A stretch of DNA of 60,663 nucleotides from a bacterium. GTDB taxonomy: Bacteria; Patescibacteriota; Patescibacteriia; Patescibacteriales; VMTK01. The translations under genes and the position numbers were made by a program. The stretch spans positions 1-60,663 of the forward strand of contig JAUYAT010000008.1 in NCBI GenBank assembly GCA_030693295.1, written 5' to 3'. Below, one piece after another: positions 1-60,663 of this stretch (positions are counted from its first letter, which is position 1; every line of letters starts with the position of its first letter). The notes beneath the pieces were generated by a model. That model worked only from the letters and a program-made list of their open reading frames with translations. It was not told the origin of the DNA and searched no databases.

Positions 1-677
1 CCGTAAGGCAGTTCCCACTTGAATTTAACATCATTATTATTATACCAAGCGGCTTGGTCCTGATGGGTTGGCGAAATTATTTCTGGCTTGCCAATGGTTT
101 CTATCGCCTCTTGTTTTTCTTCCGCTTTTTTTTCCGCGGAAGAAGCCGGGGTTGGTTTAGTTTCCGCCGGCGGAGCCGCGGCTTTGGAAATAATCTCGTA
201 ATTGCCGCCGCCCATGCCTGTTAAAATATTTGTCCCCTTGCCGTCGTTGGCTAAAATAGCTCCTGAAGAAAAAACTAAAGGCGCGTTGCCGGCTTGCTTT
301 GCCTTAAAATTCACAGTGATAATTTTTCCGGCTGAACCAATAAAACCCGGATTTAGCGCAATGCCTTCAAAGTTTACCGCGCCTTGCGAGAAAGACGGCT
401 CCTGCACCCATAACGAAACAATGGAGCCGGTTTTAACAATGGAAACCGCTTCTAATTTATCCGCCGGAAAAGAGATTGTTCCTGAAACCGCGTTCATGGC
501 TTGCTCCGCGCTTGAGACATAGACGGACACATTAAAGCTGTCGCCAACTGTATAGGGGCCGGATGAGGGAGAAAAATACAGGGTCGCGGCTGAAGCCGCT
601 GCTGGTAAAAGCAGAGAAGCGCTGATAATAAGCAGAACAACGCAGAATTTAATTATATTTTTCGCGAGCTTTGTCAT
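1..677 (-). CDS. Cohesin-domain surface protein, N-terminal part (gene runs off the left edge)
   Basis: Open-ended, so absent from the ORF track. Reverse-strand ATG at 675-677 reads MTKLAKNIIKFCVVLLIISASLLLPAAASAATLYFSPSSGPYTVGDSFNVSVYVSSAEQAMNAVSGTISFPADKLEAVSIVKTGSIVSLWVQEPSF... This is a signal peptide plus a cohesin-like module, paralogous to 841..1857. Confidence 0.7.
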   Translation of the reverse strand, partial: MTKLAKNIIKFCVVLLIISASLLLPAAASAATLYFSPSSGPYTVGDSFNVSVYVSSAEQAMNAVSGTISFPADKLEAVSIVKTGSIVSLWVQEPSFSQGAVNFEGIALNPGFIGSAGKIITVNFKAKQAGNAPLVFSSGAILANDGKGTNILTGMGGGNYEIISKAAAPPAETKPTPASSAEKKAEEKQEAIETIGKPEIISPTHQDQAAWYNNNDVKFKWELPY

Positions 678-751
678 AAATCCATCTTTTAATCTGCTTT
701 TAACTTTTTAAATCTTCTAAATATGAAAGCATTAAATAATTCCTTCTCTTT

Positions 752-789
752 GTCATTCCCAGCTTGACTGGGAATCCAGGAGTTAGCGG
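752..789. repeat. Solo arm of palindromic repeat family P1 (GTCATTCCC-loop-GGGAATCCAGGAGTTAGCGG)
   Basis: GTCATTCCCAGCTTGACTGGGAATCCAGGAGTTAGCGG is identical to 1877-1914. The internal stem is ATTCCCAG/CTGGGAAT. Confidence 0.8.
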
Positions 790-840
790 CATGAACAAGA
801 AAATAGATAAAAGTATTAAAAATATTAAACCTTTTATTAA

Positions 841-1857
841 TTATTCGCGTTTTTGCGGATCACTCCTGCCTGCCCCGCTGCGCGTTGCGCGGCCGGGGGA
901 TTCCCGCTTTCGCTCGCCTCGCTGAAGCTTTGGCGAAGCGGGCGGGAATGACAGAATTGAATTATTCAACAGTCTAAATACGATGTAAATAAAAATTACT
1001 ATTACTATTATTATACCCCAAACCAAGTATTTTTCATACCATCTCATCGGATATCTCGGCTCAACCACCGCCATTCTTTCATTGCCGGCTTTATCAATCG
1101 CTTTAACATAAACATAGCTCCGCAAATTCTGATCTTCCAATAAATACGGGCTTTCCGCCGCTTTCCACTTTTTCCAAATTCGCGCTCTTTTTTGCTCTTT
1201 TACTTCATAATGGCCTATCCCTGAGCCCTTATCCTGGGTCGCGAAAACCAAAAACCACTTGCCGCCGAACATAGATTCGTTTCGCGCGATTTCAGGCGCG
1301 AAAGATTCCGGCGGCTCATAATCCCGGGCCTTTATCTCAATGGATTCTTCCGGCGCCAAGTCCGCTTCCTTAATTTCAAACTCCAACGGCCGCGTTAAGA
1401 CATCAGCCGGAGTGCCAAGGCCGTCATTTTTCAACGCTCTTATTCCTGAAAACTCAATTTGTCCTTTATTTTTTTCTTTGGGCTCAAAAACCAAAGAAAA
1501 AACCAAACCGTTTTCGCTCTTGAAACCGCCCGGAGTAATCCCTGAAAAAATAATACTGCCGGCTGAATCGCTTCGCGGCCTTTCAACCCAAAAATTAACA
1601 ATAGAATTGCCGTCTTTTATTTCTTTTAATTCAAGAAGTTTTTCCGGAAACAAAATCTTGCCTTCAACCGCGTTAATGCTTTCCTCTTCGGTGTTAAGAA
1701 AAAAACTAACTTCAAACTTGCCGCCCATTTTGATTTCTTGAGCTTGAGAAGTTAAATTTAGTTGAGCTGCCCGTGTCGTTATGGGCAACACTAAACCAAC
1801 GCTAAACAAAACGCAAAACAGACACAAAACTTTTTTAATTTTTTCTTGCTGTATCAT
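841..1857 (-). CDS. Cohesin-domain surface protein with C-terminal TM helix; 3' end reads into repeats
   Basis: ORF-track 841..1881; the likely start is MIQQEKIKKVLCLF at 1857. LNLTSQAQEIKMGGKFEVSFFLNTEEESINAVEGKILFPEKLLELKEI is cohesin-like, and WGIIIVIVIFIYIV is a TM helix. The last ~40 codons (LLNNSILSFPPASPKLQRGERKRESPGRATRSGAGR) are encoded by repeat DNA. Confidence 0.7.
   Translation of the reverse strand: MIQQEKIKKVLCLFCVLFSVGLVLPITTRAAQLNLTSQAQEIKMGGKFEVSFFLNTEEESINAVEGKILFPEKLLELKEIKDGNSIVNFWVERPRSDSAGSIIFSGITPGGFKSENGLVFSLVFEPKEKNKGQIEFSGIRALKNDGLGTPADVLTRPLEFEIKEADLAPEESIEIKARDYEPPESFAPEIARNESMFGGKWFLVFATQDKGSGIGHYEVKEQKRARIWKKWKAAESPYLLEDQNLRSYVYVKAIDKAGNERMAVVEPRYPMRWYEKYLVWGIIIVIVIFIYIVFRLLNNSILSFPPASPKLQRGERKRESPGRATRSGAGRSDPQKRE
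867..970. repeat. GC-rich hairpin (family H) fused to a P1-family arm
   Basis: 867-898 TGCCTGCCCCGCTGCGCGTTGCGCGGCCGGGG is the reverse complement of the hairpin seen in tsaD, valS and the methyltransferase. 898-970 GGATTCCCGCTTTCGCTCGCCTCGCTGAAGCTTTGGCGAAGCGGGCGGGAATGACAGAATTGAATTATTCAAC recurs in inverted orientation at 4029-4088 (the ACAGAATTGAATTATTCAAC tail recurs at 4147-4166) and directly at 52805-52862. Confidence 0.8.
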
Positions 1858-1876
1858 AAAATATTCTCTTCCCCTT

Positions 1877-2319
1877 GTCATTCCCAGCTTGACTGGGAAT
1901 CCAGGAGTTAGCGGTACTTATGTCATATCCAGAAATAAATCTCGCCAAGCAGGATTTTCCTTTTCTATTAATTCTATTTTCCATTGCCGATTCCACTTTT
2001 TCAACTGTTTTTCTCTTTGGATAGCATATTGAATATAACCATAACTTTCATAATACACTAATCTGGTTACATTATATTTTGCTGTAAAACTCTTTGGATT
2101 CTCTTTTAATTTATGTTGAAAACTGCGGCTAAATAAATTATTAGTAACTCCGATGTAGATTGTCCCATTTCTTTTACTGGCCATAATATACACATAATAA
2201 CATTTTTCTTGTTTCATATTAATTTCTTACTATAATAATTATTTTAAAATCCACATTCATACCGCTTCCTCCTGGATTCCCCACCCGCTTTCGCGAGTGC
2301 TAAAGGCCGCGGGAATGAC
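1877..2319. mobile_element. GIY-YIG gene enclosed by inverted P1-family arms (candidate autonomous palindromic element)
   Basis: The left arm ends GGGAATCCAGGAGTTAGCGGTA (to 1916). The right arm starts TACCGCTTCCTCCTGGATTCCC (from 2260). That is a 22-nt inverted repeat with 2 mismatches. The outer ends are GTCATTCCC (1877) and GGGAATGAC (2319). The same two arms abut without an ORF at 4029-4166. Confidence 0.5.
1918..2217 (-). CDS. GIY-YIG nuclease family protein (small UPF0213/YhbQ-like)
   Basis: 99 aa. N-terminal YYVYIMASKRNGTIYIGVTNNL (GIY...YIG motifs), then REKQLKKWNR. Confidence 0.75.
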   Translation of the reverse strand: MKQEKCYYVYIMASKRNGTIYIGVTNNLFSRSFQHKLKENPKSFTAKYNVTRLVYYESYGYIQYAIQREKQLKKWNRQWKIELIEKENPAWRDLFLDMT

Positions 2320-2336
2320 AAAGGTGGCTAACTTCG

Positions 2337-3389
2337 TCAGCCTGTCCAGTAATACGCCATAATGCTGAAATCTATCAAATCAACTTTTCCGTCGCTGTTA
2401 AAATCAACCTTGGCCGGAGGCGACGGCCGTTTATGCCAATAAGCGGCAATTGAAAAATCAACTAAATTTATTCTGTTGTCACAATTTAAATCCGCTTTGC
2501 CGCATTTAGCCGTTTCTTTGGGCGTTGTTTTTGCGCCGACTTGAAAAGTTACCGCCTTGCTGAAAGAACTGATTTCTCCGGCCAGCGCCACTTTTGACTT
2601 GGTAAAATGCTGTCCCATTTCAAGAGGCGAGGTGTCGTAATTATATAAATAAATGCCATCTTTGCCAGCCGGCATCTTAGCAAAAAATTCTTCATCAGAA
2701 TTTATGGAAATGGTAATTTCAGAATTAGGAACCGACTGCCCGAAAATCGCGATATTATCTCCCCGCTTTACTTCGCTCTTGTCAATATCAATTGTCGGCG
2801 CGATAAAAATACCACTCACTTGAGTGGTAGCGCCGGTTGTAATGCTAATGGGGAAAGTTAATAGACTTGAACGAAGCCCTTTGCTGTCTTCGCTATAAAG
2901 AGAAAAAATATAATTTCCGCCAGAAAGGCCGGAAATGCTTATTTGAAAATTAGCGTCCGCGCCGCTAACAGTTGTCGCCGCGACTTGAGCGTCTTTTAAT
3001 AAAGTCACCGTACTTTTAGGATAGGCCCTGCCGGAAAAAATTACTTTGGTTTCTATTAAAGGCGCGACATAACCTCCTCCGCCGCCTCCTCCTCCGCTCG
3101 GTGGTGAAGGAGCAGTGGTAACGCACGCCGAAGTGTTAAATTCGCAAGCGGGGGTACAGGAAAGAACGCCGCCGGTATAGCCCAAGCTCGCGCAGGACCG
3201 GCCGCCTAAATCGCTATTGTCGCATTCCTCCCAGCCCTCTCTAACGCCGTCGCCGCAAACCAATATTTTTACGGTCATTACCACCGCGTTGCTATCCGCC
3301 AAAATATTTTCAGCCAAAATAAAAAAACCGACGGCCAAAACCATTATCAATAAAAGAAAAAAATAAATAATTAAATAATATTTTTTCAT
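2337..3389 (-). CDS. Secreted protein with Cys-rich N-terminal repeat, poly-Gly linker and C-terminal dockerin-like repeats
   Basis: 350 aa with an N-terminal TM/signal. CGDGVREGWEECDNSDLGGRSC is a Cys-rich repeat, followed by GGGGGGGG. The C-terminal pair DLNCDNRINLVDFSI / DFNSDGKVDLIDFSIMAYYW resembles type I dockerin Ca-binding repeats. Confidence 0.65.
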   Translation of the reverse strand: MKKYYLIIYFFLLLIMVLAVGFFILAENILADSNAVVMTVKILVCGDGVREGWEECDNSDLGGRSCASLGYTGGVLSCTPACEFNTSACVTTAPSPPSGGGGGGGGYVAPLIETKVIFSGRAYPKSTVTLLKDAQVAATTVSGADANFQISISGLSGGNYIFSLYSEDSKGLRSSLLTFPISITTGATTQVSGIFIAPTIDIDKSEVKRGDNIAIFGQSVPNSEITISINSDEEFFAKMPAGKDGIYLYNYDTSPLEMGQHFTKSKVALAGEISSFSKAVTFQVGAKTTPKETAKCGKADLNCDNRINLVDFSIAAYWHKRPSPPAKVDFNSDGKVDLIDFSIMAYYWTG

Positions 3390-3403
3390 TCATCACAACA
3401 ATT

Positions 3404-4006
3404 TTATTTCTTTTTTAAATTAACGCCGATATTAAACGAGAAAAATCGGCGGAACAAAGAAATTAACAAAGCCGCGGCAACAACCGCCAAGACGACATAG
3501 CTCCAAGGGGCGTACATATTGCAAAGCGAAGCGGCTCGGTAATAAATCCCGGCAAAAAAATTCGCCGGCGTAACCGTAAAATAAAGCTTCGCGGCCGCGG
3601 CAACGCCAACGCTCGTGCTCCCCTCTTGAATTTTCTTAACCGGAAACCCTTGCAAGAAAGCGAAATAATCCCCGGGTTTGGCGCCCGTTACCGGCAGAGT
3701 TAATTTAATCTGAACAACCTGCACTTGGTCCGGCTCCAGATAAAAATTTAGCGGTTCAAAACTGAACCACTCTTTCAGCGGTCTCATTTCCGGCTGATTT
3801 TCGTGATACTGTATGCCAACCCCGTATTCGGACGGCTCGTCCCCGGTATTTATAACCGTAAGCGGAGGCAGAGTATAAATTAGGCCTGCTTTTAACGGCT
3901 GGTCAACCTGAATCTTGCCTGTTCCCACTCCAACGCCAATCTTTGCCATAACAACAATAGGCAAAAATAAAACAAAACCTAAAATTAAAACAATGGCTTT
4001 TTTCAT
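3404..4006 (-). CDS. Membrane-anchored surface protein (signal peptide, beta-rich ectodomain, C-terminal TM)
   Basis: ORF-track 3404..4174, but codons upstream of MKKAIVLILGFVLFLPIVVMA (ATG at 4006) are repeat DNA. The C-terminal helix is WSYVVLAVVAAALLISLF. Family not recognised. Confidence 0.55.
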   Translation of the reverse strand: MKKAIVLILGFVLFLPIVVMAKIGVGVGTGKIQVDQPLKAGLIYTLPPLTVINTGDEPSEYGVGIQYHENQPEMRPLKEWFSFEPLNFYLEPDQVQVVQIKLTLPVTGAKPGDYFAFLQGFPVKKIQEGSTSVGVAAAAKLYFTVTPANFFAGIYYRAASLCNMYAPWSYVVLAVVAAALLISLFRRFFSFNIGVNLKKK

Positions 4007-4028
4007 AAGTTTAATTTGCCTCCCTGTT

Positions 4029-4166
4029 GTCATTCCCGCCCGCTTCGCCAAAGCTTCAGCGAGGCGAGCGAAAGCGGGAATCCAGGAGTTAGCGCACAGA
4101 ATCTGGATTCCCCACCCGCTTTCGCGAGTGCTAAAGGCCGGGAATGACAGAATTGAATTATTCAAC
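4029..4166. repeat. Composite P1-family palindromic element without an ORF
   Basis: GTCATTCCCGCCCGCTTCGCCAAAGCTTCAGCGAGGCGAGCGAAAGCGGGAATCCAGGAGTTAGCG-CACAGAAT-CTGGATTCCCCACCCGCTTTCGCGAGTGCTAAAGGCCGGGAATGACAGAATTGAATTATTCAAC. The two arms that flank the GIY-YIG gene at 1877-2319 are separated here by only 8 nt. Confidence 0.8.
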
Positions 4167-4183
4167 GCTCTCAATTTATCTAA

Positions 4184-4705
4184 TTAAATGGCGCTTGCTT
4201 GAATAGTGACTGCCGCGCTTTGCTGGGTGAAAACGGTCGGAGTTGCCGGAGTCGTGATTTGCAGTTGGAAAGCGACGGTTTCCGTGTTTGCCACGCTGGC
4301 GTCAAGCGTCGCCGGGCTGGTTGTTAAAGCGGTGTAGTTAGTCGGTGGCGTGGTGCAAAGATTTGTGGTATCTTCGCAAAATTTGTGTATATAATTATTG
4401 CCTGTATTGTCCGCGGCCAAGGTATAGTTGGCAGTACTCGCGCCGTAGATATCAAATTGAGAGGTGCTGCCATTATTAGTAGCGATTATGCCCGCTCCTG
4501 ACCATAGCGTTAATGTGCTTGACGCGACATTGCTACTCATACTTCCATAAGGAAAAGTTTCCTGGTTAAGCGAAACGGCGGAATACATCACAGTAACAGT
4601 TGCCGAAACCGAATCCGTGGCCGCCTGCGCCAGTCCGGCAACCATCATGCCGACTAAAGCAACTAATGTAATTGACGCAATTGAAGAAAAAAATTTTTTC
4701 ATCAT
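4184..4705 (-). CDS. Small secreted protein, paralogous to the C-terminal domain of the 913-aa protein
   Basis: 173 aa with signal peptide ...VAGLAQA. SLNQETFPYGSMSSNVASSTLTLWSGAGIIATNNGS...NNYIHKFCEDTTNLCTTPPTNYTALTTSPATL aligns with residues ~770-913 of 4971..7712. Confidence 0.65.
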   Translation of the reverse strand: MMKKFFSSIASITLVALVGMMVAGLAQAATDSVSATVTVMYSAVSLNQETFPYGSMSSNVASSTLTLWSGAGIIATNNGSTSQFDIYGASTANYTLAADNTGNNYIHKFCEDTTNLCTTPPTNYTALTTSPATLDASVANTETVAFQLQITTPATPTVFTQQSAAVTIQASAI

Positions 4706-4795
4706 ATTTTTTTGTTAATTATTAAAAAATAAAAAATCCAACCTAACAAATTGCAAGATTGGACGCAAATATAAAATTTCTCCCAAATTTATTTC

Positions 4796-4831
<36 letters not shown>

Positions 4832-4970
4832 GAATTTTAGTTATCCACATATTCATATTATAACATATTATTCGCAATAATACTAAAACAAAAATCAAAT
4901 TAAGCTTTGTGTGTTTTCAGCGTCAAGTCAGCGTCCCGAGCACTCGGAATCGGCGTAATTTCAGCGGATA

Positions 4971-7712
4971 TTACGGCGCCGATGCCTGAACAGTCACGAC
5001 AGCGCTTTGCGCGCTAAAATCAGTGGGCGCAGTTGGAGTTGTAAGTTGCAGTTGAAAAGCCCTAGTTCCTGCTGCCGCCACATTGGCTTCAAGCAGAGCG
5101 GGGCTGGTTGTTAAAGCGGTATAGTTTGTCGGTGGTCCTGTGCAAACACTCTCGGTGTCATCGCAAAATTTATGCATATAGTTATTGCCGGAATTATCTA
5201 TATTACTCAATATCCAGCCGCCGCCGGTGCCGCTGGAATTCGCGCCGTAGATGTAAAAGTCCGCGATAGCGCCGCCGTTTGTCGCGATAATTCCCGCTCC
5301 GCTCCAAAGCGAAAGAGTGCTTGAAGCGGTATTATTAGCCATGCTTCCATAAGGAAAATTTTCCCGGTCAAGAGTTACGGAAACAACCGCGGCGGCGTTG
5401 ATTGTAATTGTTCCCGATGAATAGGCGCTTACTTGAGGATTGACGCCGTCAGTAGTTGTCCCATAGACATAATAACTTCCCGGAGTCATGCCAGTTGTAT
5501 CCCAAGAACAAGTCGCGTTTGTTCCTTCAGCCGCCGTGGCGCACGCGCCGGAAATGGTCGTACCGTCAAGACCGGTATTGTTGGTATCGTAATAAAAAGC
5601 CGCTGTTACCACATCGTCAGTGTCGGATAATGTGTAAGTAATGTTATACAAGTCGCCAACTGTTACTGTGTCGCTAACTCCATCCGGCTGGGAAATGGAA
5701 AGAGTCGGCGCGGAGTTGGCCGCCGGGTTTTTCCACGCCACATACCGATAGTTGTTCGTCCCTGAAGTGTTGGTTTCAGCCGCGGTGCCGACAGAGAAAC
5801 CCGTAGCGATGATTGCCGTAATAGCGCCGGTAATTGAAGCAATATTGATAAAAGGCAGAGCGCCGTCTCCTGCTTGACTGCTGGGACGCGAAACTCCCCT
5901 CGTGGCTATGATTGATTTCACCCAAATATTGTCAGGTTGAAAGGCAACAGGAACATTTTTGGCGACCCCGGTACCGCTGTAGGCGCCAACCTCAAAGTTG
6001 GTACCTGATTTGAAAGCAAAAAAGTGATATACACTGGCGGCAGTATTGACATTGGCGGCGGTGCCGACTTGAAAGCCGTCAGTATTGAGTGTCTGAATGA
6101 TATTTGCCGCTTCGGCAGTGGCGGCAAAATAGCTGGACAAATCTCCTGTATGCGCAGAAGTGCGAAAAACGCCAGCGCCAGTACCGTAGTTTTTGACTGC
6201 CACCATATTCGGCTGGAAAGGCAAACGAGTAATGTTTCGGCTGTCAATACCATTGCCGTAATATGCGCCGATAGTGAAGTCAGCGGCGCCGGAATTAGTA
6301 TCGGGATTCCAGGCGTTGCCGTACGCAGTCCAGTAGTAGGTGACAGCATTGGTATTAACCACAACACTCGTCCCCACGGTAAAGCTGTCGGGATTAAGCG
6401 CTGTGATCCCACCGGCAAAGTTAGTCGTTGCTGAATCAAGATACGCGGTGATGTCGCCCGCCATCATCCTCGTTCTGAATGCACCGGCTTGTGTCGTATT
6501 ACCCTTAATGATAACAAGGTCGGGAGAAAATCCCAAGTTGGATATAGTCTGCACTGCCGCGGTGCCGGTATAGGAGCCGGTTGCCATACTGAACGTACCG
6601 CTTGCGGAATGCGCGGCTGACCCGCCAAAGGCGGCGTAAAAGTAAGCAATGTTGGCGCTGTTGACCGTAGCATTTAGCCCAATCTGAAAACCATCGGTTT
6701 GAAGAGCTTGAATCATATCCGGGATATTGGCAGTGGCGGAGAAATAACTAGCACTGTCACCGTATGATTCTTTGACATTGTAGACAGCGGATACCGCGGT
6801 TGGCGCGTTTTTGACGAAAACAAAGTCAGGCACAAAACCAACACCGGCAATGTTGGTGTTGTCGGCGGGAGTGGCGGCGGCGGTGTAGGTGCCGACAGCG
6901 ACAGAACCGGCAACGCTTTTGAATGCGGCGTAGTAGTTAGTTACACCGGTCGGGCTGTTGGTGGCGCCGACGGTAAAGCCGGTAGCGTCAAGCGTGGTGA
7001 AAAGAACGCCGGTGGTATCTTGGATGGTGCCCATAAAATATTGGCCAACATTGGTGCCCATAGCCGAAGAACGCCAAGTGGCGGCTACTGCGGTTGCCGG
7101 TTTTACTATGACCAGATTGGGTGAAAAACCGGTGGTGATGGCTTTTGCCGCGGCAGTGCCTTGATATGAACCAATGCAGAAAACGCCGCTCGCGGTGCAA
7201 TCCGAACCAGTAAACGCAGTCCATGTGTAGCGGACATTGGCGGTATTGGCGGTTGAAGCAACGGTAAAGCCGTCAGAGTTAAGCGTGATAAAACCAGCGG
7301 CGCTGTCAACGGTGGCAGAACCGAGATAGGCGGTATTGAGCACCGGCATAGCGGTGGTTTTGAACACCGCGGCAATGGTGGTGGTATTTGATTTCAAAAC
7401 AATCATCTGCGGAGAAAAGCCGAGGCCGGTGATCGATTTGGACGCGCCGCTGCCGATGTAGGAGCCGGTTTGGATTTGAAAGGTTGCTGCGCGCGCCTTC
7501 TCCACGCGCGGACGCAAAAGATTGACAAGTCCTTTGTCTATCACGTTCGGATCTCTCATCGCATGATAAAGAGAGTCCACGATGTTTCTGTCCGCAATTA
7601 TCTGCCCTATCCGCTCCAAAAGGACAGATGGAGGAAACCCAGCAAGAAAAAGCGCAAGTATGAGCAACATTGTAGTTATCGGCTTGAATGTTTTTTTAAT
7701 TATTCGCCACAT
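4971..7712 (-). CDS. Large surface protein with six ~95-aa tandem repeats and a C-terminal domain shared with 4184..4705
   Basis: 913 aa with an N-terminal signal anchor. The repeats each start G(F/L)xP(D/N/Q)xV(I/F/A)VK and end Y(Y/F)xA(F/Y), e.g. GFSPQMIVLK...YTWTAF, GFSPNLVIVK...YYAAF, GFVPDFVFVK...FYAAF, GFSPDLVIIK...YWTAY, PFQPNMVAVK...HFFAF. Confidence 0.75.
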   Translation of the reverse strand: MWRIIKKTFKPITTMLLILALFLAGFPPSVLLERIGQIIADRNIVDSLYHAMRDPNVIDKGLVNLLRPRVEKARAATFQIQTGSYIGSGASKSITGLGFSPQMIVLKSNTTTIAAVFKTTAMPVLNTAYLGSATVDSAAGFITLNSDGFTVASTANTANVRYTWTAFTGSDCTASGVFCIGSYQGTAAAKAITTGFSPNLVIVKPATAVAATWRSSAMGTNVGQYFMGTIQDTTGVLFTTLDATGFTVGATNSPTGVTNYYAAFKSVAGSVAVGTYTAAATPADNTNIAGVGFVPDFVFVKNAPTAVSAVYNVKESYGDSASYFSATANIPDMIQALQTDGFQIGLNATVNSANIAYFYAAFGGSAAHSASGTFSMATGSYTGTAAVQTISNLGFSPDLVIIKGNTTQAGAFRTRMMAGDITAYLDSATTNFAGGITALNPDSFTVGTSVVVNTNAVTYYWTAYGNAWNPDTNSGAADFTIGAYYGNGIDSRNITRLPFQPNMVAVKNYGTGAGVFRTSAHTGDLSSYFAATAEAANIIQTLNTDGFQVGTAANVNTAASVYHFFAFKSGTNFEVGAYSGTGVAKNVPVAFQPDNIWVKSIIATRGVSRPSSQAGDGALPFINIASITGAITAIIATGFSVGTAAETNTSGTNNYRYVAWKNPAANSAPTLSISQPDGVSDTVTVGDLYNITYTLSDTDDVVTAAFYYDTNNTGLDGTTISGACATAAEGTNATCSWDTTGMTPGSYYVYGTTTDGVNPQVSAYSSGTITINAAAVVSVTLDRENFPYGSMANNTASSTLSLWSGAGIIATNGGAIADFYIYGANSSGTGGGWILSNIDNSGNNYMHKFCDDTESVCTGPPTNYTALTTSPALLEANVAAAGTRAFQLQLTTPTAPTDFSAQSAVVTVQASAP

Positions 7713-8643
7713 AAGTATATGCCGCTTTTGATAACTCTCTCATAATTTCTTGGGCCTTTTCTACCCCGCTGCCGCCTTCTACTTCAATCATAACCGTGAT
7801 GAGATACGGACGCTCGGAAACATATACGATTCCGGAGTCAAGAAATGCCTTAGCCTCAAACGCCTCCCCGATTTTATGAGAAAACAAAACTTCTGATGGA
7901 ACTCCTGCTTTTAGAAATTCGTTAAAACTGGTTTGAGAAAGCCAAGTAAGAATTTTTTGGGAGTTTTCGCGGTTTAGATAACTCGCATTGTACAATGCTC
8001 GGAAAATACGGGAATACTCCTTGGCGGTAATATCATAATTTTTATCAAAAAGCTCTTCCATGCCAAGCGCCTCAAATATATCGGTATAATCCTCGCTTGA
8101 AAGATTGCGCACTAAAATCCTATGACTCGTGTTGTCGGAATTAATCAAGGTCTGTTTAAGCAATTCTTCAATCGTGAACTTGGTGCCGGATGGCTTTTTA
8201 TACAATTCGCCGAACTGCTCATCTTTGTCCTCAGAAAAAAGAACAAGTTCGTTTGCGGGTTTCCACTCCCCTTTCTCTATTTTTTTCATTGCCGCAAAGA
8301 CGGTGGGCATCTTACTTAGAGATGCAGGCCAGAAACGTGTGTCTTGGTTTATGGAAACGTTCGCTCCGGTATTCAAAAACTCAAAATAAACGCCGATGCG
8401 ATTCCCGTTTTTTTCATAATCGGCGACTATCCGCTTCATCTCCTTGCGCATGGGTTCTATAGTGCTAAAAAAGTGCTCTTGAGCAATAAAACTTCTCGCA
8501 GGGTCAATCAGGGGGTACGGATTCTTAAATTGCTTTACTGATTCTGAACGGCTTTTATAAACCAAAAACCCAAGAGTTGCGACATTCGTCGCTATCAGAA
8601 AAATTGCAAAAATGATAAAAAATTTTTGTTTAATTTTTATCAT
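7696..8643 (-). CDS. Serine hydrolase, class A beta-lactamase-like
   Basis: 315 aa with an N-terminal TM. Motifs S-x-x-K (SLSK), SDN (NSDN) and a KTG-like HKIG. Overlaps the 7712 start of the downstream gene by 17 nt. Confidence 0.55.
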   Translation of the reverse strand: MIKIKQKFFIIFAIFLIATNVATLGFLVYKSRSESVKQFKNPYPLIDPARSFIAQEHFFSTIEPMRKEMKRIVADYEKNGNRIGVYFEFLNTGANVSINQDTRFWPASLSKMPTVFAAMKKIEKGEWKPANELVLFSEDKDEQFGELYKKPSGTKFTIEELLKQTLINSDNTSHRILVRNLSSEDYTDIFEALGMEELFDKNYDITAKEYSRIFRALYNASYLNRENSQKILTWLSQTSFNEFLKAGVPSEVLFSHKIGEAFEAKAFLDSGIVYVSERPYLITVMIEVEGGSGVEKAQEIMRELSKAAYTYVANN

Positions 8644-8770
8644 AGTTTAAAAGTTTAAAAAATAAAATTAAAAATAATAATTATTCTGCTTTTATTATAC
8701 CATAAATAGCTGTCACTGAAAAAATCAACGATATTATCAAAAAACCTTTTAAGTTATTTTTAAATACTTT

Positions 8771-9003
8771 CCACATTAAAGTTAATAATTATTCCGCTTT
8801 TATTATAACACTTTTTAAATAAAATATAAAAACAGGCAGTCTGTTTGCCTGGGCTAAAAACTTTATCCACCCCGTTAGAAGCAGATCGCCCAGAGGCGAT
8901 CGTAGCCGTGCCTTCAGCAATGCGGCTTCTAACGGGGTCCGCAATTTAGGGCTTGACACAGATTGATAAACTGCTATACTTAAAATGTAGTTACGATGAA
9001 AAG
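8771..9003. repeat. Segmental duplicate copy 1 (carries a 72-nt hairpin insertion)
   Basis: ...ATTAAAGTTAATAATTATTCCGCTTTTATTATAACACTTTTTAAATAAAATATAAAAACAGGCAGTCTGTTTGCCTGGGCTAAAAACTTTATCC...GCTTGACA..TGCTATACTTAAAATGTA matches 9193-9355 apart from the insertion. Confidence 0.8.
8869..8938. mobile_element. ORF-less hairpin element of family P2 (ACCCCGTTAGAAGC...GCTTCTAACGGGGT), MITE-like
   Basis: 14-nt perfect terminal inverted repeats. The paralogous copy at 9283-9292 reads TTTATCCGCA uninterrupted, whereas here TTTATCC[element]CCGCA. Confidence 0.65.
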
Positions 9004-9150
9004 CCCCCTATGAGATTCTGTTCTCATGGGGTTCTTTTCTTTTAGATATACCCTGAATCTCTTGTAATCCAACTTCCAGCCCATTTCTTTGATGGCTAAA
9101 TATAGATTTTGTCCGTCAATAAACGCGTAATTGTTTAAATCCTGTTTCAT
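8980..9150 (-). pseudogene. Truncated NYN-domain gene copy (56-codon remnant)
   Basis: MKQDLNNYAFIDGQNLYLAIKEMGWKLDYKRFRVYLKEK matches the first ~38 aa of 9359..9874. It then diverges into a hairpin (CCCCATGAGAACAGAATCTCATAGGGGG) and stops. Confidence 0.6.
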
Positions 9151-9192
9151 AATTCTATTTACATTCAGATTAAATTATTTTTTAACATTTTT

Positions 9193-9355
9193 CGCATTAA
9201 AGTTAAAAATTATTCTGCTTTTATTATAACACTTTTTAAATAAAATATAAAAACAGGCAGTTTGTTTGCCTGGGCTAAAAATTTTATCCGCATTTTGGCG
9301 CTTGACATTGTTTTTGATTTTGCTATACTTATAATGTATCTATTACGAAACGTAC
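9193..9355. repeat. Segmental duplicate copy 2 (no insertion)
   Basis: See 8771-9003. Shares the module ending GCTTGACA-N16-TATACT. Confidence 0.8.
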
Positions 9356-9358
9356 TGC

Positions 9359-9874
9359 TTAAGGTTCTGTCCTTAGGTGGTGCGTTTTTTTATATTCTAA
9401 TCTTCCCCGCAACTCATTCATAAACTGTATTCTTTCTCTGGCTGTGTGTGTAAGTAAACTTGAACAAAAATTTTTATCTGGACTTAAAACAACTTCTAAT
9501 TTTTTATTTTCATACAAATATTCAACAAGAGAATAGAAATCTCCGTCATTAGATACAACAACAGCTTTGTTATATTCACTCATTTCAATGACGGCTCGCA
9601 AAACCAAATCAGCATCTATATTACCTTTAATTTTGCCATTTAAATCTGGAATTGTCGGTTTAAACTTAAGAATAAATCCTGCTTCCTGCAAACAATCATA
9701 TAATCCTTGATTAAGAGACACAAACCCAATAAACATATAGGCCTTGCTCACCCCATACTTTTCCTTAAGATAAATACGAAAACGGGCATAGTCCAATTTC
9801 CAACCCAAAATCTGAATACCCAGATTCAGATTTTGGCTATCTATAAACGCAAAATTATTTTCTTTTGAAATCAT
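9359..9874 (-). CDS. NYN-domain (LabA/DUF88-like) putative RNase
   Basis: ORF-track 9359..9943; the likely start is MISKENNFAFIDSQNLNLG at 9874. Followed by ...VVVSNDGDFYSLVEYL. Confidence 0.6.
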   Translation of the reverse strand: MISKENNFAFIDSQNLNLGIQILGWKLDYARFRIYLKEKYGVSKAYMFIGFVSLNQGLYDCLQEAGFILKFKPTIPDLNGKIKGNIDADLVLRAVIEMSEYNKAVVVSNDGDFYSLVEYLYENKKLEVVLSPDKNFCSSLLTHTARERIQFMNELRGRLEYKKTHHLRTEP

Positions 9875-9997
9875 ATTTTTATTAATTCGCCGCCAGCGCT
9901 TTTTGAACTTTCGGCGGGAAATTCCAAACCTGCGGAAAACCACTGAATATCCATGCAGTGATTAATAAAAATATAACTGTAATTTTTATTGATTTTC

Positions 9998-10276
9998 TCA
10001 TATTTTGTCTGCGGCCAGCCCCGTTAGAGAAAGGAAGCGTTTCAAACGATTTTTAAGATAGCGCTTGCCGGGACCGGATTTTAAATACCTTTCTCTCGCA
10101 AAAGCATCGCTTTCGTTTTTACAAGCTTCATAATAAATTAATTCAAAAGGACCTCTGCATTTTGTGGCTATAACCTCACTATTATTGTGTTGTTTGAAAC
10201 GCTTCCGTAAATCATTAGTACATCCGGTATACCATCTATCATCCTTTTTGCTTTGTATTACATAAGTATAAAACAT
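9998..10276 (-). CDS. GIY-YIG nuclease family protein
   Basis: 92 aa: MFYTYVIQSKKDDRWYTGCTNDLRKRFKQHN...RERYLKSGPGKRYLK. Confidence 0.75.
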   Translation of the reverse strand: MFYTYVIQSKKDDRWYTGCTNDLRKRFKQHNNSEVIATKCRGPFELIYYEACKNESDAFARERYLKSGPGKRYLKNRLKRFLSLTGLAADKI

Positions 10277-10294
10277 AGTTTTTCTCTAACGGGG
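10019..10294. mobile_element. GIY-YIG gene bounded by P2-family terminal inverted repeats (candidate autonomous element)
   Basis: CCCCGTTAGAGAAA at 10019-10032 and TTTCTCTAACGGGG at 10281-10294 form a perfect 14-nt inverted repeat. CCAG sits directly outside both ends (10015-10018 and 10295-10298). Confidence 0.55.
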
Positions 10295-10347
10295 CCAGCC
10301 GCTAAAAATCCAGCCCGCTGTCATTGAAAAAATCAGCGACATTATTA

Positions 10348-10414
10348 ACCCCGTTAGAAATATGCCTCTTTTTGATGATTTTGCCATAGTTAGATGTTTA
10401 TTTTCTAACGGGGT
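10348..10414. mobile_element. ORF-less P2-family hairpin element
   Basis: ACCCCGTTAGAAA...TTTCTAACGGGGT, 67 nt, 54 nt from the GIY-YIG-containing copy. Confidence 0.6.
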
Positions 10415-10452
10415 AAAATTATTTTTTAACATTTTTCCCGTTAAAGTTAAAA

Positions 10453-11067
10453 TTATTCAAGGCTGAATTTTATCAGCGCTTTTTTAACCTTTGCGTCGCT
10501 AACTGCAAAACCGGGCGAAAATTCAACTTCTTCTTGATAATCAATGTCTTTAAAGTAAGCCAATTGCTCCCGAAAAATTCTTTCGTTAAACTCATTTTTA
10601 AAAATATCCTTGGATCTTGCGACTATTTTTTTTATAGAATGATATTTATTGATTATAAAATACAAATCAACATAATCTTTCCATTTTGCCCGCCTGCCCA
10701 AAGCGTAAGCTTTCATCGCCGCCAATGTCAACAAATCCGGCATTCTTAAAGTTTTTTCAAAATGCTTTGAAAATTCAATTTTAAACGGGTAATGAAAAAA
10801 AGTGAATTGCACCTTATTCACAAAGAAAGTGAACTGCCCGGCCTCGTCTTTATATACTTTGCCGATCTTATAGCCGCTTTTTATTATCAGCTTCCTGATC
10901 TTGCCGTTATTAAAATCCCTGTTGGAAAACAAATCAAAATCAATTGACCGCCTATGGCCGATCTGCAAAGCGATGGCGGTTCCGCCGACTAAACCAAAAT
11001 CTTTAATAAATTTTTTCACCAGCGGCAATAATTCAGCTTGTTCTTTTGTTAATACTTCTTGGCGCAT
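10453..11067 (-). CDS. Nucleotidyltransferase, AbiEii/AbiGii toxin family-like
   Basis: Likely start MRQEVLTKEQ at 11067. FGLVGGTAIALQIGHRRSIDFDLFS is the family's N-terminal NTase motif. Confidence 0.65.
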   Translation of the reverse strand: MRQEVLTKEQAELLPLVKKFIKDFGLVGGTAIALQIGHRRSIDFDLFSNRDFNNGKIRKLIIKSGYKIGKVYKDEAGQFTFFVNKVQFTFFHYPFKIEFSKHFEKTLRMPDLLTLAAMKAYALGRRAKWKDYVDLYFIINKYHSIKKIVARSKDIFKNEFNERIFREQLAYFKDIDYQEEVEFSPGFAVSDAKVKKALIKFSLE

Positions 11068-11323
11068 ACTTATTAAAATAAAGAGTAAAAAAATGTTTTG
11101 TTTTTTCAATATAATTCTGCCTGCCGATTTCAGACGGTTTTGATTTGGCGCGGAAAATTTTCGCGGTTTTTTTCATTCCCAAAATTTTAATCATTTCCTG
11201 CACGTCGTCCCAATCGCCGTAATTTAAAACATGCTCCACGATTGATTCTTCGGAGAGCTTGTCCAAATTTTTTACGTACCAAATCAAATACGGCCTTTTT
11301 TTTATGAATTCATGGATGGTCAT
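11033..11323 (-). CDS. Small upstream partner of the AbiEii-like NTase (putative antitoxin)
   Basis: 96 aa. Its 3' end overlaps the NTase gene by 35 nt, which suggests translational coupling. No motif recognised. Confidence 0.4.
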   Translation of the reverse strand: MTIHEFIKKRPYLIWYVKNLDKLSEESIVEHVLNYGDWDDVQEMIKILGMKKTAKIFRAKSKPSEIGRQNYIEKTKHFFTLYFNKYAPRSINKRTS

Positions 11324-11343
11324 ACGTTAATTATACTAAAAAT

Positions 11344-14112
11344 TTACGGTAAAATCAACTGCCCTTTTAATTTCGCGAGCTCCTCTTGCCATAATTTCAG
11401 CTTGTCTTTTTCTTGCTTTACAATCCGCGCCGGCGCTTTTTTAATAAACTCTTTATCGGCTAATTTTTTTTCAGTATTAACAATTAATTTTTCTAAATTC
11501 TCACGTTCTTTTTTTATTCTAATTTTTTCTTTTTCTTCATCAACGGCGCCGATTAGATAAATTTCAATATCGGCAACAGCAATATAAATAGCGTCTTTAT
11601 GAACAGGACATTGTCCTGTTCCTACAATATTTAATTCCTTAATTCCTGTTCGCAGATTTTTAATTAAATGCTCCTGGGATTTGATTAATTTAGCATTCTT
11701 TCCTCCGTAAATTACCGCCTTGATTTTCCGCGCCGGCTCAATTTTGTTTTCCGCCCGCGCGTTGCGGATGGCGATGATAATATTTTTAATCAACTCAAAA
11801 TTACCTGAGGGCTTGCCCGCCGTAGCCTTGGCGAAGGCGGGCCATTTTTCAACCATTAATAAACTATCCTTATCCATCTCGCGCCATATCGCTTCCGTCA
11901 CGAACGGCATAAACGGATGCCAAAGCTTTAACAAGTTTTCCAAAACCATTAATAACACTTGCTGTTTCGCTTCGCTTTTTTCAAACTTGCTCGCTTCCAA
12001 ATGCCAATCAGCAAAATCGCTCCAGGTAAATTCCCGCAATTTTTCTCCGGCCTGCGAAAACCTGTAATTACCCAAATCTTCCGAAACATCTTTTATTAAA
12101 TTTTGCAATTTCTCCAATATCCACTCATCGGCAAGCGTTAAATTTTGAATTTTGAATTGCAACTTTGAACTTTGCCTGCCCCGCTGTGCGTTGCGCGGCC
12201 GGGGAACTTTGAACTTTGAACTTTGTAAAACATATCGCGCGATATTCCAAAGCTTATTGGTAAAATTCCTGAAGCCGGCTATTTTTTCCTCGCTTAACCG
12301 CAAATCATTTCCCGGAGTATTTCCGATTACCAAAGACAAGCGAACGGCATCCGTGCCGAATTTCTCAATCACATCAAGCGGATCAATGCCGTTGCCTTTT
12401 GACTTGCTCATTTTCTTGCCATACTTGTCCAAAACCATTCCGTGCAAATAAACATTTTCAAAAGGTATTTCCCGCAAAGCGAATAAAGACATCATTATCA
12501 TGCGCGAAACCCAGAGCGTAAGAATCTCATACCCCGTTTCCAAAACTTGCGTTGGATAAAAACGCGCCAAATCCCCTGACTTTTTTCCATTTTTAAATGT
12601 ATCCGGCCAGCCCAATGTGGAAAAAGTCCACATCCCGGAAGAAAACCAAGTGTCTAATGTATCTTCATCCTGCGCCCACCCTTCTCCTTCCGGCGGTTCA
12701 ACGCCCACATAAATTTCCTGATTTTCTAAATTATTTATTTTATCTTCAACTTTTAACTTTTCACTTTTAACTTTTAACTTATTTCTGTACCATACCGGTA
12801 TCCGATGCCCGAACCAAATCTGCCTGCTAATACACCAATCATGCAAATTTTCCATCCAGTCCAAATATCTTTTTTCAAACTTTTCCGGAATAAATTTAAT
12901 TTCTTTGTTTTTAGCCGCTTCAATCGCTTTTTCTTTTAATGATTTTCCGTTAAACCGCTTTAATTTTTTATTAACATTTACAAACCACTGTTTTGACGGC
13001 AACGGCTCTATGGGAGTATTGCACCTGTAGCAAACAGACAAATTATTTTCTATCTCTTCCTCTTTTTCCAGCAGATTATTTTTTCTTAATTTTTCAATAA
13101 TCATATCCCGCGCTTGTTCAACCGTCTTGCCTGAATATTCTAAAAAATTATTGTTAATTTTTCCATCCTCGCCGATAACTTTTATAATTTCCAAATCATT
13201 CGCTTCCGCCATCTGCCAGTCAGCCATAGAATGCGCCGGAGTAACGCCCAATGCGCCTGTTCCAAAATCCATTTCAACATGCCGATCCGCTATAATTTTC
13301 AGTTTTAATTTTATCCCGACAAAATCCACTTCATAAATCTTGCCAATATATTTTTTGTATCTTTTGTCTTTTGGATTAACCGCCACTGCCGTATCGCCAA
13401 GCTTGGTTTCCGGCCGCGTTGTGGCGATAGCGAAAGGAAAATCATAGCTATATTTGAAAGTGTATAATTTCGCTTTTTGATCCTTGTATTCCACTTCGTC
13501 GTCAGCCAATGTTGAATGGCATCGCGGGCACCAATTAACAACTCGCTCTCCCCTATAAATTACTCCTGCTTCATACATATCAACAAACATTTTTTTAACC
13601 GCTTTTTCTCTTGGCTCATCCAATGTAAACGCTTCGCGCGACCAATCCAAAGAAGCTCCCATTTTTCTTGTTTGGCGCAAAATAATGGATTGCGTCTCTT
13701 TTAAAAATTCCCAAACTCGCTCAAGAAATTTTTCCCTGCCTAAATCATGCCGTGTTTTACCTTCTTCTTTTAATAATTTTTTTTCAACAACATTCTGCGT
13801 GGCAATAGCCGCGTGGTCCGTTCCGGGAAGCCAAAGCGCGCGATATCCTTTCATCCTGTGATAGCGAATCAACAAATCTTCTATGGCAAGCATTGAAGAA
13901 TGCCCCAGATGCAATTTGTCGGTAATGTTTGGCGGCGGTAAAACAATAGTATAGCTTGGCGCGTTTTCAGGCAAATCCAAATTATCCGGATTAAAAAAAC
14001 CGGATTTCTCCCACTTTTTATATATACCATCCTCATATTGAGATGGATCGTACGCTTTTGGCAATTCTTGCTTCATATTTACAACATTACCAAAATTAGC
14101 CATATTTGACAA
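11344..14112 (-). CDS. valS: Valine--tRNA ligase
   Basis: 922 aa with PPPNITDKLHLGHS (HIGH-type) and KMSKSKGN motifs and a C-terminal coiled coil. An alternative start, MKQELPKAYDP, is at 14076. Contains repeat insertions (see repeats). Confidence 0.9.
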   Translation of the reverse strand: MSNMANFGNVVNMKQELPKAYDPSQYEDGIYKKWEKSGFFNPDNLDLPENAPSYTIVLPPPNITDKLHLGHSSMLAIEDLLIRYHRMKGYRALWLPGTDHAAIATQNVVEKKLLKEEGKTRHDLGREKFLERVWEFLKETQSIILRQTRKMGASLDWSREAFTLDEPREKAVKKMFVDMYEAGVIYRGERVVNWCPRCHSTLADDEVEYKDQKAKLYTFKYSYDFPFAIATTRPETKLGDTAVAVNPKDKRYKKYIGKIYEVDFVGIKLKLKIIADRHVEMDFGTGALGVTPAHSMADWQMAEANDLEIIKVIGEDGKINNNFLEYSGKTVEQARDMIIEKLRKNNLLEKEEEIENNLSVCYRCNTPIEPLPSKQWFVNVNKKLKRFNGKSLKEKAIEAAKNKEIKFIPEKFEKRYLDWMENLHDWCISRQIWFGHRIPVWYRNKLKVKSEKLKVEDKINNLENQEIYVGVEPPEGEGWAQDEDTLDTWFSSGMWTFSTLGWPDTFKNGKKSGDLARFYPTQVLETGYEILTLWVSRMIMMSLFALREIPFENVYLHGMVLDKYGKKMSKSKGNGIDPLDVIEKFGTDAVRLSLVIGNTPGNDLRLSEEKIAGFRNFTNKLWNIARYVLQSSKFKVPRPRNAQRGRQSSKLQFKIQNLTLADEWILEKLQNLIKDVSEDLGNYRFSQAGEKLREFTWSDFADWHLEASKFEKSEAKQQVLLMVLENLLKLWHPFMPFVTEAIWREMDKDSLLMVEKWPAFAKATAGKPSGNFELIKNIIIAIRNARAENKIEPARKIKAVIYGGKNAKLIKSQEHLIKNLRTGIKELNIVGTGQCPVHKDAIYIAVADIEIYLIGAVDEEKEKIRIKKERENLEKLIVNTEKKLADKEFIKKAPARIVKQEKDKLKLWQEELAKLKGQLILP
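11815..11842. repeat. GC-rich hairpin inside valS (GCCCGCC-N14-GGCGGGC)
   Basis: GCCCGCCGTAGCCTTGGCGAAGGCGGGC encodes ...AFAKATAGKP.... A related, longer copy lies in the endoQ-like gene at 22084-22173. Confidence 0.7.
12141..12226. repeat. Family H hairpin with heptamer flanks inside valS
   Basis: (AATTTTG)2..(AACTTTG)2-CCTGCCCCGCTGTGCGTTGCGCGGCCGGGG-(AACTTTG)3, with the core at 12173-12204. Translated as KFKVPRPRNAQRGRQSSKLQFKIQN. Confidence 0.85.
12748..12782. repeat. Heptamer tandem array (AACTTTT x5) inside valS
   Basis: AACTTTTAACTTTTCACTTTTAACTTTTAACTTAT, translated as KLKVKSEKLKVED. Confidence 0.85.
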
Positions 14113-14161
14113 GCTGAAAAATATAAGATATATTAGAATACTAATTCAAATTACATTCTTT

Positions 14162-15316
14162 ATGTTAACCCAGGAACAGCAAATTTTTGAACAAATCAAA
14201 AAAGCCAATAACATATTAATCACTTTCCGCAAAACATGGAACGGCGATTCCGTGGCATCCGGCTTGGCTATGTTTTTATTTTTAAAAAAATTGGGCAAAG
14301 AAGTTAACATTGCCGCGGAAAAATTCGACTCGGGCAAGCTGTTTTCTTTTTTGCCCGCGTATAATGAAATAAAAAACTCCATAGATAACCTGCGCAAATT
14401 TATTATTTCTCTGGATATCACCAACACTAAAGTTGACCAGATAAAATACAAAATGGAAGACAACACTCTGAATTTCATCATTTCGCCCAAAGACGGCTTA
14501 TTCACCGAGGATGACATTTCTTCGCGCTCAAGCGGCTTTAAATACGATTTGATCATCGCGCTTGATACGGCTGATTTGGAATCTTTGGGGCAAATTTATG
14601 ACAACGACACCGAGTTTTTCTATAAAACCCCCATTATCAACATTGACCACCATTCCGAAAACGAAGAATTCGGCCAGATTAATTTTATTGAGCTTACCGC
14701 CGTGGCAACCGGCGAAATTTTATTTTCGCTTTTTGAAAGCTATTCCCGCGACTTGATTGACGAAGATGTCGCCACCTGCCTTTTGGCCGGAATGATTTCC
14801 AAAACCAGAAGCTTTAAAACTCCGAACGTAACCCCGAAGGCGCTGCTGACCGCCTCTCAGCTGATTTCAATGGGAGCGCGCCGCGAAGAAATCGTTAATC
14901 ATCTCTACCGCTCGCGGCCGATTAATGTCTTAAAGCTTTGGGGAAGAGTATTGGCGCGTCTGTCCAGCTCCCAGGACGGCAAACTGGTTTGGTCAACCTT
15001 GACTAACATGGATTTCGCCAAAACCGAATCGTGTGAAAAAGATTTGGACGATGTGATTGACGAATTGATTATCAATATTCCGCAGGCCAAAATCGTTGTT
15101 ATAATTTATGAAAAAACAGGCGCGGAAGCAACGGAACCGATAACCAATATTTTGGCGTATTCCGTGAAAAATATCAACTCGCTTAATTTAATAAAAGAAT
15201 ACAATCCGCAAGGGACGAAAGATTTGGCGCTGGCTTCAATCAACAAGCCGATACAGGAAGCGGAAAAGGAAATATTGAAATTAATAGAAGAAAAATTAAG
15301 CAAGCTGCCGATATAG
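14162..15316 (+). CDS. DHH/DHHA1 phosphoesterase (NrnA-like)
   Basis: 384 aa with NIDHHSENEEFG (DHH motif) and an N-terminal ...NGDSVASGLAM motif. Confidence 0.7.
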   Translation: MLTQEQQIFEQIKKANNILITFRKTWNGDSVASGLAMFLFLKKLGKEVNIAAEKFDSGKLFSFLPAYNEIKNSIDNLRKFIISLDITNTKVDQIKYKMEDNTLNFIISPKDGLFTEDDISSRSSGFKYDLIIALDTADLESLGQIYDNDTEFFYKTPIINIDHHSENEEFGQINFIELTAVATGEILFSLFESYSRDLIDEDVATCLLAGMISKTRSFKTPNVTPKALLTASQLISMGARREEIVNHLYRSRPINVLKLWGRVLARLSSSQDGKLVWSTLTNMDFAKTESCEKDLDDVIDELIINIPQAKIVVIIYEKTGAEATEPITNILAYSVKNINSLNLIKEYNPQGTKDLALASINKPIQEAEKEILKLIEEKLSKLPI

Positions 15317-15357
15317 CGGAGCTTGAAAAAAAATAAATTTAGTGGTAAGTTTTAATA

Positions 15358-15384
15358 AAGGATGAGATTATCCTTTTTATTTTT
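15358..15384 (+). terminator. Weak intrinsic terminator after the DHH gene
   Basis: AAGGAT-gagatt-ATCCTT followed by TTTATTTTT. Confidence 0.4.
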
Positions 15385-15390
15385 AACTTC

Positions 15391-15464
15391 GGGCGCATAG
15401 CTCAGCTGGTTAGAGCACGGCTCTTATAAAGCCGGGGTCGATGGTTCGAGTCCATCTGCGCCCA
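15391..15464 (+). tRNA. tRNA-Ile, anticodon UAU
   Basis: Hand-folded cloverleaf: GGGCGCA TA GCTC AGCTGGTTA GAGC A CGGCT CTTATAA AGCCG GGGTC GATGG TTCGAGT CCATC TGCGCCC A. The anticodon loop CT-TAT-AA gives TAT. Confidence 0.8.
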
Positions 15465-15477
15465 CTAAAAAATTCAT

Positions 15478-15506
15478 TTGACATGAATTTATAAAAAATA
15501 TATAAT
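15478..15506 (+). promoter_or_regulatory. Consensus sigma70-type promoter
   Basis: TTGACA (15478-15483), exactly 17 nt, then TATAAT (15501-15506). It lies 27 nt upstream of the 15533 ORF. Confidence 0.7.
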
Positions 15507-15532
15507 TAAAGCATAAAGATAAAATAACTAAA

Positions 15533-15757
15533 ATGTTATTTATGAGTATGGACAAAGAACCGACAAATTACGAAATATTGGAAGCCGTTAATAAATTTGC
15601 GACTCATACCGAAGAGCAATTTCAGGAAATCAAATCGGAAATTGGCGGCATGAAATCGGAAATTGGCAGTATAAAAGCTTTAATGGTAACTAAAGATTAT
15701 TTGGATGAAAAAATATTCACGATGCGCGGCGATATAATCGCGGTGATAAAACAATAA
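15533..15757 (+). CDS. Small coiled-coil protein, function unknown
   Basis: 74 aa with the internal duplication EIKSEIGGMKSEIGSIK. Promoter upstream and terminator downstream. Confidence 0.5.
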   Translation: MLFMSMDKEPTNYEILEAVNKFATHTEEQFQEIKSEIGGMKSEIGSIKALMVTKDYLDEKIFTMRGDIIAVIKQ

Positions 15758-15870
15758 AAACTTCCGCATCAACCACTTGATAAAAATATTATACAAAAAC
15801 GGCGCGCTGAATAAAGATGAAGCTGAAAAGCTGGTTGCGATACAATAAACTTTATCGCGATACAAAAAAA

Positions 15871-15896
15871 CAATCCACCCGAGGCGGATTGTTTTT
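15871..15896 (+). terminator. Intrinsic terminator
   Basis: CAATCCACC-cga-GGCGGATTG followed by TTTTT. Confidence 0.65.
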
Positions 15897-16052
15897 ATTT
15901 TTTATTATTAATTGTCCACTCTAATTTTAAAACTTTCTTTAGCTTGAATCCGCAAATCGCTTTGCGAACTTAAGAAAAGAGAGGATGGTTTTTTTGTTGA
16001 ACCGTTAGCAGAAAGCCCATCCTCTCAAAACTTTACTTTCTGCTTAGAGAGA

Positions 16053-16268
16053 TCAAATGTGATGACCACATTCCTGGCATTCCATTTCTTGCCAAGATTT
16101 TTGCGACAAGAAATTACTGCAATTGTCGCAAAAATCAGCTCCCTTTTGCATCATGGCATAATGTGCCATGATGTCGCCCGAATATTGATTGCCATAGCAA
16201 TCAATTGCAATTGGAGTATTCGGGTGCTCCATTGCCAGCTTATTCATTACATCTGTTATTTTTTTCAT
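16053..16268 (-). CDS. Small zinc-ribbon-like protein (two CxxC pairs)
   Basis: 71 aa with CDNC...CQECGHHI. Strong SD (GGAGGAGAGGAGAG) directly upstream. Confidence 0.55.
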   Translation of the reverse strand: MKKITDVMNKLAMEHPNTPIAIDCYGNQYSGDIMAHYAMMQKGADFCDNCSNFLSQKSWQEMECQECGHHI

Positions 16269-16397
16269 CTCTCCTCTCCTCCTCGCCCCGTGGGGCTTTC
16301 TTATTTTTTTTATTTGACTGCCAATTGAATTTCCAAAACAGCGGAAACTTAATAGGTAGCCAAATTGCTATCTTTCAAATTTTAATTTCAAAGAACA

Positions 16398-16481
16398 TCC
16401 GCTTTCGTCCTGCCGCTTGTCCGCCGAAGCTCGGCGTAGGCGGGGACTCATCAGTCCCGATATACATCGGAAGAGCGGAGG
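16398..16481 (-). ncRNA. Hammerhead self-cleaving ribozyme, type III topology
   Basis: Minus-strand RNA: CCUCCGCUC^UUCCGAU-GUAU-AUCGGGA-CUGAUGA-GUCC..(extended helix II, GCCGA-GCU-UCGGC tip)..GGAC-GAA-AGCGGA. All core positions are present: C3 U4 G5 A6 U7 G8 A9, G12 A13 A14, A15.1:U16.1, C17. Helix I is 7 bp with a GUAU loop. Helix III pairs CCGCU with AGCGG (plus a U-A). Predicted cleavage lies between the complements of 16473 and 16472. Confidence 0.8.
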
Positions 16482-16736
16482 TTTTTCATGGAAAAACCTT
16501 AAACCGTTTTAATAAAGAACCAAACCCCGAAGGGTTGCAGGGCGCCTGACAGAGCTAAACATTATTTAGTTATCAAACGTTATTTTCTTTCCCCAACTTA
16601 CCTGCTGTAATTGAGGACGGATTTGCAGTCATTATATCCGCAACTTCGCATATCCTTTTTAGGACGATATGCTATCCTTGCCAATTCTTTTTCTTTCAAC
16701 ACATCATCAATTGGCGCCAGAGAGGATTTAAAATAA

Positions 16737-17165
16737 TCATAATTTTTTGCAAATCATTTTTAATCTTCTAACGGCAGGGGATAACGCCTCTGTCTGCTGA
16801 AGAATGACTGCCTTCCTTGCCTGAATCTCAACTAATGATCCAGACAAGGGAATATTCGCGACCAGGCCTGGGATTGCGGAAACAATCTCCCTCGCCGCGG
16901 ACAGATTATTCATCTGTCTGACTTCGGGAGATTTTTGGAAGAATGGTTTTAACGCATCCTCCCAAATTTTAATCCGTAGTTTTCTATCAATATCATCTCT
17001 CCAATAATCATGGAGGATAAACATCATGGCCTGCCTGGCATTCTCGTAATCTCCGCCGCAGGCAGGCAGCACATGTTTGCGGAAATAATTCTTAATAACC
17101 CGAGGCTTATCAATCCTCCCTATTTGCGACAATATGTCACTTGCTTTAATTCTTATTGGCTCCAT
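16737..17165 (-). CDS. Hypothetical protein, 142 aa
   Basis: Strong SD (AAGGAAGGAGGAAG) upstream. No motif recognised. The start is overlapped by a 23-codon mini-ORF (17146-17217). Confidence 0.5.
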   Translation of the reverse strand: MEPIRIKASDILSQIGRIDKPRVIKNYFRKHVLPACGGDYENARQAMMFILHDYWRDDIDRKLRIKIWEDALKPFFQKSPEVRQMNNLSAAREIVSAIPGLVANIPLSGSLVEIQARKAVILQQTEALSPAVRRLKMICKKL

Positions 17166-17421
17166 TTTTCTTCCTCCTTCCTTTTGTTTTTATTTTACTG
17201 ATAATTTTTTTACTCATTTTTTCCTCCTTATCTTTTTATTTAAACTGTCAAAAACAGTTTTATGTCAAAGAACAATATCTTACTGAAACCACTATATTAA
17301 ATAATGATCTCGGTGAGATGGGCAGAGTTATTTAAACCCTGCCCAAATAAATCTGAACTTTTTTTGGTGTTGTTTCCCCTTTATCCTAAGCACACCTTTA
17401 CTTAGGAGAGGATAAAAAGAT

Positions 17422-18312
17422 CTATTTCAGCACCGACCGGACATAGTCTAGATCGGCTTTGTCGCCGGTAAGTATCACCCGGAAAGGCGCGCCTGACCCG
17501 AGACCGAAAGTCTGAACTAAATTCAGATCCTTGCGATCGGTGGCTACCACGACGATCGGCTCGTTGTTTTGGGCCGAGGTTGTAGAAACTACGACGACAG
17601 GGGCTTTTTTATAGCCCCTTACCAGCAAGCTAGTTAAGTCAACCCCGCCTTGGCCTTCGGGCACATCCGTGTAAACAACGCCCGGGACCAATTCGGTCAG
17701 CCGGTCAAATGCGGTGTTGGTTGCTACTTCCAGCGCTGGATATATAGCCGCGCGCTTAGTGACGAGTAGTGATTCCACACCGGTTATCAGCTCCTCAATG
17801 AAAGCAGATTGCACTGCTTCAACTGCCTGCCTGTCGCCGTTCTGCAGGGCAACAAGCGCGACCTTAAATGCGGAGTTGTACCGCGTAGATAGCGCGATTG
17901 CCGCATATTCGGTTGGCCGGTCGCAAGCATTAGCCGCTGCGGCCCACTCGGCCGGAACGTCAAAGCCGTACTCGGCCATAAGTGTCGGGCAACTCGGCGC
18001 CGTCGGATCGTATATGAATCGATCGCCGAGAATTTCAGCAAGTGCCTCACCTCCGGCATGATGGTCAATCCACATGACGATGTATTCAGCGTTCCGTCGC
18101 GTCCAATCGAGCGTCGCCTGCGGATTCTTATTATCGACTGCTATGTCGACGATGACTGTCTGGCCGGCGAGATCCGGCAATTTGTGGAGCAAAAACGGTT
18201 GAGTCGTAATTAACTTCCCCTCCGCTCCTGCCTTCCTGCAAACCGCGGCGGCGATTGTTCCGTCGCCGTCGCCATGGGCGATGATAGTTGTTTCTGGTGC
18301 GAATTTTTTCAT
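17422..18312 (-). CDS. Divergent DHH-family phosphoesterase-like protein, GC-rich gene
   Basis: 296 aa with IIAHGDGDGTIAAAV (DHH motifs I/II), VIVDIAV and WIDHHAG (DHH). Visibly more GC-rich than its neighbours. SD AAAGGAGAG upstream. Confidence 0.55.
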   Translation of the reverse strand: MKKFAPETTIIAHGDGDGTIAAAVCRKAGAEGKLITTQPFLLHKLPDLAGQTVIVDIAVDNKNPQATLDWTRRNAEYIVMWIDHHAGGEALAEILGDRFIYDPTAPSCPTLMAEYGFDVPAEWAAAANACDRPTEYAAIALSTRYNSAFKVALVALQNGDRQAVEAVQSAFIEELITGVESLLVTKRAAIYPALEVATNTAFDRLTELVPGVVYTDVPEGQGGVDLTSLLVRGYKKAPVVVVSTTSAQNNEPIVVVATDRKDLNLVQTFGLGSGAPFRVILTGDKADLDYVRSVLK

Positions 18313-18549
18313 TTTTCTCTCCTTTTCTTCTTTTTTTTATTTTACCCAAAGGGCAATGAGCTAAATACCTAAAAAAGATATTCACCTTATTGCCCCTTGT
18401 CGTTTCAAAGAACATCCACTCAACAACCGGATAAAATAATGAAGAAGAATTTTAAATTTTTTGCTATTAACGAGCTTTACTTAATTACTTTATCTCATTA
18501 GCAAGATTTCCATCTCCTCCATTATTTTAGCCGCTTGTTTTAATAAATT

Positions 18550-18578
18550 ACTATATCACATACTTAAAAGTTTGTCAA
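18550..18578 (-). promoter_or_regulatory. Sigma70-type promoter for the three-gene minus-strand operon
   Basis: On the minus strand: TTGACA (18578-18573), 17 nt, TATAGT (18555-18550). About 230 nt upstream of the 18312 start. Confidence 0.6.
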
Positions 18579-18663
18579 GGTTTTTTGGAATAAAAGTAAT
18601 AATTTTTTCTTTGAAATTAGCCAAAAAATAATTTTCTTATTTCTAATATTTTCTCTTATCTTT

Positions 18664-18761
18664 ACCCCAGTTAAATAAAGCCGCTGATGAAGTTGGTGGT
18701 TAAAGATAAGTCGCAGTTGGTGGTCTAAAGCCACCAACAAGCGACACCTATTTAACGGGGT
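18664..18761. mobile_element. P2-related hairpin element (ACCCCAGTTAAATA...TATTTAACGGGGT)
   Basis: 12-bp terminal stem with one bulge. The interior hairpin is GTCGCAGTTGGTGG-tctaaag-CCACCAACAAGCGAC. Lies 42 nt upstream of tRNA-Val. Confidence 0.5.
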
Positions 18762-18802
18762 TTACTTTTCTAAAATATGTGCTAAATTATTAATATGCCT
18801 TG

Positions 18803-18879
<77 letters not shown>

Positions 18880-18889
18880 TTACCGCGTC

Positions 18890-18918
18890 TTGTCTAAATC
18901 CTATAATCATTCTATAAT
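18890..18918 (+). promoter_or_regulatory. Promoter upstream of hsp20
   Basis: TTGTCT, 17 nt, TATAAT. Confidence 0.5.
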
Positions 18919-18950
18919 AATAATTAGATAAATCTTCTAATGTTTTCGGT

Positions 18951-19400
18951 ATGAATAATTTATTTAAAAATCTTATCAAATCCAAAAAGAAAAATGTCGC
19001 GATTAACAATGAACTCGCGGCAGATGAAAACGACCTTGCCAAAGAGTGGCTGGACAGCGGCGATTATGAAGAAGGGCAATTGTCAATTGATGTCTATCAA
19101 ACCGACAAGGACATAATCGTTAAATCCACCATTGCCGGAGTAAAGCCGGAGGATATTGACATTTCTTTGAATAACGATATGCTTACTATCAGGGGCAAAA
19201 GGCAAATGCTGGAAGAAGTTGACGAAGATGATTATTTATACAGAGAATGCTACTGGGGCGCTTTTTCGCGCTCTATAATTTTACCCGTGGAAATCAGAGC
19301 TGATAAAATAGAGGCGGTTTTGGAAAACGGAGTTTTAACGGTTGTTCTGCCAAAAGCGAAAACAGCGAAGCGGACGGAAATTAAAGTTAAGGAGATTTAA
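18951..19400 (+). CDS. Hsp20/alpha-crystallin small heat-shock protein
   Basis: 149 aa: LSIDVYQTDKDIIVKSTIAGVKPEDIDISLNNDMLTIRGKR...GAFSRSIILPVEIRADKIEAVLENGVLTVVLPK. Confidence 0.85.
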   Translation: MNNLFKNLIKSKKKNVAINNELAADENDLAKEWLDSGDYEEGQLSIDVYQTDKDIIVKSTIAGVKPEDIDISLNNDMLTIRGKRQMLEEVDEDDYLYRECYWGAFSRSIILPVEIRADKIEAVLENGVLTVVLPKAKTAKRTEIKVKEI

Positions 19401-19419
19401 TTTGTTATCCTTTTTATTT

Positions 19420-19638
19420 ATGATCATCAAACTTGCCATTGACCGTTTTGAAGGCGATAAAGCTGTTTTAATCGCGGAAAGCGGCGAACAAATAATTTGG
19501 CCTAAAAATAAGCTGATGGAACAAGCCCGCGAGGGCATGGTTTTAAGTTTTAACATCCAAAACAGCGAAGAAGCCGAGAAAGATAAAAAAGAATTGGCGA
19601 AAAATATTTTAAATGAACTATTAAAAGCTGAAAACTAA
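19420..19638 (+). CDS. DUF3006-like small protein
   Basis: Likely start MIIKLAIDRFEGDKAVLIAESGEQIIWPKNKL at 19420. The ORF track extends it upstream to 19342, overlapping hsp20. Confidence 0.55.
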   Translation: MIIKLAIDRFEGDKAVLIAESGEQIIWPKNKLMEQAREGMVLSFNIQNSEEAEKDKKELAKNILNELLKAEN

Positions 19639-19653
19639 ATCACTTTTGTTTTT

Positions 19654-21519
19654 ATGCCTCTAACCAAATCACAAAGTTATATCCCCCGATGGTTGCTTAT
19701 TTTGGCAATCATTTTTTTTATTGTTGCCGCTTCAATTTGCTTGTCATATTTGCTTTTTGAAAAAACTTACCGGAATAAAATTTATCCGGGCGTATATCTT
19801 AACGGCATTGATTTAAGCGGCAAATCCCGGGAACAGGCGCAATATTTAATCAACCAAAAAGTTGACGCGATCCATCAAAAAGGCATAGTGTTTTATACCA
19901 ACAGCCATCGGGTAACTATTTTTCCCGTAATCGCTTCCGCCGGGATGGACCTGGCTTACAATATTATAGATTTTGACGTTGAAGCCGCGGTTGAACAGGC
20001 CTATCTGATCGGCAGGCAAGGCGATTTTTTAAAAAAATCGCGAGATAAAATCAGGGCCGTTTTATATAAAAAACCGATTGAGCCGCTTTGTACCGTTAAT
20101 GAAGACGAGATAAAAAAAATCATCGCGGAAAATTTTTCCCGATTTGAGATTCCGGCGCAAGACGCCAAATTAATAATCGGCCCGGACGGCAAATTTAAAA
20201 TAAAGGAAGAAACGTTTGGAAAAACAGCCGATTACGATAATGGCATCAAACGGTTAAAATCAAATTTAATTTTACTTGATAACGCGCCTATCCAATTATC
20301 CGCCAAAACGGATTACCCGCGGATTTATAAAAAAGACTGCCTCAACATAGAAGTTAAAGCCAACAAAATTTTAGAATTCGCGCCTCTTATTTTGAAATAT
20401 TCCGCATCGTCAAGCCCGGAAAAGAAATGGACGGTTGATAAAAATCTATTGGCTCTCTGGCTGGAATTAAAAGAGAGTTCCAAGCGCATAGGACAAACCG
20501 GCCAAGAAGATAAAATAACAATCGGCCTGAATTTAGAGGAAATAAAAAAATATTTGCAAGAATTAATCGCGCCTGAAATCAACCAAAAGCCGACTGACGC
20601 TAAATTTGAAATTAAAGACGGGCGCGTTATTGAGTTCCAGCAAAGCAAAGACGGCTTGGAATTAAACATTGAAGCGGCTTTGGCTAAAATTGAAAACGAA
20701 TTTATCCAAAATCAAAAAAATGAAATTGAATTGGCGGCCGTGGAGCTAAAAAGCGGGGTTCAAACGGAAAAAATAAACAATTTCGGCATTAAGGAAATTA
20801 TCGGCATCGGGCATTCAAGTTTCGCCGGTTCCCCAACTAATCGCCGCCATAACATTAAAACAGGGGCGCAAGCTCTGAATGGCGTCTTGATTAAGCCCGA
20901 CGAAGAATTTTCCTTGAATAACGCTCTTGGCAAAATTGACGCTTCAACCGGCTATCTGCCCGAATTGGTGATCAAAGGCAACAAAACAATACCTGAATAC
21001 GGCGGCGGGCTTTGCCAAATCGGCACCACCATGTTTCGCGGAGCGCTGGACAGCGGACTGCCTATTACAATGAGGCGCAACCATTCTTATCGGGTTTCAT
21101 ATTATGAGCCGGCCGGCACTGACGCGACTATTTACAACCCTTTGCCGGATCTGCGTTTTATCAACGACACCGGCAATTATATTTTAATCCAATCGCGTAT
21201 TGAAGGCGATAATTTATATTTTGATTTATGGGGCGCGAGTGACGGCCGCGTAGTGGAAAAAACCGAGCCGACTATCTATAACATAGTGAAACCGAGCCCG
21301 ACTAAATACATAGAAACGTTGGACCTGTCGCCGGGCGTTAAAAAATGCACGGAGCGCGCGCACAACGGAGCCGACGCTTATTTTGATTATAAAGTTACTT
21401 ACGCCGGCGGAGAAATAAAAGAAAAAAGGTTTGCTTCCCATTATATACCATGGAGAGAAGTTTGTCTGATCGGTGTGGAAAAGTTAACGGCCACTTCAAC
21501 CGAAGATACAAAAGAATAA
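19654..21519 (+). CDS. VanW-family protein with N-terminal TM
   Basis: 621 aa: GGGLCQIGTTMFRGALDSGLPITMRRNHSYRVSYYEPAGTDATIY. Confidence 0.8.
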   Translation: MPLTKSQSYIPRWLLILAIIFFIVAASICLSYLLFEKTYRNKIYPGVYLNGIDLSGKSREQAQYLINQKVDAIHQKGIVFYTNSHRVTIFPVIASAGMDLAYNIIDFDVEAAVEQAYLIGRQGDFLKKSRDKIRAVLYKKPIEPLCTVNEDEIKKIIAENFSRFEIPAQDAKLIIGPDGKFKIKEETFGKTADYDNGIKRLKSNLILLDNAPIQLSAKTDYPRIYKKDCLNIEVKANKILEFAPLILKYSASSSPEKKWTVDKNLLALWLELKESSKRIGQTGQEDKITIGLNLEEIKKYLQELIAPEINQKPTDAKFEIKDGRVIEFQQSKDGLELNIEAALAKIENEFIQNQKNEIELAAVELKSGVQTEKINNFGIKEIIGIGHSSFAGSPTNRRHNIKTGAQALNGVLIKPDEEFSLNNALGKIDASTGYLPELVIKGNKTIPEYGGGLCQIGTTMFRGALDSGLPITMRRNHSYRVSYYEPAGTDATIYNPLPDLRFINDTGNYILIQSRIEGDNLYFDLWGASDGRVVEKTEPTIYNIVKPSPTKYIETLDLSPGVKKCTERAHNGADAYFDYKVTYAGGEIKEKRFASHYIPWREVCLIGVEKLTATSTEDTKE

Positions 21520-21524
21520 AAAAA

Positions 21525-21644
21525 GACCGACTTGAGCGGGCAGGCAAGAAATTTCCACAAGGGACAATTTAGTATTTATAACACCAAGTTAAGTCCTTGC
21601 TTGAAATCCCCATGCTTGTCGTGCCTGGCCCGCTTAAATCGGCC
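21525..21644. other. Long imperfect palindrome between convergent genes
   Basis: GACCGACTTGAGCGGGCAGGCA... pairs with ...TGCCTGGCCCGCTTAAATCGGCC. The inner stem is CAAGGGAC/GTCCTTG. Confidence 0.5.
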
Positions 21645-21761
21645 TTTAAAATTTGCGCAATGTAATATTTTAGTTTAACATACCCAATTATATTTGTCAA
21701 GCATATCGCAAAAATTTAACTGCATTTTATTTAATATTAGCAAAAATTCTATAAACATTAC

Positions 21762-23099
21762 TTAAAACAGCGCTCGCTGTTTTTCTTTCCCCTTTTCCTT
21801 CTCGCTAAAAATCTTAACCGCGCCGTATTGGCCGTCAAAGCCGGGTTCAATGATTAATTCGCCTTGGCGCGCCCGCCTGATTCCTTCGGCAACCGCCGGC
21901 AAAGCGATTTGTTTTATTTTTTCCAGCGGCTCGTCTATTAAAATCTTTAATTCGGGCCCGAGCCGCTTTATTATATTATTGTACTCGCTCTGCACGGCCC
22001 GCGAATTGCGGGATTTGACGCCAAACGCCTCGGCAATGATTTTATCAAGCTCAACCAATTTAACAAATTTAGCTTGTCCGGTTGGCGGATTTAAGCCCGC
22101 CGGCTTGCCCGCCGACTCGGCCTTCGTAGCCGAAGCTACTTCGGCGAAGGAGGCAGCGAAAGCGTTGGCGGGCCTGTCAGCCAGCTCTTCAACCCGATTC
22201 ACTACGCCGATTGTAAGCGGCTTTTTGCAAACAGGGCAAACGCCCTTGTGTTTCTTGGTTTGTTCGGGAGAAAAACGCGCCCCGCATAAGCGATGGCCAT
22301 CGTAATGGTACATTCCTTCTTCAGGATAAAATTCTATCGTGTATTTTATCTTGCCCGTATCTTTTTGCTTGATCGCGTTATAAATTTCATCGTAACTGAT
22401 TTCATTTAACTCAAAAACATTGGCTTCCCGGCCGATATTGGGCAGGCTGTGCGCGTCTGAATTGGATAGCAAAGTTAAATTATCCAAGGCGGACAGCCGC
22501 CAATTCATTTCCGGATCGGAAGACAGACCTGTTTCATAGGCGTAAATGTCTTTTGCATGATTTCCAAAACATTCTTCCATTGAATTAAAACCTGACTTTG
22601 AGCCGAATACGGAAAACCACGGCGTCCAAATATGGGCCGGATAAATCATAAATTTCGGATGAATGGCAAGGCATAATTTTACCAAATCAGGCGAGCTCAT
22701 TCCCAAAATAGGCCGGCCGTCGGAGCGGATATTGAATTTCTTGTCCAAAAAATCATTTAACTCTTCCGCCGCTTTTATATTCGGCGCGTGGACAACCAAA
22801 TGAATTCGCCTCGCTTTATCTCCCTGCTTATAAATCAAGGCCAATTCCGTTGATAATATAAATTTTATTTTATTATCTTTGGCGGATTTTAATTTATATA
22901 ATCCTAAACCGCTTGTTTCTTCCAATTCATTTTTAATATCAGAAAACCACTGCGGATAAGTAAAATCCCCGGTAGCTATAATATCCACGCCCTTAATCCG
23001 GCAAGTTTTATCAATATTTTCCAATGTCAACGCTCCCGAACAGGCGCGGGAATATTTGGAATGGATATGAAAATCAGCGATTTGGCGCATATTATTCAT
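21762..23099 (-). CDS. PHP-domain endonuclease Q-like protein
   Basis: 445 aa with N-terminal ADFHIHSKYSRACS (PHP) and a Zn-finger-like GVCPVCKKPLTIGV. Carries a repeat-derived insert, AFAASFAEVASATKAESAGKPAGLNPP. Confidence 0.6.
   Translation of the reverse strand: MNNMRQIADFHIHSKYSRACSGALTLENIDKTCRIKGVDIIATGDFTYPQWFSDIKNELEETSGLGLYKLKSAKDNKIKFILSTELALIYKQGDKARRIHLVVHAPNIKAAEELNDFLDKKFNIRSDGRPILGMSSPDLVKLCLAIHPKFMIYPAHIWTPWFSVFGSKSGFNSMEECFGNHAKDIYAYETGLSSDPEMNWRLSALDNLTLLSNSDAHSLPNIGREANVFELNEISYDEIYNAIKQKDTGKIKYTIEFYPEEGMYHYDGHRLCGARFSPEQTKKHKGVCPVCKKPLTIGVVNRVEELADRPANAFAASFAEVASATKAESAGKPAGLNPPTGQAKFVKLVELDKIIAEAFGVKSRNSRAVQSEYNNIIKRLGPELKILIDEPLEKIKQIALPAVAEGIRRARQGELIIEPGFDGQYGAVKIFSEKEKGKEKQRALF
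22084..22173. repeat. GC-rich nested-hairpin insertion inside the endoQ-like gene
   Basis: GGCGGATTTAAGCCCGCCGGCTTGCCCGCCGACTCGGCCTTCGTAGCCGAAGCTACTTCGGCGAAGGAGGCAGCGAAAGCGTTGGCGGGCC. Related to 11815-11842. Confidence 0.7.
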
Positions 23100-24057
23100 T
23101 GATTAAATTATTAATTAAATCCGCCAATTTTTTGCCGTCATGCCTGGCGATATCGCCGGCGGCAGAAAGCAAATCCGCTTTAATTATTGACCTGCCTTCC
23201 CAGAAATTATCTTCATTAAATTCAACCAAACGGGCTTTCTGGCTTTCATATTGCTTTAAAATTTCTTCTTCCGGCTTAGCTGAATTAAAAACAGCCGTAT
23301 CAACTTTTCTGCCGATAAATTGTTCAAGCTTTAATATAAAATCCTTGCCGGTAAAATTATCCGTTTCTCCGAATTTAGTCATAATGTTAACATTATAAAT
23401 CAGTTTTGCCTTTGTCCCGGCGATCGCTTCCTTGACGCCTGATACTAAAAAATTCGGGGTAATACTGGTATACAGATCGCCCGGGCCGATAATAATATAA
23501 TCGGCTTCTTCTATGGCATTAATCACCGGGGGATGGACATTTGTTGAACTGCTATGATGAGGTATTAAGAAAGTTCTTTTGATTTTTTCCCTTTGGTCGC
23601 CTCTCGGTATGTCAATGGCGGCCTCGCCGTAAAGAAAAGAGCCGTCGGTAAGCTCCGCCGCCAAAGTCGCCTTATCGGTTGTCACCGGCAATACGGCTCC
23701 TTTTATGTCCAGCGCCTCGCCCAAGGCCTTCACCCCGTCCGGAAAATTGCCCGCGTATTGGGATAATATGGTTAACAGCATATTTCCCGCGTTGTGGCCC
23801 TTTAATCTGCTTTCGCCGTTAAATCTTTTATGCAAAATATTCCGCGCCGCTTCACGATTGGGAGATAACGCCAAAACGCATTTTAAAATGTCGCCGGGCG
23901 GCAAAACGCCGTATTCATCGCGCAGCCGTCCCGTGCTGCCGCCGCTGTCCACCATGGATACAACAGCGGTAATACCGATATTTTCCAAATCGCGCAAGCC
24001 GGAAAGCAGGACATATTGTCCGCTGCCGCCGCCGATGGTTACGATTTTTTTATACAT
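23092..24057 (-). CDS. YvcK/CofD-like (UPF0052) protein
   Basis: Likely start MYKKIVTIGGGSGQYVLLSGL at 24057. Also contains VSMVDSGGSTGRLRDEYGVLPPGD. Confidence 0.75.
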   Translation of the reverse strand: MYKKIVTIGGGSGQYVLLSGLRDLENIGITAVVSMVDSGGSTGRLRDEYGVLPPGDILKCVLALSPNREAARNILHKRFNGESRLKGHNAGNMLLTILSQYAGNFPDGVKALGEALDIKGAVLPVTTDKATLAAELTDGSFLYGEAAIDIPRGDQREKIKRTFLIPHHSSSTNVHPPVINAIEEADYIIIGPGDLYTSITPNFLVSGVKEAIAGTKAKLIYNVNIMTKFGETDNFTGKDFILKLEQFIGRKVDTAVFNSAKPEEEILKQYESQKARLVEFNEDNFWEGRSIIKADLLSAAGDIARHDGKKLADLINNLINE

Positions 24058-24186
24058 AATTGCAATTAATATAAACCAAAAATTAAATACCAAAAATTAA
24101 ATACAAATACTGAAAAATTCAAAATTTTTTATATTTTTTATATTTATTTTTGGTATTTGGTATTTGATTTTTTATTTTTTTGCATT

Positions 24187-24497
24187 TTATTCCACTGTAA
24201 CGCTCTTCGCTAAATTTCTCCGGCGCAATCGGTATGGGGATGGGCGTTGGCTTCGGACGGCTTGCCGTGCGTTGCCCAGCGCGTATGGGCGATGCCCAGC
24301 CGCCCTGCGATGTTTTTACCCGCGATTTTATTTTCCAATTCCCTGATCTTGCCGGCGGCTTTAACCGCGGCAACATTGTTGTTATTTTTGATAGCAACGC
24401 CGGCGGAGTCGTATCCCCTGTATTCCAATCGCTTCAAGCCGTCAAGCAGGACAGGCAAGGCGTTATTTTTTCCCAGGTAGCCGATAATGCCGCACAT
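24187..24497 (-). pseudogene. glmS: glmS remnant (N-terminal ~93 codons fused out of frame to the last ~12 codons)
   Basis: [12 protein letters not shown]...[15 protein letters not shown]...[21 protein letters not shown], then a stop. A different frame reads [11 protein letters not shown]-stop (24187-24222), the canonical GlmS C-terminus. About 500 codons are missing. Confidence 0.75.
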
Positions 24498-24501
24498 GGA
24501 A

Positions 24502-24537
24502 TTAAAAGTTAAAAATTAAAAGTTAAAAGTTATAAAG
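24502..24537. repeat. Heptamer array (TTAAAAG-type x5), intergenic
   Basis: TTAAAAGTTAAAAATTAAAAGTTAAAAGTTATAAAG. Confidence 0.8.
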
Positions 24538-24562
24538 TGTTTTTTATTCTGCTTCACAAACT

Positions 24563-25309
24563 TTATTTTAATAGCTCCCACAGCCGCGAAAAAATTATTT
24601 TTTGCGTTTCATAAATCATTTTATTTTCAATAATCACTCCGATCGGCATGGCTTTCGCGTCCCTTGAAATAAAAGCGCATTTTCCGAAATAAATAAAAAT
24701 AAAAGTCGCCGATTCTTCGTGCGCGCCAAGCCAGCGGCGCTCGTCAAGGCCATGCGTTTTTCCTCCTTTCGCCAGAGCGATTGCTTTAACGCGAATTTTT
24801 TTTCTGATTCTTTTTTTGGTAAAATCGGGATAGGCATTATTAATGTCATCGCTGGCATTGGTGGCGGAATAAATATAATATTCCCGCTCGTCTTCCTTTT
24901 GCTTTTCCATTACGGACAGCAAATCGTCCAAAATCAGCTTAATGCCGGCTTTTGCTTCGTAAAATTTAACGGTCGGCTTTTCGCCCTTCTTGTCTTGCAG
25001 AGATTTTAATTCGGGAATTAATTCAATAATTTTATTTTTGACTTCGTTTAATTCAATTTCCTTGTCTTTCGCCAGTTTTAACAATCTTTCCGGATCTTCG
25101 GCGACAAATCTCTGCTTGGTTTCATGGTGATAATAGCTTACTAAGCCGACCTCCTGCAGCTTCTTTAATATATCATAAGCCGTCCCTCTGTTTAAGCCGG
25201 TAACTTCCGCCAAGCTCCTGACCGAAGCGGCGCCATACTGCAAAAGTTTTAAATATACGGCTGCTTCCTTGTCGGATAAATTAAGTTTTTTTAATATCGC
25301 AATGTCCAT
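24563..25309 (-). CDS. TrmB-family transcriptional regulator
   Basis: 248 aa: LSDKEAAVYLKLLQYGAASVRSLAEVTGLNRGTAYDILKKLQEVGLV (wHTH). Confidence 0.7.
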   Translation of the reverse strand: MDIAILKKLNLSDKEAAVYLKLLQYGAASVRSLAEVTGLNRGTAYDILKKLQEVGLVSYYHHETKQRFVAEDPERLLKLAKDKEIELNEVKNKIIELIPELKSLQDKKGEKPTVKFYEAKAGIKLILDDLLSVMEKQKEDEREYYIYSATNASDDINNAYPDFTKKRIRKKIRVKAIALAKGGKTHGLDERRWLGAHEESATFIFIYFGKCAFISRDAKAMPIGVIIENKMIYETQKIIFSRLWELLK

Positions 25310-25587
25310 AAAAAGTTAAAGGGAGAGGCGTAATGCTTCTCCCCGTGTTTTTGATCGGTTTTAGAAAGAACTATTCTTTAATATTATTATATACCATATA
25401 AAAATTCTGTCAAGTATTTTTCTGCAATTTTTTTTAATATCACATAATTTATTTAATATTAGTAAAATATTAATAATAACAATGTCAAAAATATTTTTAC
25501 AAAAATATGAATTTTAAAAAGTTATCCACAGGAAAATAAAAACCGCCTATCAGCCGGGATAAAATTTTTAGTATAAAAAACACCATT

Positions 25588-25704
25588 GTTCTGGCGATGG
25601 CCTACTCTCCCGGGGCTTATGCCCAAGTACCATCGGCGCTGAAGGGCTTAACTTCTGAGTTCGGGATGGGATCAGGTGTTGCCCCTTCGCTAAAACCACC
25701 AGAA
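25588..25704 (-). rRNA. rrf: 5S rRNA
   Basis: The reverse complement contains CCUGAUCCCAUCCCGAACUCAGAAGUUAAGCCC...GCGCCGAUGGUACU...GGGAGAGUAGG. Flanked by the complementary AAAAAACACCATTG / CAATGGTGTTTTTT. Confidence 0.9.
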
Positions 25705-25851
25705 CAATGGTGTTTTTTTATTTCAAATCAAAAATGTGGGAAAATCAAACGGCTTATTAGTACTCCTCGGCTCAACCCCTTGCGGGGCTTACACCTAGAG
25801 CCTATCAAGGTCATCGTCTATGACCAGCCTGTGAAACCTAATCTTGGAGAC

Positions 25852-25884
<33 letters not shown>

Positions 25885-26036
25885 TAACCGAAGTTAGCTA
25901 CCCAGCAATGCCCTTGGTAGAACAGCTGGTACACCAGAGCTTCGTCCTTCCCGGTCCTCTCGTACTAAGGAAGGGACTCCTCAAGTTTCCATGACCATAG
26001 TGGATAGGAGACCGACCTGTCTTACGCATTTATTTC

Positions 26037-26768
26037 ACTTGTTGCCAAGTGTATGGACTATACCATCACCCCGGTTGTACCGGGGGGTCGACGTGTTAGC
26101 GCTCCAATTATACTGGAACACTCTCTCCATTTAAGGATCAGTCTCTACGGGGTTAAATTATGTCTTTTACGCTTCTTTGAATAATTCAATTCTCTAAATT
26201 TATCTATTAACTCTGCCAATTTATTAAAATCTTCTCTGCTTTTCACTCTATTTTTCTGGTTTAATATTTTTATCATTAAACCGGCCTGTTCTTTCTTTAA
26301 GATTAAATATGGCTTTATTAATTTCAAGAATTTTATTATTTCATCTCTTCTATTAATGGTATATTCTAATATACCATCATTTCTTTCACGTATATAACCG
26401 CAATCTATTAAAGAGCAAATTTTCTTAAAATTCTCAGATTCTTTTTTGGATTGGAAAAGTATAATATAAGGCGATACCTGAAATCCATACTTGTAAGTAG
26501 GATTTGGTTTCAGTCTTACGTAAATACTTCCGTCGCCATCAAGAAATCCGGCCAAATACGCTCTTTTTGTTGTGGTTATAAGTTTAGACATAATCAACTT
26601 CCCTCGGTATTATCCTAACATATGACAGGTTGAAATGCAAATTTATATGATAGGACTTCACCGATATGAGTCGACTTTTTCAATCCCGCATTACTGCGGG
26701 ATGCCGCCGTTATTGATGTCTCCTCGGGTTCAGATGGTTCAAGAGCCGAATAAAAAATCAGCTTCTGA
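26037..26768 (-). mobile_element. Group I-type intron in 23S rRNA at the I-CreI (L2593-equivalent) site
   Basis: The exon sequence GGGTTCAGACCGT (ending at the complement of 26769) resumes as CGTAAGACAGGTCGGTCTCC (complement of 26036 downward). The joined exons match the conserved GGGTTyAGAACGT|CGTGAGACAGTTCGG block. The 5' exon ends in U and the intron ends in G. Confidence 0.6.
26145..26597 (-). CDS. LAGLIDADG homing endonuclease, single-motif I-CreI family
   Basis: 150 aa. YLAGFLDGDGSIYVRLKPNPTYKY...GYIRERNDG...FLKLIKPYLILKKEQAGLMIKIL parallels I-CreI (YLAGFVDGDGSIIAQIKPNQSYKF...GYVRDRGS...FLTQLQPFLKLKQKQANLVLKII, from memory). Confidence 0.85.
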   Translation of the reverse strand: MIMSKLITTTKRAYLAGFLDGDGSIYVRLKPNPTYKYGFQVSPYIILFQSKKESENFKKICSLIDCGYIRERNDGILEYTINRRDEIIKFLKLIKPYLILKKEQAGLMIKILNQKNRVKSREDFNKLAELIDKFRELNYSKKRKRHNLTP

Positions 26769-26791
26769 ACGGTCTGAACCCAGCTCGCGTG

Positions 26792-26831
<40 letters not shown>

Positions 26832-26835
26832 TCAC

Positions 26836-26868
<33 letters not shown>

Positions 26869-27394
26869 GAACCACGCCGTCGCTGTGGACGCTCGGGCGT
26901 GACTAGCCTGTTATCCCCGGAGTAGCTTTTATCCGATGAGCTTCCGCCGTCCTATATCGCACGGTCGGATCACTAAGTTCCGCTTTCGCGACTGCTCGAC
27001 TAGTAGGTCTTGCAGTAAAGCTGGCTTATGCCTTTACGCTATCTTCCGGATTTCCATCCCGGAATAGCCAACCTTTGTAAACGCCTCCGTTACCTTTTGG
27101 GAGGCATCCGCCCCAGACAAACTACCCACCAGACACTGTCCTCCCGCCTGATTCAAGGCTGGGAGTTAGAATTAAAAGCATACAAGGGTGGTATCTCACT
27201 GTTGAGCCGGTAAACCGGCTCTCCCACCTATGCTGAACATGCATACCCCTAATCCAATGTCAAGCTATAGTAAAGCTTCACGGGGTCTTTTCGTCCAACT
27301 ATGGTTAACGAGCATCTTTACTCGTCCTGCAATTTCGCCGAGTCCTTCGTTGAGACAGTACCCAAGTTGTTAAGCCATTCGTGCAGGTCGGAAG

Positions 27395-27443
<49 letters not shown>

Positions 27444-28176
27444 GCGTTCATCCGCGCTTCGGTTCAAAGCTTCGCCCCGCATTGCTGCGGGACTAACCTC
27501 TCCCCTTAACGTTCGGACACTGGCCAGGCATCGCCCCCTATACATCCTCTTACGAGTTAGCAGGGAGCTGTGTTTTTGATAAACAGTCACTTGAGTTCTT
27601 TAGCTGCGGCCCCGGTAAACCGGGGCAGGCCTTATCTCGAAATTACGGCCGCTGTTTTGCCGAGTTCCTTAACGAAGGTTCTCTCGTACACCTGAGGCTT
27701 CTCGCCTCGCTCACCTGTGTCGGTTTGCGGTACGGTTATTATCGCGTTAGCCCTAGAGGTTTTTCTGGGCAATCTATCAGCTTGAATTGGCTCCGCCGAA
27801 GCTTTGCCTTTTGACAGCCTTGTTTGATTGGTGATCCGGATTTGCCTGAATCATCAAACTTGGCAATCAACGCTCATACCATAAAAACGCTCAAACCTTT
27901 AAATTGCGTCCCCCCATCGGAACACAATAATAGTGCTGGAATATTAACCAGCTCATCCATCGACTACCCGCGCATTACACACGGCTCGCCTTAGGACCGA
28001 CTAACCCTGGGTTGATTTTCATTGCCCAGGAAACCTTAAGCTTTCGGTGAGCCGGTTTCTTACCGGCTTTAATGCTACTCATGCCAACATTCTCTCTTCT
28101 GTCCGCTCCACCATGCCTCGCGACACAGCTTCAACGCCGGACAAAATGCTCCTCTACCACGCCGCTGCTCCGCATT

Positions 28177-28268
28177 GGCACGCTGATGGCACGCTGATGG
28201 CACGCTGACAAAACACTGAAAATAATCAGCGTAAAATCCGCGTTGTAATCGGCGTAAAATCCGCGTGT
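28177..28268. repeat. Tandem-repeat-containing expansion segment inside 23S rRNA
   Basis: GGCACGCTGAT x3 (28177-28208) and ATC(A/G)GCGTAAAATCCGCGT(T)GT(A/C) x2 (28225-28268). The two repeat types are partly complementary (ACGCTGAT/ATCAGCGT). Confidence 0.75.
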
Positions 28269-29720
28269 CAATGCGAAGCAACGACATCCGCATCTTCGGT
28301 AATATGCTTAGCCCCGATAAATTTTCAGCGCGCGGCAACTTGACTAGTGAGCTATTACGCTTTCTTTAAAGGATGGCTGCTTCTAAGCCAACCTCCTAGT
28401 TGTCGCAGTCGCGACACCACTTTTTACACTTAGCATATATTTAGGGACCTTAGATTGCGATTAGGGCTGTTTCCCTTTTGACTGATGGAGCTTAGCCCCC
28501 ATAGTCTGACTCCCGAGCTATAGGCCTAGGTATTCGGAGTTTGGTTGAAGACGGTATCTTGCGACCCGCCCTCATTCAGTGCTCTACCCCCTAGGTTAAA
28601 CGCTCGAGGCTAGCCCAAAAGCTATTTCGAGGAGAACCAGCTATTGCCGAGTTCGATTGGAATTTCTCCGCTAACCACAGCTCATCCCCTAGTGTTGTAC
28701 GACTAGTGGGTTCGGTCCTCCCTCCGATTTTCATCGGAGTTCAACCTGGCCATGGCTAGATCACCCGGCTTCGGGTCTTGTCCATGCGACCGATCGGAAT
28801 TCAGAAATCGTTCCGCGATATGCGGGACGAAATCAGAAATCCGATATACGGGCTATTAACCCTCGCTTTCACTATGGCTCCACTCCAAACGGAGATTAGC
28901 CAAGCCACATAGAACAAACTCGTTGGCTCATTCTTCAATAGGCACGCTGTCACCCCGGTAAACCGAGGCTCCAGCTCCTTGTAAGTATATGGTTTCAGGT
29001 ACTATTTCACCTCCCTCACCGGGATGCTTTTCACCTTTCCCTCACGGTACTTGTTCGCTATCGATCTTAAGAAGTATTTAGTCTTAGGTCATAGTCGACC
29101 TGGATTCCCGCGGGATTTCTCGTGTCCCGCGGTACTTAAGATATGTTGCAGTAAAGCTATAACCCCTTTCACTTACAGGGCTATCACCTGCTCTGGCGGA
29201 GCTTTCCAGCTCGCTTCAATTAGGGAAAGTTATAATTTGTATCTTTACCTTTCTTTGTCTAGGAAGAAAACGCAACTATCTTGCAACTCCAATAAAACAT
29301 ATGGTCCTAGAACCTTCTGACCCAGATAGCAAAAAGCTAACTGAATCGCAGTTTTACGGGTTTAGACTCCTCCCCTTTCGCTCGCCACTACTCAGGGAAT
29401 AAATATTTTTCTCTTTTCCTCCGGCTACTAAGATGTTTCAGTTCGCCGGGTTGTCCACTCACTGTCCTATGTGTTCAGACAGCGGTCGTCCCGACTTCAT
29501 CGGGACGGGTTTCCCCATTCGGAAATCCTCGGGTCAAAGGTTGCTTGCCACCTCGCCGAGGCTTATCGCAGGCTGCTGCGTCCTTCATCGTCTTCTTAAG
29601 TCAGGGCATCCACCATATACTCTTAATGAGATTTTCCCACACTTTTGATTTCAAAAGTGTTTATCTTATTTTGCCAATTGCAAAAGCAAAATAAAATTTT
29701 ATTTAATCTGATTTATTCAA

Positions 29721-29729
29721 TTGTTAAAG
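29721..29729 (-). promoter_or_regulatory. boxA-like antitermination element in the 23S leader
   Basis: The minus strand reads GAACTTTAACAATTG; compare the boxA core CTCTTTAACAA. Confidence 0.35.
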
Positions 29730-29927
29730 TTCAGATTGGAAAGCAATATTTTGAAACATATTCTAAACATTTTTATGCTCCCAAATTCTGATTCCCAATT
29801 TATACAACCAAAAAACCGCCTTTAAGCGGTTTCGCAACACTTAAAAATAGCTAGTGCGTCAACCGCTTATAAATTTATTAATAATTATTTTACTCATAAA
29901 AATATTTATTTTTTTATCCGTTTATAT

Positions 29928-29955
29928 ATTATACAGCACTTAAAAATATTGTCAA
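29928..29955 (-). promoter_or_regulatory. Sigma70-type promoter upstream of the 23S-5S unit
   Basis: On the minus strand: TTGACA (29955-29950), 16 nt, TATAAT (29933-29928). About 290 nt upstream of the mature 23S 5' end. Confidence 0.55.
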
Positions 29956-30001
29956 GATGACATTTTTTGTTTAATATTACGCGACATCTAAGATAAAAAA
30001 A

Positions 30002-31054
30002 TTATTTTTTAACTTTCTCCAATAACTCGGGATTTTCCATCTGGGCCTGCGCGACCTCTTTGTTAATCATCTCATTGTCATATAGTCTTTTTAAATCCTG
30101 GTCCATGCTAACCATTCCTTCCTTAATGCTTGTTTCAATTACGGTTCTAATCTGGGCTATTTTATTTTCCCGGATTAAATTAGCGACCGCCGATGTGTTA
30201 AGCAATATTTCGCGGGCGGCCGCGCGCCCGCCTTGTATTTTAGGCAACAAGCGCTGGGATATCACGCTGGCCAAAACCATAGACAGCTGCAAACGAACTT
30301 GGTTCTGCTGATGCGACGGAAATATATCAATAATACGGTCAACGGTTTGGGCCGCGCTGTAAGTATGCAAAGTCGCTAAAACCAAATGCCCGGTCTCGGC
30401 TAAAGTTATGGTCGTGGCAACGGTTTCCAAATCGCGCATTTCCCCGACCATAACCACGTCAGGGTCCTGCCTTAAAACATGTTTTAAGCCGTTAGCAAAT
30501 GTTTGAATATCACTTCCCAGTTGGCGCTGTATAATAACGCTCTTCTTCGGTTTAAATAAATATTCAATCGGATCTTCAAGAGTGATGATGTGGCAGCAGC
30601 GATTATTGTTAATATAATTAACCATAGCGGCAAGAGTCGTTGATTTGCCGCAGCCGGTAGGCCCCGTGATAAGGACAAGCCCTTGCTTAAGGCCTAACAA
30701 TTGATAAACTATTTCAGGCATTCCGATATCTTCTAACGTAGGCATTTTATCGTTAATGACCCTTGCGACTAAGCCGATATTATTTTTTTCATAAAGCAAA
30801 TTAACTCTGAATCTTGACTTATCTTCTAATTCATAGCTAATATCAAGCTCTCTCTCGGAAATAAATCTTTGTTTTTGATCCTCTGTTAATATTGAAAAAA
30901 TCATTTGCTCCATCGCTTTTTGCGCTATCGGCTTTTCGCTCTCTATATAAACCAATTCGCCGTCAATGCGCAGCACCGGAGGCAGCCCCACGACTAAATG
31001 GAGGTCTGAAGCTTCTTTTTTAACTGCGGCGCTAAAAAGTTCTTTAATGTTCAT
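30002..31054 (-). CDS. pilT: Type IV pilus retraction ATPase PilT
   Basis: 350 aa with Walker A GPTGCGKST, MVGEMRD and ETGHLVLATLHT. Confidence 0.85.
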   Translation of the reverse strand: MNIKELFSAAVKKEASDLHLVVGLPPVLRIDGELVYIESEKPIAQKAMEQMIFSILTEDQKQRFISERELDISYELEDKSRFRVNLLYEKNNIGLVARVINDKMPTLEDIGMPEIVYQLLGLKQGLVLITGPTGCGKSTTLAAMVNYINNNRCCHIITLEDPIEYLFKPKKSVIIQRQLGSDIQTFANGLKHVLRQDPDVVMVGEMRDLETVATTITLAETGHLVLATLHTYSAAQTVDRIIDIFPSHQQNQVRLQLSMVLASVISQRLLPKIQGGRAAAREILLNTSAVANLIRENKIAQIRTVIETSIKEGMVSMDQDLKRLYDNEMINKEVAQAQMENPELLEKVKK

Positions 31055-31089
31055 ATTTTTTGGAAATTATATAATTTATATAAAACAAA

Positions 31090-31782
31090 TTACCAATTTT
31101 TTTTCTTCAAACCCTTGCTTGCCGCGTCAACTTGCGCCTCCTGTTTGGAAGAGCCCTTGCCCCGGGCAACCAATTCTTCGCCCAAAAATAAGCCGATTTC
31201 AAAAATCTTCGCATGGTCGGGGCCGCTCTCGGATAAAACTTTATAATGAGGCGTGGTGCCGAATATCTCCTGCGCCTTTTCCTGAAACTTTGATTTCGGA
31301 TCAATATAAAGCTGATGGGATAAAATATAATCAAACTTAGACAATATTTCATTCTTAATGAACTTTTTGGCGGAGCGCGTGCCCTGATCCAAATAAATCG
31401 CGCCTATCAGGGCCTCAACCGCATTGGCTAAAATATATTGGCGCGCTTTTGAATTTTTATCCTTTGCCTCCCCCTTTGACAAATAAATATAATCTTCCAA
31501 TCCTAATTCGTTCGCCACCTCGGCCAGCATTTTAGAGTTAACCAAACTCGCTCTCCAGTTTGTCAAATCGCCTTCCTGAGTGTCGGGAAAATGATAAAAT
31601 AAATATTCGGTAACAATTATTTCCAAAACAGCGTCACCCAAGAATTCCAAACGTTCATTATGGCCAAGTTTAAAATTAGGGTGTTCATTTAAATAAGAGC
31701 GATGCACCACGGCTTTAACGAGCAAATCTTGATTTTTAAATTTAACGCCAATCCGCTTTTCAAACTTAGAAAAATCTCTCAT
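31090..31782 (-). CDS. rnc: Ribonuclease III
   Basis: Likely start MRDFSKFEKRIG at 31782; the ORF-track extension to 31842 lies in repeat DNA. NERLEFLGDAVLE signature and a C-terminal dsRBD. Confidence 0.85.
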   Translation of the reverse strand: MRDFSKFEKRIGVKFKNQDLLVKAVVHRSYLNEHPNFKLGHNERLEFLGDAVLEIIVTEYLFYHFPDTQEGDLTNWRASLVNSKMLAEVANELGLEDYIYLSKGEAKDKNSKARQYILANAVEALIGAIYLDQGTRSAKKFIKNEILSKFDYILSHQLYIDPKSKFQEKAQEIFGTTPHYKVLSESGPDHAKIFEIGLFLGEELVARGKGSSKQEAQVDAASKGLKKKNW

Positions 31783-31821
31783 CTGATTAAAACTAAGATT
31801 TTTAGGGTGCTTAAGATTTTT

Positions 31822-31905
31822 AGGATTTTTAGGATAACTCAAAATTATCCTAACTATCCTAAACGTCTTAATTGTCCTAATAATCCTAATTATTTTAATA
31901 ATTAT
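31822..31905. repeat. 9-nt-periodic repeat block (ATCCTAANN), copy 1
   Basis: AGGATTTTTAGGATAACTCAAAATTATCCTAACTATCCTAA...AATCCTAATTATTTTAATAATTA is a near-identical inverted copy of 47003-47102. Confidence 0.85.
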
Positions 31906-31920
31906 TTAATAATCGGCCCA

Positions 31921-32370
31921 TTATGCTTCAACTTGCTTCTCTTCTTTTTTGATGGTTTGCGCCATATCCTTATATATCGCCCCCAAAACCCCGTTGACAA
32001 ACTTGCCCGACGACTCCCCGCCGAAAGTCTTGGCGATTTCAATGGCTTCATTAATGGCGACTTTAGCCGGTATGTCTTTGCTAAAAACCAATTCATAAAC
32101 GCCGATGCGCAAAATATTGCGGTCAACTACGGTAATCTGCTCCAGCGGCCATTCCGTGGCGTATTTGGTAATGTACTTGTCAATTTCAGGCAAATTTTTA
32201 ATCACCTCTTTAATTATTTTTTCAACAAAGCCGTGGTCGTTAAATATGGGAGCGAATTGGATGAAATTCTGATTTATAATACTTGTCAAATCCTTTTCTT
32301 GCTTGCCGTTAAAATCCCAGCAAAACAAAGTTTGCATCGCGATGGTGCGGGCCAAGTGTCTATTGGACAT
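31921..32370 (-). CDS. nusB: Transcription antitermination factor NusB
   Basis: 149 aa: [17 protein letters not shown]...ILRIGVYEL...[26 protein letters not shown]. Confidence 0.85.
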
Positions 32371-32374
32371 ATAA

Positions 32375-32408
32375 AAAAGTTAAAAGTTAAAAGTTAAAAG
32401 TTAAAAGT
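32375..32408. repeat. Heptamer array (AAAAGTT x5), intergenic
   Basis: Read directly, immediately upstream of the nusB start. Confidence 0.85.
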
Positions 32409-32446
32409 GATTTCTATGCCACAATCAAACTTTAAATTTAACTTTT

Positions 32447-32647
32447 TTATTTTTTCTCTTTCTTAACTTTACTTTTTATTTTTAAGACTTCGCGGCCTCT
32501 ATAAGTTCCGCAAAAGCCGCAGGCGCGATGGGGCAAAAGCGCTTTGCCGCACTTGGGGCATTTGTTTAAAGTTTTCGGCTTTAAAGCGTGATGAGATCTT
32601 CTTTGGCCAACCGAACTTTTAGTTCGTCTCTTTTTTGGTACGGACAT
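32447..32647 (-). CDS. rpmF: 50S ribosomal protein L32
   Basis: 66 aa: MSVPKKRRTKSSVGQRRSHHALK...CPKCGKALLPHRACGFCGTYRGR. Confidence 0.9.
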   Translation of the reverse strand: MSVPKKRRTKSSVGQRRSHHALKPKTLNKCPKCGKALLPHRACGFCGTYRGREVLKIKSKVKKEKK

Positions 32648-32652
32648 ATTTT

Positions 32653-32687
32653 GATTTTAGATTTCAGATTTTAGATTTCAGATTTAA
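32653..32687. repeat. Heptamer array (GATTTYA x5), intergenic
   Basis: GATTTTAGATTTCAGATTTTAGATTTCAGATTTAA, immediately upstream of the rpmF start. Confidence 0.85.
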
Positions 32688-32768
32688 AAACTGTATGAAA
32701 ATCATAAAACCTGATTCTTGATAAACTCTTAATTCTGATTTTAGTATAACTTAATTTATCTTATTTGG

Positions 32769-33515
32769 TCAAGTTTTTATTTCCCTGCCTCGCGCCCAGG
32801 CGATTTCAAAGATCGGCTTCATTGACTTTGCCAATTCTTCCGATTCAATAATAACGATAAAGGGCTCTTCTCCGAGCGAAGTTATGGCCAGCTTATTTCC
32901 GTAAATGGTAAAGTCCATATTGAAATTTTTTATCTCCGGCAAATATCTCGCGGATTGCCCGATCTTGGAAAACTTTTTCATTACTTCAATATCAAATTTA
33001 TTATTGGGAACCAAATGTTTTCCTTTCAGGGGAATTAATCCCTTTTTGTAATATTCCACCCACTTATCTATTGAGCCGGGGAAATGTTTTTCTATTCTTT
33101 CGTATGAAGAAATAAAAAAACCGTCTTTTGCTTGGTTCATTTCTTCATAGGTGTTCCAAATGCCCTCCTTGGTTTCATGATAAGTAATTTTTGGCCGTTT
33201 CTTTCCTTTATTATGAAGCGTTCTAAAAATGGGCAGCATTGCGATAAAGTTTTTAGCGGTAATTTGCAGTTTACTAAGAATGATTGACGGGTCAATCGCC
33301 TGATAAGTGTTTATTTTAAAATCAGGCAATTCGCTGGCGTATCCTCGCTTTATCAAGCCTTCTAAAATTACATAAATAATCGGACGCTTAAGCTCGGTAA
33401 TTTTGGCTATCTCGGTAACATTGCCCTGCCCAAGTTCAAGCAATGCCAAATAAACACTTGCTTCTTTTTCCGTAAAGCCGGTTTGTTCTAAAAGTTTTAT
33501 TAATCCATTATCCAT
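32769..33515 (-). CDS. TrmB-family transcriptional regulator (second copy)
   Basis: 248 aa: FTEKEASVYLALLELGQGNVTEIAKITELKRPIIYVILEGLIKRGY. Confidence 0.7.
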   Translation of the reverse strand: MDNGLIKLLEQTGFTEKEASVYLALLELGQGNVTEIAKITELKRPIIYVILEGLIKRGYASELPDFKINTYQAIDPSIILSKLQITAKNFIAMLPIFRTLHNKGKKRPKITYHETKEGIWNTYEEMNQAKDGFFISSYERIEKHFPGSIDKWVEYYKKGLIPLKGKHLVPNNKFDIEVMKKFSKIGQSARYLPEIKNFNMDFTIYGNKLAITSLGEEPFIVIIESEELAKSMKPIFEIAWARGREIKT

Positions 33516-33699
33516 ATTAAAATTGTAGCAAAATATTCTTAATTTGTCAATATTTTTGATGAATGATATTAATCATTCTCTAAAATTAGCTAAAATTAAA
33601 TTAAATAATTATCAATATTATTGACATTTTGTATAAATTATTTTATTGTATAATGTTCTATCGGTCTTTGAAAATTAAATAAAAAAAGGAGGAAAAGTT

Positions 33700-34428
33700 A
33701 TGGATCATGCTGGCTTACTTATTAAACTCATTAAGGGTACGTGTTTAGGGTATATCCATTCCAATGATATTAAAAGTGAAAGTGGTTTTGGAAGGGCGGC
33801 TGCCTACATGGCATTAACCGCAGAAAGGATTAAGGAAGAGCAGTTCCAAGTAAAGGCAGAGTACTGGAAGATAATGCGAGAGTTAGAAGAAACTGCATCT
33901 AAACTGCCGCTCCAACATCGAATAATTGAGGATTATTTAGGAAATCTCGTTGGAGTGAGTGAGTGGTACGAGGATCCGGTACAGAAAAGAGTCATTGAGC
34001 TTGGTAAGGGATTTTTTTTTCCAGGATTAAAAAAAGAAGGACTTCCAATCTTAGGACTCCGACAGATAGTAACAGCAAACGGATATTATCGTGGCTTTAG
34101 TTACCCGACTATCTATGATCTCGACAATGGGAAGAAATTGATAGAGCTGTACAAAAAATTCGCGAGGTCACGGAAGAAATTTCTAACCGGGCTGCTGTCA
34201 TCTCTAGTTGCTATACCTGTTGCGCTCTTAACTGACAATGCATTCGTGACAATAGGTATTATGGTAATTGCCGGGGGGTATGCCTTTAAACACCTTTTTG
34301 GGATGGTGTTTCGCATAGGAAATGCGATAGAAAAAATTAAACCGCTATTTCAAGGAGATGCAGCGCTAGAATTCTTCAAGCTCCATCCGGAATACGCGGA
34401 GATAATAAAAAAAGCGGAGGTAAAATAA
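33700..34428 (+). CDS. Hypothetical membrane protein
   Basis: 242 aa with strong SD AAAGGAGGAAAAG. C-terminal TM segments LLSSLVAIPVALL / VTIGIMVIAGGYAF. Confidence 0.5.
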   Translation: MDHAGLLIKLIKGTCLGYIHSNDIKSESGFGRAAAYMALTAERIKEEQFQVKAEYWKIMRELEETASKLPLQHRIIEDYLGNLVGVSEWYEDPVQKRVIELGKGFFFPGLKKEGLPILGLRQIVTANGYYRGFSYPTIYDLDNGKKLIELYKKFARSRKKFLTGLLSSLVAIPVALLTDNAFVTIGIMVIAGGYAFKHLFGMVFRIGNAIEKIKPLFQGDAALEFFKLHPEYAEIIKKAEVK

Positions 34429-34429
34429 A

Positions 34430-34789
34430 ATGCGAAAAATAATTACTAATATAATTATTGGGATTGCCTGTTTGATGATAGTTGTTACAGTTGTTATGGT
34501 GGCTTTTAAACAATCTGAAAAGAATCATATCGATGCTTTCTATCGCCCATTTCGCCCGGTAATGCGAAAAACATTTTATCCAATTCACCCAACGGGTAAA
34601 TTTATATTTGTAAAAAACCACTCAACCGAACCGGAACTGATAATTGTTCAAAGAAATGACGGATTTTTCTTTGCCGTTAGAAATCCGGGACTTGCTAAAA
34701 TTGTTCCGGGAAAAGAAGTAAAGGTTACGATAATTCAGTATTTCACCGGCATGGGCTGGGAAACTTCGTATCTTGAACTTAAACAATAA
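34430..34789 (+). CDS. Hypothetical membrane-anchored protein
   Basis: 119 aa. The start abuts the previous stop. N-terminal TM IIIGIACLMIVVTVVMVAF. Confidence 0.5.
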   Translation: MRKIITNIIIGIACLMIVVTVVMVAFKQSEKNHIDAFYRPFRPVMRKTFYPIHPTGKFIFVKNHSTEPELIIVQRNDGFFFAVRNPGLAKIVPGKEVKVTIIQYFTGMGWETSYLELKQ

Positions 34790-34824
34790 AGGAGGGAAAT
34801 AAATAAAAAAGTGGTGAAAGCTAA

Positions 34825-34856
34825 AAGGCGGGGACTTGAATGGAACCGCCTTTTTT
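34825..34856 (+). terminator. Intrinsic terminator
   Basis: AAGGCGG-14 nt-CCGCCTT followed by TTTT. Confidence 0.6.
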
Positions 34857-34886
34857 ATTTGCGAAAATTCAAAAGGATTAATAAGA

Positions 34887-35978
34887 TCAAACAATCAGCA
34901 TCGCGTCGCCGTAGCTGTAAAAACGGTATTTGTTTTTAATCGCGATTTTATACGCCTTATCAATATTTTTCTTGCCGGCAAACGCGGAAACGAGCATAAG
35001 CAAAGTGGATTTAGGCAGATGAAAATTTGTAATCATCGCATCAACAATTTTAAATTCATAGCCAGAGTAAATAAATATATCAGTTTTGAATTTGTAATTT
35101 TGAATTTGTAATTTATTTGGAATTTGTAATTTTGAATTTGTGATTTGAAAAGCAGCCGCTTCCAACGTTCTGACGCTTGTCGTTCCCACCGCAATTACCC
35201 GCCTGCCCTCCTGTTTCGCTTTGATGACTTTTTTAATAACAGAGTTTTTAACTTCAACCCACTCGGCATGCATCTTATGCTTCGTGATATCATCGGCTTT
35301 TACCGGCGCGAACGTGCCCAAGCCGACATGCAATGTTATATATTCAATTCGCGCGCCCTTGGCTTTTAGCTTCTTGATTAATTCCGGCGTAAAATGAAAG
35401 CCGGCTGTCGGCGCCGCCACAGAGCCGACTTTTTTATCATCGGCATAGACCGTCTGGTAATTAATTTTATCATTTGCCTGTTTTGGGATTTGTGATTTGT
35501 GATTTGTGATTTGTTTTATATACGGAGGCAGCGGCGTATATCCTATCCTGCCGACTGTATCCATCAAACTTTTGCCGCTCTTGTTAAACCGCGCCTCCCA
35601 TGTCCCGTCATTATTATTTTTAACAATTTCGCATCGCAAGCCGAGGCCGAACTCAACTTCCAAACCTTCCTTTCCGCCATGCCCGCCTAAAAGGCACTGC
35701 CATAGCGCGCCCCTGATCCGTTTTAGCAAAAACACCTCAATCTTTCCGCCGATGCCCGCTTTTTTCCCAATCAGACGGGCAGGAAATACTTTTGAATTAT
35801 TTAAAACTAAAACATCGCCTTTATTTAAATAATCAACAATGTCGTAAAAATGCTTATGTTTTATTTCGCCGGTTTTTTTGTCCAGCGCCAAAAGCCGCGA
35901 ATGGTCTCGCGGCTTTACCGGCCGTTGAGCTATCAGCTCTTTAGGCAAATTGTAGTCAAAGTCTTTCAGATGAAGCAT
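34887..35978 (-). CDS. queA: S-adenosylmethionine:tRNA ribosyltransferase-isomerase
   Basis: Likely start MLHLKDFDYNLPKELIAQRPVKPRDHSRLL at 35978; the ORF-track start at 36020 is a TTG. Contains two heptamer-array inserts. Confidence 0.85.
   Translation of the reverse strand: MLHLKDFDYNLPKELIAQRPVKPRDHSRLLALDKKTGEIKHKHFYDIVDYLNKGDVLVLNNSKVFPARLIGKKAGIGGKIEVFLLKRIRGALWQCLLGGHGGKEGLEVEFGLGLRCEIVKNNNDGTWEARFNKSGKSLMDTVGRIGYTPLPPYIKQITNHKSQIPKQANDKINYQTVYADDKKVGSVAAPTAGFHFTPELIKKLKAKGARIEYITLHVGLGTFAPVKADDITKHKMHAEWVEVKNSVIKKVIKAKQEGRRVIAVGTTSVRTLEAAAFQITNSKLQIPNKLQIQNYKFKTDIFIYSGYEFKIVDAMITNFHLPKSTLLMLVSAFAGKKNIDKAYKIAIKNKYRFYSYGDAMLIV
35084..35150. repeat. Heptamer/14-mer array inside queA
   Basis: TTTTGAATTTGTAA repeated with variants, translated as FQITNSKLQIPNKLQIQNYKFKT. 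Confidence 0.85.
35487..35514. repeat. Heptamer array (GATTTGT x4) inside queA
   Basis: Translated as QITNHKSQIPKQ. Confidence 0.85.
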
Positions 35979-36027
35979 AAAAGATGATTTTATCTTACAT
36001 CTTTTATTTAATCTTTTCAAATAAACA

Positions 36028-36056
36028 TTGACAATCAGGTAAAAATTTGCTAAGAT
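36028..36056 (+). promoter_or_regulatory. Sigma70-type promoter
   Basis: TTGACA, 17 nt, TAAGAT. About 30 nt upstream of 36087. Confidence 0.5.
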
Positions 36057-36086
36057 GCAATCTTATTTAACAGTTAACTAAAAAGA

Positions 36087-36296
36087 ATGTTAAGCGCGAT
36101 GAAAAAAGCATTATTTATCGGAATCGGCATCGGCCTGTTTATTATTGGCTTTATCGGGCTTGCTCTTCCGATTTTGCCGGGATTTATTCTGTTGTTCATA
36201 GGATTTACTTTTTTAAACAAAGAATTGAGTTGGCTTGAAAAATTGAATTTGCGGAAAGATAAATTAATTAATAAGCTAAAAAAATTTTACATTTAA
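36087..36296 (+). CDS. Small two-TM membrane protein
   Basis: 69 aa: ALFIGIGIGLFIIGFIGLALPILPGFILLFIGFTF. Confidence 0.5.
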   Translation: MLSAMKKALFIGIGIGLFIIGFIGLALPILPGFILLFIGFTFLNKELSWLEKLNLRKDKLINKLKKFYI

Positions 36297-36400
36297 TTAA
36301 GGCGTAATTGGCGTAATTGATTACTGATTAAATTTGACTTTTTTCGCAATAAAGTTTATAATTTTTTTAGTCCTTGGACAGGGCTATTATTTTTTTTAAC

Positions 36401-36475
36401 GCGCCGCTATCGTCTAATGGTCAGCCCGCCTCGACTCGCGGAGCTCGTCGACGCGAGGCGGGGACACCAGGTTTT
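36401..36475 (+). pseudogene. tRNA-Glu-like 5' half, interrupted by a GC hairpin and truncated at the anticodon loop
   Basis: GCGCCGCTATCGTCTAATGGTCAG[CCCGCCTCG..CGAGGCGGG]GACACCAGGTTTT parallels GGCCCCATCGTCTAATGGTTAG-GACACCAGCTTTTCAAGCTG of the intact tRNA-Glu 330 nt downstream. No 3' half follows. Confidence 0.5.
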
Positions 36476-36727
36476 ATGGAGTTTATATTATATTGGTTAG
36501 TAAGTAATGATTTTAAATACACATACATAGGGTTTACTGATAATATTAAAAGGAGGATTATTGAACATCAAAGAGGCAAGGTAAAAACCACCAAGAGCTT
36601 TAATGGATTTAGATGTTTTGTAATCGAAAAAGTTATTACTATTCAGGAGACTAGAAAAAGAGAAAAATATTGGAAATCAGCAGCAGGAAGAAAGAAATTA
36701 AAAGAATATTTTAATAAAATTAAATAA
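36476..36727 (+). CDS. GIY-YIG nuclease family protein
   Basis: Likely start MEFILYWLVSNDFKYTYIGFTDNIKRRIIEHQRGK at 36476. The ORF-track extension to 36374 reads through the tRNA fragment. Confidence 0.7.
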   Translation: MEFILYWLVSNDFKYTYIGFTDNIKRRIIEHQRGKVKTTKSFNGFRCFVIEKVITIQETRKREKYWKSAAGRKKLKEYFNKIK

Positions 36728-36731
36728 GTAT

Positions 36732-36803
36732 GGCCCCATCGTCTAATGGTTAGGACACCAGCTTTTCAAGCTGAGAATCGGGGTTCGATTCCCCGTGGGG
36801 CTA
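36732..36803 (+). tRNA. tRNA-Glu, anticodon UUC
   Basis: GGCCCCA TC GTC TAATGGTTAG GAC A CCAGC TTTTCAA GCTGA GAAT CGGGG TTCGATT CCCCG TGGGGCT A. Confidence 0.85.
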
Positions 36804-36812
36804 CAAAAATAA

Positions 36813-36848
36813 AATACCTCCGATGCAAATCGGGGGTATTTTATTTTT
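36813..36848 (+). terminator. Intrinsic terminator after tRNA-Glu
   Basis: 12-bp stem AATACCTCCGAT-gcaa-ATCGGGGGTATT followed by TTATTTTT. Confidence 0.75.
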
Positions 36849-36905
36849 GTATTAATTCGTATAAAATGTTATAATAAACGCAACCCAAAGACTGATGTTT
36901 TTATT

Positions 36906-39539
36906 ATGAAAAAATTTATAAACAAACAAATAGGCATAAAGATTAAAGGAATAATTTGTTTGTTGTTTGTTTTTTTATTATTAACGCCGATCAATTCAAT
37001 AAAAGCCGGTGATTTAACAAGTAGATTAAAGGGAAAAATTTTACTTCAAGTGCAAAGCCACGGTGAAGCTTGGTATGTCCATCCTGACACCGGAGAAGGA
37101 TATTATTTAGGCAGACCCGCTGACGCTTTTCGCATTATGAGGGAGTTGGGCCTGGGAATATCCAATAAAGATTTTGATTCTTTTAAGGGCGCGGCCCCCA
37201 AAAGATTAAGCGGTAAAATATTGCTTAAAATTGAAGACAAAGGCAAAGCCTATTATGTTAATCCCGTTGATTTGAAGATGCATTATTTGGGCCGTCCCGC
37301 CGACGCATTTGGAATAATGAGAAAGTTGGGTTTAGGGATTTCAAATGCCGATTTATCTGAAATACCTGTTGCCGGAGAAGGTAGTACTGCTGCGGAAGGA
37401 AATACTACTTTATTAAAATCATATCGCCTCTTGGTGTTCACGAAAATTAATGGCGCCTGGCCGACCAAAGACGGCGGTTATATTGTTTCCGGCGCGACTG
37501 ATCCCAATATTATGTTTATTCCGCCGGACGGATTCGTGGCCAAGCTTGACCAGCAAGGAAATATTCAATGGCTTAAATTTTTGAAAACCACAAATTCCGC
37601 CGGCGTTGGTAATCTTCTGGGCGATGAAGATGTCCAATCAATTATTGAGTTGAAAAACGGCGGATATTTAATGGCTTCCAAGGTGTGGGGTTTTATCAAG
37701 GCCGCGGAATGGAACGCGGACGATATAGAATTAAATAAAATAATGCTTACCAAATTAGACAAAAACGGCAATATGATTTGGAACAAGTCTTTCACCGCGT
37801 TCGCGGAGGACGCAAGAAATTCTTTATTGGAAACCGCTGACCGCGGTTTTTTATTTTACGCGAATATCCTTAATTCGGATCCGGATGAAAGAGGAGAAGA
37901 CGCAGATGTTTATCTTGATCAACCTTACGCCTCGCTTAAAGTTTTTAAGTTTGATCAAAATGGCAATATTCAATGGTCAAAGAATATTAAAAATTTTATT
38001 GCTCGCAAAAGCGAGACATATCTCACCGCTACGGCTGACGGCGGCTATGCTTTGGCGGGAAATTTAACGGAGATAAATCCGGAAAAGGAGCTGCCTTATA
38101 ATTTTGATACTTATCCGGGACTGGCTAAATTTGATAAAAATTTTAACTTTGAATGGGCGAAAAGCATGGAGGGTACGCCGTTAGATATGGCGGCGGCCAT
38201 TCCTAAGCCGGGCGGCGGGTTTGAGTTGGGATGGAAAAAAGTGCGGCAAGGGGCGATTATTACCAAAGGCATGGCGCGGACCGAAGATAACGGTTATCTT
38301 GTTTTAGGACAATGGTCCGGGGGTTTGTCCTTAATGTCAGACAGTTTGGATTTAAAATCACCCGTGAAAGGTTATCTTATAGCGTTTAAATTCAGTTCTT
38401 CAGGCAACTTGGAGTGGGTTAAAAAAATGACTTTAAGTTTTAATGAGTTCACCGCGCCGATGATAGATTTTTCCGTTTCCTTGACAACTGACAACAAAAT
38501 GTTGATGGTTGGTCCGATTACTTGGGCTGATTATGACTATGGAGAAAAAAATAAAACTGCCAGTGATCAAATTAAATGGTATAATGAAAAATACGGGGAA
38601 GCGGAAATGTCAAAAGAGGATAGTGAAAAATCTAAAGAGTCGCTACAGGATTATAAAAAAGTTCAGGCGGCTCTTAAAATAACTCAAGACGCTTTTCGCA
38701 AGGGCATTTTTATGATGAAAATGGATAGCGAATTAAACGCCGGCTGGGCAAAAATAATTAATCCGCAACGGGAGGCCGCCAACTATGTGACACGAGCGAC
38801 CGCGGATAACGGCGCCTTGATTGCCGGCGAATATACTTCCACTGACATCCAATCGGTTATATTGGATAGCATTACTTATTATAAAGACGGTTTTTTAATG
38901 AAATTGGACGCGAGCGGCAATGTTAAAGATAATAAAAATTGGATTATAAATTATAGCGGAAACATTATTACGGAATTGATGACGCCATACGCGGTTTCTA
39001 ACGATTTGAACGCGCAGACAGAACCTTATTCAATTAATTTAACTGATCGCAAGCCGGAATTTTCTCTTTACAAAAATGCCAAGACGGCCGTTTATGCTCC
39101 CTTCGCGAGTTATAAAGATCTTTTACCGCCAGTAGCGCCCTTAGTTTCCGCTTATGATACACCGCTGCAAAATTCATCCGGCGCTTCAACCGCGGCAAGA
39201 ACTTGGCCGCAAATTAATTATGAAAAAGCGATCCCGGCCGAACTGATTAATGGCAAGAGTCAAACTGTTCACGGCGAGCTCCTGCCGATTTTAAATCAGC
39301 TTTACAATAATCAAGTCAAGATGACGGACAATATGGACGGGGCGATGCTTTATTACGTATTTGATCGCATTATAACCAAAGACGATATAACCGCGGTAAA
39401 AAATTATCTTGAGGGCCTTGGTTATAAAACACAGGACGAAGGGCTTTATGAATTAACGACGTATAAGCCGGGCTATTTTTTGATTTTAACTTTTTCCACG
39501 GGTAATGCCTACAAATCGTTTTTAAAGATAACTTATTAA
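36906..39539 (+). CDS. Large secreted protein: two N-terminal ~50-aa modules plus a repetitive beta-rich body
   Basis: 877 aa with a signal peptide. LKGKILLQVQSHGEAWYVHPDTGEGYYLGRPADAFRIMRELGLGISNKDF and LSGKILLKIEDKGKAYYVNPVDLKMHYLGRPADAFGIMRKLGLGISNADL. Recurrent xxDGGYxxxG motifs follow. Confidence 0.65.
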   Translation: MKKFINKQIGIKIKGIICLLFVFLLLTPINSIKAGDLTSRLKGKILLQVQSHGEAWYVHPDTGEGYYLGRPADAFRIMRELGLGISNKDFDSFKGAAPKRLSGKILLKIEDKGKAYYVNPVDLKMHYLGRPADAFGIMRKLGLGISNADLSEIPVAGEGSTAAEGNTTLLKSYRLLVFTKINGAWPTKDGGYIVSGATDPNIMFIPPDGFVAKLDQQGNIQWLKFLKTTNSAGVGNLLGDEDVQSIIELKNGGYLMASKVWGFIKAAEWNADDIELNKIMLTKLDKNGNMIWNKSFTAFAEDARNSLLETADRGFLFYANILNSDPDERGEDADVYLDQPYASLKVFKFDQNGNIQWSKNIKNFIARKSETYLTATADGGYALAGNLTEINPEKELPYNFDTYPGLAKFDKNFNFEWAKSMEGTPLDMAAAIPKPGGGFELGWKKVRQGAIITKGMARTEDNGYLVLGQWSGGLSLMSDSLDLKSPVKGYLIAFKFSSSGNLEWVKKMTLSFNEFTAPMIDFSVSLTTDNKMLMVGPITWADYDYGEKNKTASDQIKWYNEKYGEAEMSKEDSEKSKESLQDYKKVQAALKITQDAFRKGIFMMKMDSELNAGWAKIINPQREAANYVTRATADNGALIAGEYTSTDIQSVILDSITYYKDGFLMKLDASGNVKDNKNWIINYSGNIITELMTPYAVSNDLNAQTEPYSINLTDRKPEFSLYKNAKTAVYAPFASYKDLLPPVAPLVSAYDTPLQNSSGASTAARTWPQINYEKAIPAELINGKSQTVHGELLPILNQLYNNQVKMTDNMDGAMLYYVFDRIITKDDITAVKNYLEGLGYKTQDEGLYELTTYKPGYFLILTFSTGNAYKSFLKITY

Positions 39540-39616
39540 ATTGTGGCGGAGTTATCCGCATAATATCAAAGGTCGAAAATAACAAACTTTATTTACTTTT
39601 AACAAATAAAACGGAT

Positions 39617-40255
39617 ATGAATAAAAAAACTATCATAATAATTCTGGCCGCCATCGTCGTAGTCGGCGGCGTGTCTTACGGCGTCAATCGCTGGCGCCAA
39701 CAACAGCTGGCCAATCAAATTTTAAAAGGAATGTATGGCGTTGACGCAGGTTTGCTGGGCAAAATAACCGGCGGCGGAGGAAATATTACCAATCAAATAG
39801 CGCAGGAAATGGCCAAAGAAGCGGCTAAAGATGAAGCTCAACAGAAGAAAGATGAAGCCAAAGAGGCCGCCAAAACACCGGAAGACAGATACGATGAAAT
39901 TGAGGAAGCGGAGACTTACGACGCTGATTCCAAAGCCGCGGTAAGCGAAACCAAAAAAATCGTTGAAAAGGTATTTGGCAAAGCCAAATTAACTTCTATT
40001 TACACCAGCACGTATGGATCCGAAGATGTTCAGTCCAGTATGATGGAATTTGAAATTGCCCGTCTTGTAACCGGAGCGGATTTGGGCGCGCTCAATAAAG
40101 CGCTTACCGACAAGGGTCTGCCGATTATACAAAGCAGCATATCGGATAAAACCGCTATGGTTGTGGCCGGCAGCAATGAAACTGTTGTGTACTCCTTTGG
40201 TTTTGAAATTGACGGGCAGACCGTGGGTGTCAATATCATGAAAACCAGCCAATAA
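39617..40255 (+). CDS. Membrane-anchored hypothetical protein with a Lys/Glu-rich linker
   Basis: 212 aa with N-terminal TM IIIILAAIVVVGGVSYGV. Confidence 0.5.
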   Translation: MNKKTIIIILAAIVVVGGVSYGVNRWRQQQLANQILKGMYGVDAGLLGKITGGGGNITNQIAQEMAKEAAKDEAQQKKDEAKEAAKTPEDRYDEIEEAETYDADSKAAVSETKKIVEKVFGKAKLTSIYTSTYGSEDVQSSMMEFEIARLVTGADLGALNKALTDKGLPIIQSSISDKTAMVVAGSNETVVYSFGFEIDGQTVGVNIMKTSQ

Positions 40256-40285
40256 TTTTAATTCTTAATTCTTAATTTAATTCTT

Positions 40286-40618
40286 ATGGAACAAAATACT
40301 CCAATAATCGGCGGAAGTAAAAATACCGCGATGGCGGTTATAGCGTATATTTTATTTTTTATTCCGCTTTTAACCGGCGACGCCAAAAAAGACGCCTTCG
40401 TGAAATATCATACCAAGCAAGGTTTAGTGCTGTTTTTACTGGTGGTGTTGTTAAATATTGTGGATCGGATTATGCCGTTCTATTTTTGGTGGACAATCAA
40501 TTGGATTTTAAGTTTGGGGACACTGGTATTATTGATTATCGGCATCAGTAACGCCGTGGGCGGCAAGCAACAGCCATTACCTCTTGTTGGCAAGTTTTCG
40601 GACTTTTTTAAATTTTAA
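40286..40618 (+). CDS. DUF4870-like small membrane protein
   Basis: 110 aa: AVIAYILFFIPLLTGDAKKDAFVKYHTKQGLVLFLL. Confidence 0.55.
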   Translation: MEQNTPIIGGSKNTAMAVIAYILFFIPLLTGDAKKDAFVKYHTKQGLVLFLLVVLLNIVDRIMPFYFWWTINWILSLGTLVLLIIGISNAVGGKQQPLPLVGKFSDFFKF

Positions 40619-40680
40619 GTAAAGAGCTGCAAAAAACAAAACGCCGAGATTTTGCTCGGCGTTTTGCATATATTGAAATT

Positions 40681-41841
40681 ATGATTATTTTAGGCATAGA
40701 AACAAGCTGTGATGAAACCGCGGCGGCAATAGCGCGCGGGCAAGGAGATAAAATTGAAATTTTATCCAATGTTGTTTCATCGCAAATTGAAATACATAAA
40801 AAATACGGCGGCGTGGTGCCGGAGGTGGCGGCGCGCGAGCACGTATTAAACATCCTGCCTGTTGTTAACGAGGCGTTGGAAAAAGCGGGAATAAAAAGAG
40901 GAAATGCCGGAAAAAAAATTAACGCCATCGCGGTTACCGTCGGGCCGGGGCTTATTACTTCTTTAATTGTCGGTGTTGAAACCGCTAAAGTTTTGTCGTA
41001 TGTTTGGAATGTTCCGGTTATTGGCGTTAATCATATAGAAGGACACATCTACGCCAATTGGCTGAGGCCAATTGGCGCAAATTACAAATTACCCCGGCCG
41101 CGCACCGCGCAGCGGGGCAGGCAAATTACAAATTACAAAAAAATTCCAAATTCCAAATTCCAAATTCCAAAAATTAATTTCCCGGCTGTGGTTTTAACTG
41201 TATCCGGCGGGCATACGATGCTGGTGCTAATGGAGGGCCATGGCAAATATAAAATTATCGGCGAAACCAGGGACGACGCGGCCGGCGAAGCGTTTGACAA
41301 AGCGGCGAAACTGCTTAAACTTGGTTATCCTGGGGGGCCTGAAATTGCTAAATACGCGGAAAATTTTTTAAATCAAAAATCAAAAATATCTTTGCCTCGC
41401 CCGATGATTTATTCCAAGGATTATGATTTTTCTTTTTCCGGACTGAAGACTGCTTTATTATATGAAATAAGAAAAGATAAAGATTATAAATCGCGAATTT
41501 CCGAATACTGTTATGAATTTCAGCAAGCTGTGATTGATGTTTTAATTCATAAGACGGTTAAAGCCGCCGAAGAGTACGGGGTTAAAACCATTATGTTAGC
41601 GGGCGGGGTGGCGGCTAACAAAGAACTGCGAAGCCAACTTAAACAAGCCGTAAAAAAATCTGTTCCATGTTCCCCCGGCCGCGCACCGCGCAGCGGGGCA
41701 GGCATGTTTTATGTTCCACGGTTAGAATACACGACTGACAACGCGGCCATGGTGGCGGCCGCCGGTTATTACAAAGCGCTCAAGAATAATTTTACGCCGT
41801 GGCGAAAATTAAAAGTTGACGCGAATTTGGAACTTAAATAA
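40681..41841 (+). CDS. tsaD: tRNA N6-adenosine threonylcarbamoyltransferase TsaD
   Basis: 386 aa: MIILGIETSCDETAAAI, GVNHIEGHIYAN, SGGHTMLV, DNAAMVAAAG. Two family-H insertions. Confidence 0.9.
   Translation: MIILGIETSCDETAAAIARGQGDKIEILSNVVSSQIEIHKKYGGVVPEVAAREHVLNILPVVNEALEKAGIKRGNAGKKINAIAVTVGPGLITSLIVGVETAKVLSYVWNVPVIGVNHIEGHIYANWLRPIGANYKLPRPRTAQRGRQITNYKKIPNSKFQIPKINFPAVVLTVSGGHTMLVLMEGHGKYKIIGETRDDAAGEAFDKAAKLLKLGYPGGPEIAKYAENFLNQKSKISLPRPMIYSKDYDFSFSGLKTALLYEIRKDKDYKSRISEYCYEFQQAVIDVLIHKTVKAAEEYGVKTIMLAGGVAANKELRSQLKQAVKKSVPCSPGRAPRSGAGMFYVPRLEYTTDNAAMVAAAGYYKALKNNFTPWRKLKVDANLELK
41078..41175. repeat. Family H hairpin with heptamer flanks inside tsaD (copy 1)
   Basis: (CAAATTA)2-CCCCGGCCGCGCACCGCGCAGCGGGGCAGG-(CAAATTA)2-CAAAAAAATTC-(CAAATTC)3, with the core at 41092-41123. 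Translated as ANYKLPRPRTAQRGRQITNYKKIPNSKFQIPK. Confidence 0.9.
41661..41718. repeat. Family H hairpin inside tsaD (copy 2)
   Basis: TGTTCCATGTTC-CCCCGGCCGCGCACCGCGCAGCGGGGCAGGCA-TGTTTTATGTTCCA, with the core at 41673-41704. Translated as VPCSPGRAPRSGAGMFYVP. Confidence 0.9.
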
Positions 41842-41868
41842 AGCTTTTAGTTTAAGGATAACTTATAT

Positions 41869-42237
41869 CTAAAAAATATCACTTAACCGTTCTAACGCTA
41901 TTCTGTTCATATTATTATCATTGTAATTATCTGCATGGGCAACTATGCATAAAAACCCTATTTTTATTCCCTGCGCGCAAAACCACATTCTTGGAAACTG
42001 GTTTGGCCTCAAGCCCGACTTAGGCATAACAAGTTCAATTTTCCATAAGCCCCAAATATCATTTTGCGTGATTCTATGAAGTTTTGCCGGCGCTATTACT
42101 CTTTGCGGGTTAATAGGGTGAAACTGGACTTCGCATAATCTTTTAAAGGACTTTAATCCTTCTTGTATATTACAAAATCGCCGTTTTAAGCCGGCGATTT
42201 CTTTTTCAAATTTAGTATGATGAATAAAATCAAGCAT
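41869..42237 (-). CDS. Putative toxin partner of the Panacea-domain protein
   Basis: 122 aa, 11 nt downstream of 42249..42734. Family not recognised. Confidence 0.45.
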   Translation of the reverse strand: MLDFIHHTKFEKEIAGLKRRFCNIQEGLKSFKRLCEVQFHPINPQRVIAPAKLHRITQNDIWGLWKIELVMPKSGLRPNQFPRMWFCAQGIKIGFLCIVAHADNYNDNNMNRIALERLSDIF

Positions 42238-42248
42238 AATAGACTTGT

Positions 42249-42734
42249 CTAATTAAAATCTGTTCCGCGATAAAAAGATAATTCATAAGGAATTTCTTTT
42301 TTGTCTTCCGCGCCTATGTATGGAGCCTCGGAATGAGTTAAATTTTCAAGTTCTTTTCCGTTCAAACATCCGTATTTTTTTATAACTCTATCTATCATCT
42401 TTTTTTCCTCGGGAGAAAATATGGAAACATCCGGCTTTCCTAATATTTTATATACTTCTGTCGGATTATATCCGTCCCACTCATTAATTTTTCCTATAAC
42501 AAGCTGTTTTTTCTCTGCCATTTCAGCTGTTATCTTTTCTAATGAAACCGGAAAAGGCCCCATTGGCAGTTTTTTATATGTTTCTCCGGTAAAATATTTT
42601 TGGTATTTTTCATAATAATCAAAATCAAGGTAATACAAAAGCTTTGCTAGCTTTTTCTTGCCGCGAATTTCTTTGCCTAATTTCCAGCAAAAATAAAGTA
42701 TCGCTTGCTGGTATTTTTTTCTATGTAAAGCCAT
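42249..42734 (-). CDS. Panacea/DUF4065 (SocA/GepA-like) antitoxin-domain protein
   Basis: 161 aa: KKKLAKLLYYLDFDYYEKYQKYFTGETYKKLPMGPFPVSLEKI. Confidence 0.6.
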   Translation of the reverse strand: MALHRKKYQQAILYFCWKLGKEIRGKKKLAKLLYYLDFDYYEKYQKYFTGETYKKLPMGPFPVSLEKITAEMAEKKQLVIGKINEWDGYNPTEVYKILGKPDVSIFSPEEKKMIDRVIKKYGCLNGKELENLTHSEAPYIGAEDKKEIPYELSFYRGTDFN

Positions 42735-42778
42735 ATTCTTATTGTTAGTATAGCAAAAAGGGGTAAAAATAACAATTA

Positions 42779-42934
42779 TTATTTTATCTCTGCCACATCA
42801 ATCTTTCTTATATCGCTATTCGTAATTCCAAGCCCCAATTCCCGCATTACCCTAAACGCGTCCGCGGGTCGTCCGAGATAATGCGCTTTTTTGTCTTTGA
42901 GGTAGATATTTTTATTTTTTCTTAATTTTAACAA
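42779..42934 (-). pseudogene. Orphan fragment of the ~50-aa N-terminal surface module
   Basis: The minus strand reads (TTG)LKLRKNKNIYLKDKKAHYLGRPADAFRVMRELGLGITNSDIRKIDVAEIK-stop. Matches the modules in 36906..39539 and 43404..44576. No ATG and no signal peptide. Confidence 0.45.
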
Positions 42935-42948
42935 AAGCCCCAAATATA

Positions 42949-43287
42949 TTATTCAAATATCTGTGGCGTATTCAATGACCATCTTCCTAATTTATCATTT
43001 GTCATCACATCAAAAAAAACTACACTACTTTTGCCAATTTTTTCCCATCTTTCACCAAAAGTTTTAAGAAAATTTATTTTATCTTCTCTTGTTGATACCA
43101 TCCACACTTCACGTTGAATATAAAGATAAAGTAATTCATCTTCCACTCCTGTTATCTCATATTTAATAATAAAACCTGTATCTTTCATCTGATCAATTAA
43201 GGCCTTAAGCTCTACGGTCGCTGCCAGTTGCTCGGCATTCTCTTGCGCTGTTTCTGGCTGTTGTTTTTCTTGCACTGTTAAGGACAT
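42949..43287 (-). CDS. Hypothetical protein, 112 aa
   Basis: Intact ORF. No motif recognised. Confidence 0.4.
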   Translation of the reverse strand: MSLTVQEKQQPETAQENAEQLAATVELKALIDQMKDTGFIIKYEITGVEDELLYLYIQREVWMVSTREDKINFLKTFGERWEKIGKSSVVFFDVMTNDKLGRWSLNTPQIFE

Positions 43288-43403
43288 TTTTTAGTTTTTT
43301 CTTCGGGCATAATTTTATACAATCCTAAACCATAAAATTTTATAATTCAAGATATGGTTAATAATTATAATTTCATCGCGTTTTCTCGCGAATAATAATT
43401 TTA

Positions 43404-44576
43404 TTAAGGCAAACTCTCGCAAGCCACGCCATCGCCATCCATATCTAACTTATGGACATCGCTTCCAACTTTTTTAACACAACAATCATGCGCTGCTTGA
43501 GCTTCCGCGCGAGTTGAATAATCAGAACAATTATAAATATTGCCGCTACAATTACATTCTGTAATGGTTGCTGCTTCGTCTTCATTGTTAGCGCTTTTCT
43601 CGGGATTATAATTATCGCATGCTCCATCTGCCCAAAAGCCTCTTTTATTTTCTCTCGCAAATTGCTCCGCCTGCTTAAATTCATTTTGATATTTACAAGG
43701 AACACTATATGCATATTCATAAGCATAGCCCTCGCTAATCATCAACTTATTAAAATTTGTTCCATCTTCTAAAAACACATATCGTAATAATCTATCATAT
43801 TTATCTCTCTCGCCCTGCGCGCTGTCGTTTTCTAATCCAACTCTTTCGCCATTGAGCAGTTCCTTGGCTTTATTAGACGCTTCTTGCCCAAAGCATTCTA
43901 CTGGTTCGCGGGGATCAACAGTTTCAGGCGTGTTAATGCCAATAAGCCGCAAAACTTCATTCACGCCATTAATCTTAACTGCAATAGTATCTCCATCAAT
44001 AACTTTTACAACACTATATAATTGCTGTTTCGGCTGTTCATCATTAAAAATTTCTTTTTCTATCCCTTTAACAATTACACTATCTGATTGCGGCAAAGTT
44101 GAATCGTTTGAAATCTTAATTTCACTTAAATTATCATCGCCAATCCCCAACCCCAGCTCTCTCATCACCCTAAAAGCGTCAGCCGGCCTGCCTAAAAAAT
44201 GCATTTTCAAATCCGCTGGGTTAACATAATACGCCTTTCCGCTATCCTCAACTTTAAGCAAAATTTTTCCCAACAATCTGTTCGGCGCTTTGTTGTTCCA
44301 CAAATCAAAATCTTTGTTGGAAACTCCCAAGCCCAATTCGCGCATTACATTAAAAGCGTCCGCCGGCCTGCCGAGATAATATCTTTTTTCGTTATCCGGA
44401 TTAACATACCAGGCCTCGCCTTTTGATTCTACTTGCAATAAAATTTTTCCTTTTAACCGGCCTGCTAAACCTTGAGCGTTAGAAAAATTAACCGGCGCTA
44501 ACCCCAAAACAAAAACCAAAATTAATAATAATGTAAGTTGTTTTCTCATGGGATTGTTGCTGTTTAAGTATGTCAT
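43404..44576 (-). CDS. Secreted staphylococcal-nuclease-like thermonuclease with two N-terminal ~50-aa modules and a C-terminal excalibur-like Cys-rich domain
   Basis: VIDGDTIAVKINGVNEVLRLIGINTPE...ERDKYDRLLRYVFLEDGTNFNKLMISEGYAYEY is the SNase fold. CSDYSTRAEAQAAHDCC...DMDGDGVACE is excalibur-like. Start at 44576 or 44549; the ORF-track GTG start at 44624 lies inside a structured leader. Confidence 0.75.
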   Translation of the reverse strand: MTYLNSNNPMRKQLTLLLILVFVLGLAPVNFSNAQGLAGRLKGKILLQVESKGEAWYVNPDNEKRYYLGRPADAFNVMRELGLGVSNKDFDLWNNKAPNRLLGKILLKVEDSGKAYYVNPADLKMHFLGRPADAFRVMRELGLGIGDDNLSEIKISNDSTLPQSDSVIVKGIEKEIFNDEQPKQQLYSVVKVIDGDTIAVKINGVNEVLRLIGINTPETVDPREPVECFGQEASNKAKELLNGERVGLENDSAQGERDKYDRLLRYVFLEDGTNFNKLMISEGYAYEYAYSVPCKYQNEFKQAEQFARENKRGFWADGACDNYNPEKSANNEDEAATITECNCSGNIYNCSDYSTRAEAQAAHDCCVKKVGSDVHKLDMDGDGVACESLP

Positions 44577-44585
44577 AATATCTAC

Positions 44586-44690
44586 AAAAAAGGTCTCCCG
44601 TCGGCGGTAACCCTTTCGGATCACCCGATGCCCTTTCGGGCAAAGACCACTTGCATAGCGCCGATCAGAAGACCGTCTCTATGCAAGTGG
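44586..44690 (-). promoter_or_regulatory. Structured 5' leader (attenuator or riboswitch-like) ending in a U6 tract
   Basis: Minus-strand RNA: a 12-bp hairpin CCACUUGCAUAG-N20-CUAUGCAAGUGG, then GGUCU-[GCCC GAAA GGGC]-[UCGG GUGAUCC GAAA GGGUUAC CG CCGA]-CGGG-AGACC-UUUUUU. The first hairpin's loop contains a second GGUCU. Confidence 0.4.
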
Positions 44691-44724
44691 ATTTTCAACC
44701 ATGCCTTAAACAAGGGTTAGGTTT

Positions 44725-44758
44725 ACCCTGTTAGATAATTCATCATATCTAATAGGGT
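44725..44758. mobile_element. Miniature P2-related hairpin (ACCCTGTTAGATA-N8-TATCTAATAGGGT)
   Basis: 13-nt arms with one mismatch. The terminal motif resembles ACCCCGTTAGA. Confidence 0.4.
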
Positions 44759-44773
44759 TGATTAAATTTTATA

Positions 44774-44959
44774 TTATTTGCAATCGCAACACTGGCAACA
44801 GCTTGCCGCTCCTGCTTTGCCAAACTTCCTATCGTATCTTTTAACTAGATCCAACTGATCTTTATTCGCCTCGCCGGCAACCTCGCTCATTATCTTTTCC
44901 TGCTCCTTGACTGGCAACTTAAAAAAACTATCCAAATCTAATTTTTTATCATTCTTCAT
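44774..44959 (-). CDS. Small protein with a Cys-rich C-terminus
   Basis: 61 aa ending AGAASCCQCCDCK. Starts 3 nt after the zeta-like gene. Confidence 0.45.
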   Translation of the reverse strand: MKNDKKLDLDSFFKLPVKEQEKIMSEVAGEANKDQLDLVKRYDRKFGKAGAASCCQCCDCK

Positions 44960-44962
44960 ATT

Positions 44963-45532
44963 TTATTTTTTAATAATTGATTTAATTTTTATAACATTTT
45001 TTCTTGCGTTAATGAACGCTTCAATAAACGCTTTTTTAGGCACCATCCTGCCTTCTAACTTTTCCCGTTTTTTAGTGAACGCCCAAGCAACTAACGGATC
45101 TTGATAAATATAGCAAATCATTACTTCCCTGTTTTTATCAATTGACCTTTCAACATTGCGGTAAACAATATCAAATTTCGCAAAAGTGCCGTCTAACAAT
45201 AAATTGTATTTATTTTTTAAAGCGTGGCTATAAAGTATATCAACAGCTATGGAAGCCGCGCCCTGAACCACATCTGAATTAGCGCCATTATATTGCGGAA
45301 TGATTTGTCTAATATCATCAGCGTCAATTCTTATCATGTCGCTATTAAATTTTTCAATAAATCTTTTAGAATATTCTGTCTTGCCCGCACCCGGAGAGCC
45401 GGCCATAAACAAGGAAATGGGTTTTTCATTCGGCTTATAAATTTTATCGCTCGCGAATTTTTCAAACAGCAAACGCTTATTCTTTTTTATAAATTCTTTG
45501 GCGCGCTCGCTGTCTGTTAATGGATTATTCAT
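44963..45532 (-). CDS. Zeta-toxin-like P-loop kinase
   Basis: Likely start MNNPLTDSERAKEF at 45532. Walker A FMAGSPGAGKTEYS, then LLLDGTF. Confidence 0.6.
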   Translation of the reverse strand: MNNPLTDSERAKEFIKKNKRLLFEKFASDKIYKPNEKPISLFMAGSPGAGKTEYSKRFIEKFNSDMIRIDADDIRQIIPQYNGANSDVVQGAASIAVDILYSHALKNKYNLLLDGTFAKFDIVYRNVERSIDKNREVMICYIYQDPLVAWAFTKKREKLEGRMVPKKAFIEAFINARKNVIKIKSIIKK

Positions 45533-45536
45533 AAGG

Positions 45537-45809
45537 TTATGATAATAAATGATCAGCAACATCGGTTAGGCGCATTTTACCGTCAGGAGCTGCCATTTTC
45601 AACTGTCCGATTTTTTCGGACACTTCGCTTCCTTCCTGTTTCAACTTTGTTTTAAGGTCATTCCAGTATTTCCTAGGCCTCTCGTTGCCGGTTAAAATTC
45701 TAATAACATCAACAACCGAAAAATACCACTCTTCTTTTTTATCATCCCATTCGCGTCGCACAGATTGATTATTAAAAATTACAATTGATTTATCTTGTTT
45801 TTTAACCAT
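45537..45809 (-). CDS. Bro-N-like DNA-binding domain protein
   Basis: 90 aa: FNNQSVRREWDDKKEEWYFSVVDVIRILTG...QLKMAAPDGKMRLTDVA. Confidence 0.5.
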   Translation of the reverse strand: MVKKQDKSIVIFNNQSVRREWDDKKEEWYFSVVDVIRILTGNERPRKYWNDLKTKLKQEGSEVSEKIGQLKMAAPDGKMRLTDVADHLLS

Positions 45810-46011
45810 GCATTTAAAAAAATTTAGGGGTTAGGTTAATTAAATTATTTTGTTGTTAACTATAAATTAGCAAAAAATACGGAAAAAGTCAACGAATCAA
45901 CTTTCTATATCCTCGGCGCAACTGTTAAGCGCATTTTCCTTTACAAATTAATTTTTGCCCTAAAAAATATTTCAGGTTTACATATTATAAATTTAGCTTT
46001 ATAATAGGAAT

Positions 46012-47004
46012 ATGATTAAAGAAAGCAAAAAAATAGTTTTTTCAGGGGTCCAGCCCAGCGGGGATCTGCATTTAGGCAATTACCTCGGCGCGATTTTGCA
46101 ATGGGCGGAAATGCAGGATAAATACAGCTGCATTTTTTGCGTGGTGGATTATCATGCCATTACGGTTAAGCAGGATCCGGCTGTTTTGCGGGACAGAATA
46201 ATTGAAACCGCCAAGATGTATTTGGCCGCGGGCATCAATCCGGAAAAATCAATTATTTTTCAGCAGTCTGATGTAAGCGCGCACGCCGAGCTGGCATGGA
46301 TTTTAAACTGCTCGGCCAGAATAGCCGATTTGAATAAGATGACGCAATTTAAAGAAAAGGCGGGCAAAAATCAGGAAACCGTCAGTATCGGACTTTATGA
46401 TTACCCTGTTTTAATGGCGGCTGACATACTGCTTTACAATACCGACACGGTGCCGGTTGGCGAAGACCAGATTCAGCATGTTGAGCTTTGCCGCGATTTG
46501 GCGCAAAGATTTAACCGGCAATTCGGCGAAACATTCAAAATTCCCGAATTGGTTATCAAAAAAGAAGCGGCGCGCGTCATGGGCTTGGACGATCCGGCCA
46601 AAAAAATGAGCAAGAGCGCGGCCAGTCCGGCCAATTATATCGCCTTGGCCGATAAGCCGGAAGAAGCGGCTAAAAAAATCATCAAAGCGGTTACCGATTC
46701 GGGCAAAGAAATTATATTTAACAAAGAGCTTAAACCGGCGATTTCCAATCTTTTGACCATTTATTCCCTGTTGTCGGATGAATCCATCAAAGATTTGGAA
46801 AGGCGCTACAAGGGCAAAGGCTATGGCGAATTTAAGGAAGATCTGGCGGAAGTGGTGAAAGAATTTTTAACGGATTTTCAGGAGCGGCTTTACAAAATAA
46901 AAAACAGCGATGTAAAAGACTTTCTGCGCGCCGGCGCGGAAAGAGCAAAGCCGATCGCCGATGAAACATTAAGGAGAGTTAAGGAGAGAGTGGGGGTAAA
47001 GTAA
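46012..47004 (+). CDS. trpS: Tryptophan--tRNA ligase
   Basis: 330 aa: SGVQPSGDLHLGNYLGA and KMSKS. Confidence 0.9.
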   Translation: MIKESKKIVFSGVQPSGDLHLGNYLGAILQWAEMQDKYSCIFCVVDYHAITVKQDPAVLRDRIIETAKMYLAAGINPEKSIIFQQSDVSAHAELAWILNCSARIADLNKMTQFKEKAGKNQETVSIGLYDYPVLMAADILLYNTDTVPVGEDQIQHVELCRDLAQRFNRQFGETFKIPELVIKKEAARVMGLDDPAKKMSKSAASPANYIALADKPEEAAKKIIKAVTDSGKEIIFNKELKPAISNLLTIYSLLSDESIKDLERRYKGKGYGEFKEDLAEVVKEFLTDFQERLYKIKNSDVKDFLRAGAERAKPIADETLRRVKERVGVK

Positions 47005-47102
47005 TAATTAAGATAATTAGGATGATTAGGATAATTAAAATAATTAGGATTATTAAGACAATTAGGATAGTTAGGATAATTTTGAGTTATCCTAAAAATC
47101 CT
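47003..47102. repeat. 9-nt-periodic repeat block (ATTAGGATN), copy 2
   Basis: ATAATTAGG ATGATTAGG ATAATTAAA ATAATTAGG ATTATTAAG ACAATTAGG ATAGTTAGG ATAATTTTG AGTTATCCT AAAAATCCT. Inverted copy of 31822-31905. Confidence 0.85.
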
Positions 47103-47111
47103 ATTTAAGGT

Positions 47112-48344
47112 ATGTCTAATCAATTTAAAGAAGCGCTGGCCCAGCTTAACAAAACATGCGAAATCATGAATGTTGAGCATGATGAAGTGGAAATTTTAAA
47201 ATCGCCGCAAAAGGTAATTGAGGTTTCCATACCGGTAAAAATGGACGGCGGCGATTTAAAAGTTTTCACCGGCTTTCGCGTGCAATACAATAACGCGCGC
47301 GGCCCTTTTAAAGGCGGCCTTCGCTACCATCCTCAAGTAAATTTGGACGAGGTGCAGGCGCTGGCATTCTGGATGACGATTAAATGCGCGGTCGCCGACA
47401 TTCCTTACGGAGGATCAAAGGGCGGAATTACCGTTGACATAAAGCAGTTAAGCAAAGGCGAATTGGAAAGATTGACAAGAGGTTATGTCCGGGCGATTGC
47501 CGAATTCGTAGGCCCTTATAAGGACATACCGGCGCCGGATGTTTGCACCAACCCGCAGATTATGGCCTGGTTTATGGATGAATACAGCAGAATAAAAGGC
47601 CAAAACGAACCGGCGGTTGTTACGGGCAAGCCGGTGGAAATCGGCGGCTCTTTGGGCCGCGACACGGCCACGGCGCAAGGCGGTTTTTATGTTTTGGAAA
47701 ATATCCTGAAAAAATTAAAATTAAAGAATGATATCACAATCGCTATCCAGGGATTTGGCAATGCCGGAATGAATTTCGCTAAAATCGCTTCTGAGCATAA
47801 CTACAAAGTCGCGGCGGTGTCCGATTCCAAAGGCGGAATTTTTAATCCTAAAGGGCTTGATATGGCAAAAGTCATAGAGCATAAAAATAAAACCGGCTCT
47901 GTAACGGATTTTGCCGGAACGCAAAATGTTTCCAATGAAGAATTGTTGGAATTGCCGGTAAAAATTTTGGTACCGGCCGCTCTGGAAGCCGTCATCACCA
48001 AAGACAACGCGGACAAGATTAAAGCGAGCATTGTTTTGGAATTGGCAAACGGGCCGACAACAATTGAAGCGGGTGAAAAGTTATATGAGAAAGCCGTTTT
48101 GGTCGTGCCTGATGTGCTTGCCAATTCGGGCGGAGTTATCGTGTCTTACTTTGAATGGGTGCAGAATTTAAGGCATTATTACTGGGAGCTTCCCAAAGTC
48201 CGGGCCAATTTGGATAAACAGATAAACAGGGCAACGGATTTGGTCTGGCAATATATGAAAGATTACAATGTGGATATGCGCGCGGCCGCTTATATTATCG
48301 CGATTGAGAAGATAGTTAAAGCGCTAAAAATAAGAGGAGTGTAA
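47112..48344 (+). CDS. Glutamate dehydrogenase (Glu/Leu/Phe/Val dehydrogenase family)
   Basis: 410 aa: ARGPFKGGLRYHP, GGSKGG, and the Rossmann motif IQGFGNAG. Confidence 0.85.
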   Translation: MSNQFKEALAQLNKTCEIMNVEHDEVEILKSPQKVIEVSIPVKMDGGDLKVFTGFRVQYNNARGPFKGGLRYHPQVNLDEVQALAFWMTIKCAVADIPYGGSKGGITVDIKQLSKGELERLTRGYVRAIAEFVGPYKDIPAPDVCTNPQIMAWFMDEYSRIKGQNEPAVVTGKPVEIGGSLGRDTATAQGGFYVLENILKKLKLKNDITIAIQGFGNAGMNFAKIASEHNYKVAAVSDSKGGIFNPKGLDMAKVIEHKNKTGSVTDFAGTQNVSNEELLELPVKILVPAALEAVITKDNADKIKASIVLELANGPTTIEAGEKLYEKAVLVVPDVLANSGGVIVSYFEWVQNLRHYYWELPKVRANLDKQINRATDLVWQYMKDYNVDMRAAAYIIAIEKIVKALKIRGV

Positions 48345-48347
48345 AAA

Positions 48348-48368
48348 AATTTCTAATTTCTAATTTCT
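48348..48368. repeat. Heptamer array (AATTTCT x3), intergenic
   Basis: Read directly between two convergent genes. Confidence 0.8.
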
Positions 48369-48378
48369 AAAAACGAAT

Positions 48379-49758
48379 CTATTCTCTTATAATTTTCAAT
48401 ACTTCGTCTCTTTTTTCTTCCATTAATTCTTTTGTTTTTGCTTCCAAATTCAGTCTTAATTTCGGCTCGGTATTGGAGCCGCGGACATTGAACCAAAAAT
48501 CCGAATATTCAACCGTGATGCCGTCCAGTTTGTTAATTTCTCCGTCTCCGTATTTTTTTTCAATTTTTTTAATCACTTCTTCTTGGTTTTTTACCGTTGA
48601 ATTGATTTCGCCCGAATGAAAATATTTTTGGTATGGTTTTATATATTCTGAAATTGGCTTGTTGCTTTCGGAAAATTCCCGCAATAATTTTAAAATCATA
48701 ATTACAGGCGCTTCAAAACAGCCGATATCCATATTCAAAAAAAAGTGGCCGGAAGATTCGCCGGCAAAATAAGCGTTTTCTTTAAGCGCTTGTTCTTTTA
48801 TTAAAGAATGTCCGACACGAGTCACGATCGGAATGCCGCCATTTTCTTCAATCATGTCGCGGGTGATGCGGCCCGGCCTGATGTCATAGCAAATTTTAGA
48901 ACCCGGTTTTTCTCTTAAAAATATCATTGATAAAATTCCCCTGATTATGGATTGGTCAATGGTTTTGCCTTTTTCATCAATAAAAAATATCCTGTCGCCG
49001 TCGCCGTCAATGGCAATGCCTAAATCCGCGTTTTCTTCAATCACTTTCTTTTTTAAATCTTCCAAGTTTTCTTCTTTCAAGGGATCGGCTTCGTGCGCCG
49101 GAAACGCGCCGTCTAAATCAAAATTCATTTTAATTAATCGGCAAGGCAAATGCTTAAACAATTCTTCAATATATTGCGCTCCCATGCCGTTGGCCGGATC
49201 AACCGCGATTTTAAGCGGTTTGATTTTATTTAAATCAACAAATCGCAAGTCGTGTTCAGTTTGAATTTCTAAAACATCGCCTTTTTTAATAGTTTCGCCG
49301 CGCTTTTTAAGCGGCCCGGGCGCTTGCGGGGCGGTCAGACCGCCCATTGCCATATCGCGCAATTCATACAAACCCGTTTCTCCGCTAATCGGTATGGCTT
49401 TTTCGCGGACTAATTTAAATCCGTTCCATTCTTTAGGATTGTGCGAGGCGGTAATTATTAAGCCGCCGCCATAGTTAAAATAAGCGACGGCGAAATAAAA
49501 TGTCGGAGTTGAGGCAAGGCCGATGTCAACCGCATTGGCTCCGGCTTCAGTTATGCCCTTGATCAGCGACTGCTTAAGCCGCGGCGACGACAATCGCATG
49601 TCTTCGGCAACAACAATATTTAATTCGCCTGCTTTGCCGTCTTGGCGGCTAAACTTAACATAAGCCCTGCCCAAGCGATAAGCGGTTTCTTCATCCAAGT
49701 CTTGGCCGTAAATGCCGCGGATATCGTATGCTTTAAAAATATTAGGGTTGGTTTGCAT
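48379..49758 (-). CDS. Phosphomannomutase/phosphoglucomutase family protein
   Basis: 459 aa: ITASHNPKEWNGFK (active-site Ser), DGDGDR, GESSGH. Confidence 0.85.
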   Translation of the reverse strand: MQTNPNIFKAYDIRGIYGQDLDEETAYRLGRAYVKFSRQDGKAGELNIVVAEDMRLSSPRLKQSLIKGITEAGANAVDIGLASTPTFYFAVAYFNYGGGLIITASHNPKEWNGFKLVREKAIPISGETGLYELRDMAMGGLTAPQAPGPLKKRGETIKKGDVLEIQTEHDLRFVDLNKIKPLKIAVDPANGMGAQYIEELFKHLPCRLIKMNFDLDGAFPAHEADPLKEENLEDLKKKVIEENADLGIAIDGDGDRIFFIDEKGKTIDQSIIRGILSMIFLREKPGSKICYDIRPGRITRDMIEENGGIPIVTRVGHSLIKEQALKENAYFAGESSGHFFLNMDIGCFEAPVIMILKLLREFSESNKPISEYIKPYQKYFHSGEINSTVKNQEEVIKKIEKKYGDGEINKLDGITVEYSDFWFNVRGSNTEPKLRLNLEAKTKELMEEKRDEVLKIIRE

Positions 49759-49779
49759 ATTACAAAATAGAATTTATTT

Positions 49780-50919
49780 TTAACTCTTTCTAAAATACAG
49801 CCAGATTCCGCCCAGTCCCCACCATGCGGCAACAAGGCAAAACAGCCAGCCGATATACGGCAGGGAGCAGATTATCCAGACAGCCGCGATACCTATAACC
49901 ATCGCCCAAATCATAGACTCTTTTTGTTTTGGCAAAAATCTGCCAAGCAAACCGCGGCCGACCAAAATACCGACTAAAATCTTGCTGATTAACAAGGCGA
50001 TCAGCCACACTCCCATTAAAATAAAAGCCAGAGGCAAGCCGATTAAAGTTATCAATAACAGTATTGCCGCGATCGGCGTTAAAAACATAATAACAGCTCC
50101 CCAGCCGATTGAAACGCCGGCTTTGTCTAACATTTTATCGGTTAATTTTTTAATTTCATCGCGCCATAAGCTGATTAAAACCAAGCCGATTACCAATGCG
50201 GAAAAAATGGAATACAATCTGCCCCAGGCCCAGCCAAGCGTTTTTTGCTTTTTTGTTATTGAAATTTTAGGCAGATTATGAGTAACCGCGCCGGCAATGC
50301 TCGCGCCTTCCGCGATGGAGGCTTCATTTTTACCGGTGTAAGTTACACTGCCGTTGATTATCGCTTCATTAGCGATTATCAAGCCACTGTCTTTTTTGTT
50401 TTGATTGTCTATTCTAAGATTGACGTTTTTGCCGACTTCGCCCGCTATTGTGGCATTTGCCGCGCCGCCATGCAGATCGCGGCCGATTTTCCCCCTGATT
50501 TCCGCTGTCGCGGCGCCTACAAGCATATCCCAGCCCACTTCGGCGGATTTCCCCAAGTAAACGCCGGCGCCGAATGCCATAACATTGCGCGCGATACGGC
50601 CGTTAATATTGACATTGTTGCTTGCCGCGCGGACGCTGCCATTAACTGCGCCGTTGATGTTGATTGACTGTCCGGCGCAAATAACATCTCCTTCAACGGT
50701 TCCGTTGATGTTGATTGACTGTCCGGCGCAGATGACATCGCCGGTTACCGCGCCGTCAATAGTGATGGTTGAACCGGCGGCGAATAAATTTCCTTCAACG
50801 GTTTCGCCTTGGGCCACATAAACCGAATTGTCGGTTTTAACCGTAAAGGCATGGGCTGTTGCCGGCGCAACTAACAGAAGCGCAAAGCAAGTAATAATCA
50901 GAAGTCTTGTTTTTGTCAT
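49780..50919 (-). CDS. Beta-helix (bactofilin-like repeat) protein with signal peptide and C-terminal multi-TM region
   Basis: Likely start MTKTRLLIITCFALLLVAPATAHA at 50919. Repeats GDVICAGQSININGTVEGDVICAGQSININGAVNG. The ORF-track N-terminal extension to 51186 overlaps the divergent gene. Confidence 0.5.
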   Translation of the reverse strand: MTKTRLLIITCFALLLVAPATAHAFTVKTDNSVYVAQGETVEGNLFAAGSTITIDGAVTGDVICAGQSININGTVEGDVICAGQSININGAVNGSVRAASNNVNINGRIARNVMAFGAGVYLGKSAEVGWDMLVGAATAEIRGKIGRDLHGGAANATIAGEVGKNVNLRIDNQNKKDSGLIIANEAIINGSVTYTGKNEASIAEGASIAGAVTHNLPKISITKKQKTLGWAWGRLYSIFSALVIGLVLISLWRDEIKKLTDKMLDKAGVSIGWGAVIMFLTPIAAILLLITLIGLPLAFILMGVWLIALLISKILVGILVGRGLLGRFLPKQKESMIWAMVIGIAAVWIICSLPYIGWLFCLVAAWWGLGGIWLYFRKS

Positions 50920-50965
50920 AAATTTATGGTTAAGTATTAATAATATACTTATTTTATCATACTTT

Positions 50966-52660
50966 ATGCAAAAAGCAATAAGAGAGCTGTTAAAATTAAA
51001 CATAAAATCCCGCGATGATTTAATGATGGCTAAACGAAAAATCGCCAAGAAATATAATATTGGAATTTTGCGGAATTCGGATATTTTAAAGGAATATAAT
51101 AAATTAATCGCCGTAGGGGCATTGCGCGCAATGCCCCTACTTGAAAAAATCTTGCGCAAGCGCGCGGTCCGGACAATGTCGGGCATCGCGCCGGTTGCGG
51201 TTTTAACCGCGGCTTATCCCTGCCCGGGCAAGTGCGCTTACTGCCCGACCGAAAAAAATGTGCCGCAAAGCTATCTGTCAAACGAGCCGGCTGTTATGCG
51301 CGCCATTCGCTGCGATTATAATCCTTACTTGCAGACACAAATGCGTTTAAGCGCTTTGGAAGCAAATGGCCATAAACCGGAAAAAATTGAATTGATTGTT
51401 ATCGGAGGAACATGGAGCGTTTTGCCGGAGAAGTATAAATATTGGTTTATAGCACAGTGTTTTAAAGCGGCAAATGATTTTCGCTCTGTCATTCTGAGGG
51501 CGCAGCCCGAAGAATCTCAGGTTAATCAATACAAAACACTTAATATGGTAAATACTAAATCTATATTAACTAACCAGAGATCCTTCGCTGCGCTCAGGAT
51601 GACAACATTAATAAAAGAACAGAGAAAAAATGAGAAGGCTAAATATAAAATTATCGGGCTTACTCTTGAAACAAGGCCGGATTATATTAATGAAGAAGAA
51701 TTATTGCAAATGCGGGAGCTGGGGTGCACAAGAGTTGAGCTCGGCGTACAAGCGATTGACGATAAAATATTAAAACTAAACAAGCGCGGCCATGGCGTTG
51801 ATGAAATCGCGCGCGCCACCGAGTTGCTAAAAAATTACGGCTTTAAAGTTACTTATCATATAATGCCGGGACTGCCCGGAGCAACGCCGGCCAAAGATTT
51901 AAAAATGTTTAAACAGCTTTTTAGCGATGAGCGATTCCAGCCGGACCAGATAAAATTTTACCCCACGGTAGTTACGCGCGGCAGTTTGTTATACAAATGG
52001 TGGAAAGCGGGAAAATACAAGCCCTATGGCGATAAGCCGTTGCGCGAATTAATTATTGGCTGCAAAAAAGTGGTGCCGCCGTATGTTCGTATTATAAGAT
52101 TAATACGGGATATTCCAAGAGAATCAATTGTCGCCGGCAATATGATTACCAATCTGCGTCAGGTGATGAAAGACGCGGGAGCGGAATGCAGGTGCATTCG
52201 CTGTCGTGAATGCAGGAACGAGGCATTGCCTCGTTCAGTTCGTCCAATATTACGAATTATTAAATATAAAGCGTCAGGAGGGGAAGAATATTTTATCAGT
52301 TTTGAAAGCAAGGATGGAAAAATTCTTTATGGGTTTTGCAGATTAAGGACACAAAACATGGAACACAAAACATGGAACAAGCTTAATTTTTTTAATAACA
52401 CAGCGTTGATTAGGGAATTGCATGTTTATGGCGAGTTGGTGCCGGTCGGTGAAAATAAAAAAATTCAACACTCCGGATTGGGCAAAAAATTAATGGCCGA
52501 GGCGGAAAAAATCGCGCGCGAGAACGGATATAAAAAAATAGCCGTGATATCAGGCATCGGCGCGAGAGATTATTACAGAAAATTGGGATACAGGTTAAAA
52601 GAAAGCTATATGATTAAAGCGGACGCGACGCAACAGCGGCGCGTACGCGATCGCGATTAG
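50966..52660 (+). CDS. Elp3-like radical-SAM/GNAT tRNA modification enzyme
   Basis: Likely start MQKAIRELLKLN at 50966. Radical-SAM CPGKCAYCP, and C-terminal GNAT RELHVYG...QHSGLGKKLM. Several repeat insertions. Confidence 0.8.
   Translation: MQKAIRELLKLNIKSRDDLMMAKRKIAKKYNIGILRNSDILKEYNKLIAVGALRAMPLLEKILRKRAVRTMSGIAPVAVLTAAYPCPGKCAYCPTEKNVPQSYLSNEPAVMRAIRCDYNPYLQTQMRLSALEANGHKPEKIELIVIGGTWSVLPEKYKYWFIAQCFKAANDFRSVILRAQPEESQVNQYKTLNMVNTKSILTNQRSFAALRMTTLIKEQRKNEKAKYKIIGLTLETRPDYINEEELLQMRELGCTRVELGVQAIDDKILKLNKRGHGVDEIARATELLKNYGFKVTYHIMPGLPGATPAKDLKMFKQLFSDERFQPDQIKFYPTVVTRGSLLYKWWKAGKYKPYGDKPLRELIIGCKKVVPPYVRIIRLIRDIPRESIVAGNMITNLRQVMKDAGAECRCIRCRECRNEALPRSVRPILRIIKYKASGGEEYFISFESKDGKILYGFCRLRTQNMEHKTWNKLNFFNNTALIRELHVYGELVPVGENKKIQHSGLGKKLMAEAEKIARENGYKKIAVISGIGARDYYRKLGYRLKESYMIKADATQQRRVRDRD
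51113..51140. repeat. Perfect 28-nt palindrome inside the Elp3-like gene
   Basis: GTAGGGGCATTGCG/CGCAATGCCCCTAC, translated as VGALRAMPLL. Confidence 0.9.
51488..51603. repeat. Palindromic element (GTCATTCTGAGGGCG...CGCTCAGGATGAC) inside the Elp3-like gene
   Basis: The terminal inverted repeats enclose an AT-rich centre. Translated as SVILRAQPEESQVNQYKTLNMVNTKSILTNQRSFAALRMTT. Confidence 0.8.
52216..52236. repeat. 21-nt hairpin inside the Elp3-like gene
   Basis: GAACGAGGCA-T-TGCCTCGTTC, translated as NEALPRS. Confidence 0.8.
52349..52376. repeat. 14-nt tandem duplication inside the Elp3-like gene
   Basis: ACACAAAACATGGA x2, translated as TQNMEHKTWN. Confidence 0.85.
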
Positions 52661-52690
52661 TTTTTCAGATCGTCCGAAAACTATCTCCTT

Positions 52691-52862
52691 GTCATTCCCA
52701 ACTTGATTGGGAATCCAGGCGAGAGCCATAGGAATATGTTTATTAGTTAAAGGTAAGTGAAAATTGATAATTTTAATCTGCTATATATATTTTTGCCATT
52801 CACCCCTGGATTCCCGCTTTCGCTCGCCTCGCTGAAGCTTCGGCGAAGCGGGCGGGAATGAC
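52691..52862. repeat. P1-family palindromic element with a 85-nt AT-rich centre
   Basis: The left arm GTCATTCCCAACTTGATTGGGAATCCAGG ends at 52719. The right arm CCTGGATTCCCGCTTTCGCTCGCCTCGCTGAAGCTTCGGCGAAGCGGGCGGGAATGAC starts at 52805. Confidence 0.8.
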
Positions 52863-52987
52863 AAGAAGGCGTTAAAAATGTATATTTTTCGGACGGTCTG
52901 GCCATCGGCTGGCGCGCAAATCCTTGACAAAGCAGAGGCTAATTGTTAAAATGAAAACATAATTTTTTATAAAAAAGGGAGGAAATT

Positions 52988-53383
52988 ATGACAAAAATAA
53001 TCATAGCATCGGGTCCGGTAATAGTTGAAAATAGCAAGGTTCTCTTAAACAAACATGGCGACACGGCTTTCTGGAAGTTTTGCGGCGGAAGGGTAGAGGA
53101 TTTTTCAACTGATTTAATTGATAATGCTAAAAGGGAAGTCAAAGAAGAAATGGGCATTGGAATAAACATTTTAAACGAAGAGCCGTTTATAACCTTTGCC
53201 AGAAAAGAAACTCCGGAAGGAATAATTGATATTATTTTGGTTCATTTTTTGGCCGAACGGATCGGTGAAATTAAACCGGGAGAGGATATTAGAGAATGGA
53301 AATGGATTGATATTAATAATTTACCCGAAGATTTAGGTCCGAATATTATACCAGCGTTAAAACATTTTGGATTTTTAAAATAA
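52988..53383 (+). CDS. NUDIX hydrolase
   Basis: 131 aa with the Nudix box GGRVEDFSTDLIDNAKREVKEEMGI. SD GGGAGGA upstream. Confidence 0.8.
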   Translation: MTKIIIASGPVIVENSKVLLNKHGDTAFWKFCGGRVEDFSTDLIDNAKREVKEEMGIGINILNEEPFITFARKETPEGIIDIILVHFLAERIGEIKPGEDIREWKWIDINNLPEDLGPNIIPALKHFGFLK

Positions 53384-53402
53384 AATTATCAAGGAGGACG
53401 AC

Positions 53403-53603
53403 ATGACAAGATACCGCACCAATGTTGAGATAATACTGGTTGATATGGAAACCGACCTGGCGGTGGCAAAATATCGCTTTAATTCTTTTTTCTCTCACTC
53501 TCAACTTTGTTTGAAAAAAGAAAAATTACTTAAGACGAGATTGCCCGCAAACTTGCGGTCAAAAAATCTGAAGAAGACAAACAAAAAAAGAAAGGGGGGA
53601 TAA
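53403..53603 (+). CDS. Hypothetical small basic protein
   Basis: 66 aa with SD AAGGAGGA 7 nt upstream. Confidence 0.4.
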   Translation: MTRYRTNVEIILVDMETDLAVAKYRFNSFFSHSQLCLKKEKLLKTRLPANLRSKNLKKTNKKRKGG

Positions 53604-53605
53604 AA

Positions 53606-53755
53606 ATGTTTTATGCGCACATCTCTCTTGACTTCATCTTGCCGAATTTAGTTGAGTTATATAGTCGGCGAATTATTGTTCAAGATGAATTGAGAAAAAA
53701 AGATGAGTGTATGAGCATTACAAACCCGTCTTGGCCGCAGGAAGAGGGATCCTGA
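53606..53755 (+). CDS. Hypothetical 49-aa ORF (below the ORF-track cutoff)
   Basis: The ATG lies 2 nt after the previous stop, preceded by AAGGGGGGA. Reads MFYAHISLDFILPNLVELYSRRIIVQDELRKKDECMSITNPSWPQEEGS. Confidence 0.3.
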   Translation: MFYAHISLDFILPNLVELYSRRIIVQDELRKKDECMSITNPSWPQEEGS

Positions 53756-53807
53756 TTAGGCTAAAAACAAGATGGGGCCCGCAGTAAGAGAGTTGCTGGG
53801 GCAAAAT

Positions 53808-53839
53808 GGGGGCTGACGCCAAGATCGGCCCCCTTTTTT
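53808..53839 (+). terminator. Intrinsic terminator
   Basis: GGGGGC-N14-GCCCCC followed by TTTTTT. Confidence 0.7.
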
Positions 53840-53864
53840 ATTATATTTGAAATAAAAAATTATT

Positions 53865-53893
53865 TTGACAGATTGGTTTAATTATCATATTAT
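53865..53893 (+). promoter_or_regulatory. Sigma70-type promoter upstream of glyA
   Basis: TTGACA, 17 nt, TATTAT. 37 nt upstream of the ATG. Confidence 0.55.
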
Positions 53894-53929
53894 AAAAACA
53901 TATTAATTGTTTAATAATAACATAATTTT

Positions 53930-55177
53930 ATGTTAAATTATCAAAATTTATTAAAACAAGATCCGGAAATAATGGACGCGGTCAGGCGCGAGACGGAGAG
54001 GCAAAGCCAGGGTATGGAATTGATCGCTTCGGAAAATTATGTGTCGCGGGCGGTGCTGGAAGCGATGGCGACTGTTTTGACCAATAAATACAGCGAAGGA
54101 TATCCGGGCAAGAGATATTACGGCGGCCAGGAATACGTGGATGTTGTGGAAAGCATAGCCATTGAGCGAGCGAAAAAATTGTTTAATGCCGAACATGTCA
54201 ATGTCCAGCCGCTTTCCGGTTCGCCGGCTAACGCGGCTGTTTATTTCGCCTTTATAAAACCGGGCGACAAAGTGCTCGGGCTTAAGCTTGACCATGGCGG
54301 ACATTTGTCGCACGGGCATCCGGTTAATTTTTCCGGCATGCTTTATAATTTTGTCCAATACGAGGTTGGCGAAGAAACAGAACGGATTGATATGGAAAAA
54401 GTAAGAGAAATCGCTTTGCGGGAAAAGCCGAAAATGATTGTTGCCGGCTTTAGCGCTTATTCGCGCGAAATTGAATGGCAAAAATTCAAAGAAATCGCCG
54501 ATGAAGTCGGGGCTTTCACCTTCGCCGACATCGCCCATACGGCCGGCTTGATCGCGGCCGGCGAAATGGCAAATCCGGTTCCGTTGTTTGATGTCGTTTC
54601 AACAACAACGCATAAAACCTTGCGCGGCCCCAGAGGCGCGATTATTATGTGCAAAGAAAAATACGCCAAGCAGATTGATCGCGCTGTTTTTCCCGGCATG
54701 CAGGGCGGTCCGCACGAGCATATTATCGCGGCCAAAGCGGTCGCGTTCAAAGAAGCTTTGCAAGACGACTTTAAAGAATATGCCAAACAGGTAATAAAAA
54801 ATGCGAAAACTTTGGCCGGAGAATTTATAAATATGGGATATCGCGTAATTTCAGGCGGCACGGACAACCATTTAATGGTAGTTGATATGGCTTTAAAGGA
54901 ATTGTCAGGCAAAGACGCGGAAATTGTTTTAGATAAAGTGGGAATTTCGGTCAGCCGCTCAACCATACCAAACGATCCCAATCCGCCGATGAATCCGTCC
55001 GGCGTCCGTTTTGGCTCGCCGGCGATAACGACTCGCGGAATGAAAGAGGAGGAAATTAAAAAAATCGCGGTTTGGATAAATAGCGCGATTGAGCATAAAG
55101 ACGAACCGGAAATTTTGGAAAAAATCAAGGAACAAGTGAAAGAGATGTGCCTGGAATACCCGATACCGAGCGTGTAA
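53930..55177 (+). CDS. glyA: Serine hydroxymethyltransferase
   Basis: 415 aa: LIASENYVSRAVLEA, VVSTTTHKTLRGPRGA. Confidence 0.9.
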   Translation: MLNYQNLLKQDPEIMDAVRRETERQSQGMELIASENYVSRAVLEAMATVLTNKYSEGYPGKRYYGGQEYVDVVESIAIERAKKLFNAEHVNVQPLSGSPANAAVYFAFIKPGDKVLGLKLDHGGHLSHGHPVNFSGMLYNFVQYEVGEETERIDMEKVREIALREKPKMIVAGFSAYSREIEWQKFKEIADEVGAFTFADIAHTAGLIAAGEMANPVPLFDVVSTTTHKTLRGPRGAIIMCKEKYAKQIDRAVFPGMQGGPHEHIIAAKAVAFKEALQDDFKEYAKQVIKNAKTLAGEFINMGYRVISGGTDNHLMVVDMALKELSGKDAEIVLDKVGISVSRSTIPNDPNPPMNPSGVRFGSPAITTRGMKEEEIKKIAVWINSAIEHKDEPEILEKIKEQVKEMCLEYPIPSV

Positions 55178-55258
55178 ATAGTTTAACAATATTAAGTACG
55201 CGTTAAAAGTTGGTAAGAACAACGAGATTGTTGTGAGTAAAAACGTGTTTGTATCGTT

Positions 55259-55363
55259 CCTTCCTCTTGGATAAGAGGAAGGGCAGGATGGAGTTTGAAA
55301 AATGTTAAAAAATATTTTAATTTTTAACTCCACCCTATCCCTCCTCTTAAAACAAGAGGAGGG
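55259..55363. repeat. Triple-hairpin intergenic element
   Basis: CCTTCCTCTT-ggat-AAGAGGAAGG, then GGATGGAGTT...AACTCCACCC, then CCCTCCTCTT-aaaac-AAGAGGAGGG. Confidence 0.8.
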
Positions 55364-55414
55364 GACGAGAGGGAGAAACTTTTATTAAATATGAAGTTAG
55401 TGCGTTAAAGGCTT

Positions 55415-56281
55415 ATGGTAAAATTAATAGATGGAAAACAACTGGCCGAAAAAATCAAAGACGAAATCGTTAAAGAAATAATTAAATTGAATGGAGGATT
55501 AACGGTTGCCGCTAAGCGCCCCAATCTGGCTATTGTTTTAATCGGCGAACGGGAAGATTCCAAACTGTACGTCAGCTTGAAAGAAAAAGAGGCGAAAAAA
55601 GTCGGCATAGACACGCATTTATATGAATGTCCGGAAAATATAAGCGAAGGCGAGGTATTGGATATGATTAAATGCCTGAATAATGATGACGCGATTGACG
55701 CGATTTTAACACAATTGCCTTTGCCAACCGGTTTTGACACTGATAAGATTATTCGGGCGATTGATCCGAAAAAAGACGTTGACGGTTTTCATCCTGATAA
55801 TCTGGCAATACTTTTTAAAACATGCGACCACGGCCGTGTAATGCCGCCGATTTTTGAAGCAATCTTGGAAATGCTTAAAAGCATAAAGTATGAATTAAAA
55901 GGCAAGCAAGTTTGCGTCATCTCCAATTCAAAAATCTTCGGCAAAGCGCTATCGCGAGTTTTGGAATGCAGACAGGCGAAAGCCGCGGCAATACGCGCCG
56001 ATGACACGGACTTAAAAAATAAAACAAGCCAAGCCGATTTACTGATAACGGCCGTTGGCAAACCAAAGTTTATCAAGAAAGACATGATTAAAAAAGGCGC
56101 GGTGGTTATTGATATCGGCATAACAAAAAAGGACGGCAAGGTCCGCGGCGATGTTGATTTTGAAGATGTAAAAAACAAAGCGAGTTTCATTACTCCCGTG
56201 CCCGGCGGAGTCGGGCCGATGACCATCGCCATGGCGCTTAAGAATACTTTGGAGCTGTATAAAAGAAGGCAGAACAAGTAA
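55415..56281 (+). CDS. folD: Bifunctional methylenetetrahydrofolate dehydrogenase/cyclohydrolase
   Basis: 288 aa: KLIDGKQLAEKIK, VLIGEREDSKLYV, TPVPGGVGPMTIAML-like. Confidence 0.9.
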   Translation: MVKLIDGKQLAEKIKDEIVKEIIKLNGGLTVAAKRPNLAIVLIGEREDSKLYVSLKEKEAKKVGIDTHLYECPENISEGEVLDMIKCLNNDDAIDAILTQLPLPTGFDTDKIIRAIDPKKDVDGFHPDNLAILFKTCDHGRVMPPIFEAILEMLKSIKYELKGKQVCVISNSKIFGKALSRVLECRQAKAAAIRADDTDLKNKTSQADLLITAVGKPKFIKKDMIKKGAVVIDIGITKKDGKVRGDVDFEDVKNKASFITPVPGGVGPMTIAMALKNTLELYKRRQNK

Positions 56282-56340
56282 ACAAATAACAAAAAACTAT
56301 AAATAATAAAACGCTCACCGAGTAAAAAGGGGAGCGTTTG

Positions 56341-57198
56341 TTATTTTTTTATAAAATTTTGAACAATTTTTTGAGGGGCAAGCGGCTTGGCTAAAAACAT
56401 GCTGGAAAAAAATACTGCTTGGGCTCCGCTATTAAAAAAATCATAGCAATCACTTTCAGTGTCAATGCCGCCGCCGCCGATAATTGGTATATCAACGCTA
56501 TCCGCAATTTCAGAAACCGCGGCAAGGGCAAATTCCTTGATCCCACGGCCGGATTTTCCACAAATCCCAAAACCATTAATATTAACAGGAATTGTGTTAA
56601 TGGCGCTTATGGCGTTAATGCCGCAATCTTCCGCTATTTTTGCTTTACGCGCAAGATTACTATCCATGGCTCCCAATTTTACAATAAGCGAATGATTGCT
56701 CAACTTAACGGCTTGGGTAAAAAATTGGCTTAATTTTTTTAAATCATTGCGGAAAATAATTTTTACATGCGGGCAAGAAATATTTAATTCAACTGCCAAA
56801 ACATTAATTTTATTAAGCATGGCAATCATAATTAAAAATTCCCGGGGGCTTTTCAAGGCGCCGATTGATGGAATAAGATTATTAAGCTTAATAGCGGGAT
56901 AGAATTTATCAATAAACTCTTTAATACCGCAGTTATTCCACCCAAATCGATTAATATAACCATCTTGAATTTTGCGCAAAACCTTCCATGGTTTATACCA
57001 TCTGTAGTTTCCTTTTCGCGGATCTATTGTAATGGTTTTAGTTATTACTCCTCCAAAAAGCTCGGGTTTAATTAAATGCGTTTTAAACAAAATACAGTTT
57101 AACGGATTTTCATAAATATTATATCCATTGCCGTATTTCGCCGGTCCGGAACCGATAAAAAAACGATTTTTTACTCTTATGCCGTTTAAATCTATCAT
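56341..57198 (-). CDS. Dihydroorotate dehydrogenase-family TIM-barrel protein
   Basis: 285 aa: FFIGSGPAK, RFGWNNCG, ELNISCPH, IIGGGGI. The substrate is not assignable from sequence alone. Confidence 0.55.
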   Translation of the reverse strand: MIDLNGIRVKNRFFIGSGPAKYGNGYNIYENPLNCILFKTHLIKPELFGGVITKTITIDPRKGNYRWYKPWKVLRKIQDGYINRFGWNNCGIKEFIDKFYPAIKLNNLIPSIGALKSPREFLIMIAMLNKINVLAVELNISCPHVKIIFRNDLKKLSQFFTQAVKLSNHSLIVKLGAMDSNLARKAKIAEDCGINAISAINTIPVNINGFGICGKSGRGIKEFALAAVSEIADSVDIPIIGGGGIDTESDCYDFFNSGAQAVFFSSMFLAKPLAPQKIVQNFIKK

Positions 57199-57289
57199 GG
57201 TCCCTCCTATGTTTTATAATGAGCGTTTTGACTATACTCTCTTTGTTTGTTAATCTTAAATTAGTCTATTGGATTAATTTTGTCAAATT

Positions 57290-59434
57290 ATGGATAATAT
57301 ACCCAAACGAAAACAACAAATTTTGGAACTGCTTAAAATCCATTACGGTTTTGATTCGTTCCGGCCCGGGCAGGAAAAAGTGATTGATAATATTCTGGCG
57401 GGAAAATCAACCGTGGTGATAATGCCCACCGGCGGCGGCAAATCGCTCTGCTATCAATTGCCAGCTTTGGTTTTGGATGGCATAACAATCGTCATTTCGC
57501 CCTTAATCGCTTTAATGAAAGACCAGGTTGACGGGCTGGAGCGCATAGGCATTCCGGCGACTTTTATCAACAGCTCCATCCCGCCGGCCGAAACATACAA
57601 ACGGCTTGAAGCGATTAAACAGGGCGCTTACAAACTGCTCTATGTCGCTCCGGAAAGATTTTATGATAATAATTTCATTCAAGCTTTATCCGGCATTGAA
57701 ATAAGCTTGTTCGCCGTTGACGAGGCGCACTGCATCAGCCAATGGGGCCATGATTTCCGCCCCAGCTATGTAAAACTGCGCGGCGCGGTTGAAAATCTCG
57801 GCAATCCGCCGGTCGCGGCCCTAACCGCCACTGCCACGGCTGAAGTAAGAAAGGATATAATAAAACAGCTTGGCTTGGCGAGCCCGGAATCGGTTATAAC
57901 CGGCTTTAGCCGGCCGAATCTGCAGTTCGGAGTAATTCAAGCCAATGAGGCGGCAAAGCCGCAGTTCGTTATTGACGCCGTTCAAAACGCGCCTGGCGGC
58001 TCCGGCATAATTTATGTCGGCACTCGCGCCCGGGTTGATGGACTGCTGCAGACTTTGCTTGAGCATAGTATTAAGGCGGTGAGCTATCACGCCGGCATGG
58101 AAGCCGAAGACCGCAAATGGGTGCAAGACAATTTTATGAGCGGCAAAGCCAAAGTGATTATCGCCACCAATGCTTTTGGCTTGGGCATTGATAAATCAGA
58201 CATTAGATTTGTTATTCATTACGATATGCCCGGCACGATTGAAGCTTACTACCAGGAAGCGGGCCGGGCGGGCCGGGATGGCAAACAAAGTTTTTGTTTA
58301 ATGCTTTACAGCCCGCGCGACAGGCATCTGCAGGAATTTTTTATTAAAGGCGACAATCCTCCTCCCGAAGTTGTCTTGGAGATTTATGAAGTTTTAACAA
58401 ATCACGAAAGCGATACGGTTTTAATTACTTACAGCGAGTTAGCCGGCATGATTTCAGAATCAGTGCCGGACATGGCGATCGGCACGGCTTTAAAAATTTT
58501 GGAGCGCGAAGGATATATTTCAAGGTCCCATGAAAAAAGCGGCAACGGCTATTTAAAATTGCTCGGCGATTTTGAAAAAGCCGTAAATTCAATCAGCAAG
58601 AGAGCGAAAGTCCAGCATGAAATTATGGCCAAGCTTAAAGAACGGTTTGAAAACGAGCTTAAAACCGGCTGGCAGGTTAATTTTGATGAAATCGCGGAAA
58701 TAATCGGAGTAAAAAAAGAATCTCTAGTCCGTTTAATCAGAAATTTAGCCGACCAAGGAATTTTGGAATATCAGCCTCCTTTTAAAGGCACGGAGATCAA
58801 TATTTTAAAAAGAGTTGATAAAAATGAAATTGATATTGACTTTACCGGCCTGAAGGAAAAATTAAAAAACGCTTACAAAAAATTAGAGAAAGTGGAAGAC
58901 TATGTTTATCATCATGGCTGCCGGCAGAAATATATTCTGGATTATTTCAATGATATTACCGCCAAAGAATGCGGCAAATGCGACAACTGCTTGGTTGGCA
59001 ACGGCTATAAAAGAAAAACAAACGCTCCACACCCGCGGACCGCGAAAAAAGAATATTTAAGTTTTGATAAAATTGATGATGGCGATGAAGATGAAGATTA
59101 TGAGATAGCGGAGCCGAAACAAAAAGTTAAACTGTCCACAAAATTAACCCAGCTGGAAACCTTTGATTTATGCAATAAAGGCATAAGCATCGCGGAAATG
59201 GCGCAAGCGCGCGGCTTGACAAAAGGAACGATAATCCAGCATCTTTGCTTTTTAATGGAAAAAAAACTGCCAGTTGATATAAACAAACTCGTCAGCCCGG
59301 CTAAGCAGAAAAAAATAAAAGCCGCCATCGCGAAAGTGGGGGGCAATAAATTAACGCCGATTAAAGAGGAGCTGGGCGATGAGGTTAGTTGGGATGAGAT
59401 TAAATTGGCGCTGGCCGGGTTGAAAATTAATTAA
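57290..59434 (+). CDS. recQ: ATP-dependent DNA helicase RecQ
   Basis: 714 aa: [44 protein letters not shown], and Zn-binding [10 protein letters not shown]...CGKCDNC. Confidence 0.9.
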
Positions 59435-59446
59435 CAAGTGCGTTCT

Positions 59447-60247
59447 ATGGATAAACAAACTCAAAAAAAATTATTGGAGATAGTGAAGCGCAATTACGAA
59501 GAGATTGCCGAGGATTTTAGCGAAACCAGAAAAAAGCATTTATGGCCGGAGCTGTTGCAATTAACTCAGGACATAAAAAACGGCGATAAAATTTTAGATG
59601 TTGGCTGCGGCAGCGGCAGACTGTTAGAAGTTTTTAAAGATAGGGATATCAAATATATCGGTATTGACAGTAGTGAAAAGCTGATTGATATAGCTCAAAA
59701 ATCAAAAATCCCCGGCCACGCAGCGCGCAGCGGGGCAGGCAAAAATCAAAAATCAAAATTTATTATCTGCGATATTTTGGAATTAAGCAAAATTCCGGAG
59801 ATTAGTTTTGATTATGTATTCTCCGTCGCGGTTTTGCATCATCTGCCAGGGGAAGACTTGCGCGTCGCGGCTTTAAAACAGCTCAAAAATAAAATTAAGC
59901 CTGAGGGTAAAATCATTATAACGGTCTGGAATTTATGGAGCCAGAAAAAATTCAGAAAAATTATCATTAGAACAGAGCTGTTAAAATTGTTTAATAAATT
60001 AAAACTAATGTTCCGCCGAAAGCGCTCCGGAAAAAGCCAAATTGCCGAATGCCGAGCGCTTAGTATTTCCGGCGATTTCGGCGATATTATATTTGACTGG
60101 AAAAACAGCAAAGGCGAAAAAACGAGCCGGCGCTATTATCACGCGTTTAGAAAAAGGGAGCTGAAAAAAATAACAAAAAAGGCGGGATTGCGAATTGAAA
60201 AAATATATAATGACAAATTTAATTATTACGCAATTTTAAAAAAATGA
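59447..60247 (+). CDS. Class I SAM-dependent methyltransferase (Trm9-like by weak resemblance)
   Basis: ILDVGCGSGR motif. The ORF-track start at 59438 is a GTG; the first ATG is at 59447. Contains a family-H insertion. Confidence 0.7.
   Translation: MDKQTQKKLLEIVKRNYEEIAEDFSETRKKHLWPELLQLTQDIKNGDKILDVGCGSGRLLEVFKDRDIKYIGIDSSEKLIDIAQKSKIPGHAARSGAGKNQKSKFIICDILELSKIPEISFDYVFSVAVLHHLPGEDLRVAALKQLKNKIKPEGKIIITVWNLWSQKKFRKIIIRTELLKLFNKLKLMFRRKRSGKSQIAECRALSISGDFGDIIFDWKNSKGEKTSRRYYHAFRKRELKKITKKAGLRIEKIYNDKFNYYAILKK
59696..59760. repeat. Family H hairpin with heptamer flanks inside the methyltransferase gene
   Basis: (CAAAAAT)2-CCCCGGCCACGCAGCGCGCAGCGGGGCAGG-(CAAAAAT)2-CAAAATT, with the core at 59710-59741. 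Translated as QKSKIPGHAARSGAGKNQKSKF. Confidence 0.9.
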
Positions 60248-60618
60248 AAATATCAAAAGAGGAATTTGAAAATTTAGTGGCGGAAGCAATGGAAAATTTG
60301 CCGGAAAAATTTAAAACCAAACTGCATAACGTAGCCGTAATTGCAGAAGACCGCCCCACAAAAGAACAGCTTCGCGGGGCAGGCAGAACAAGCAGGGATT
60401 ATACGCTATTCGGCTTGTTTGAAGGATACTGCCAGGCCAGACGAGCCAATATCGGGCCTGTTTTGCCGGATAAAATTACCATTTTCCGGCAGCCAATTTG
60501 CGATTTTTGCTCAAGTGAAGATGAAATAAAAAAAAGGATAACAAGCACGGTAAAGCACGAAATAGCCCATCATTTCGGCTCTGATGAAAAAGGAGCGAGA
60601 AAAGCGAGCAAAAATTAA
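60244..60618 (+). CDS. Zinicin-like (DUF1025-type) metallopeptidase family protein
   Basis: 124 aa with HEIAHHFG (HExxH). The start overlaps the previous stop (ATGA). Confidence 0.6.
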   Translation: MKISKEEFENLVAEAMENLPEKFKTKLHNVAVIAEDRPTKEQLRGAGRTSRDYTLFGLFEGYCQARRANIGPVLPDKITIFRQPICDFCSSEDEIKKRITSTVKHEIAHHFGSDEKGARKASKN

Positions 60619-60663
60619 GCTTGATTTTTTTATAATATTATGTTAACATAAATTTGAACTCCG

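Follow-up and report, generated by a model that had tools for sequence, protein, structure and literature searches.

A small GIY-YIG nuclease gene between inverted hairpin repeats: a likely Ssn/SRM-type locus in a probable candidate-phyla bacterium

The gene-bearing element and its ORF-less counterparts

The DNA analyzed here, hereafter the window, is a stretch of 60,663 nt that carries, near its left end, a minus-strand gene for a 99-aa single-domain GIY-YIG nuclease. The gene lies within a 443-nt element bounded by two inverted hairpin arms, and three further elements of the same build contain no open reading frame (ORF). The elements are numbered E1 to E4. The names ssnA and SRM (Ssn-related motif) are those of a published system, to which, as argued below, the locus very probably belongs. 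The features are as follows.

752..952, no strand assigned: E1, ORF-less SRM-like pair, composed of arm A (752-789), an AT-rich core, a GC hairpin (867-898) and arm B (898-952)
953..970, plus strand: flank AGAATTGAATTATTCAAC lying outside GGGAATGAC, common to E1 and E3, with a second copy at 4149-4166
1877..2319, minus strand: E2, predicted complete SRM-ssnA-SRM element of 443 nt, with two inverted hairpin arms and GTC ends outward
1877..1916, plus strand: arm A of E2, SRM/NTS-like hairpin, GTC-ATTCCCAG-CTTGA-CTGGGAAT-CC followed by the inner extension AGGAGTTAGCGGTA
1918..2217, minus strand: putative ssnA, single-domain GIY-YIG nuclease of 99 aa, from a Pfam PF01541 match and homology to Neisseria gonorrhoeae
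2218..2259, minus strand: AT-rich stretch upstream of ssnA within E2, presumed promoter/RBS region as read from the sequence
2260..2319, minus strand: arm C of E2, SRM/NTS-like hairpin with enlarged loop, GTCATTCCCGCG-[insert]-AAAGCGGGTGGGGAATCC followed by the inner extension AGGAGGAAGCGGTA
4029..4148, no strand assigned: E3, ORF-less SRM-like pair, composed of arm B (4029-4094), an 8-nt spacer and arm C (4103-4148)
52691..52862, no strand assigned: E4, ORF-less SRM-like pair, composed of an arm A variant and arm B around about 85 nt of AT-rich DNA

The first-pass annotation had placed a 99-aa GIY-YIG gene between palindromic arms, and this arrangement was confirmed. The ORF at 1918-2217 matches the Pfam GIY-YIG family (PF01541, E=2.3e-15) and sits between GGGAATCCAGGAGTTAGCGGTA (1895-1916) and TACCGCTTCCTCCTGGATTCCC (2260-2281). 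The outer termini of the element, GTCATTCCC at 1877 and GGGAATGAC at 2311-2319, are also those that had been given, and arms of the form GTCATTCCC-loop-GGGAATCC stand on either side of the gene at 1877 (plus strand) and 2319 (minus strand). A single copy of ssnA is present in the window. The promoter/RBS role of the stretch at 2218-2259 is presumed, the evidence being one weak promoter-like match at 2222-2194.

The repeats are far too frequent for chance. On both strands of the whole window, GTCATTCCC occurs eight times vs 0.25 expected, and none of 100 shuffled sequences reached eight copies; GGGAATCCAGGAG, with up to two mismatches allowed, occurs eight times vs 0.86 expected. The eight GTCATTCCC sites pair into four elements of the form GTCATTCCC...GGGAATGAC, one with the gene and three ORF-less; each of the latter three likewise consists of two arms in inverted orientation. 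Every arm is a hairpin of the form GTC-ATTCCC-loop-GGGAAT-CC. All eight fit GTCATTCCC-N(8-37)-GGGAATCC and retain the palindrome ATTCCC/GGGAAT together with GTC on its 5' side and C on its 3' side.

The same two arms had been thought to recur at every copy. Instead, the arms comprise three hairpin modules that are differently combined: module A is short with an 8-bp stem (copies at 752, 1877 and 52691), module B is long, with a structured insert of 38 nt, and module C has an insert of 28-30 nt. The combinations are A/B in E1, A/C in E2, B/C in E3 and A/B in E4. Elements as much as 52 kb from each other share perfectly identical stretches of 38-56 nt. For instance, arm C of E3 and arm C of E2 are identical at 38 of 38 nt. 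In arm A of E4 (52691), the stem shows a compensatory change from AG/CT to AA/TT. When folded as ssDNA, arm A of E2 forms an 8-bp stem at -7.3 kcal/mol (z = -2.3). For the arm A copies at 1877 and 52691 and for arm B of E3 (4029), z lies between -2.3 and -3.1, and for arm C of E3 it is -2.4. By itself, the arm C copy in E2 folds weakly (z = -0.3), no better than shuffled sequence.

Two of the ORF-less copies were found as first described, namely the copy at 4029-4148 with its arms 8 nt apart and the copy at 52691-52862 enclosing 85 nt of AT-rich DNA. The supposed solo arms at 752-789 and 898-970, in turn, proved to be the two ends of a fourth complete element, E1 (752-952). As a whole, E3 folds at -36.5 kcal/mol (z = -7.3), and judged from its sequence it looks like the gene-bearing element with the interior deleted. 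The flank AGAATTGAATTATTCAAC is shared by E1 and E3, indicating that the duplicated unit in these two reaches 18 nt past the arm. E1 also encloses a GC-rich hairpin (867-898) unrelated to the arms. A second, GC-rich repeat family was not seen in any of the 105 loci retrieved from other sequences.

E1 to E3 sit among genes for secreted or surface proteins with cohesin, dockerin/Big_6 and DUF7483 domains, and E4 has an ELP3-like radical-SAM/GNAT gene on one side and a NUDIX gene on the other. NTS repeats are known to cluster near surface-protein genes in Neisseria (PMC11893778), of which the position of E1 to E3 may be an echo, an anecdotal one with three elements. No Rfam family covers the repeats. 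Two ideas about the ends of the elements, a promoter function and a fixed position next to an RBS, were considered and dropped. One weak promoter-like match employs the arm terminus, and the count of promoter-like matches (11 vs 6.4 +/- 2.3 expected) was not significant. The GTC end of the element abuts the RBS of the downstream gene at 752, 1877 and 4029, and the element at 52691 lies instead 3' of a plus-strand gene.

The encoded nuclease and the published Ssn/NTS system

The first-pass annotation knew of no described palindromic repeat system associated with a GIY-YIG enzyme. Such a system, named Ssn/NTS (SRM), has already been described (Chenal et al., 2025, Nat Commun 16:2388, March 2025; PMC11893778). 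The NTS (Neisseria Transformation Sequence), CGTCATTCCCGCGMAVGCGGGAATCYRG, extends the dRS3 palindrome ATTCCC-N8-GGGAAT into a longer, oriented motif, and the NTS-like SRM flank homologs of ssnA, a 94-aa single-domain GIY-YIG gene; at least one SRM lies near 71% of ssnA homologs, and 42% have SRM on both sides (PMC11893778). The ssnA family corresponds to CDD cd10448 (PMC11893778). In CDD, cd10448 is named GIY-YIG_unchar_3, and UPF0213/YhbQ is cd10456. SsnA binds the hairpin in ssDNA only and cuts site-specifically a few nucleotides 5' of it, without cleavage of the complementary strand, duplex DNA or RNA (PMC11893778). The nucleotide triplet that precedes the palindrome is important for cleavage, the C directly following the palindrome has the greatest weight for binding, and mutation of Y6, Y17 or E64 in the N. 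meningitidis (Nm) enzyme abolished cleavage (PMC11893778). Strand-specific ssDNA cleavage has been shown for the homologs from N. meningitidis, N. elongata, N. wadsworthii and Wolbachia, and SsnA of N. meningitidis limits transformation by NTS-containing DNA (PMC11893778). Candidate phyla are not mentioned in the text of that paper.

The window protein resembles this family in several respects. PF01541 covers residues 6-81 and is the only Pfam match, with no additional DNA-binding domain; no NCBIfam family scored above its cut-off, the group I intron endonuclease model TIGR01453 reached 16 bits vs a cut-off of 56, and a sequence search of the PDB returned no relative. A tblastn search of PLSDB identified a locus (L004) on an N. 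gonorrhoeae chromosome, mislabelled there as a plasmid (E=5e-26), which served as the Neisseria reference. Its ORF (L004:1525-1809) encodes 94 aa, the same length as Nm SsnA, lies amid canonical NTS repeats, gene-less inverted pairs included, and was taken as the ortholog of the characterized N. meningitidis enzyme. By BLASTP the window protein is 56% identical to this ORF with E=8e-37, which lies below the published working threshold for an SsnA homolog (E<1e-10; PMC11893778). Identity to a sequence taken as that of Escherichia coli YhbQ is 24% (5e-7). Nm Y6, Y17 and E64 have Y10, Y21 and E69 as their counterparts in the window protein, so the catalytic Tyr, Tyr and Glu are kept; an alignment of eight sequences shows no variation at these three positions or at R31 and H35. 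The closest named homologs of the window protein belong to the Patescibacteria group.

The repeats agree with the Ssn family in the core GTCATTCCC...GGGAATCC and in their layout, NTS-gene-NTS plus gene-less copies elsewhere in the genome. The elements retained in all eight arms, that is GTC, palindrome and 3' C, are the positions found critical for cleavage or binding (PMC11893778), which supports the Ssn assignment. Nevertheless, the published degenerate SRM pattern, HGTCWYN(0-2)YYVSBRHN(0-5)WNVSBRGN(0-2)RNCYNB, has no match in the window (none of the eight arms), and neither does the strict NTS pattern. Arm A is missed by the SRM pattern because of A/T in the inner stem where G/C is demanded, and arms B and C because 28-38 nt lie in the loop, beyond the allowed length. 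The SRM pattern is a search tool and not a biochemical definition. Both it and the NTS pattern gave way to a generic detector, which asks for GTC, a first stem strand of 6 nt, a loop of 3-60 nt, the complementary strand of the stem and then C, and which has a background of about 0.14-0.2 matches per kb. Besides the pattern, the locus differs from the described family in its host, a probable Patescibacteria/CPR metagenome-assembled genome (MAG), a group not discussed in the text of Chenal et al., and in that the gene-less copies of the window are, without exception, inverted pairs. Taken together, these comparisons make it very probable that the locus belongs to the Ssn/SRM (NTS-like) system, with the 99-aa protein as an SsnA-type enzyme and the arms as its cognate motifs.

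The nuclease-hairpin association in other genomes

In a scan of one genome per GTDB species, 80 ssnA loci with 55-83% protein identity were collected from Patescibacteria, Flavobacterium, Pirellulales, Omnitrophota, Dadabacteria, Leptospirales, Bdellovibrionales and others. The enrichment of arms at small GIY-YIG genes that had been proposed for statistical testing is borne out by these loci, with hairpins 30-75x denser near ssnA. Up to 250 bp from ssnA, the density of the generic hairpin is 4.20/kb, compared with 0.140/kb elsewhere (30x), and that of the published SRM pattern is 2.70/kb, compared with 0.036/kb (75x). At least one hairpin lies near the gene in 66 of the 80 loci, so that the opposite case, in which most paralogs lack arms, was not found, and hairpins flank the gene on both sides in 48 of 80. 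The two-sided arrangement is present in six of the eight loci labelled Patescibacteria, the remaining two being near contig ends. Arms face GTC-outward in 138 cases and inward in 44. Around 42 gene copies of other genomes, the innermost outward-facing pair spans a median of 399.5 nt (range 345-694), compared with 443 nt in E2. Gene-less SRM-like sites in the flanks of these genomes comprise 8 convergent pairs, 4 divergent pairs and 23 solo sites. The pairing of gene and hairpin is thus real and non-random.

The likeness to REP/RAYT suggested by the first-pass annotation is a fair one, since the gene-hairpin link is specific and recurrent and ORF-less pairs are found here and in other genomes. 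The same analogy had already been published: in the Discussion of Chenal et al., NTS-ssnA-NTS is likened to an insertion sequence, to IS200/IS605 and to REP/RAYT (PMC11893778).

The nearest relative found is a Logan contig (L001, from SRR22387763), in which SsnA is 90% identical and the same downstream gene is present. Where E2 has its arm C, L001 carries GTCATTCCCGCGAAAGCGGGAATCCAGG, which matches the NTS consensus base for base, and arm C of E2 can therefore be read as this sequence plus an insertion of about 19 nt. E1 has no counterpart in the orthologous L001 locus, where the two flanking genes overlap, and the junctions there have diverged too far for an empty site to be delimited. Searches for close strains by exact protein gave either no match or a contig of the same strain (L105, from SRR13727537) that breaks within arm B of E4. 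A metagenome scan with the gene at 841-1857 yielded only relatives at 43-55% identity, none of which contained SRMs; one had a partial GIY-YIG gene upstream. No empty/occupied allele pair was found among the relatives compared.

Predicted action and possible mobility

By analogy with the Neisseria and Wolbachia enzymes, each arm would fold into a hairpin when the DNA becomes single-stranded during uptake, replication or repair, and the window SsnA would bind this hairpin in a sequence- and strand-dependent manner. It would then hydrolyse the same strand a few nucleotides 5' of GTC in arms A, B and C, and is expected not to act on duplex DNA, RNA or the complementary strand. The arms of an element stand in inverted orientation, with GTC outermost; each strand should therefore carry a single cleavable site, and the geometry predicts a cut just outside the element. 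The three ORF-less pairs would be further cognate sites of SsnA, comparable to the dRS3/NTS pairs of Neisseria intergenic mosaic elements (NIME), and at least one of them, E3 (4029-4148), resembles a gene-bearing element that has lost its interior. As in the characterized systems, the enzyme probably cuts SRM-bearing ssDNA and could so modulate recombination or incoming DNA. The gene-plus-arms cassette may act as a unit that is copied or exchanged via its arms.

Whether such a cassette also moves on its own account has to be weighed against other readings. Under one of them, the gene and its inverted arms form an autonomous, IS-like mobile element, in which SsnA is the sole enzyme and spreads the repeats, and the ORF-less pairs are MITE-like non-autonomous derivatives. 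This was raised, only as a hypothesis, by Chenal et al. (PMC11893778), and we regard it as possible but rather unlikely. It would account for an architecture of about 400 bp, resembling terminal inverted repeats, that is conserved in many phyla, and for within-contig duplicates: two copies on one Dadabacteria contig (L055) share 93.8% identity over 404 nt, with similarity confined to the arm-bounded unit and ending approximately at the arms, and others are 84.6% (L073, 403 nt) and 78% identical. The apparent internal deletion in E3, the presence of E1 in the window and its absence from the 90%-related L001, and the different neighbor genes of 85%-identical SsnA homologs point the same way. So does the lack of phylum signal, with SsnA identity of 60.7% within Patescibacteria vs 61.1% between Patescibacteria and other phyla (77.7% within Flavobacterium), a comparison biased by the selection of the 80 loci for their resemblance to the query. 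On the other side, we know of no strand-transfer step or covalent intermediate for GIY-YIG enzymes, which are hydrolytic nucleases, and with one cleavable arm per strand, as the geometry implies, excision of the IS200/IS605 type, by two cuts on one strand, is not predicted. Neither target-site duplications nor flanking direct repeats were detected in 42 elements, the window holds one ssnA copy only, and the E1 polymorphism lacks clean boundaries. Among 50,697 phage records there were no matches, IMG/VR held only GIY-YIG relatives at 28-34% identity to SsnA, and the 33 'plasmid' matches were mostly very large replicons or mislabelled chromosomes, 32 of them typed as non-mobilizable. The arm-bounded copies, the one presence/absence difference and the missing phylum signal are no more than suggestive of a nuclease that spreads the repeats. 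The fuller proposal, a cassette of about 400 bp that is driven by a hydrolytic ssDNA-hairpin nuclease, has ORF-less miniatures and moves as an autonomous element between phyla, candidate-phyla bacteria included, likewise seems to us possible but rather unlikely.

The different combination of modules A, B and C across the four elements could also be the work of a homing-like cassette, in which breaks made by SsnA at SRM hairpins stimulate SRM-homologous repair, copying ssnA or cores into existing pairs and shuffling the modules. We consider this improbable, and give an equally slender chance to its corollary that the repeats are landing pads and not cargo. The perfect identities of 38-56 nt between distant elements, the 18-nt flank shared by E1 and E3 past the arm and the existence of ORF-less pairs with the same arms would suit it, and the Neisseria enzyme alters recombination outcomes near NTS (PMC11893778). 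Set against this are the failure to find an empty/occupied allele pair and the lack of any phage or intron context; moreover, classical GIY-YIG homing enzymes have a separate DNA-binding domain and cut duplex DNA, neither of which applies here. Finally, the association might be a coincidence, the hairpins being ordinary terminators or regulatory palindromes, or the protein a housekeeping nuclease of the YhbQ/UPF0213 type. The elements are intergenic, three of them lie within a surface-protein gene cluster, and the weak promoter-like match at an arm terminus would fit a regulatory role. Such a coincidence is nonetheless scarcely credible given the 30-75x hairpin enrichment in 80 unrelated genomes with conserved orientation, arms that have no T-tract and are not detected by a terminator scan, and an identity to YhbQ (24%) far below that to the Neisseria SsnA ortholog (56%).

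With the locus read as an Ssn/SRM system, its relation to other repeat-associated enzymes can be outlined. The dRS3/NIME repeats of Neisseria have the same ATTCCC-N-GGGAAT palindrome, form inverted pairs around short variable cores (seen in N. gonorrhoeae L004) and likewise cluster near surface-protein genes, but their loops and cores differ, the organism is unrelated, and they number hundreds per Neisseria genome compared with four elements in 60 kb here. REP/BIME with RAYT (TnpA-REP) also couples a single-copy gene to flanking inverted copies of a genome-scattered hairpin repeat, and its enzyme recognizes the hairpin in ssDNA, as is predicted by analogy for the window enzyme. That enzyme, however, is an HUH Y1 protein with a covalent tyrosine intermediate, whereas the window protein is by Pfam a GIY-YIG hydrolase and not HUH/Y1_Tnp, and Ssn has no known strand-transfer activity. 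IS200/IS605 elements share a small enzyme, subterminal hairpins read as ssDNA and cleavage away from the hairpin, the latter two being expected here by analogy; their ends are not inverted repeats and both cuts fall on one strand, whereas the window arms are inverted with, by the published specificity, one cleavable arm per strand. GIY-YIG homing endonucleases (I-TevI, Seg) have the catalytic domain and, perhaps, a selfish-gene-like behavior in common with the present system, but they carry an added DNA-binding domain, cut duplex DNA and live in phages or introns, in contrast to the single-domain enzyme of the window, for which no relatives were found in the 50,697 phage records.

The new points are modest: a probable Ssn instance in a likely candidate-phyla bacterium, arm variants that escape the published pattern, gene-less copies that in the window are all inverted pairs, and one presence/absence difference between close relatives. 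As the pattern misses all eight window arms, the diversity of SRM, long-loop variants in particular, and their counts are probably underestimated. Small genes annotated as 'GIY-YIG nuclease family protein' and ATTCCC/GGGAAT hairpins are common in MAGs of candidate phyla, and the names SsnA and cognate motif could be applied to them. Bacteria of this group have small genomes and probably rely on taking up DNA. They are a natural place to ask whether Ssn is a general restriction system for ssDNA, and the arm-bounded duplicates and the E1 polymorphism are concrete starting points on the mobility of the cassette. In annotation, the hairpins also yield junk peptide tails such as SFP...RKRES, read through E1 in the ORF at 841-1881, a read-through of the gene at 841-1857 to which E1 provides the last ~30 codons.

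SRM pairs and their flanks in the window

The ORF-less inverted pair of Ssn-related motif (SRM) arms at 752-952 (E1) is read through by the last ~30 codons of a secreted-protein ORF (841-1881, minus strand), whose C-terminal end corresponds to window positions 841-952. The resulting E1-derived tail of the protein reads ...SILSFPPASPKLQRGERKRESPGRATRSGAGR.... The ortholog of this ORF on the Logan contig L001, which carries the orthologous locus (SsnA 90% identical), encodes 308 aa, is without E1 and overlaps the next gene, encoding a cohesin protein. Besides, E1 and the second ORF-less pair, E3, have 18 nt (AGAATTGAATTATTCAAC; 953-970 next to E1 and 4149-4166 next to E3) in common directly outside GGGAATGAC, indicating that the duplicated unit was longer than the arm in these two copies. 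The third such pair, E4 (52691-52862), is itself enclosed by a further inverted repeat, CAGAYCGTCCGAAAA (~52646-52675 and ~52885-52900); an older palindrome located 3' of a radical-SAM/GNAT gene may have received the SRM pair in its loop.

SRM arms in relatives and assemblies

In the locus L002 (2815-3350), where the SsnA homolog is 85% identical, the SRM stem occurs as the variant ATTCCT/AGGAAT, in which the two sides have changed in a compensatory manner. Immediately upstream of ssnA, this locus has an SRM pair without an ORF, which results in a nested, NIME-like array, and the genes neighboring this array differ. L001 and L105, the latter from the window's own strain, are independent short-read contigs of this lineage, and each begins, at its position 1, either precisely at an SRM arm or within one. 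SRM arms therefore break assemblies, so that counts of SRM and ssnA from such MAGs will be too low.

Two records of N. gonorrhoeae, the species that provided the reference SsnA ortholog, are listed as plasmids in PLSDB (NZ_CP119140.1 and NZ_CP119142.1, 2.17 Mb); these are evidently chromosomes.

A GC-rich hairpin family

A 32-nt GC-rich hairpin, TGCCTGCCCCGCTGCGCG-NN-GCGCGGCCGGGG, constitutes a separate repeat family unrelated to the SRM arms and has five copies in the window:

867-898, GC-rich hairpin, in E1
12173-12204, GC-rich hairpin
41092-41123, GC-rich hairpin
41673-41704, GC-rich hairpin
59710-59741, GC-rich hairpin

Four of these five sit mid-way within a short AT-rich tandem repeat, and hence the same short motif is present on either side of the hairpin, the tandem unit varying by copy (AACTTTG, TAATTTG, GAACAT.., ATTTTTG). 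The remaining copy, that in E1, adjoins the inner end of arm B, the long hairpin module of the SRM. The family was found in none of the 105 loci fetched for comparison.

RNA genes

No 16S rRNA gene was found across the whole 60-kb window, in which two other rRNA genes and an Rfam match are located:

25589-25703, minus strand, 5S rRNA
26717-29631, minus strand, 23S rRNA
44606-44723, minus strand, match to the Rfam family LOOT RNA (RF03000; bit score 72.6, gathering score 46.4, E=9.5e-12)

Follow-up and report, generated by a model that had tools for sequence, protein, structure and literature searches.

The closest published counterpart of the hairpins described here is the Ssn/NTS system, in which GIY-YIG nucleases of ~94 aa, the Ssn proteins, cut single-stranded DNA beside hairpin repeats that flank their own genes (Chenal et al., Nat Commun 2025, PMC11893778). 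The IS-like layout of these loci was noted, as was their enrichment in symbionts with reduced genomes, whilst mobility was only hypothesised; no target duplication and no filled and empty sites were reported, and the word 'duplication' does not occur in the paper (PMC11893778). The cleavage by these tiny nucleases, which are assigned to the CDD family cd10448, is site-specific and falls next to their own hairpins, and how the repeats multiply was left open. In the parts of the REPIN/RAYT literature drawn on here, dispersed short palindromic repeats that are non-autonomous are accompanied by a low-copy enzyme gene flanked by the same repeats (PMC3116915, PMC3337134). A further group of palindromic repeats, the Rickettsia palindromic elements (RPEs), lie in frame in unrelated housekeeping genes and are translated as extra peptide segments (PMC10969869).

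The window analysed here is the whole 60,663-nt stretch, taken from a genome (G000) of 1.06 Mb in 62 contigs with 40% GC, which was compared with a sister genome of the same genus (G001) with 92-98% DNA identity and with further genomes, all of them draft MAGs with the exception of one Omnitrophota chromosome. A module is present twice in the window, at 8749-9047 (copy 1) and 9170-9395 (copy 2), and the original prediction was that 8771-9003 and 9193-9355 are collinear apart from 72 extra nucleotides in copy 1, contributed by a hairpin that is not a conserved structural feature of the locus. Pairwise alignment with MAFFT bears this out, as the two stretches are separated by a single uninterrupted 72-column gap that is neither ragged nor multiple, the flanks around it are collinear and identity across the 120 nt upstream is 92%. 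The sister genome has one module copy together with an NYN gene (G001:C52), 96% identical to copy 2 of the window, and a three-way alignment places the identical 72-column gap in copy 2 and in G001, neither of which has the hairpin. Both empty sites read ...TTTA-TCCG-CA..., the target TCCG of copy 2 lying at 9287-9290.

The same base marks an empty site in the paralogue of this genome and in the G001 orthologue, so that the ancestral module had no insert and copy 1 acquired it. The 72 nt thus almost certainly result from the new insertion of a mobile element that lacks an ORF and has hairpin ends. In the reverse course of events the module would have carried the element from the outset, and copy 2 would have been cleared of it either through precise excision or through a deletion between short CC/TCC repeats. 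The short direct repeats that border the element could be cited in favour of such a loss, and in sequence alone a precise excision looks the same as a site never occupied. The loss is disfavoured as it would need two independent precise losses in place of one insertion, the single copy of G001 being empty at the identical base. G001 is also at background level for the whole hairpin family and the gap ends match the family ends exactly, so that loss from copy 2 is very improbable.

The insert itself had been read as a 70-nt element plus a duplicated CC. The letters are as described, since 8869-8938 reads ACCCCGTTAGAAGC...GCTTCTAACGGGGT with perfect 14-nt inverted ends and CC on either side, the sum is 72 nt, and at 8866-8941 alone the 2-bp reading fits without any mismatch. 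It is the division into element and duplication that has to be redrawn, as repeats across the family give a 68-nt core and a 4-bp duplication. Copies flanked by the repeats CCAG, CTTG, CAAA, CTCA and CGAG place the outer A/T of the 70-nt element within the duplication, and a 2-bp duplication with fixed A...T ends was rejected family-wide because C/G outer bases still match as a 4-bp repeat. At this locus the insertion therefore consists of a left duplication copy TCCA (8866-8869), an ORF-less core (8870-8937, CCCC...GGGG) and a right duplication copy TCCG (8938-8941) that is identical to the empty target. The core has perfect 13-nt arms, the inverted pair CCCCGTTAGAAGC (8870-8882) and GCTTCTAACGGGG (8925-8937), and an interior of two small hairpins. 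The last base of the left copy differs from the target (A for G), which could be due to a later transition, with an A-T pair replacing a G-T wobble at the base of the stem, or to imprecise repair.

Folded as single-stranded DNA the element reaches -25.9 kcal/mol (z = -7.5 against shuffles), with a 14-bp stem closing the two small hairpins. Its terminus occurs four times in the window where 0.28 are expected, a number reached in 0 of 100 shuffles. The interior of the 68-nt core is unique within this genome, and a partial relative in G027 has the extended end GAAGCAGATCGC in common with it and carries a TGGA duplication. The only ORF spanning the element, of 56 aa, is a mechanical one.

The duplicated module into which the element inserted forms a regulatory block with signals of expression on both strands, found alike in copy 2. 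In copy 1 a minus-strand terminator (8851-8833) and a minus-strand promoter of the form TGnTATAAT (8830-8802) lie on one side, with a plus-strand promoter, TTGACA-16-TATACT (8953-8980), and the terminator of a short plus-strand transcript (9006-9031) on the other. The element sits between the minus-strand terminator and the plus-strand -35 box, and so within the 3' untranslated region of a truncated NYN copy, and no sign of function was found for the 72-nt insert at its landing site. The short plus-strand transcript is predicted to run antisense to NYN at the 3' end of that gene. The same arrangement recurs at 8953-9031, at 9302-9388 and in G001, where a near-consensus TTGACA-16-TATACT with TG is followed by a transcript of ~50 nt and a terminator with a TTCTGT loop, each time converging on the NYN ribonuclease gene from its 3' end. 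The ~50-nt transcript may serve to regulate NYN as a small antisense RNA.

Given this position between a terminator and a promoter, and a weak terminator-like match that overlaps the left end of the hairpin, it might be asked whether the hairpin is instead an immobile terminator or operator formed at this very spot. The same ends, with unrelated interiors, recur in many phyla and have 41 occurrences in this genome, half of the copies lie within coding regions, and the conserved module works without the hairpin in copy 2 and G001. These family-wide data refute a regulatory structure specific to this locus, to which we give hardly any credence, and it is as a mobile family that the hairpins are treated below.

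Within G000 the family (P2) comprises 21 inverted pairs CCCCGTTAGA...TCTAACGGGG, with interiors of 30-98 nt that are mostly unrelated to one another and one interior of 276 nt; the 10-mer CCCCGTTAGA occurs 41 times, as against 2 for its reversed control. The original prediction had proposed a search for further filled and empty pairs and for a target-site consensus, and both were obtained. The flanks of the cores read Y-N-N-R at all 21 left and right positions, and exact 4-bp YNNR repeats enclose 13 of the 21 copies (permutation mean 2.4, maximum 9 in 10,000). When the joined flanks of 20 elements were compared with the four closest genomes, five or six further pairs were found against G001, in each of which the gap equals the core plus 4 bp. 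The sites filled in G000 and empty in G001 are C5:22814 (repeat TTAA), C7:8585 (TTTA), C21:14056 (TTGA) and C26:14506 (TAAA, with the G001 site reading TGAA), together with two that are less clean and have diverged repeats, C38:1916 and C20:6324. Taken with the filled and empty triple of the module, these pairs confirm that members of the family insert as discrete units and duplicate 4 bp of the target in doing so. A second ORF-less copy in the window, with a 65-nt core at 10349-10413 flanked by TTAA and TAAA, is also absent from G001, with a boundary that is not clean. Half-sites of the family number 41 in G000 and 4 in G001, the latter being the control level of that genome, from which it follows that the expansion of the family took place in G000 once the two genomes had diverged.

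Two further ideas on where copies might settle were not upheld. None of the 43 tRNAs in the genome has family arms nearby, which rules out a clamp shared with nested tRNA genes, and just a few among the 21 copies are in contact with an ORF start, so that targeting of start codons is not a general rule. The genome also holds a separate repeat family with a similar AAACCCCGTTAAATA end, followed by GTGTCGC...GTTGGTGG-CTTTAGA-CCACCAAC, which is found in the window at 18716-18760 and elsewhere at C4:1628, C5:14051, C36:203 and 1208, and C19:164. The copy of this AAACCCCGTTAAATA family at C4:48 holds a short P2-type hairpin insert with a TAGA repeat.

Eleven of the 21 copies lie within long ORFs whose reading frame the insert does not interrupt, where they are translated as ...NPVR...LSNGV... 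or ...TPLD...LTG.... Their hosts include genes for a GatA-type amidase (PF01425, E = 6e-159), MnmA (mnmA), an amino-acid kinase, LigT and a TsaB/D-like protein, and uninterrupted versions of several of the host genes are present in G001. The length of core plus 4 is divisible by three in 16 of the 21 copies in G000 (P = 7e-5). In an independent sample from many phyla the same is true of 47 of 89 copies (P = 1e-4), and the 72-nt insert of copy 1 is likewise a multiple of three though it is intergenic. Copies of the family tolerate residence in frame within genes and appear to be selected for it. The MnmA-like ORF (C38:713-2077) has its P2 insert near residue 43 and, in addition, a segment of ~70 residues with ...SGNPGDSG..., whose sequence suggests a translated NTS-like arm (GGGAATCCAGGAG), that is a second hairpin family in frame in the same gene.

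The one copy with a 276-nt interior lies ~1.1 kb from the 72-nt insert. It occupies 10015-10298 on the minus strand and consists of CCAG, a 276-nt core (10019-10294, with arms GCCCCGTTAGAGAAA) and a second CCAG. It carries a 92-aa ORF (9998-10276, minus strand) for a single-domain GIY-YIG nuclease (Pfam PF01541, E = 2e-17), which crosses an arm and terminates 21 nt beyond the element. The Pfam domain spans residues 1-67 and no further domain was found; NCBIfam has no family above cut-off for the protein, and its only sequence match in the PDB is the UPF0213 protein BH0048 (E = 4e-7). At this site G001 has a single CCAG and no insert, and GCGG-CCAG-CCG forms a clean empty site; its best match to the nuclease is 47% identical, so that the sister is without a close homologue. 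This ~280-bp unit, with nothing but the gene for a nuclease of ~90 aa, is the only protein-coding member of the family, no other protein-coding sequence in this genome being bounded by family ends.

The nuclease ATG is internal to the element in this unit. In those of G012:C3 (L075) and of the Ca. Velamenicoccus archaeovorus chromosome (L200, near 557,450) the start codon of the ORF is a flanking ATG (ATGAA|TCCCGTTAGA..., translated M-N-P-V-R-N), and judging from the reading frames these two units appear to borrow the start codon and ribosome-binding site of the host. NYN and beta-lactamase-like genes are repeatedly preceded by a short hydrophobic ORF, MLKNN...LIMSLIFSMTAGWIFSGW (10286-10432 on the minus strand, 8700-8795 and 9172-9200), which is broken in G000 by the 65-nt hairpin and the GIY-YIG unit and is continuous in G001. 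The window contains another GIY-YIG gene at 1875-2321, which has NTS-like arms, TTGTCATTCCC...GGGAATCCAGGAG, on its flanks.

The ends and the duplication are not confined to this genome. Exact 4-bp repeats enclose 12 of about 22 copies in relatives, and in other phyla 43 of the 89 copies (permutation mean 7.2, maximum 16); in that sample the longest repeat is of length four in 43 copies, as against 13 at k=2, 5 at k=3 and 1 at k=5. The same ends bracket related nuclease genes in eight other genomes. The closest homologues with these ends (46-68% identity overall) include those of G012, G006, G035 and G007 (49-68%), with further examples in G050, G095 and G149, and the Tyr/Tyr/Arg/His/Glu catalytic columns are invariant in 8 bracketed homologues. 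A pattern search found bracketed units of 275-300 nt in 9 of 301 genomes of the order, as against 1 for the control, and nearly all of them encode the nuclease.

The strict form of the pattern had no match in five distant hairpin-bearing genomes, and a protein search detected a bracketed nuclease homologue in three of the five, in units just outside the spacing range of the strict pattern. These are a Pirellulales MAG with a TTCA repeat, Ca. Velamenicoccus archaeovorus with a TGAA repeat, and a distant Patescibacteria MAG in which one arm is imperfect and there is no repeat. Exact P2 hairpins are also found on contigs binned as archaeal and possibly mis-binned, in an Aenigmatarchaeota MAG (L135) and a Methanosarcinales MAG (L145), with three copies on one archaeal-binned contig of 6.4 kb; the Aenigmatarchaeota bin yielded no GIY-YIG homologue. 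At G035:C20 (L020, 1398-1775) an ORF-less copy of 71 nt directly adjoins a GIY-YIG unit, the succession of parts being TGAA, hairpin, TTCA, unit, TGAA. The arrangement looks like one family member inserted beside or into another.

With the mobility of the hairpins established, the question becomes what moves them. G000 has the nuclease and a recent burst of hairpins, and G001 has no close homologue of the nuclease and hairpins at background only. Among 41 related genomes the carriage of hairpins and that of the bracketed gene go together (4 of 6 versus 1 of 35; Fisher P about 7e-4, for genomes that are not independent of one another). The explanation that we hold to be probable, taken as a whole, is that the hairpin copies are the non-autonomous family of a mobile element and are mobilised by the minimal GIY-YIG unit; the narrower proposition that the nuclease itself does the mobilising, which is read from sequence and distribution, we favour with a little less assurance. 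The nuclease would act in trans on the common ends and/or the YNNR target and make the breaks, and host ligation and gap filling would then generate the 4-bp duplication, with the hairpins standing to the minimal GIY-YIG element as MITE- or REPIN-like non-autonomous partners.

The alternative to be weighed most seriously accepts that the hairpins are mobile and has them moved by some other transposase, or by host replication and repair acting on hairpins, the GIY-YIG gene being cargo or an invader of one hairpin loop in the manner of a homing endonuclease. The three genomes G002, G003 and G004 have 25-37 half-sites each, and a pattern search did not find the exact bracketed gene in them, G003 having a partial nuclease homologue cut by the end of a contig. 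Two of the five distant hairpin-bearing MAGs gave no nuclease homologue at all, and local linkage of hairpins to the gene is absent, with a GIY-YIG gene within about 4 kb at only 1 of 80 hairpin loci. GIY-YIG enzymes are hydrolytic nucleases that are not known to transfer strands or to join DNA. All of this would suit another mobiliser. No GIY-YIG enzyme is known to make a 4-nt stagger, and this, like the single-base mismatch of the duplication at the 72-nt insert (TCCA/TCCG), counts against the explanation that we prefer.

Candidates for that role were sought in G000, where one DDE_Tnp_1 gene and three or four rve genes are present; for a Y1 transposase there is a single PF01797 match, which falls below cut-off and lies elsewhere. 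The DDE and rve elements have ends unrelated to those of the hairpins, and on this ground the conventional transposases were set aside as mobilisers. No long-range partner was found in the genome for unpaired ends, as would mark a larger element with the same ends, and the nuclease gene is the only coding sequence that such ends enclose. The gene unit has moreover its own 4-bp duplication and clean empty site, and units with the same ends recur in distant phyla, which would not be expected of a passive passenger acquired independently. Another mobiliser with the GIY-YIG gene as cargo or invader is for these reasons regarded as improbable, though much less so than either the loss from copy 2 or the structure formed in place, and mobilisation by the GIY-YIG unit remains the preferred reading.

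The filled and empty sites are direct evidence that the hairpin family moves, something that for similar pairs of nuclease and hairpin has only been guessed at in print. They supply, for one such pairing, the population-genetic evidence that was missing, both within a genome and between sisters, and add a 4-bp duplication with a defined form (YNNR) that is the same from phylum to phylum, and a recent burst in a genome with the nuclease, whose sister has neither. What is new here is the triple with an ancestral empty state at an ORF-less copy, the YNNR rule with its controls, the contrast between sisters and the bias to multiples of three. If the nuclease is the mobilising enzyme, this would be transposition by a hydrolytic nuclease and host repair, in an element of <300 bp. 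The in-frame copies, in the genes for the GatA-type amidase, mnmA and other housekeeping genes, show a route to extra peptide segments in reduced genomes and are a trap for the annotation and alignment of CPR genomes.

On the broader claim we are nearly evenly divided, leaning slightly against. It is that the hairpins and the ~280-bp GIY-YIG unit might form a new class of prokaryotic transposable element, with a nuclease of ~90 aa as its sole encoded protein, which would be the smallest autonomous mobile element known, inserting at YNNR with a 4-bp duplication, spread across bacterial phyla and possibly archaea, and with gene-less copies in frame in essential genes. No prokaryotic MITE or transposon linked to GIY-YIG was found in the literature searched; a preprint that mentions SsnA (10.64898/2026.09.22.753630) lies outside this comparison and is possibly on the same family.

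It is with Ssn/NTS that the likeness is greatest. Both have a single-domain GIY-YIG nuclease of about 90-100 aa, here of 92 aa, and inverted repeats that flank its gene and are also present many times without it, and the catalytic residues mutated in Ssn (Y6, Y17 and E64) correspond to Y5, Y16 and E62 of the nuclease in the window (PMC11893778). The two differ in that the arms here pair across the gene, whereas in Ssn/NTS there is a separate hairpin on each side, and in that 2% of NTS lie in genes as against about half of the copies here (PMC11893778). Membership of the published SRM motif is ruled out, as the pattern HGTCWYN(0-2)YYVSBRHN(0-5)WNVSBRGN(0-2)RNCYNB matches 0 of 20 elements (14-nt flanks, both strands). 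The strict pattern also has no match anywhere in the window, the arms of the GIY-YIG gene at 1875-2321 included.

As in REPIN/RAYT systems, so far as those are covered by the parts of the sources drawn on, many dispersed palindromic repeats accompany a low-copy enzyme gene flanked by the same repeats, the partner being a GIY-YIG nuclease here and an HUH/Y1 transposase there. REPs lie outside genes and, as with IS200/IS605, are not known to duplicate their target, in contrast to the 4-bp duplication and frequent residence in genes of the hairpin family. The insertion in frame into coding genes, seen in the in-gene copies, resembles that of RPEs in behaviour only, with no relation of sequence implied; RPEs are about 150 bp long with conserved peptides, whereas the cores here are of 30-98 nt with variable interiors, and no link of RPEs to a GIY-YIG enzyme was met with in the literature searched.

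Bacterial MITEs such as the Correia elements likewise have terminal inverted repeats, a target duplication, no ORF and ends in common with a coding partner (PMC10969869), and the 68-nt core answers to this description, being short and ORF-less with 13-nt terminal arms, flanked by a 4-bp YNNR repeat and matched by empty sites in its paralogue and in G001. The autonomous element with which a MITE has its ends in common encodes a transposase, and here the partner encodes only a GIY-YIG nuclease, which is not a known transposase. The hairpins thus depart from MITEs in that the partner is a ~280-bp unit with a 90-aa nuclease and not a DDE transposase IS, and in that the ends of the family are conserved letter for letter across phyla.

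Follow-up and report, generated by a model that had tools for sequence, protein, structure and literature searches.

A gene for a small GIY-YIG protein lies between inverted repeats on the minus strand of the window, by which we mean the whole 60,663-nucleotide stretch of DNA that was analysed. The gene begins with an ATG at 10276-10274 and ends with a stop codon at 9998-10000, its last codons crossing the left repeat. The perfect 14-nt inverted repeat described in the initial annotation is real (CCCCGTTAGAGAAA at 10019-10032 and TTTCTCTAACGGGG at 10281-10294, read from the sequence), and it encloses, as proposed, a GIY-YIG reading frame of 92 amino acids and no further gene. The start codon had been placed correctly at the right repeat, but its distance from the arm is 4 nt rather than 5 nt. 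The passage of the C-terminal codons through the left arm was also correctly recognized, and it is not incidental, since this arm codes for a conserved LSLTG sequence. The features of the locus and its relatives in the window are the following:

10014-10019: left flanking direct repeat GCCAGC, a putative target-site duplication of ambiguous length (4 to 6 bp), read from the sequence
10294-10299: right flanking direct repeat GCCAGC, read from the sequence
10020-10032: terminal inverted-repeat arm CCCGTTAGAGAAA (helix 1), the minus-strand 3' arm, coding for the C-terminal L-S-L-T-G
10281-10293: terminal inverted-repeat arm TTTCTCTAACGGG (helix 1), the minus-strand 5' arm, with the ATG 4 nt downstream
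9998-10276, minus strand: open reading frame of the GIY-YIG nuclease, 92 amino acids (Pfam PF01541, E = 2e-17)
10033-10047: 3' strand of helix 2 (15-nt perfect inverted repeat), minus-strand codons R-L-K-R-F-L, adjoining the terminal arm
10192-10206: 5' strand of helix 2 (15-nt perfect inverted repeat), minus-strand codons L-R-K-R-F-K, residues 23-28
8869-8938: ORF-less miniature MITE-1 with termini ACCCCGTTAGAAGC / GCTTCTAACGGGGT, fold z = -6.5
10348-10414: ORF-less miniature MITE-2 with the same termini as MITE-1, fold z = -4.2
18664-18761: diverged relative, 98-nt hairpin ACCCCAGTTAAAT...ATTTAACGGGGT with flanks (C)TTTAC / (G)TTTAC, z = -5.2
44725-44758: diverged short hairpin ACCCTGTTAGATAAT...ATATCTAATAGGGT, z = -3.4, family membership weak
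10286-10432, minus strand: interrupted host small ORF (reading ...LIFSMTAGWIFSGWP up to the interruption), target of MITE-2 and the GIY element

CCAG abuts both ends of the repeat, as had been reported, but in the window the duplication reads as 6 bp (GCCAGC on both sides) rather than 4 bp when the count starts at the invariant core CCCG/CGGG. A repeat search recovered the proposed 22-nt extension of the inverted repeat (91%), but its outer part is the near-palindromic target GCGGCTGGCCGC and does not belong to the element. MITE-2 and the GIY element share one interrupted small ORF, intact homologues of which are present in locus L082 (938-1035) and in the window itself (9882-10001). The two ORF-less hairpins carry the same termini as the GIY element, in agreement with the initial annotation, and as single strands fold far better than shuffled sequences. 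The two regions regarded there as diverged relatives do form genuine inverted repeats, which depart from the motif at 1-2 positions; of these, the hairpin at 18664-18761 carries the family-typical TTTAC direct repeat, but the one at 44725-44758 can be assigned to the family only weakly. The motif CCCCGTTAGA occurs six times exactly in the window and ten times with at most one mismatch, as compared to 2.5 expected matches, and none of 100 shuffles reached ten. A search for other strains of the source organism yielded only one further contig, with the same arrangement.

The encoded GIY-YIG protein

The window protein matches PF01541 with E = 2.1e-17 (63.6 bits, cut-off 22.6). Among its 3675 homologues, most of those listed have 86 amino acids, and the family norm is to end in ...RFLSLTG. 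The six extra codons of the window ORF (92 instead of 86 amino acids) are read from the flank, since the element itself lacks a stop codon. The residues Y3, Y5, G18, R26, H30 and E62 are invariant, and Y16 is conserved in more than 90% of the sequences. AlphaFold2 predicted the structure with a pLDDT of 92.8 and the topology E-E-H-E-H-H, in keeping with the beta-beta-alpha-beta-alpha fold of GIY-YIG nucleases, for which Foldseek found matches to 1ZG2 (UPF0213), Slx1, I-TevI and UvrC, the folds of UPF0213 and Slx1 being the closest. The closest relative by sequence with a solved structure is the UPF0213 protein BH0048 (1ZG2, E = 4e-7). The protein is thus modelled as a Slx1/UPF0213-like single GIY-YIG domain with catalytic-type residues.

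No transposase model of NCBIfam matched this protein, and its score with TIGR01453 (16.9 bits) was below the threshold (cut-off 56). GIY-YIG is the sole ORF of the element, no Y1_Tnp domain was detected in element ORFs, and no transposase was found near the window copy among the window ORFs or in a profile search. The window contains another GIY-YIG gene, which is Ssn-like (GIY#1) and is accompanied by ATTCCC-N9-GGGAAT hairpins. Its product is 35% identical to the element protein (GIY#2), which lacks the NPxWxDL-type tail seen in GIY#1; conversely, GIY#1 gives no match to BH0048, whereas GIY#2 does. Indirectly, these differences speak against a place of GIY#2 in the Ssn clade (cd10448).

Conservation of the terminal arms

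The conservation of the arms was studied with 80 homologous loci from many phyla. The proposed association of the termini with GIY-YIG genes extends beyond the window: 78 of the 80 homologous genes sit between N-CCCGTTAGAGA-N and its complement, in Patescibacteria, Omnitrophota, Elusimicrobiota, Planctomycetota, Nitrospirota, Desulfobacterota, Clostridia and others. Across these loci the 5' arm is located 1-14 nt upstream of the ATG, and the 3' arm codes for the conserved C-terminus (F)LSLTG. Within the 3' arm, the third codon base of S, L and T shows 100% identity in 76 sequences, compared to a mean of 0.57 in the rest of the gene.

The presence of the same arms in 78 of 80 homologous genes excludes a chance origin of the window repeat. 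A generic terminator was rejected as well, as no T-run follows the stems and the motif is both enriched and conserved family-wide, and so was an assembly artefact, since the architecture recurs in 80 independent assemblies. We also considered integron attC sites, using the criterion of a RYYYAAC...GTTRRRY hairpin at the 3' end of a cassette. Although GTTAGAG/CTCTAAC look like the core sites, they have the opposite polarity (GTTRRR...YYYAAC around an ORF or a miniature), and an attC-like site was rejected.

Covariation in two helices

The complementary ends (helix 1), together with helix 2 within the ORF, would allow a single strand to form a folded stem some 25 bp in length. The helix 1 core is paired in 70-71 of 71 sequences, and the two pairs bordering the core co-vary: one is CG in 31 and UA in 30 sequences, and the second (alignment columns 18 and 35) is UA in 34, CG in 22 and AU in 13, with none of the 71 sequences unpaired. 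The covariation score of helix 1 was 0.169, versus 0.087 after shuffling, and none of 500 shuffles reached the observed value. Helix 2 was recovered independently by RNAalifold inside the ORF; 98% of its cells are paired, 8 of its 11 pairs have changed on both sides, and its score was likewise not reached in 500 shuffles. G-U pairs are rare, with about 2% in the helix 2 cells and 2 in 71 sequences at the border of helix 1. The folding potential has been kept by compensatory substitutions. Covariation is unable to distinguish pairing in single-stranded DNA from pairing in mRNA.

One could ask whether the helices act at the RNA level, hiding the ribosome-binding region in the mRNA (with translation by upstream coupling) or stabilizing or processing the transcript, which would be compatible with mobility. 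The position of the 5' arm 1-14 nt upstream of the ATG, the co-orientation of the elements with the host ORFs that they abut and the recovery of both helices with RNA energy parameters would all fit. We nevertheless regard this reading as very improbable, since G-U pairs are rare at the co-varying positions, ORF-less miniatures keep the ends without having a gene to regulate, and Rfam gave no match. In the search against Rfam 15, the only hit was wcaG, with E = 0.79, far under the gathering score and outside the element.

Miniature derivatives and host genes

The interpretation of the ORF-less hairpins as MITE-like derivatives was borne out: such copies are numerous, and some are visible internal deletions of the GIY gene. 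We found at least 120 metagenome contigs with ORF-less miniatures sharing the ends, as well as about two dozen derivatives near GIY genes, including internal-deletion forms. The length of the miniatures is a multiple of three in 84 of 131 cases (p = 6e-13), and 38 of 106 miniatures are within open reading frames, many of them in frame. Only one of the 120 miniature-bearing contigs has a GIY gene of the family within the contig sequence examined. No other class of gene was found between such ends among the elements examined.

The full-length elements are co-oriented between genes and abut host ORFs. In 24 of 78 loci the ATG of a host ORF follows the element immediately, in 45 of 78 a host ORF begins within 12 nt, and in 15 loci (of 78) the upstream host ORF is terminated by the TAG of the element. 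Some sites are recurrent, namely the AWIFSGWPQ small ORF (window, L083 and L084-87), the AbiE junction (L013, L015 and L076), gap (L018, L042, L068 and L026) and pilin genes (L005 and L014). Pilin genes are not the main target, as only 3 of the 78 GIY elements and 6 of the 120 miniatures lie in them. These arrangements suggest that surviving copies may sit harmlessly and be expressed by coupling to a host gene, that copies would often recreate the downstream start codon or supply the upstream stop codon, and that miniatures may be tolerated in frame inside genes.

Evidence for mobility

Empty sites had been suggested as a check on mobility, and filled and empty versions were indeed found, in the window, L083 and L084 for GIY elements and in the window and L013 for miniatures. 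The empty versions of the window GIY target, present in L082, L083 and L084, contain a single G[CT]TGGC. For MITE-1, the paralogous repeat at 9232-9338 lacks the miniature; the paralogous sequence at 8709-8794 lacks MITE-2, although the junction there is not clean. Two copies in the same genome (L014) are 99% identical with flanks that are only 58% identical, and copies 87-92% identical occur in unrelated flanks in different genomes. Several copies per genome and tandem arrays of the element also occur. Comparison with empty paralogous and orthologous sites shows, at the level of sequence, that the unit has been inserted. It is found in many phyla and in many unrelated contexts.

A first test for 4-bp or 6-bp direct repeats was partly positive, and the duplication rule was derived from a re-analysis of 128 miniatures. 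Exact 5-bp direct repeats with the consensus TTNAY flank 45% of the 128 miniatures and 29% of 77 GIY elements, as compared to 6% in controls, and the closing base is complementary to the last base of the duplication in 78 of 79 cases with exact repeats. A simple duplication of 4 or 6 bp was accordingly replaced by a rule of a 5-bp duplication followed by a single base that complements its final base. About half of the copies have lost the direct repeat or carry it only in decayed form, or never had it. An extended inverted repeat, or inverted flank duplication (TTYAC...GTRAA), was rejected because it was found in 5% of cases, versus 8% in the cross-locus control. One pair, L059 and L022, does resemble an inverted flank duplication of this form. 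Carriers of the element were not identified: a single distant match was found in viral contigs and none in plasmids.

The comparative data support the initial interpretation of a mobile element with derivatives. We consider it probable (about 0.6) that the region 10014-10299 represents a copy of a miniature mobile element that is widespread, measures about 275 bp and has a GIY-YIG nuclease as its sole gene. That the nuclease itself moves the element, as the word autonomous implies, is only inferred.

Comparison with known systems

The closest described parallel is the Ssn nucleases with their NTS/SRM hairpin repeats (Chenal et al., Nat Commun 2025, PMC11893778). These enzymes cleave single-stranded DNA beside a stem, including one formed in trans, and the authors note a likeness to insertion sequences, past mobility of the gene-plus-repeat unit remaining speculation (PMC11893778). 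Both systems have a single-domain GIY-YIG protein of about 90 amino acids (with 86 amino acids the present protein meets the cd10448 criterion for the Ssn family, a single domain of about 90-100 amino acids), a gene flanked by the cognate repeat, and dispersed ORF-less copies. However, Ssn repeats are self-contained hairpins of 20-50 nt, whereas the flanks described here are two halves of one long-range stem around the gene; the present motif CCCGTTAGAG is unrelated to the Ssn motif, and here the 3' arm is coding. The published SRM pattern HGTCWY...RNCYNB had no match in the window, not even at GIY#1. The Ssn paper documents neither target duplications and empty sites nor deletion derivatives and miniatures in frame, all of which the present family shows.

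With REPIN-RAYT and IS200/IS605 the family shares a small gene between inverted palindromic repeats, non-autonomous hairpin doublets moved in trans (here by inference), a presumed action on folded single-stranded DNA and short, specific target or cleavage motifs (TTAC for IS608, TTNAY here). Those systems differ in their Y1 HUH transposase, covalent intermediate, lack of target duplication and subterminal hairpins, whereas the present element has a GIY-YIG hydrolase, a terminal stem and a frequent 5-bp duplication. Rickettsia palindromic elements and Correia MITEs resemble the miniatures in their short hairpin inverted repeats and in their insertion both between genes and in frame without breaking the frame. 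The former have no cognate autonomous element in the classical literature, unlike the present family with its full-length GIY-YIG partner, and the Correia-type MITEs of Neisseria are attributed to DDE transposases rather than to a GIY-YIG protein. T4 Seg/Mob and I-TevI homing endonucleases are also selfish GIY-YIG genes between host genes, co-oriented and relying on host transcription, but they exceed 200 amino acids, have a separate DNA-binding domain, lack terminal inverted repeats, target-site duplications and miniatures, and occupy homologous sites only; the present copies have one 86-amino-acid domain and, unlike free-standing homing endonucleases, occur in many unrelated contexts. Slx1 and UPF0213 (YhbQ, BH0048) are nearest to the present protein by sequence and fold. 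Slx1 is structure-specific and cuts branched and stem-loop DNA, but it needs Slx4 and carries a RING domain, and UPF0213 has no described function or associated repeats.

Judged as a transposon with terminal inverted repeats, the family has terminal repeats common to full-length and miniature copies, target-site duplications and empty sites, but not a DDE-type or other known transposase in the element. We know of no catalogued insertion-sequence family that uses a GIY-YIG nuclease, and none appeared in the literature searched. Likewise, a literature search found no description of bacterial GIY-YIG elements bounded by inverted repeats. The family is possibly a new kind of bacterial transposon.

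Proposed mechanism and alternative explanations

Two analogies underlie the proposed mechanism: the cutting of single-stranded DNA next to a hairpin by Ssn nucleases, even with a stem made of two oligonucleotides, and the structure specificity of Slx1. When the DNA becomes single-stranded, the arms of the element would pair; its nuclease would recognize the stem and cut at the stem base next to TTNAY, and host polymerase and ligase would finish the copying or insertion step at a different TTNAY site. Miniatures would be mobilized by the nuclease in trans. The units would then form an unrecognized class of prokaryotic transposable element, with an 86-residue GIY-YIG nuclease as the only protein and a folded single-stranded DNA intermediate whose stem lies partly in its own coding sequence. 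We hold this more far-reaching proposal only tentatively and at somewhat under even odds; there are no biochemical or population data in support of the mechanism, which is inferred only. GIY-YIG enzymes hydrolyse DNA, and to our knowledge none joins strands. With 86 residues the protein could therefore not carry transposition through by itself, and the joining steps rest on inference only. A simple cut-and-paste model does not account for the duplicated gap 5' fragments in L018, L042, L068 and L026.

The absence of known strand-transfer catalysis in GIY-YIG nucleases leaves room for an unlinked enzyme, for example a DDE transposase or a Y1/HUH transposase (RAYT or IS200/IS605 type), that mobilizes the units, with the GIY-YIG gene as cargo in one size class. 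A 5-bp duplication is typical of DDE transposases, a GIY gene is almost never present near miniatures (1 of 120 contigs), and L083 has a weak Y1_Tnp match and a serine recombinase about 1-2 kb away. It is hard to reconcile with cargo, however, that 78 of 80 GIY genes are bounded precisely, that no other gene classes were seen between such ends and that the window copy has no neighbouring transposase. Moreover, the 3' arm is built into the C-terminal codons and helix 2 into the ORF, which points to a long co-evolution of the gene and the ends, and we consider mobilization by another enzyme unlikely, though not negligible. Movement by homing or recombination, in which the nuclease cuts conserved host sites (such as TTNAY junctions, the pilin site between G and FTLIE or the gap 5' end) and repair from an occupied allele or paralogue then brings in a copy of the element, in the manner of the free-standing GIY-YIG homing endonucleases of phages, would account for the occupation of identical sites in several genomes (the AWIFSGWPQ ORF, AbiE, gap and pilin). 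It fits the L014 copies equally well, as their identity runs 12 nt into the upstream flank and both are in paralogous pilin genes. Still, the contexts of miniatures and GIY copies are unrelated and number in the hundreds, with short direct repeats that differ from copy to copy and that homing does not make, and a protein of 86 amino acids lacks a DNA-binding domain with which a long target could be read; this explanation is unlikely.

The same window also contains the canonical Ssn-like gene with its ATTCCC-N9-GGGAAT hairpins, and the Ssn precedent raises the question whether the present family is a domesticated system of this type, its repeats no longer mobile and its nuclease put to host use, for example in restricting incoming single-stranded DNA during transformation, as in Neisseria. 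Patescibacteria are reported to be naturally competent, which would be in line with such a role. Proteins 70-87% identical across distant phyla, several copies per genome (including the 99% identical pair), tandem arrays and in-frame gene invasions that appear selfish speak against domestication, and we regard it as quite improbable.

Under the interpretation as a mobile element, the family supplies genomic evidence that was lacking in the Ssn work, namely precise ends, duplications, empty sites, near-identical copies in differing contexts, deletion derivatives and hundreds of miniatures, for an architecture different from Ssn and what is apparently another GIY-YIG lineage. If the nuclease does mobilize the element, about 275 bp would suffice for a minimal transposition system, the smallest autonomous bacterial DNA element known, and the enzyme would be a further programmable, structure-guided single-strand nuclease for use in tools. 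The copies would illustrate how a selfish element can hide in a genome, with start codons recreated, stop codons donated and the frame kept. The family may also explain many small genes annotated as "GIY-YIG nuclease family protein" and unexplained repeats in Patescibacteria and other uncultured phyla. At the protein level, relatives with 70-87% identity are scattered over distant phyla, and the family accounts in concrete terms for the transfers of GIY-YIG genes between phyla that have been reported. Elements of the CCYGTTAAAT type, as at 18664-18761 in the window, are also present in L009 and L081.

Conservation of the termini and of the fold

The second GIY-YIG gene of the window (GIY#2) is a 92-aa ORF on the minus strand (9998-10276; Pfam GIY-YIG, E = 2e-17), which lies between the arms of a perfect terminal inverted repeat, CCCCGTTAGAGAAA (10019-10032) and TTTCTCTAACGGGG (10281-10294), as the initial annotation had read from the sequence. 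A repeat search confirmed that the inverted repeat can be extended to 22 nt (91% complementarity), and that two ORF-less hairpins, MITE-1 (8869-8938) and MITE-2 (10348-10414), have the same termini as this GIY element. Their folding z-scores against shuffled controls were -6.5 and -4.2, respectively. The terminal 10-mer was enriched in the window, with 6 exact copies and 10 copies with at most one mismatch (2.5 expected; 0 of 100 shuffles reached 10). The genes neighbouring the element are all on the minus strand and are, in transcription order:

10453-11109, minus: AbiEii-family nucleotidyltransferase toxin gene
10286-10432, minus: small hydrophobic ORF, now hosting MITE-2 and the GIY element
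9882-10001, minus: intact paralogue of the small hydrophobic ORF; its ATG overlaps the GIY stop codon (ATGA)
minus: NYN-domain gene

The GIY#2 protein had 3675 homologues at E ≤ 1e-5. Among the best matches (70-92% identity), 86 aa was the usual length, and ...KNRLKRFLSLTG was the C-terminus of most that were examined; some gene calls extended upstream read 'NPVRE' or 'TPLE', which is the 5' arm in translation. A scan of one genome per species gave at least 325 loci, of which 80 were kept for comparison (Patescibacteria, Omnitrophota, Elusimicrobiota, Planctomycetota, Nitrospirota, Desulfobacterota, Clostridia, Bdellovibrionales and others). N-CCCGTTAGAGA-N and its complement bracket the ORF in 78 of the 80 gene copies, the 5' arm being 1-14 nt before the ATG and the 3' arm forming the codons L-S-L-T-G. 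The C-terminal codons are read through one arm, as annotated, and the termini are not a generic sequence lacking association with GIY-YIG genes elsewhere.

In an alignment of 71 arm pairs, 11 core pairs of this terminal helix (helix 1) were essentially invariant and the bordering pairs co-varied (CG 31, UA 30, AU 2 and GC 2 for one; UA 34, CG 22, AU 13 and none unpaired for the other). The covariation score was 0.169 compared to 0.087 in shuffles (0 of 500 reached it), and at most 0.063 when the partners were slid. In the 3' arm, the bordering positions fall on the third bases of the Leu and Gly codons. Since the third base was 100% identical in the S, L and T codons of 76 sequences, whereas third positions of codons 1-74 had a mean identity of 0.57 (none reaching 0.97), and since the borders co-vary, we conclude that the arm is constrained as a nucleotide sequence and that its complementarity is kept.

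A second conserved helix (helix 2) is formed by a 15-nt perfect inverted repeat inside the ORF (10033-10047/10192-10206), pairing the LRKRF codons (residues 23-27) with the LKRF codons (78-81). RNAalifold recovered both helices from 76 full-length elements. In helix 2, 98.1% of cells were paired, 8 of 11 pairs had changes on both sides, and the covariation score was 0.328 compared to 0.153 in shuffles (0 of 500 reached it). Because only one nucleotide separates the two helices on the 3' strand, a single strand of the element can form a stem of ~25 bp, with the first 22 codons in a bulge and the remaining gene as the loop. The foldable structure is conserved and is maintained by compensatory change.

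Evidence for mobility and deletion derivatives

The interpretation of the initial annotation, a mobile element with miniature derivatives, is supported by the family-wide arms, filled and empty sites, flanking repeats and miniatures. Two copies in locus L014 were 99% identical over 273 nt, with flanks only 58% identical, and elements 87-92% identical occurred in different genomes with unrelated flanks. A small ORF (...AWIFSGWPQ(I/V)W...) is interrupted by the GIY elements of the window, L083 and L084-L087, and empty sites exist as intact ORFs with a single G[CT]TGGC in L082 (938-1035), L083 (92-198) and L084 (5428-5534); occupied sites of this type have GCTGGC on both sides of the element. Likewise, MITE-1 is missing from the paralogous window repeat (9232-9338), and a miniature of L013 from the orthologous gene in L015.

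Exact 5-bp direct repeats flanked 45% of 128 miniatures (among the matches listed) and 29% of 77 GIY elements, compared to 6% in cross-locus controls. Their consensus is T-T-N-A-Y, most commonly TTCAT (19), TTTAC (18) and TTGAC (7). The repeat is offset by one base, which complements its last base in 78 of 79 cases. The flanking repeat annotated for the window element is present, but, counted from the invariant core CCCG/CGGG, it reads as 6 bp rather than 4 bp (GCCAGC, 10014-10019/10294-10299); following the 5-bp-plus-one rule, it is CTGGC + G, readable as a 6-bp repeat. Neighbours in tandem arrays are spaced by exactly 6 nt. The GIY element is a discrete inserted unit with short, TTNAY-biased duplications; it has spread widely by horizontal transfer, and its derivatives look trans-dependent.

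The 838 kb around GIY genes contained about two dozen units (45-185 bp) that have the same ends but no ORF. In those of them that end in GTTAGAG, parts of the GIY gene from its 5' and 3' sides can still be recognised, and they are therefore internal deletions. Scanned for the pattern, metagenome contigs yielded at least 131 miniatures in at least 120 contigs. Among the matches listed (L089-L208), the length was a multiple of three in 84 of 131 (p = 6e-13), and 38 of 106 lay within a reading frame that is open over ≥30 codons in both directions, with the translation ...[TN]P[LV][ER]...[LS][TN]G.... This bias fits a net insertion of the element plus 6 nt, with in-frame copies selected. Rickettsia palindromic elements are likewise found inside reading frames that stay open.

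In L082 (440-890), three 48-bp miniatures in tandem are directly followed by a GIY element, with 6-nt spacers (CGGG-GYCAAC-CCCG); abutted copies also occur in L034, L132 and L199. Such arrays point to local tandem amplification, or to insertions that repeatedly used the same duplicated target.

Comparison with known systems and possible mechanism

The residues Y3, Y5, G18, R26, H30 and E62 are invariant in the GIY#2 family. AlphaFold2 modelled the protein with confidence (pLDDT 92.8) as a GIY-YIG fold whose C-terminal helix is long and basic. The nearest solved relatives were UPF0213 BH0048 (phmmer E = 4e-7; Foldseek rank 1) and Slx1 (Foldseek), a structure-specific nuclease. No specific NCBIfam model existed for the protein, plasmid records gave no close relative, and viral contigs had only one distant relative.

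The closest described system is Ssn/NTS, where single-domain GIY-YIG proteins cleave single-stranded DNA beside a cognate hairpin dispersed in hundreds of copies; the gene frequently has the repeat on its flanks, cleavage also works with a stem made from two separate oligonucleotides, and its authors point to a likeness with insertion sequences and RAYT/REP (PMC11893778). In contrast, the GIY element has an unrelated motif without a match to the published SRM pattern, each flank is half of one long gene-enclosing stem, one arm and the whole helix 2 are coding, the protein is nearer to UPF0213/Slx1 (35% identity to GIY#1, the first GIY-YIG gene of the window), and duplications, empty sites, deletion derivatives and in-frame miniatures are documented. 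It shares the use of folded ends with REPIN/RAYT and IS200/IS605, but has no Y1 transposase and creates duplications. We rate the element as belonging with Ssn-type nucleases and their cognate repeats, in a variant form, with a substantial chance that it is a new class of transposable element. The literature searched described no inverted-repeat-bounded bacterial GIY-YIG elements. GIY-YIG ORFs within non-intron insertions of CPR rRNA genes (PMC11270868) may be the same elements, although this is untested; another paper found GIY-YIG genes among transfers out of Patescibacteria.

As the most likely mechanism, we infer that the stem would form while the element DNA is single-stranded, that the element's own nuclease would recognise it and cut at its base, and that host enzymes would do the joining; the one-base complementary offset may reflect pairing or fill-in at the stem end. 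We know of no GIY-YIG enzyme that joins DNA, which makes two rivals serious, each with some probability: homing or recombination into conserved sites, and a passenger gene mobilised by another enzyme. The latter could draw on L083 (2063-4849), where the surroundings of a GIY element (within 2 kb) include a large serine recombinase and a 224-aa ORF that weakly matches Y1_Tnp, but this arrangement was not seen in the window. Some probability also remains for a domesticated Ssn-like host function and for a purely mRNA-level role of the helices; as far as sequence can tell, the rarity of G-U pairs in both helices leans towards DNA rather than RNA pairing, without being proof.

GIY#1 (1918-2217, minus strand; region 1860-2335) lies between GTCATTCCCAGCTTGACTGGGAATCCAGGAG and its partner CTCCTGGATTCCC...GGGAATGACAAAGG. 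Both flanks belong to the Neisseria dRS3/NTS hairpin type (ATTCCC-N9/29-GGGAAT), and GIY#1 with its repeats looks like a canonical Ssn-type nuclease in a candidate-phylum genome. The published SRM search pattern narrowly misses these hairpins. Further copies in the window are:

755-775: ATTCCC-type hairpin
4107-4145: ATTCCC-type hairpin
52694-52714: ATTCCC-type hairpin

Genomic sites of the elements

In 78 loci, GIY elements were co-oriented with the neighbouring genes. A host ORF (≥60 codons) begins at an ATG right after CGGG in 24 of these loci and within 12 nt of the element in 45, and in 15 the upstream ORF stops at the TAG within CCCGTTAG. In the commonest class, ATGA[AG]T/CCCG...CGGG/ATGA[AG] (slash, boundary), what has been duplicated is an overlapping stop/start junction; the two host genes remain intact, and the ORF of the nuclease terminates on the TGA overlapping the host ATG. 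Because the element lacks its own stop codon, the window copy's ORF runs 6 codons into the flank. In our reading, the pattern mainly reflects the survival of insertions that are harmless and translationally coupled; a true target preference for TTNAY may contribute.

The window AbiEii gene has a weak DUF6922 partner (11033-11323), and the element cluster follows directly downstream of this pair; in L013, L015 and L076, the GIY element sits exactly where the stop and start codons of two paired AbiE-like genes overlap. A family of ~39-aa hydrophobic ORFs (...[IF][TA]AWIFSG[WF]PQ[IV]W...PP...), located 5' of NYN or DUF3800 genes, is a recurrent insertion target (window 9882-10001 and 10286-10432; L082 938-1035; L083 92-198; L084 5428-5534), and NYN genes adjoin GIY elements in L083 and L084-L087 too. 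The window NYN region (8749-9400) is tandemly duplicated, with a full NYN gene (9359-9874), a truncated copy (8980-9150) and a 120-nt repeat (8749-8868/9170-9289). On the plus strand, both copies carry a near-consensus promoter (TTGACA-16-TATACT, with TG) and, after it, a terminator (8953-9031; 9302-9388), which predicts short RNAs antisense to the NYN gene 3' end and possibly a toxin-antitoxin-like pair.

In four Patescibacteria loci, the element is upstream of gap (glyceraldehyde-3-phosphate dehydrogenase):

L018, 32-500: gap-upstream element
L042, 5840-6320: gap-upstream element
L068, 5830-6320: gap-upstream element
L026, 2310-2790: gap-upstream element

A second copy of the first ~12 gap codons (M..KVAINGFGS, PR* from the arm), identical in L018 and L042 and different in L026, lies on the upstream side, and a promoter-like spacer of 30-45 nt on the downstream side. 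Simple insertion with a 5-bp duplication does not explain this arrangement.

Some copies are exactly at the prepilin cleavage motif G/FTLIE (slash, cut) of type IV pilin-like genes:

L005, 5970-6300: GIY element
L014, 3368-3700 and 5979-6300: GIY elements
L099, L113, L154, L169, L170 and L206: miniatures

Here, the GIY ORF is in frame as ...SLTG/FTLIE..., and the 5' arm and flank read GFTPLE. In principle, cleavage by prepilin peptidase could yield a mature pilin as well as the nuclease. Only a minority of copies belong to this class (3 of 78 GIY elements and, among the matches listed, 6 of 120 miniatures).

Follow-up and report, generated by a model that had tools for sequence, protein, structure and literature searches.

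The locus described here occupies part of a 60,663-nucleotide stretch of DNA, analysed in full and referred to as the window, and is bordered by genes for tRNA-Ile(TAT) and tRNA-Val(GAC). A short plus-strand unit encoding a 74-residue protein lies beside tRNA-Ile, and three minus-strand cistrons, encoding proteins of 296, 142 and 71 residues, fill most of the remainder. All of the tRNAs, ORFs, promoters, Shine-Dalgarno sequences, leaders, hammerhead and hairpin element named in the original prediction were found at the expected positions (Table). The two promoters, which had been regarded as textbook examples, score 12/12 (74-residue unit) and 11/12 with a TG extension (operon), and are the sole near-perfect sites in a region that is not enriched overall for promoter-like sequences; a scan of the minus strand gave no other good candidate. 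The Shine-Dalgarno sequences of the three cistrons are AAGGAG, GGAAGGAGG and GAGGAGG, respectively. Terminators of the operon are located solely past the last cistron, with the exception of a terminator-like hairpin revealed by scanning at 16536-16523, and the hairpin that ends the operon also terminates the 74-residue unit from the opposite direction. Base composition is heterogeneous, with 55% G+C in the first cistron, 29-35% in other parts and about 41% in the window. An identical copy, which does not represent a separate genome, is present in a Logan assembly made independently (L147, run SRR13727537); since the two are 100% identical over positions 15638-18690, chimeric assembly of the present contig does not account for the gene order.

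Table. Features of the interval between tRNA-Ile and tRNA-Val, numbered by position in the window
Feature	Position	Strand	Details
tRNA-Ile(TAT)	15391-15465	+	Left border; ARAGORN, Rfam tRNA 72 bits
74-aa unit	15466-15864	+	Promoter TTGACA-17-TATAAT, 15478-15506; coiled-coil-like ORF, 15533-15757
Bidirectional terminator hairpin	15862-15905		AAAAACAATCCACC/GGCGGATTGTTTTT; U tracts on both strands; inverted repeat I17, terminator scan
First terminator of operon	15972-16026	-	GAGAGGATGG...CCATCCTCTC, then TTTTCTT; inverted repeat I9
71-aa protein	16053-16268	-	Last cistron; Zn-ribbon-like; CxxC pairs CDNC and CQEC
Leader of 71-aa cistron	16269-16397	-	Begins GGAUGUUCUUUGAAA; motif 16396-16385; ends with GAGGAGG
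Putative type III hammerhead	16398-16479	-	Descriptor scan, MFE fold
Hammerhead stem III	16479-16474 / 16403-16398	-	6 bp
Predicted cleavage site	between 16473 (C17) and 16472	-	
Hammerhead stem I	16472-16466 / 16461-16455	-	7 bp, loop GUAU
Core CUGAUGA	16454-16448	-	
Hammerhead stem II	16447-16407	-	41 nt, interrupted; 4 bp (extended)
Core GAA	16406-16404	-	
Terminator-like hairpin	16505-16536	-	AACCCUUCGGGGUU, then UGGUUCUUUAUUAAAA; fourth GUUCUUU copy
Candidate RNA element	16591-16672	-	3' of 142-aa gene; hairpins P1 16672-16648, P2 16641-16617, P3 16616-16591
142-aa protein	16737-17165	-	Near-orphan; all-helical
Leader of 142-aa cistron	17166-17421	-	GUUCUUUGACA at 17273-17262
DHH/DHHA1-fold phosphoesterase	17422-18312	-	296 aa; anchor gene
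Leader of DHH cistron	18313-18421	-	GAGUGGAUGUUCUUUGAAA, motif 18413-18402; ~22-bp hairpin 18398-18343; UUUGGGUAAAAUA; A-rich tract; AAGGAG
5' leader	18422-18549	-	Long hairpin, arms 18539-18513 / 18448-18422, sequesters GGAGGAGAUG
Operon promoter	18578-18550	-	TTGACA-17-(TG)-TATAGT
Hairpin element	18665-18761		97 bp; inverted termini ACCCCGTTAAATA/TATTTAACTGGGG; adjoins tRNA-Val
tRNA-Val(GAC)	18803-18879	+	Right border; ARAGORN, Rfam

One relative with the same tRNA-Ile/tRNA-Val synteny was found, a 3.1-kb contig (L006) whose end is 98.5% identical to tRNA-Ile(TAT). The tRNAs, the operon promoter, the 5' leader (about 97% identity, the changes being G-U only), the DHH gene and the terminators are common to both, the first operon terminator being 80% identical to positions 2911-3068 of L006, where it stands directly 3' of the DHH stop codon. 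The relative lacks the 399-bp 74-residue unit, the 97-bp hairpin element and a 1.38-kb block (16043-17421) that holds the 142-residue gene, the candidate RNA element, the hammerhead and the 71-residue gene, and that is flanked by an imperfect 15-nt direct repeat; it carries instead three other ORFs, sited between the promoter and the DHH gene. Because promoter, DHH gene and terminator occupy the same site in both organisms, the core of the locus is older than their split. The 74-residue ORF contains a 21-nt tandem repeat that gives rise to KSEIGG/KSEIGS, and family searches returned matches within noise and phage searches none. The 97-bp element folds strongly (z = -5.1). It resembles REP or MITE-like repeats in its inverted termini, its long hairpin, the existence of related copies in the window and its variable presence between relatives, but only the 12-13-nt termini are common to it and three other window hairpins, the interiors are unrelated and no transposase is known.

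The first cistron had been described as a divergent DHH-like phosphoesterase, and structure prediction upholds this. The AlphaFold2 model (pLDDT 95.6) matches PggH (pGpG phosphodiesterase, 7d62) best, then NrnA (5j21, 8iu7) and archaeal PAP phosphatase (8a8k), with a Foldseek probability of 1.0 and E values down to 6e-10; the two-domain fold, the DxD, D, DHH and D motifs and the size of about 300 residues are all alike. Conversely, identity to these enzymes is only 12-17%, the Pfam DHH match (E = 2e-4) is under the cutoff, and the GGGH of DHHA1 is replaced by GSGAPFR, with the Pfam DHHA1 profile matching no member of the family. On the basis of the model, the protein is a genuine though divergent DHH-type phosphoesterase, whose substrate can only be guessed at from its fold. 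It is an extra copy, since an ordinary NrnA-like DHH protein is encoded elsewhere in the window (14162-15316). The family is rare, with 33 known members, almost all from CPR metagenomes, in which the metal-binding motifs (HGDGDG, D56, DHH and D131) are conserved, and is under purifying selection, as judged from a dN/dS of 0.12-0.13. In 7 of 12 loci the gene is richer in G+C than its flanks, by 9-18 points. Its neighbours differ everywhere, about ten contexts being represented (between pilB and pilC in L144, for example, or beside a helicase in L140), and none of them includes the 142- or 71-residue partner or a hammerhead.

A search of 1.8 billion representatives gave two homologues of the 142-residue protein; these metagenomic proteins share its N-terminal ~90 residues. 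Its AlphaFold2 model has a pLDDT of 68, and a structural search gave no neighbour. A 23-residue, Lys-rich upstream ORF (17217-17146, minus strand) overlaps the start codon of the gene. The three-hairpin element that follows the gene has complementary P2 and P3 loops (CUGC/GCAG) and is retained in L014, L015 and L017/L018; three compensatory pairs were seen, no match was found in Rfam, and comparison of these sequences suggests a new, unannotated conserved RNA element. The 71-residue protein gave sub-threshold Pfam matches to Zn-ribbon/C1 domains, and no homologue besides itself was found in 5.8 billion clustered sequences.

The hammerhead, which was also part of the original prediction, is located on the sense strand between the 142- and 71-residue cistrons, and the case for it held up. 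The invariant core is complete (CUGAUGA, GAA, A15.1-U16.1, G10.1-C11.1 and C17), MFE folding yields the canonical three-way junction (-37.3 kcal/mol, z = -2.6), and a descriptor scan of the window gave this as the sole good match. Descriptors requiring stems of at least 6/4/5 bp had no matches when the 60-kb window was dinucleotide-shuffled 300 times (about 36 Mb, both strands); loose descriptors gave 0.41 per shuffled window. The Rfam hammerhead models stayed silent both at the gathering score and, even with a 376-nt stretch as query, at E ≤ 10; the 41-nt length of stem II is the probable reason. No relative was found in any locus fetched or in any scan, and the motif is thus without covariation support. 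Judged from its sequence, this is a convincing ribozyme motif, although fast cleavage depends on loop-loop contacts that might be weakened by the length and interruption of stem II, and the terminator-like hairpin could halt many transcripts short of it. The closest precedents are the bacterial hammerheads of Perreault et al. 2011 (PMC3088659), which flank single genes or short blocks of inconstant identity and cut polycistronic RNA in vitro. They likewise have a complete consensus core and a sense-strand position between two small genes with no assigned function, their associated genes vary among genomes, and their expected effect is the division of a polycistronic mRNA into shorter units. 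In contrast to the present case, they flank a gene as a pair or triple rather than singly, are prophage-like, and commonly have a stem II as short as 2 bp; the ribozyme proposed here is of type III, is invisible to all Rfam hammerhead models and belongs to an uncultured, probably CPR-type bacterium.

A newly noticed feature is that each cistron begins with a strand-specific leader containing GUUCUUU and a hairpin. The sequence TGTTCTTTRAMA occurs three times in the 60 kb against 0.1 expected, every copy being in a leader of the three cistrons, and GTTCTTT occurs 16 times in the sense and not at all in the antisense orientation of five related operons (1.4 expected). The DHH leader is modular; in L006 a leader with 95.5% identity to it precedes another gene (96 residues), and its hairpin is maintained in a paralogous L006 leader via 4 compensatory pairs. 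The arms of the 5' leader hairpin are 27 nt long and 85% complementary (inverted repeat I2), and the terminator-like hairpin with its motif copy also stands 5' of the 142-residue homologue in L014. It may be that GUUCUUU, the long hairpin and the A-rich Shine-Dalgarno region constitute a module for processing or stabilisation by a host RNase. In the saePQRS operon, a 24-bp helix located downstream directs RNase Y cleavage (PMC5449607), and an intercistronic A/U-rich site with a helix of more than 20 bp within a few nucleotides is found in both cases. By analogy, differential stability of upstream and downstream cistrons would be expected; in S. aureus, however, the sequence of the cleavage site is irrelevant, whereas here conservation extends over a 7-12-nt sequence, GUUCUUURAAA.

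Several explanations for this arrangement can be weighed. The DHH enzyme, 142-residue protein, ribozyme and Zn-ribbon protein had been proposed to form one three-gene cassette, interdependent and possibly devoted to defence, counter-defence or nucleotide signalling. They do lie under one promoter and terminator, cyclic oligoadenylates and other immune second messengers are known to be broken down by DHH/DHHA1 enzymes (PMC7841402, PMC8284326), and a loose link between the DHH family and small Zn ribbons recurs, as CxxC...CxxC C-terminal extensions of P0009 and P0011 and as a 54-residue Zn-ribbon ORF directly 3' of the DHH gene in L001. However, the 71-residue protein has no homologue and no detectable similarity to the L001 Zn ribbon (E = 0.25), both 142-residue homologues come from short contigs that carry no DHH gene, the closest relatives (L006 and L139) have the DHH gene without partners or hammerhead, and PADLOC returned no match. 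The missing co-occurrence largely refutes a dedicated device, which seems quite improbable, and direct support for a defence or signalling role is absent; what survives of the proposed accessory module is its accessory and variable character, evident in the different small genes of L006, and not its recurrence. It is also unlikely that the island is a decayed mobile element or prophage remnant that used a tRNA gene for attachment and carried hammerhead and orphan genes as cargo. Its tRNA borders, uneven composition, orphan genes and inserted hairpin element would fit such an origin, as would the frequent proximity of bacterial hammerheads to prophage integrases (PMC3088659). Against this, PHROGs, PADLOC and Pfam searches bore out the earlier claim that integrase and phage structural genes are absent between the tRNAs, neither a direct repeat of a tRNA end nor any repeated tRNA fragment was found in the region, 2.9 million viral contigs and 50,697 phage genomes contained no relative of the DHH family, and the core of the locus was already in place before the split from L006.

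There is little reason to favour the view that the leaders are DNA recombination sites of an attC-like cassette system, with the hammerhead as a small inserted cassette, even though the boundaries of the differences from L006 adjoin motif copies, one leader serves different genes in the two organisms, a 124-nt segment with the hammerhead lies between motif copies at 16520 and 16396, and the 15-nt repeat bounds the variable block. As in integron arrays, small and mostly orphan ORFs follow one promoter on the same strand, each with a repeated structured element, and content varies between close relatives. Unlike integrons, however, no locus has an integrase or other recombinase gene in or near it, the attC core (GTTRRRY / RYYYAAC) is not matched by the motif, the repeats precede the ORFs and take in the ribosome-binding region, and the motif also stands 15 nt past the promoter of TrmB, an unrelated gene; the same pattern is accounted for by ordinary homologous recombination between leaders that resemble each other. 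Finally, a fortuitous or dead hammerhead within a long structured spacer would be in keeping with the silence of Rfam, the lack of homologous copies, the modest z-score and the loose matches in shuffled DNA, but is very unlikely given the intact core, the stems of 7, 4 (extended) and 6 bp, the failure of any shuffle to equal the match, and its sense-strand position exactly between two cistrons.

The comparison with L006 supports the view of the region as an accessory, variable and fast-changing operon between tRNAs. It is fairly probable that the interval, rather than a fixed three-gene device, represents an accessory-gene hot spot with a horizontally shuffled operon, whose polycistronic mRNA is cut by the ribozyme before the last cistron. 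The strong sigma-70-type promoter would most likely generate one minus-strand transcript, comprising the structured 5' leader, the DHH gene, the 142-residue gene with its 3' RNA element, the hammerhead, the 71-residue gene and two terminators. The DHH/DHHA1 phosphoesterase, the sole part recurring in other genomes, was presumably acquired horizontally, and its fold suggests hydrolysis of short (oligo)nucleotides, linear or cyclic, as by PggH and NrnA. Small genes would be gained and lost among close relatives through recombination at or near the repeated leaders, and the other cistron junctions would be punctuated differently, by GUUCUUU, long hairpin and A-rich Shine-Dalgarno region. Cleavage between C16473 and U16472 is predicted to leave the upstream fragment (DHH gene, 142-residue gene and RNA element) with a 2',3'-cyclic phosphate end and the 71-residue mRNA with a 5'-OH start and the folded ribozyme, and may thereby uncouple the last cistron from the rest of the operon in both stability and translation.

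The interval between tRNA-Ile(TAT) and tRNA-Val(GAC) was found to be organised as originally predicted, with the tRNAs, open reading frames, promoters, ribosome-binding sites and hammerhead all confirmed in place (see table). A consensus scan returned only two near-perfect promoters in the region, one reading into the plus-strand unit and one into the minus-strand operon. The three minus-strand cistrons are equipped with ribosome-binding sites (AAGGAG, GGAAGGAGG and GAGGAGG) and with untranslated upstream stretches of ∼230, 256 and 468 nt. Since L147, a copy from an independent Logan assembly (run SRR13727537), is 100% identical across 15638-18690, the island gene order is not an artefact of the present assembly. 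Additionally, a 23-codon Lys-rich upstream ORF (MSKKIISKIKTKGRRKKNGANKN) with its own AAGGAGG site is present at 17217-17146 (-), overlapping the start of the 142-aa ORF in a different frame.

Coordinates of features of the island, of repeated elements in the window and of their counterparts in related loci (L-numbers)
Feature	Location	Strand	Source or remark
tRNA-Ile(TAT)	15391-15465	+	ARAGORN and Rfam
Promoter TTGACA-17-TATAAT	15478-15506	+	consensus scan
74-aa ORF	15533-15757	+	ORF list
71-aa ORF, CDNC and CQEC pairs	16053-16268	-	ORF list
Type III hammerhead	16479-16398	-	every defining feature present
3' RNA element, structured-RNA candidate	16672-16591	-	three hairpins; just after 142-aa gene
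142-aa ORF	16737-17165	-	ORF list
296-aa ORF	17422-18312	-	ORF list
Promoter TTGACA-17-TATAGT	18578-18550	-	consensus scan
tRNA-Val(GAC)	18803-18879	+	ARAGORN and Rfam
Hairpin-element family	8869-8938, 10348-10414, 44725-44758, 18665-18761		termini ACCCCGTTAGAA...TTCTAACGGGGT; interiors unrelated
GUUCUUU(R)AAA, window	18413-18402, 17273-17262, 16520-16509, 16396-16385	-	
GUUCUUU(R)AAA, related loci	L006 1397, 1913; L139 144, 494, 1608; L001 7110, 8079, 9039, 10188, 11881, 11919; L014 381; L011 4510		
3' RNA element, related loci	L014 ~1150-1242; L015 ~625-700; L017 1330-1395; L018 47-110		

The hammerhead core is complete, comprising CUGAUGA at 16454-16448 (C3 U4 G5 A6 N7 G8 A9) between stems I and II and GAA at 16406-16404 (G12 A13 A14) between stems II and III. 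The A15.1-U16.1 pair is formed by A16403 and U16474, the G10.1-C11.1 pair that opens stem II by G16447 and C16407, and position 17, where any residue except G is required, is a C (16473). Stem III (UCCGCU/AGCGGA) has 6 bp (+3) and an open end, stem I has 7 bp and a GUAU loop, and stem II has 4 bp plus an extension closed by a loop, its 41 nt including two internal loops and an apical 6-bp hairpin. The unconstrained MFE and centroid folds both return the three-way hammerhead junction (-37.3 kcal/mol), with cleavage predicted between C16473 and U16472. Moreover, this segment was the only good match in a descriptor scan of the window, and matches with stems of at least 6/4/5 bp were absent from 300 dinucleotide-preserving shuffles of the whole window (both strands), in which loose matches arose at 0.41 per shuffled window. 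The complete core, the junction in the MFE fold and the empty shuffles together bear out the prediction of a hammerhead ribozyme. Rfam searches (gathering score and E<=10) of the window, the island, a 376-nt stretch and 15 related loci detected no ribozymes, with neither RF00008 nor the other hammerhead families matching; this miss is probably due to the length of stem II, which carries a 33-nt insertion. Descriptor scans of all related loci gave only spurious matches apart from the identical L147 copy, and the pattern CTGATGAGTCC...GGACGAAAGC had a single match in viral contigs (L016), unrelated to the hammerhead. No homologous copy besides L147 was found in these scans that could lend the helices covariation support.

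Turnover within the island was apparent from comparison with L006, a 3.1-kb Logan contig that was the only syntenic tRNA-Ile(TAT)/tRNA-Val(GAC) relative found. The two loci are 98% identical at the tRNA ends, 88% across the promoter and 5' leader (∼97% in the long leader hairpin), 79% in the DHH gene (82% at the amino acid level) and 80% in the terminator region, and are distinguished by five indels. Compared with L006, the window has acquired the 74-aa unit (15466-15864), a hairpin element (18665-18761) and a 1.38-kb block (16043-17421), inserted between the DHH stop codon and the DHH terminator, that contains the 142-aa gene, the RNA element, the hammerhead and the 71-aa gene. L006, for its part, carries three Pfam-negative orphan ORFs (165, 85 and 96 aa) that separate the promoter from the DHH gene. 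These indels around a shared core identify the locus as a hot spot, in which the small genes turn over and the promoter, leader, DHH gene and terminators are retained. The presence/absence polymorphism, together with a G+C content of 55% in the DHH gene versus 41% for the window, upholds the view of the interval as an accessory island. Of the hallmarks of a tRNA-integrated island or prophage, neither an integrase or recombinase gene nor a direct repeat of a tRNA end was found in the island. Synonymous divergence of the DHH gene from that of L006 is considerable (pS 0.52) and the leader is far better conserved, indicating either strong constraint on the leader or exchange of DHH alleles. 

An imperfect direct repeat (CTCTCCTAAGTAAAG / CTCTCTAAGcagaaaGTAAAG) at 17410-17396 and 16052-16031 (-) bounds the 1.38-kb block and may represent a recombination footprint. 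The 5'-leader hairpin (18539-18422, -) has 27-nt arms and sequesters the GGAGGAGAUG stretch; it may act as a regulatory leader. The island copy of the hairpin-element family is absent from L006 and has therefore been recently gained or lost. Elsewhere in the window, genes for an AbiEii-type nucleotidyltransferase toxin (10453-11109) and an NYN-domain protein (9359-9943), both on the minus strand, sit among the hairpin elements at 8869-8938 and 10348-10414, and the region 9359-11109 looks like another accessory patch. A LOOT RNA (72.6 bits; 44606-44723, -) adjoins one hairpin element, and the 23S rRNA (26717-29631, -) contains insertions when compared with the bacterial model.

The persistent gene of the island encodes a divergent enzyme. 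The 296-aa protein scored 22.0 bits against Pfam DHH (PF01368), below the 28.1-bit gathering cutoff, and a search of 5.8 billion clustered sequences yielded no more than 33 homologues, those with names coming from Patescibacteria (Moraniibacteriota, Falkowbacteria, Saccharibacteria, Berkelbacteria and Paceibacter) plus one Bathyarchaeia MAG. Pfam DHH is matched at E<=0.01 by 23 of 33 family members, and DHHA1 by none. Alignment of the family revealed DHH motifs I-IV, namely HGDGDG (D15 and D17 in at least 90% of members), an invariant D56, D83 (at least 90%) followed by invariant H84 and H85, and an invariant D131 within ANACDRP. The GGGH stretch of DHHA1 is replaced by a conserved G-x-G-S-G-A-P-F-R (GSGAPFR) that has no His, despite which the C-terminal domain fold still aligns with DHHA1 proteins in Foldseek comparisons. 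Indeed, the AlphaFold2 model (pLDDT 95.6, pTM 0.88) has the two-domain DHH/DHHA1 fold and its top 46 PDB matches are all DHH-superfamily proteins, led by the pGpG phosphodiesterase PggH (7d62; E = 6.4e-10, TM 0.60) and followed by NrnA and then a PAP phosphatase; viral DHH phosphohydrolases also match. With the metal-binding motifs conserved and the model matching only DHH/DHHA1 proteins, the predicted DHH-like phosphoesterase is well founded. A dN/dS of 0.12-0.13 against the two closest relatives indicates that this is a working gene. Its G+C content lies 9-18 points above that of the flanks in seven of 12 loci, which fits repeated horizontal transfer. The family was not found in IMG/VR viral contigs, and in 50,697 phage genomes tBLASTn detected no match to the DHH, 74-aa or 142-aa protein. 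Immediately left of tRNA-Ile, at 14162-15316 (+), the window also encodes an NrnA-like DHH protein of the ordinary kind (Pfam DHH, 48.5 bits), and the island enzyme is thus an extra DHH paralogue of a different clade.

The original prediction joined the DHH enzyme, the 142-aa and 71-aa proteins and the hammerhead in a single dedicated module, and here it failed. DHH-family genes occupy about ten distinct neighbourhoods, among them positions between pilB and pilC (L144), next to an AEP-TOTE helicase (L140), next to ClpB (L005) and divergent from a TrmB-type regulator (L001, L003, L011 and the contig encoding the homologue P0005), and neither of the two partners nor the hammerhead is found in any neighbourhood other than that of the window. 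The accessory island, the DHH enzyme and the ribozyme thus stand, and the dedicated three-gene module does not. TrmB-family genes adjoin the DHH gene in four loci; the TrmB-family regulator of the window was not counted as a further case because it is 6 kb distant and only 25-29% identical to the homologues divergent from DHH genes in those four loci. The gene for this regulator (24563-25309, -) has a GTTCTTT (25371) 15 nt after a perfect TTGACA-17-TATAAT promoter. Besides TrmB, the only recurring partner of the DHH gene is a Zn ribbon, and the link is loose. It is real as a pattern, consisting of one fusion, a C-terminal CxxC...CxxC extension of the DHH proteins P0009 and P0011 (columns 410-447 of the family alignment), and one adjacency, a 54-aa Zn-ribbon ORF directly after the DHH gene in L001. 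Kinship between the 71-aa protein and this 54-aa ribbon was considered and rejected, there being no detectable sequence similarity. In L144 (5349-6401), a Zn-ribbon-extended DHH gene and a 143-aa orphan form the insertion between the pil genes.

The remaining island proteins are orphans or nearly so. The only two real homologues of the 142-aa protein are P0036 and P0037, with which it has its N-terminal ∼90 residues in common; its helical AlphaFold2 model is of low confidence (pLDDT 68) and had no Foldseek match below E = 2. No homologues of the 71-aa protein were found, the 74-aa ORF gave no informative match in protein-family libraries or phage genomes, and searches with all four island proteins returned no match to PADLOC defence-system models at E<=1 and nothing usable from PHROGs and NCBIfam.

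The RNA element downstream of the 142-aa gene is conserved in related loci. It follows both 142-aa homologues (L014 and L015), and a metagenome pattern scan located it also in L017 and L018, which are otherwise syntenic with L015 and where it follows a 146-aa Cys-rich gene unrelated to the 142-aa family; hence the element belongs to the cassette slot and not to a protein family. RNAalifold recovered two conserved hairpins with three compensatory pairs, from three or four distinct sequences only, which is suggestive of a conserved structured RNA; Rfam returned nothing at this position. By eye, the two hairpin loops are complementary (CUGC/GCAG), and a downstream CCUGC beside an AACCC...GGGUU hairpin could compete with this pairing. 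An attC-like reading of the CCCTAAC...GTTAGGG hairpin was discarded, the 11-nt spacing being far too short. Translations inspected by eye revealed a HicA/HicB-like pair upstream of the variable gene and RNA element (L017 167-617, L018 793-1243), and in L018 a homologue of the 165-aa cassette protein of L006 lies ∼1.2 kb farther along.

The cistron leaders share a modular organisation. The 60-kb window contains three copies of TGTTCTTTRAMA (expected 0.1), all on the minus strand and each at the start of one of the three cistron leaders, and a fourth GTTCTTT copy of the operon follows a hairpin at 16536-16523. In five DHH-family operons taken together (window, L006, L139, L001 and L014), GTTCTTT was found 16 times in the sense orientation and never in the antisense (expected 1.4), usually 50-110 nt ahead of a start codon and immediately behind a hairpin. 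Downstream of the motif, both the window and L006 have a ∼22-bp hairpin, retained between paralogous leaders through four compensatory pairs, and then UUUGGGNARAAUA. A leader shared by these two loci at 95.5% identity stands before the DHH gene in the window and before another gene in L006, and the hammerhead segment is flanked by two motif copies where other junctions have a plain hairpin. In L001, an array of small orphan ORFs (6940-12100), including the 54-aa Zn ribbon, lies downstream of a Moraniibacteriota DHH homologue; its 70-80-nt intergenic elements, each repeated three times, comprise a terminator-like hairpin, two further hairpins and then GUUCUUU, and had no match in Rfam.

Several explanations of the leader module were weighed. 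The favoured reading is that it serves as RNA-level punctuation, that is as a processing or stabilising site, by analogy with RNase Y, whose cut between saeP and saeQ is guided by a helix (PMC5449607); the hammerhead would then be a self-sufficient alternative to it. Alternatively, the motif may be the U-rich tail of a terminator, or a recombination site. A role as a promoter -35 element was rejected, since the implied -10 boxes are poor and the promoter scan was empty there. Judged by the marks of an integron, namely IntI, attI and attC sites (RYYYAAC...GTTRRRY) 3' of each ORF, the locus has no IntI integrase, and GTTCTTT lies 5' of the ORFs and not 3' as attC does. The 15-mer GGATGTTCTTTRAAA had at least 120 single matches in viral contigs, which were judged to be chance matches of a short pattern.

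It seems moderately probable that the island is a one-transcript operon in which the DHH enzyme is the selected cargo and the hammerhead cuts before the last cistron, the other genes being exchangeable passengers. A single transcript would run from ∼18543 to terminators at 16026-15972 and 15896-15866. The enzyme, judging from its modelled fold, would probably hydrolyse short linear or cyclic oligonucleotides, and the hammerhead, if as active as predicted, would detach the 71-aa mRNA from the upstream RNA and leave it with a 5'-OH and a folded 5' end. The small genes would be lineage-specific passengers, swapped via the repeated leaders. For bacterial hammerheads in general, the flanking genes are not constant and polycistronic RNA is processed in vitro, with function still open (PMC3088659, PMC6765202). 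The hammerhead of the window likewise flanks genes of non-constant identity, but differs in having no phage context, in being a single ribozyme with a long stem II and in its host, an uncultured, probably CPR-type bacterium. No paper dealing with hammerhead ribozymes from Patescibacteria or the candidate phyla radiation turned up in a full-text literature search.

A more far-reaching proposal, which we regard as rather unlikely at present, is that the hammerhead is one interchangeable punctuation mark in an undescribed modular system of some CPR bacteria, composed of arrays of small, exchangeable orphan-gene cassettes anchored by the gene for a rare DHH/DHHA1 enzyme. Each cassette would open with a strand-specific GUUCUUURAAA, a ∼22-bp hairpin, UUUGGG and an A-rich Shine-Dalgarno region, and some would end in the candidate structured RNA found at 16672-16591. 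RNA processing, whether by a host RNase or by a ribozyme, would be guided by such modules, which would also supply homology for cassette swaps between genomes.

The role of genomically encoded bacterial hammerheads is still described as elusive (PMC6765202). For probing it the present locus is unusually clean, with a single ribozyme, a short operon and a defined promoter and terminators, and the closely related locus that naturally has no ribozyme block adds to its value. Curated covariance models evidently overlook hammerheads that look bona fide and have a long insertion in stem II, and ribozyme counts in uncultured lineages are therefore probably too low. The DHH family, the GUUCUUU leader module and the 3' RNA element have all been unannotated so far and are open to simple assays. 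The wider significance would be greater if a general cassette system turned out to comprise the leader modules and the 3' RNA element; these would then constitute new classes of RNA motif, and the locus would give access to the question of why self-cleaving ribozymes of bacteria are found among variable orphan genes.
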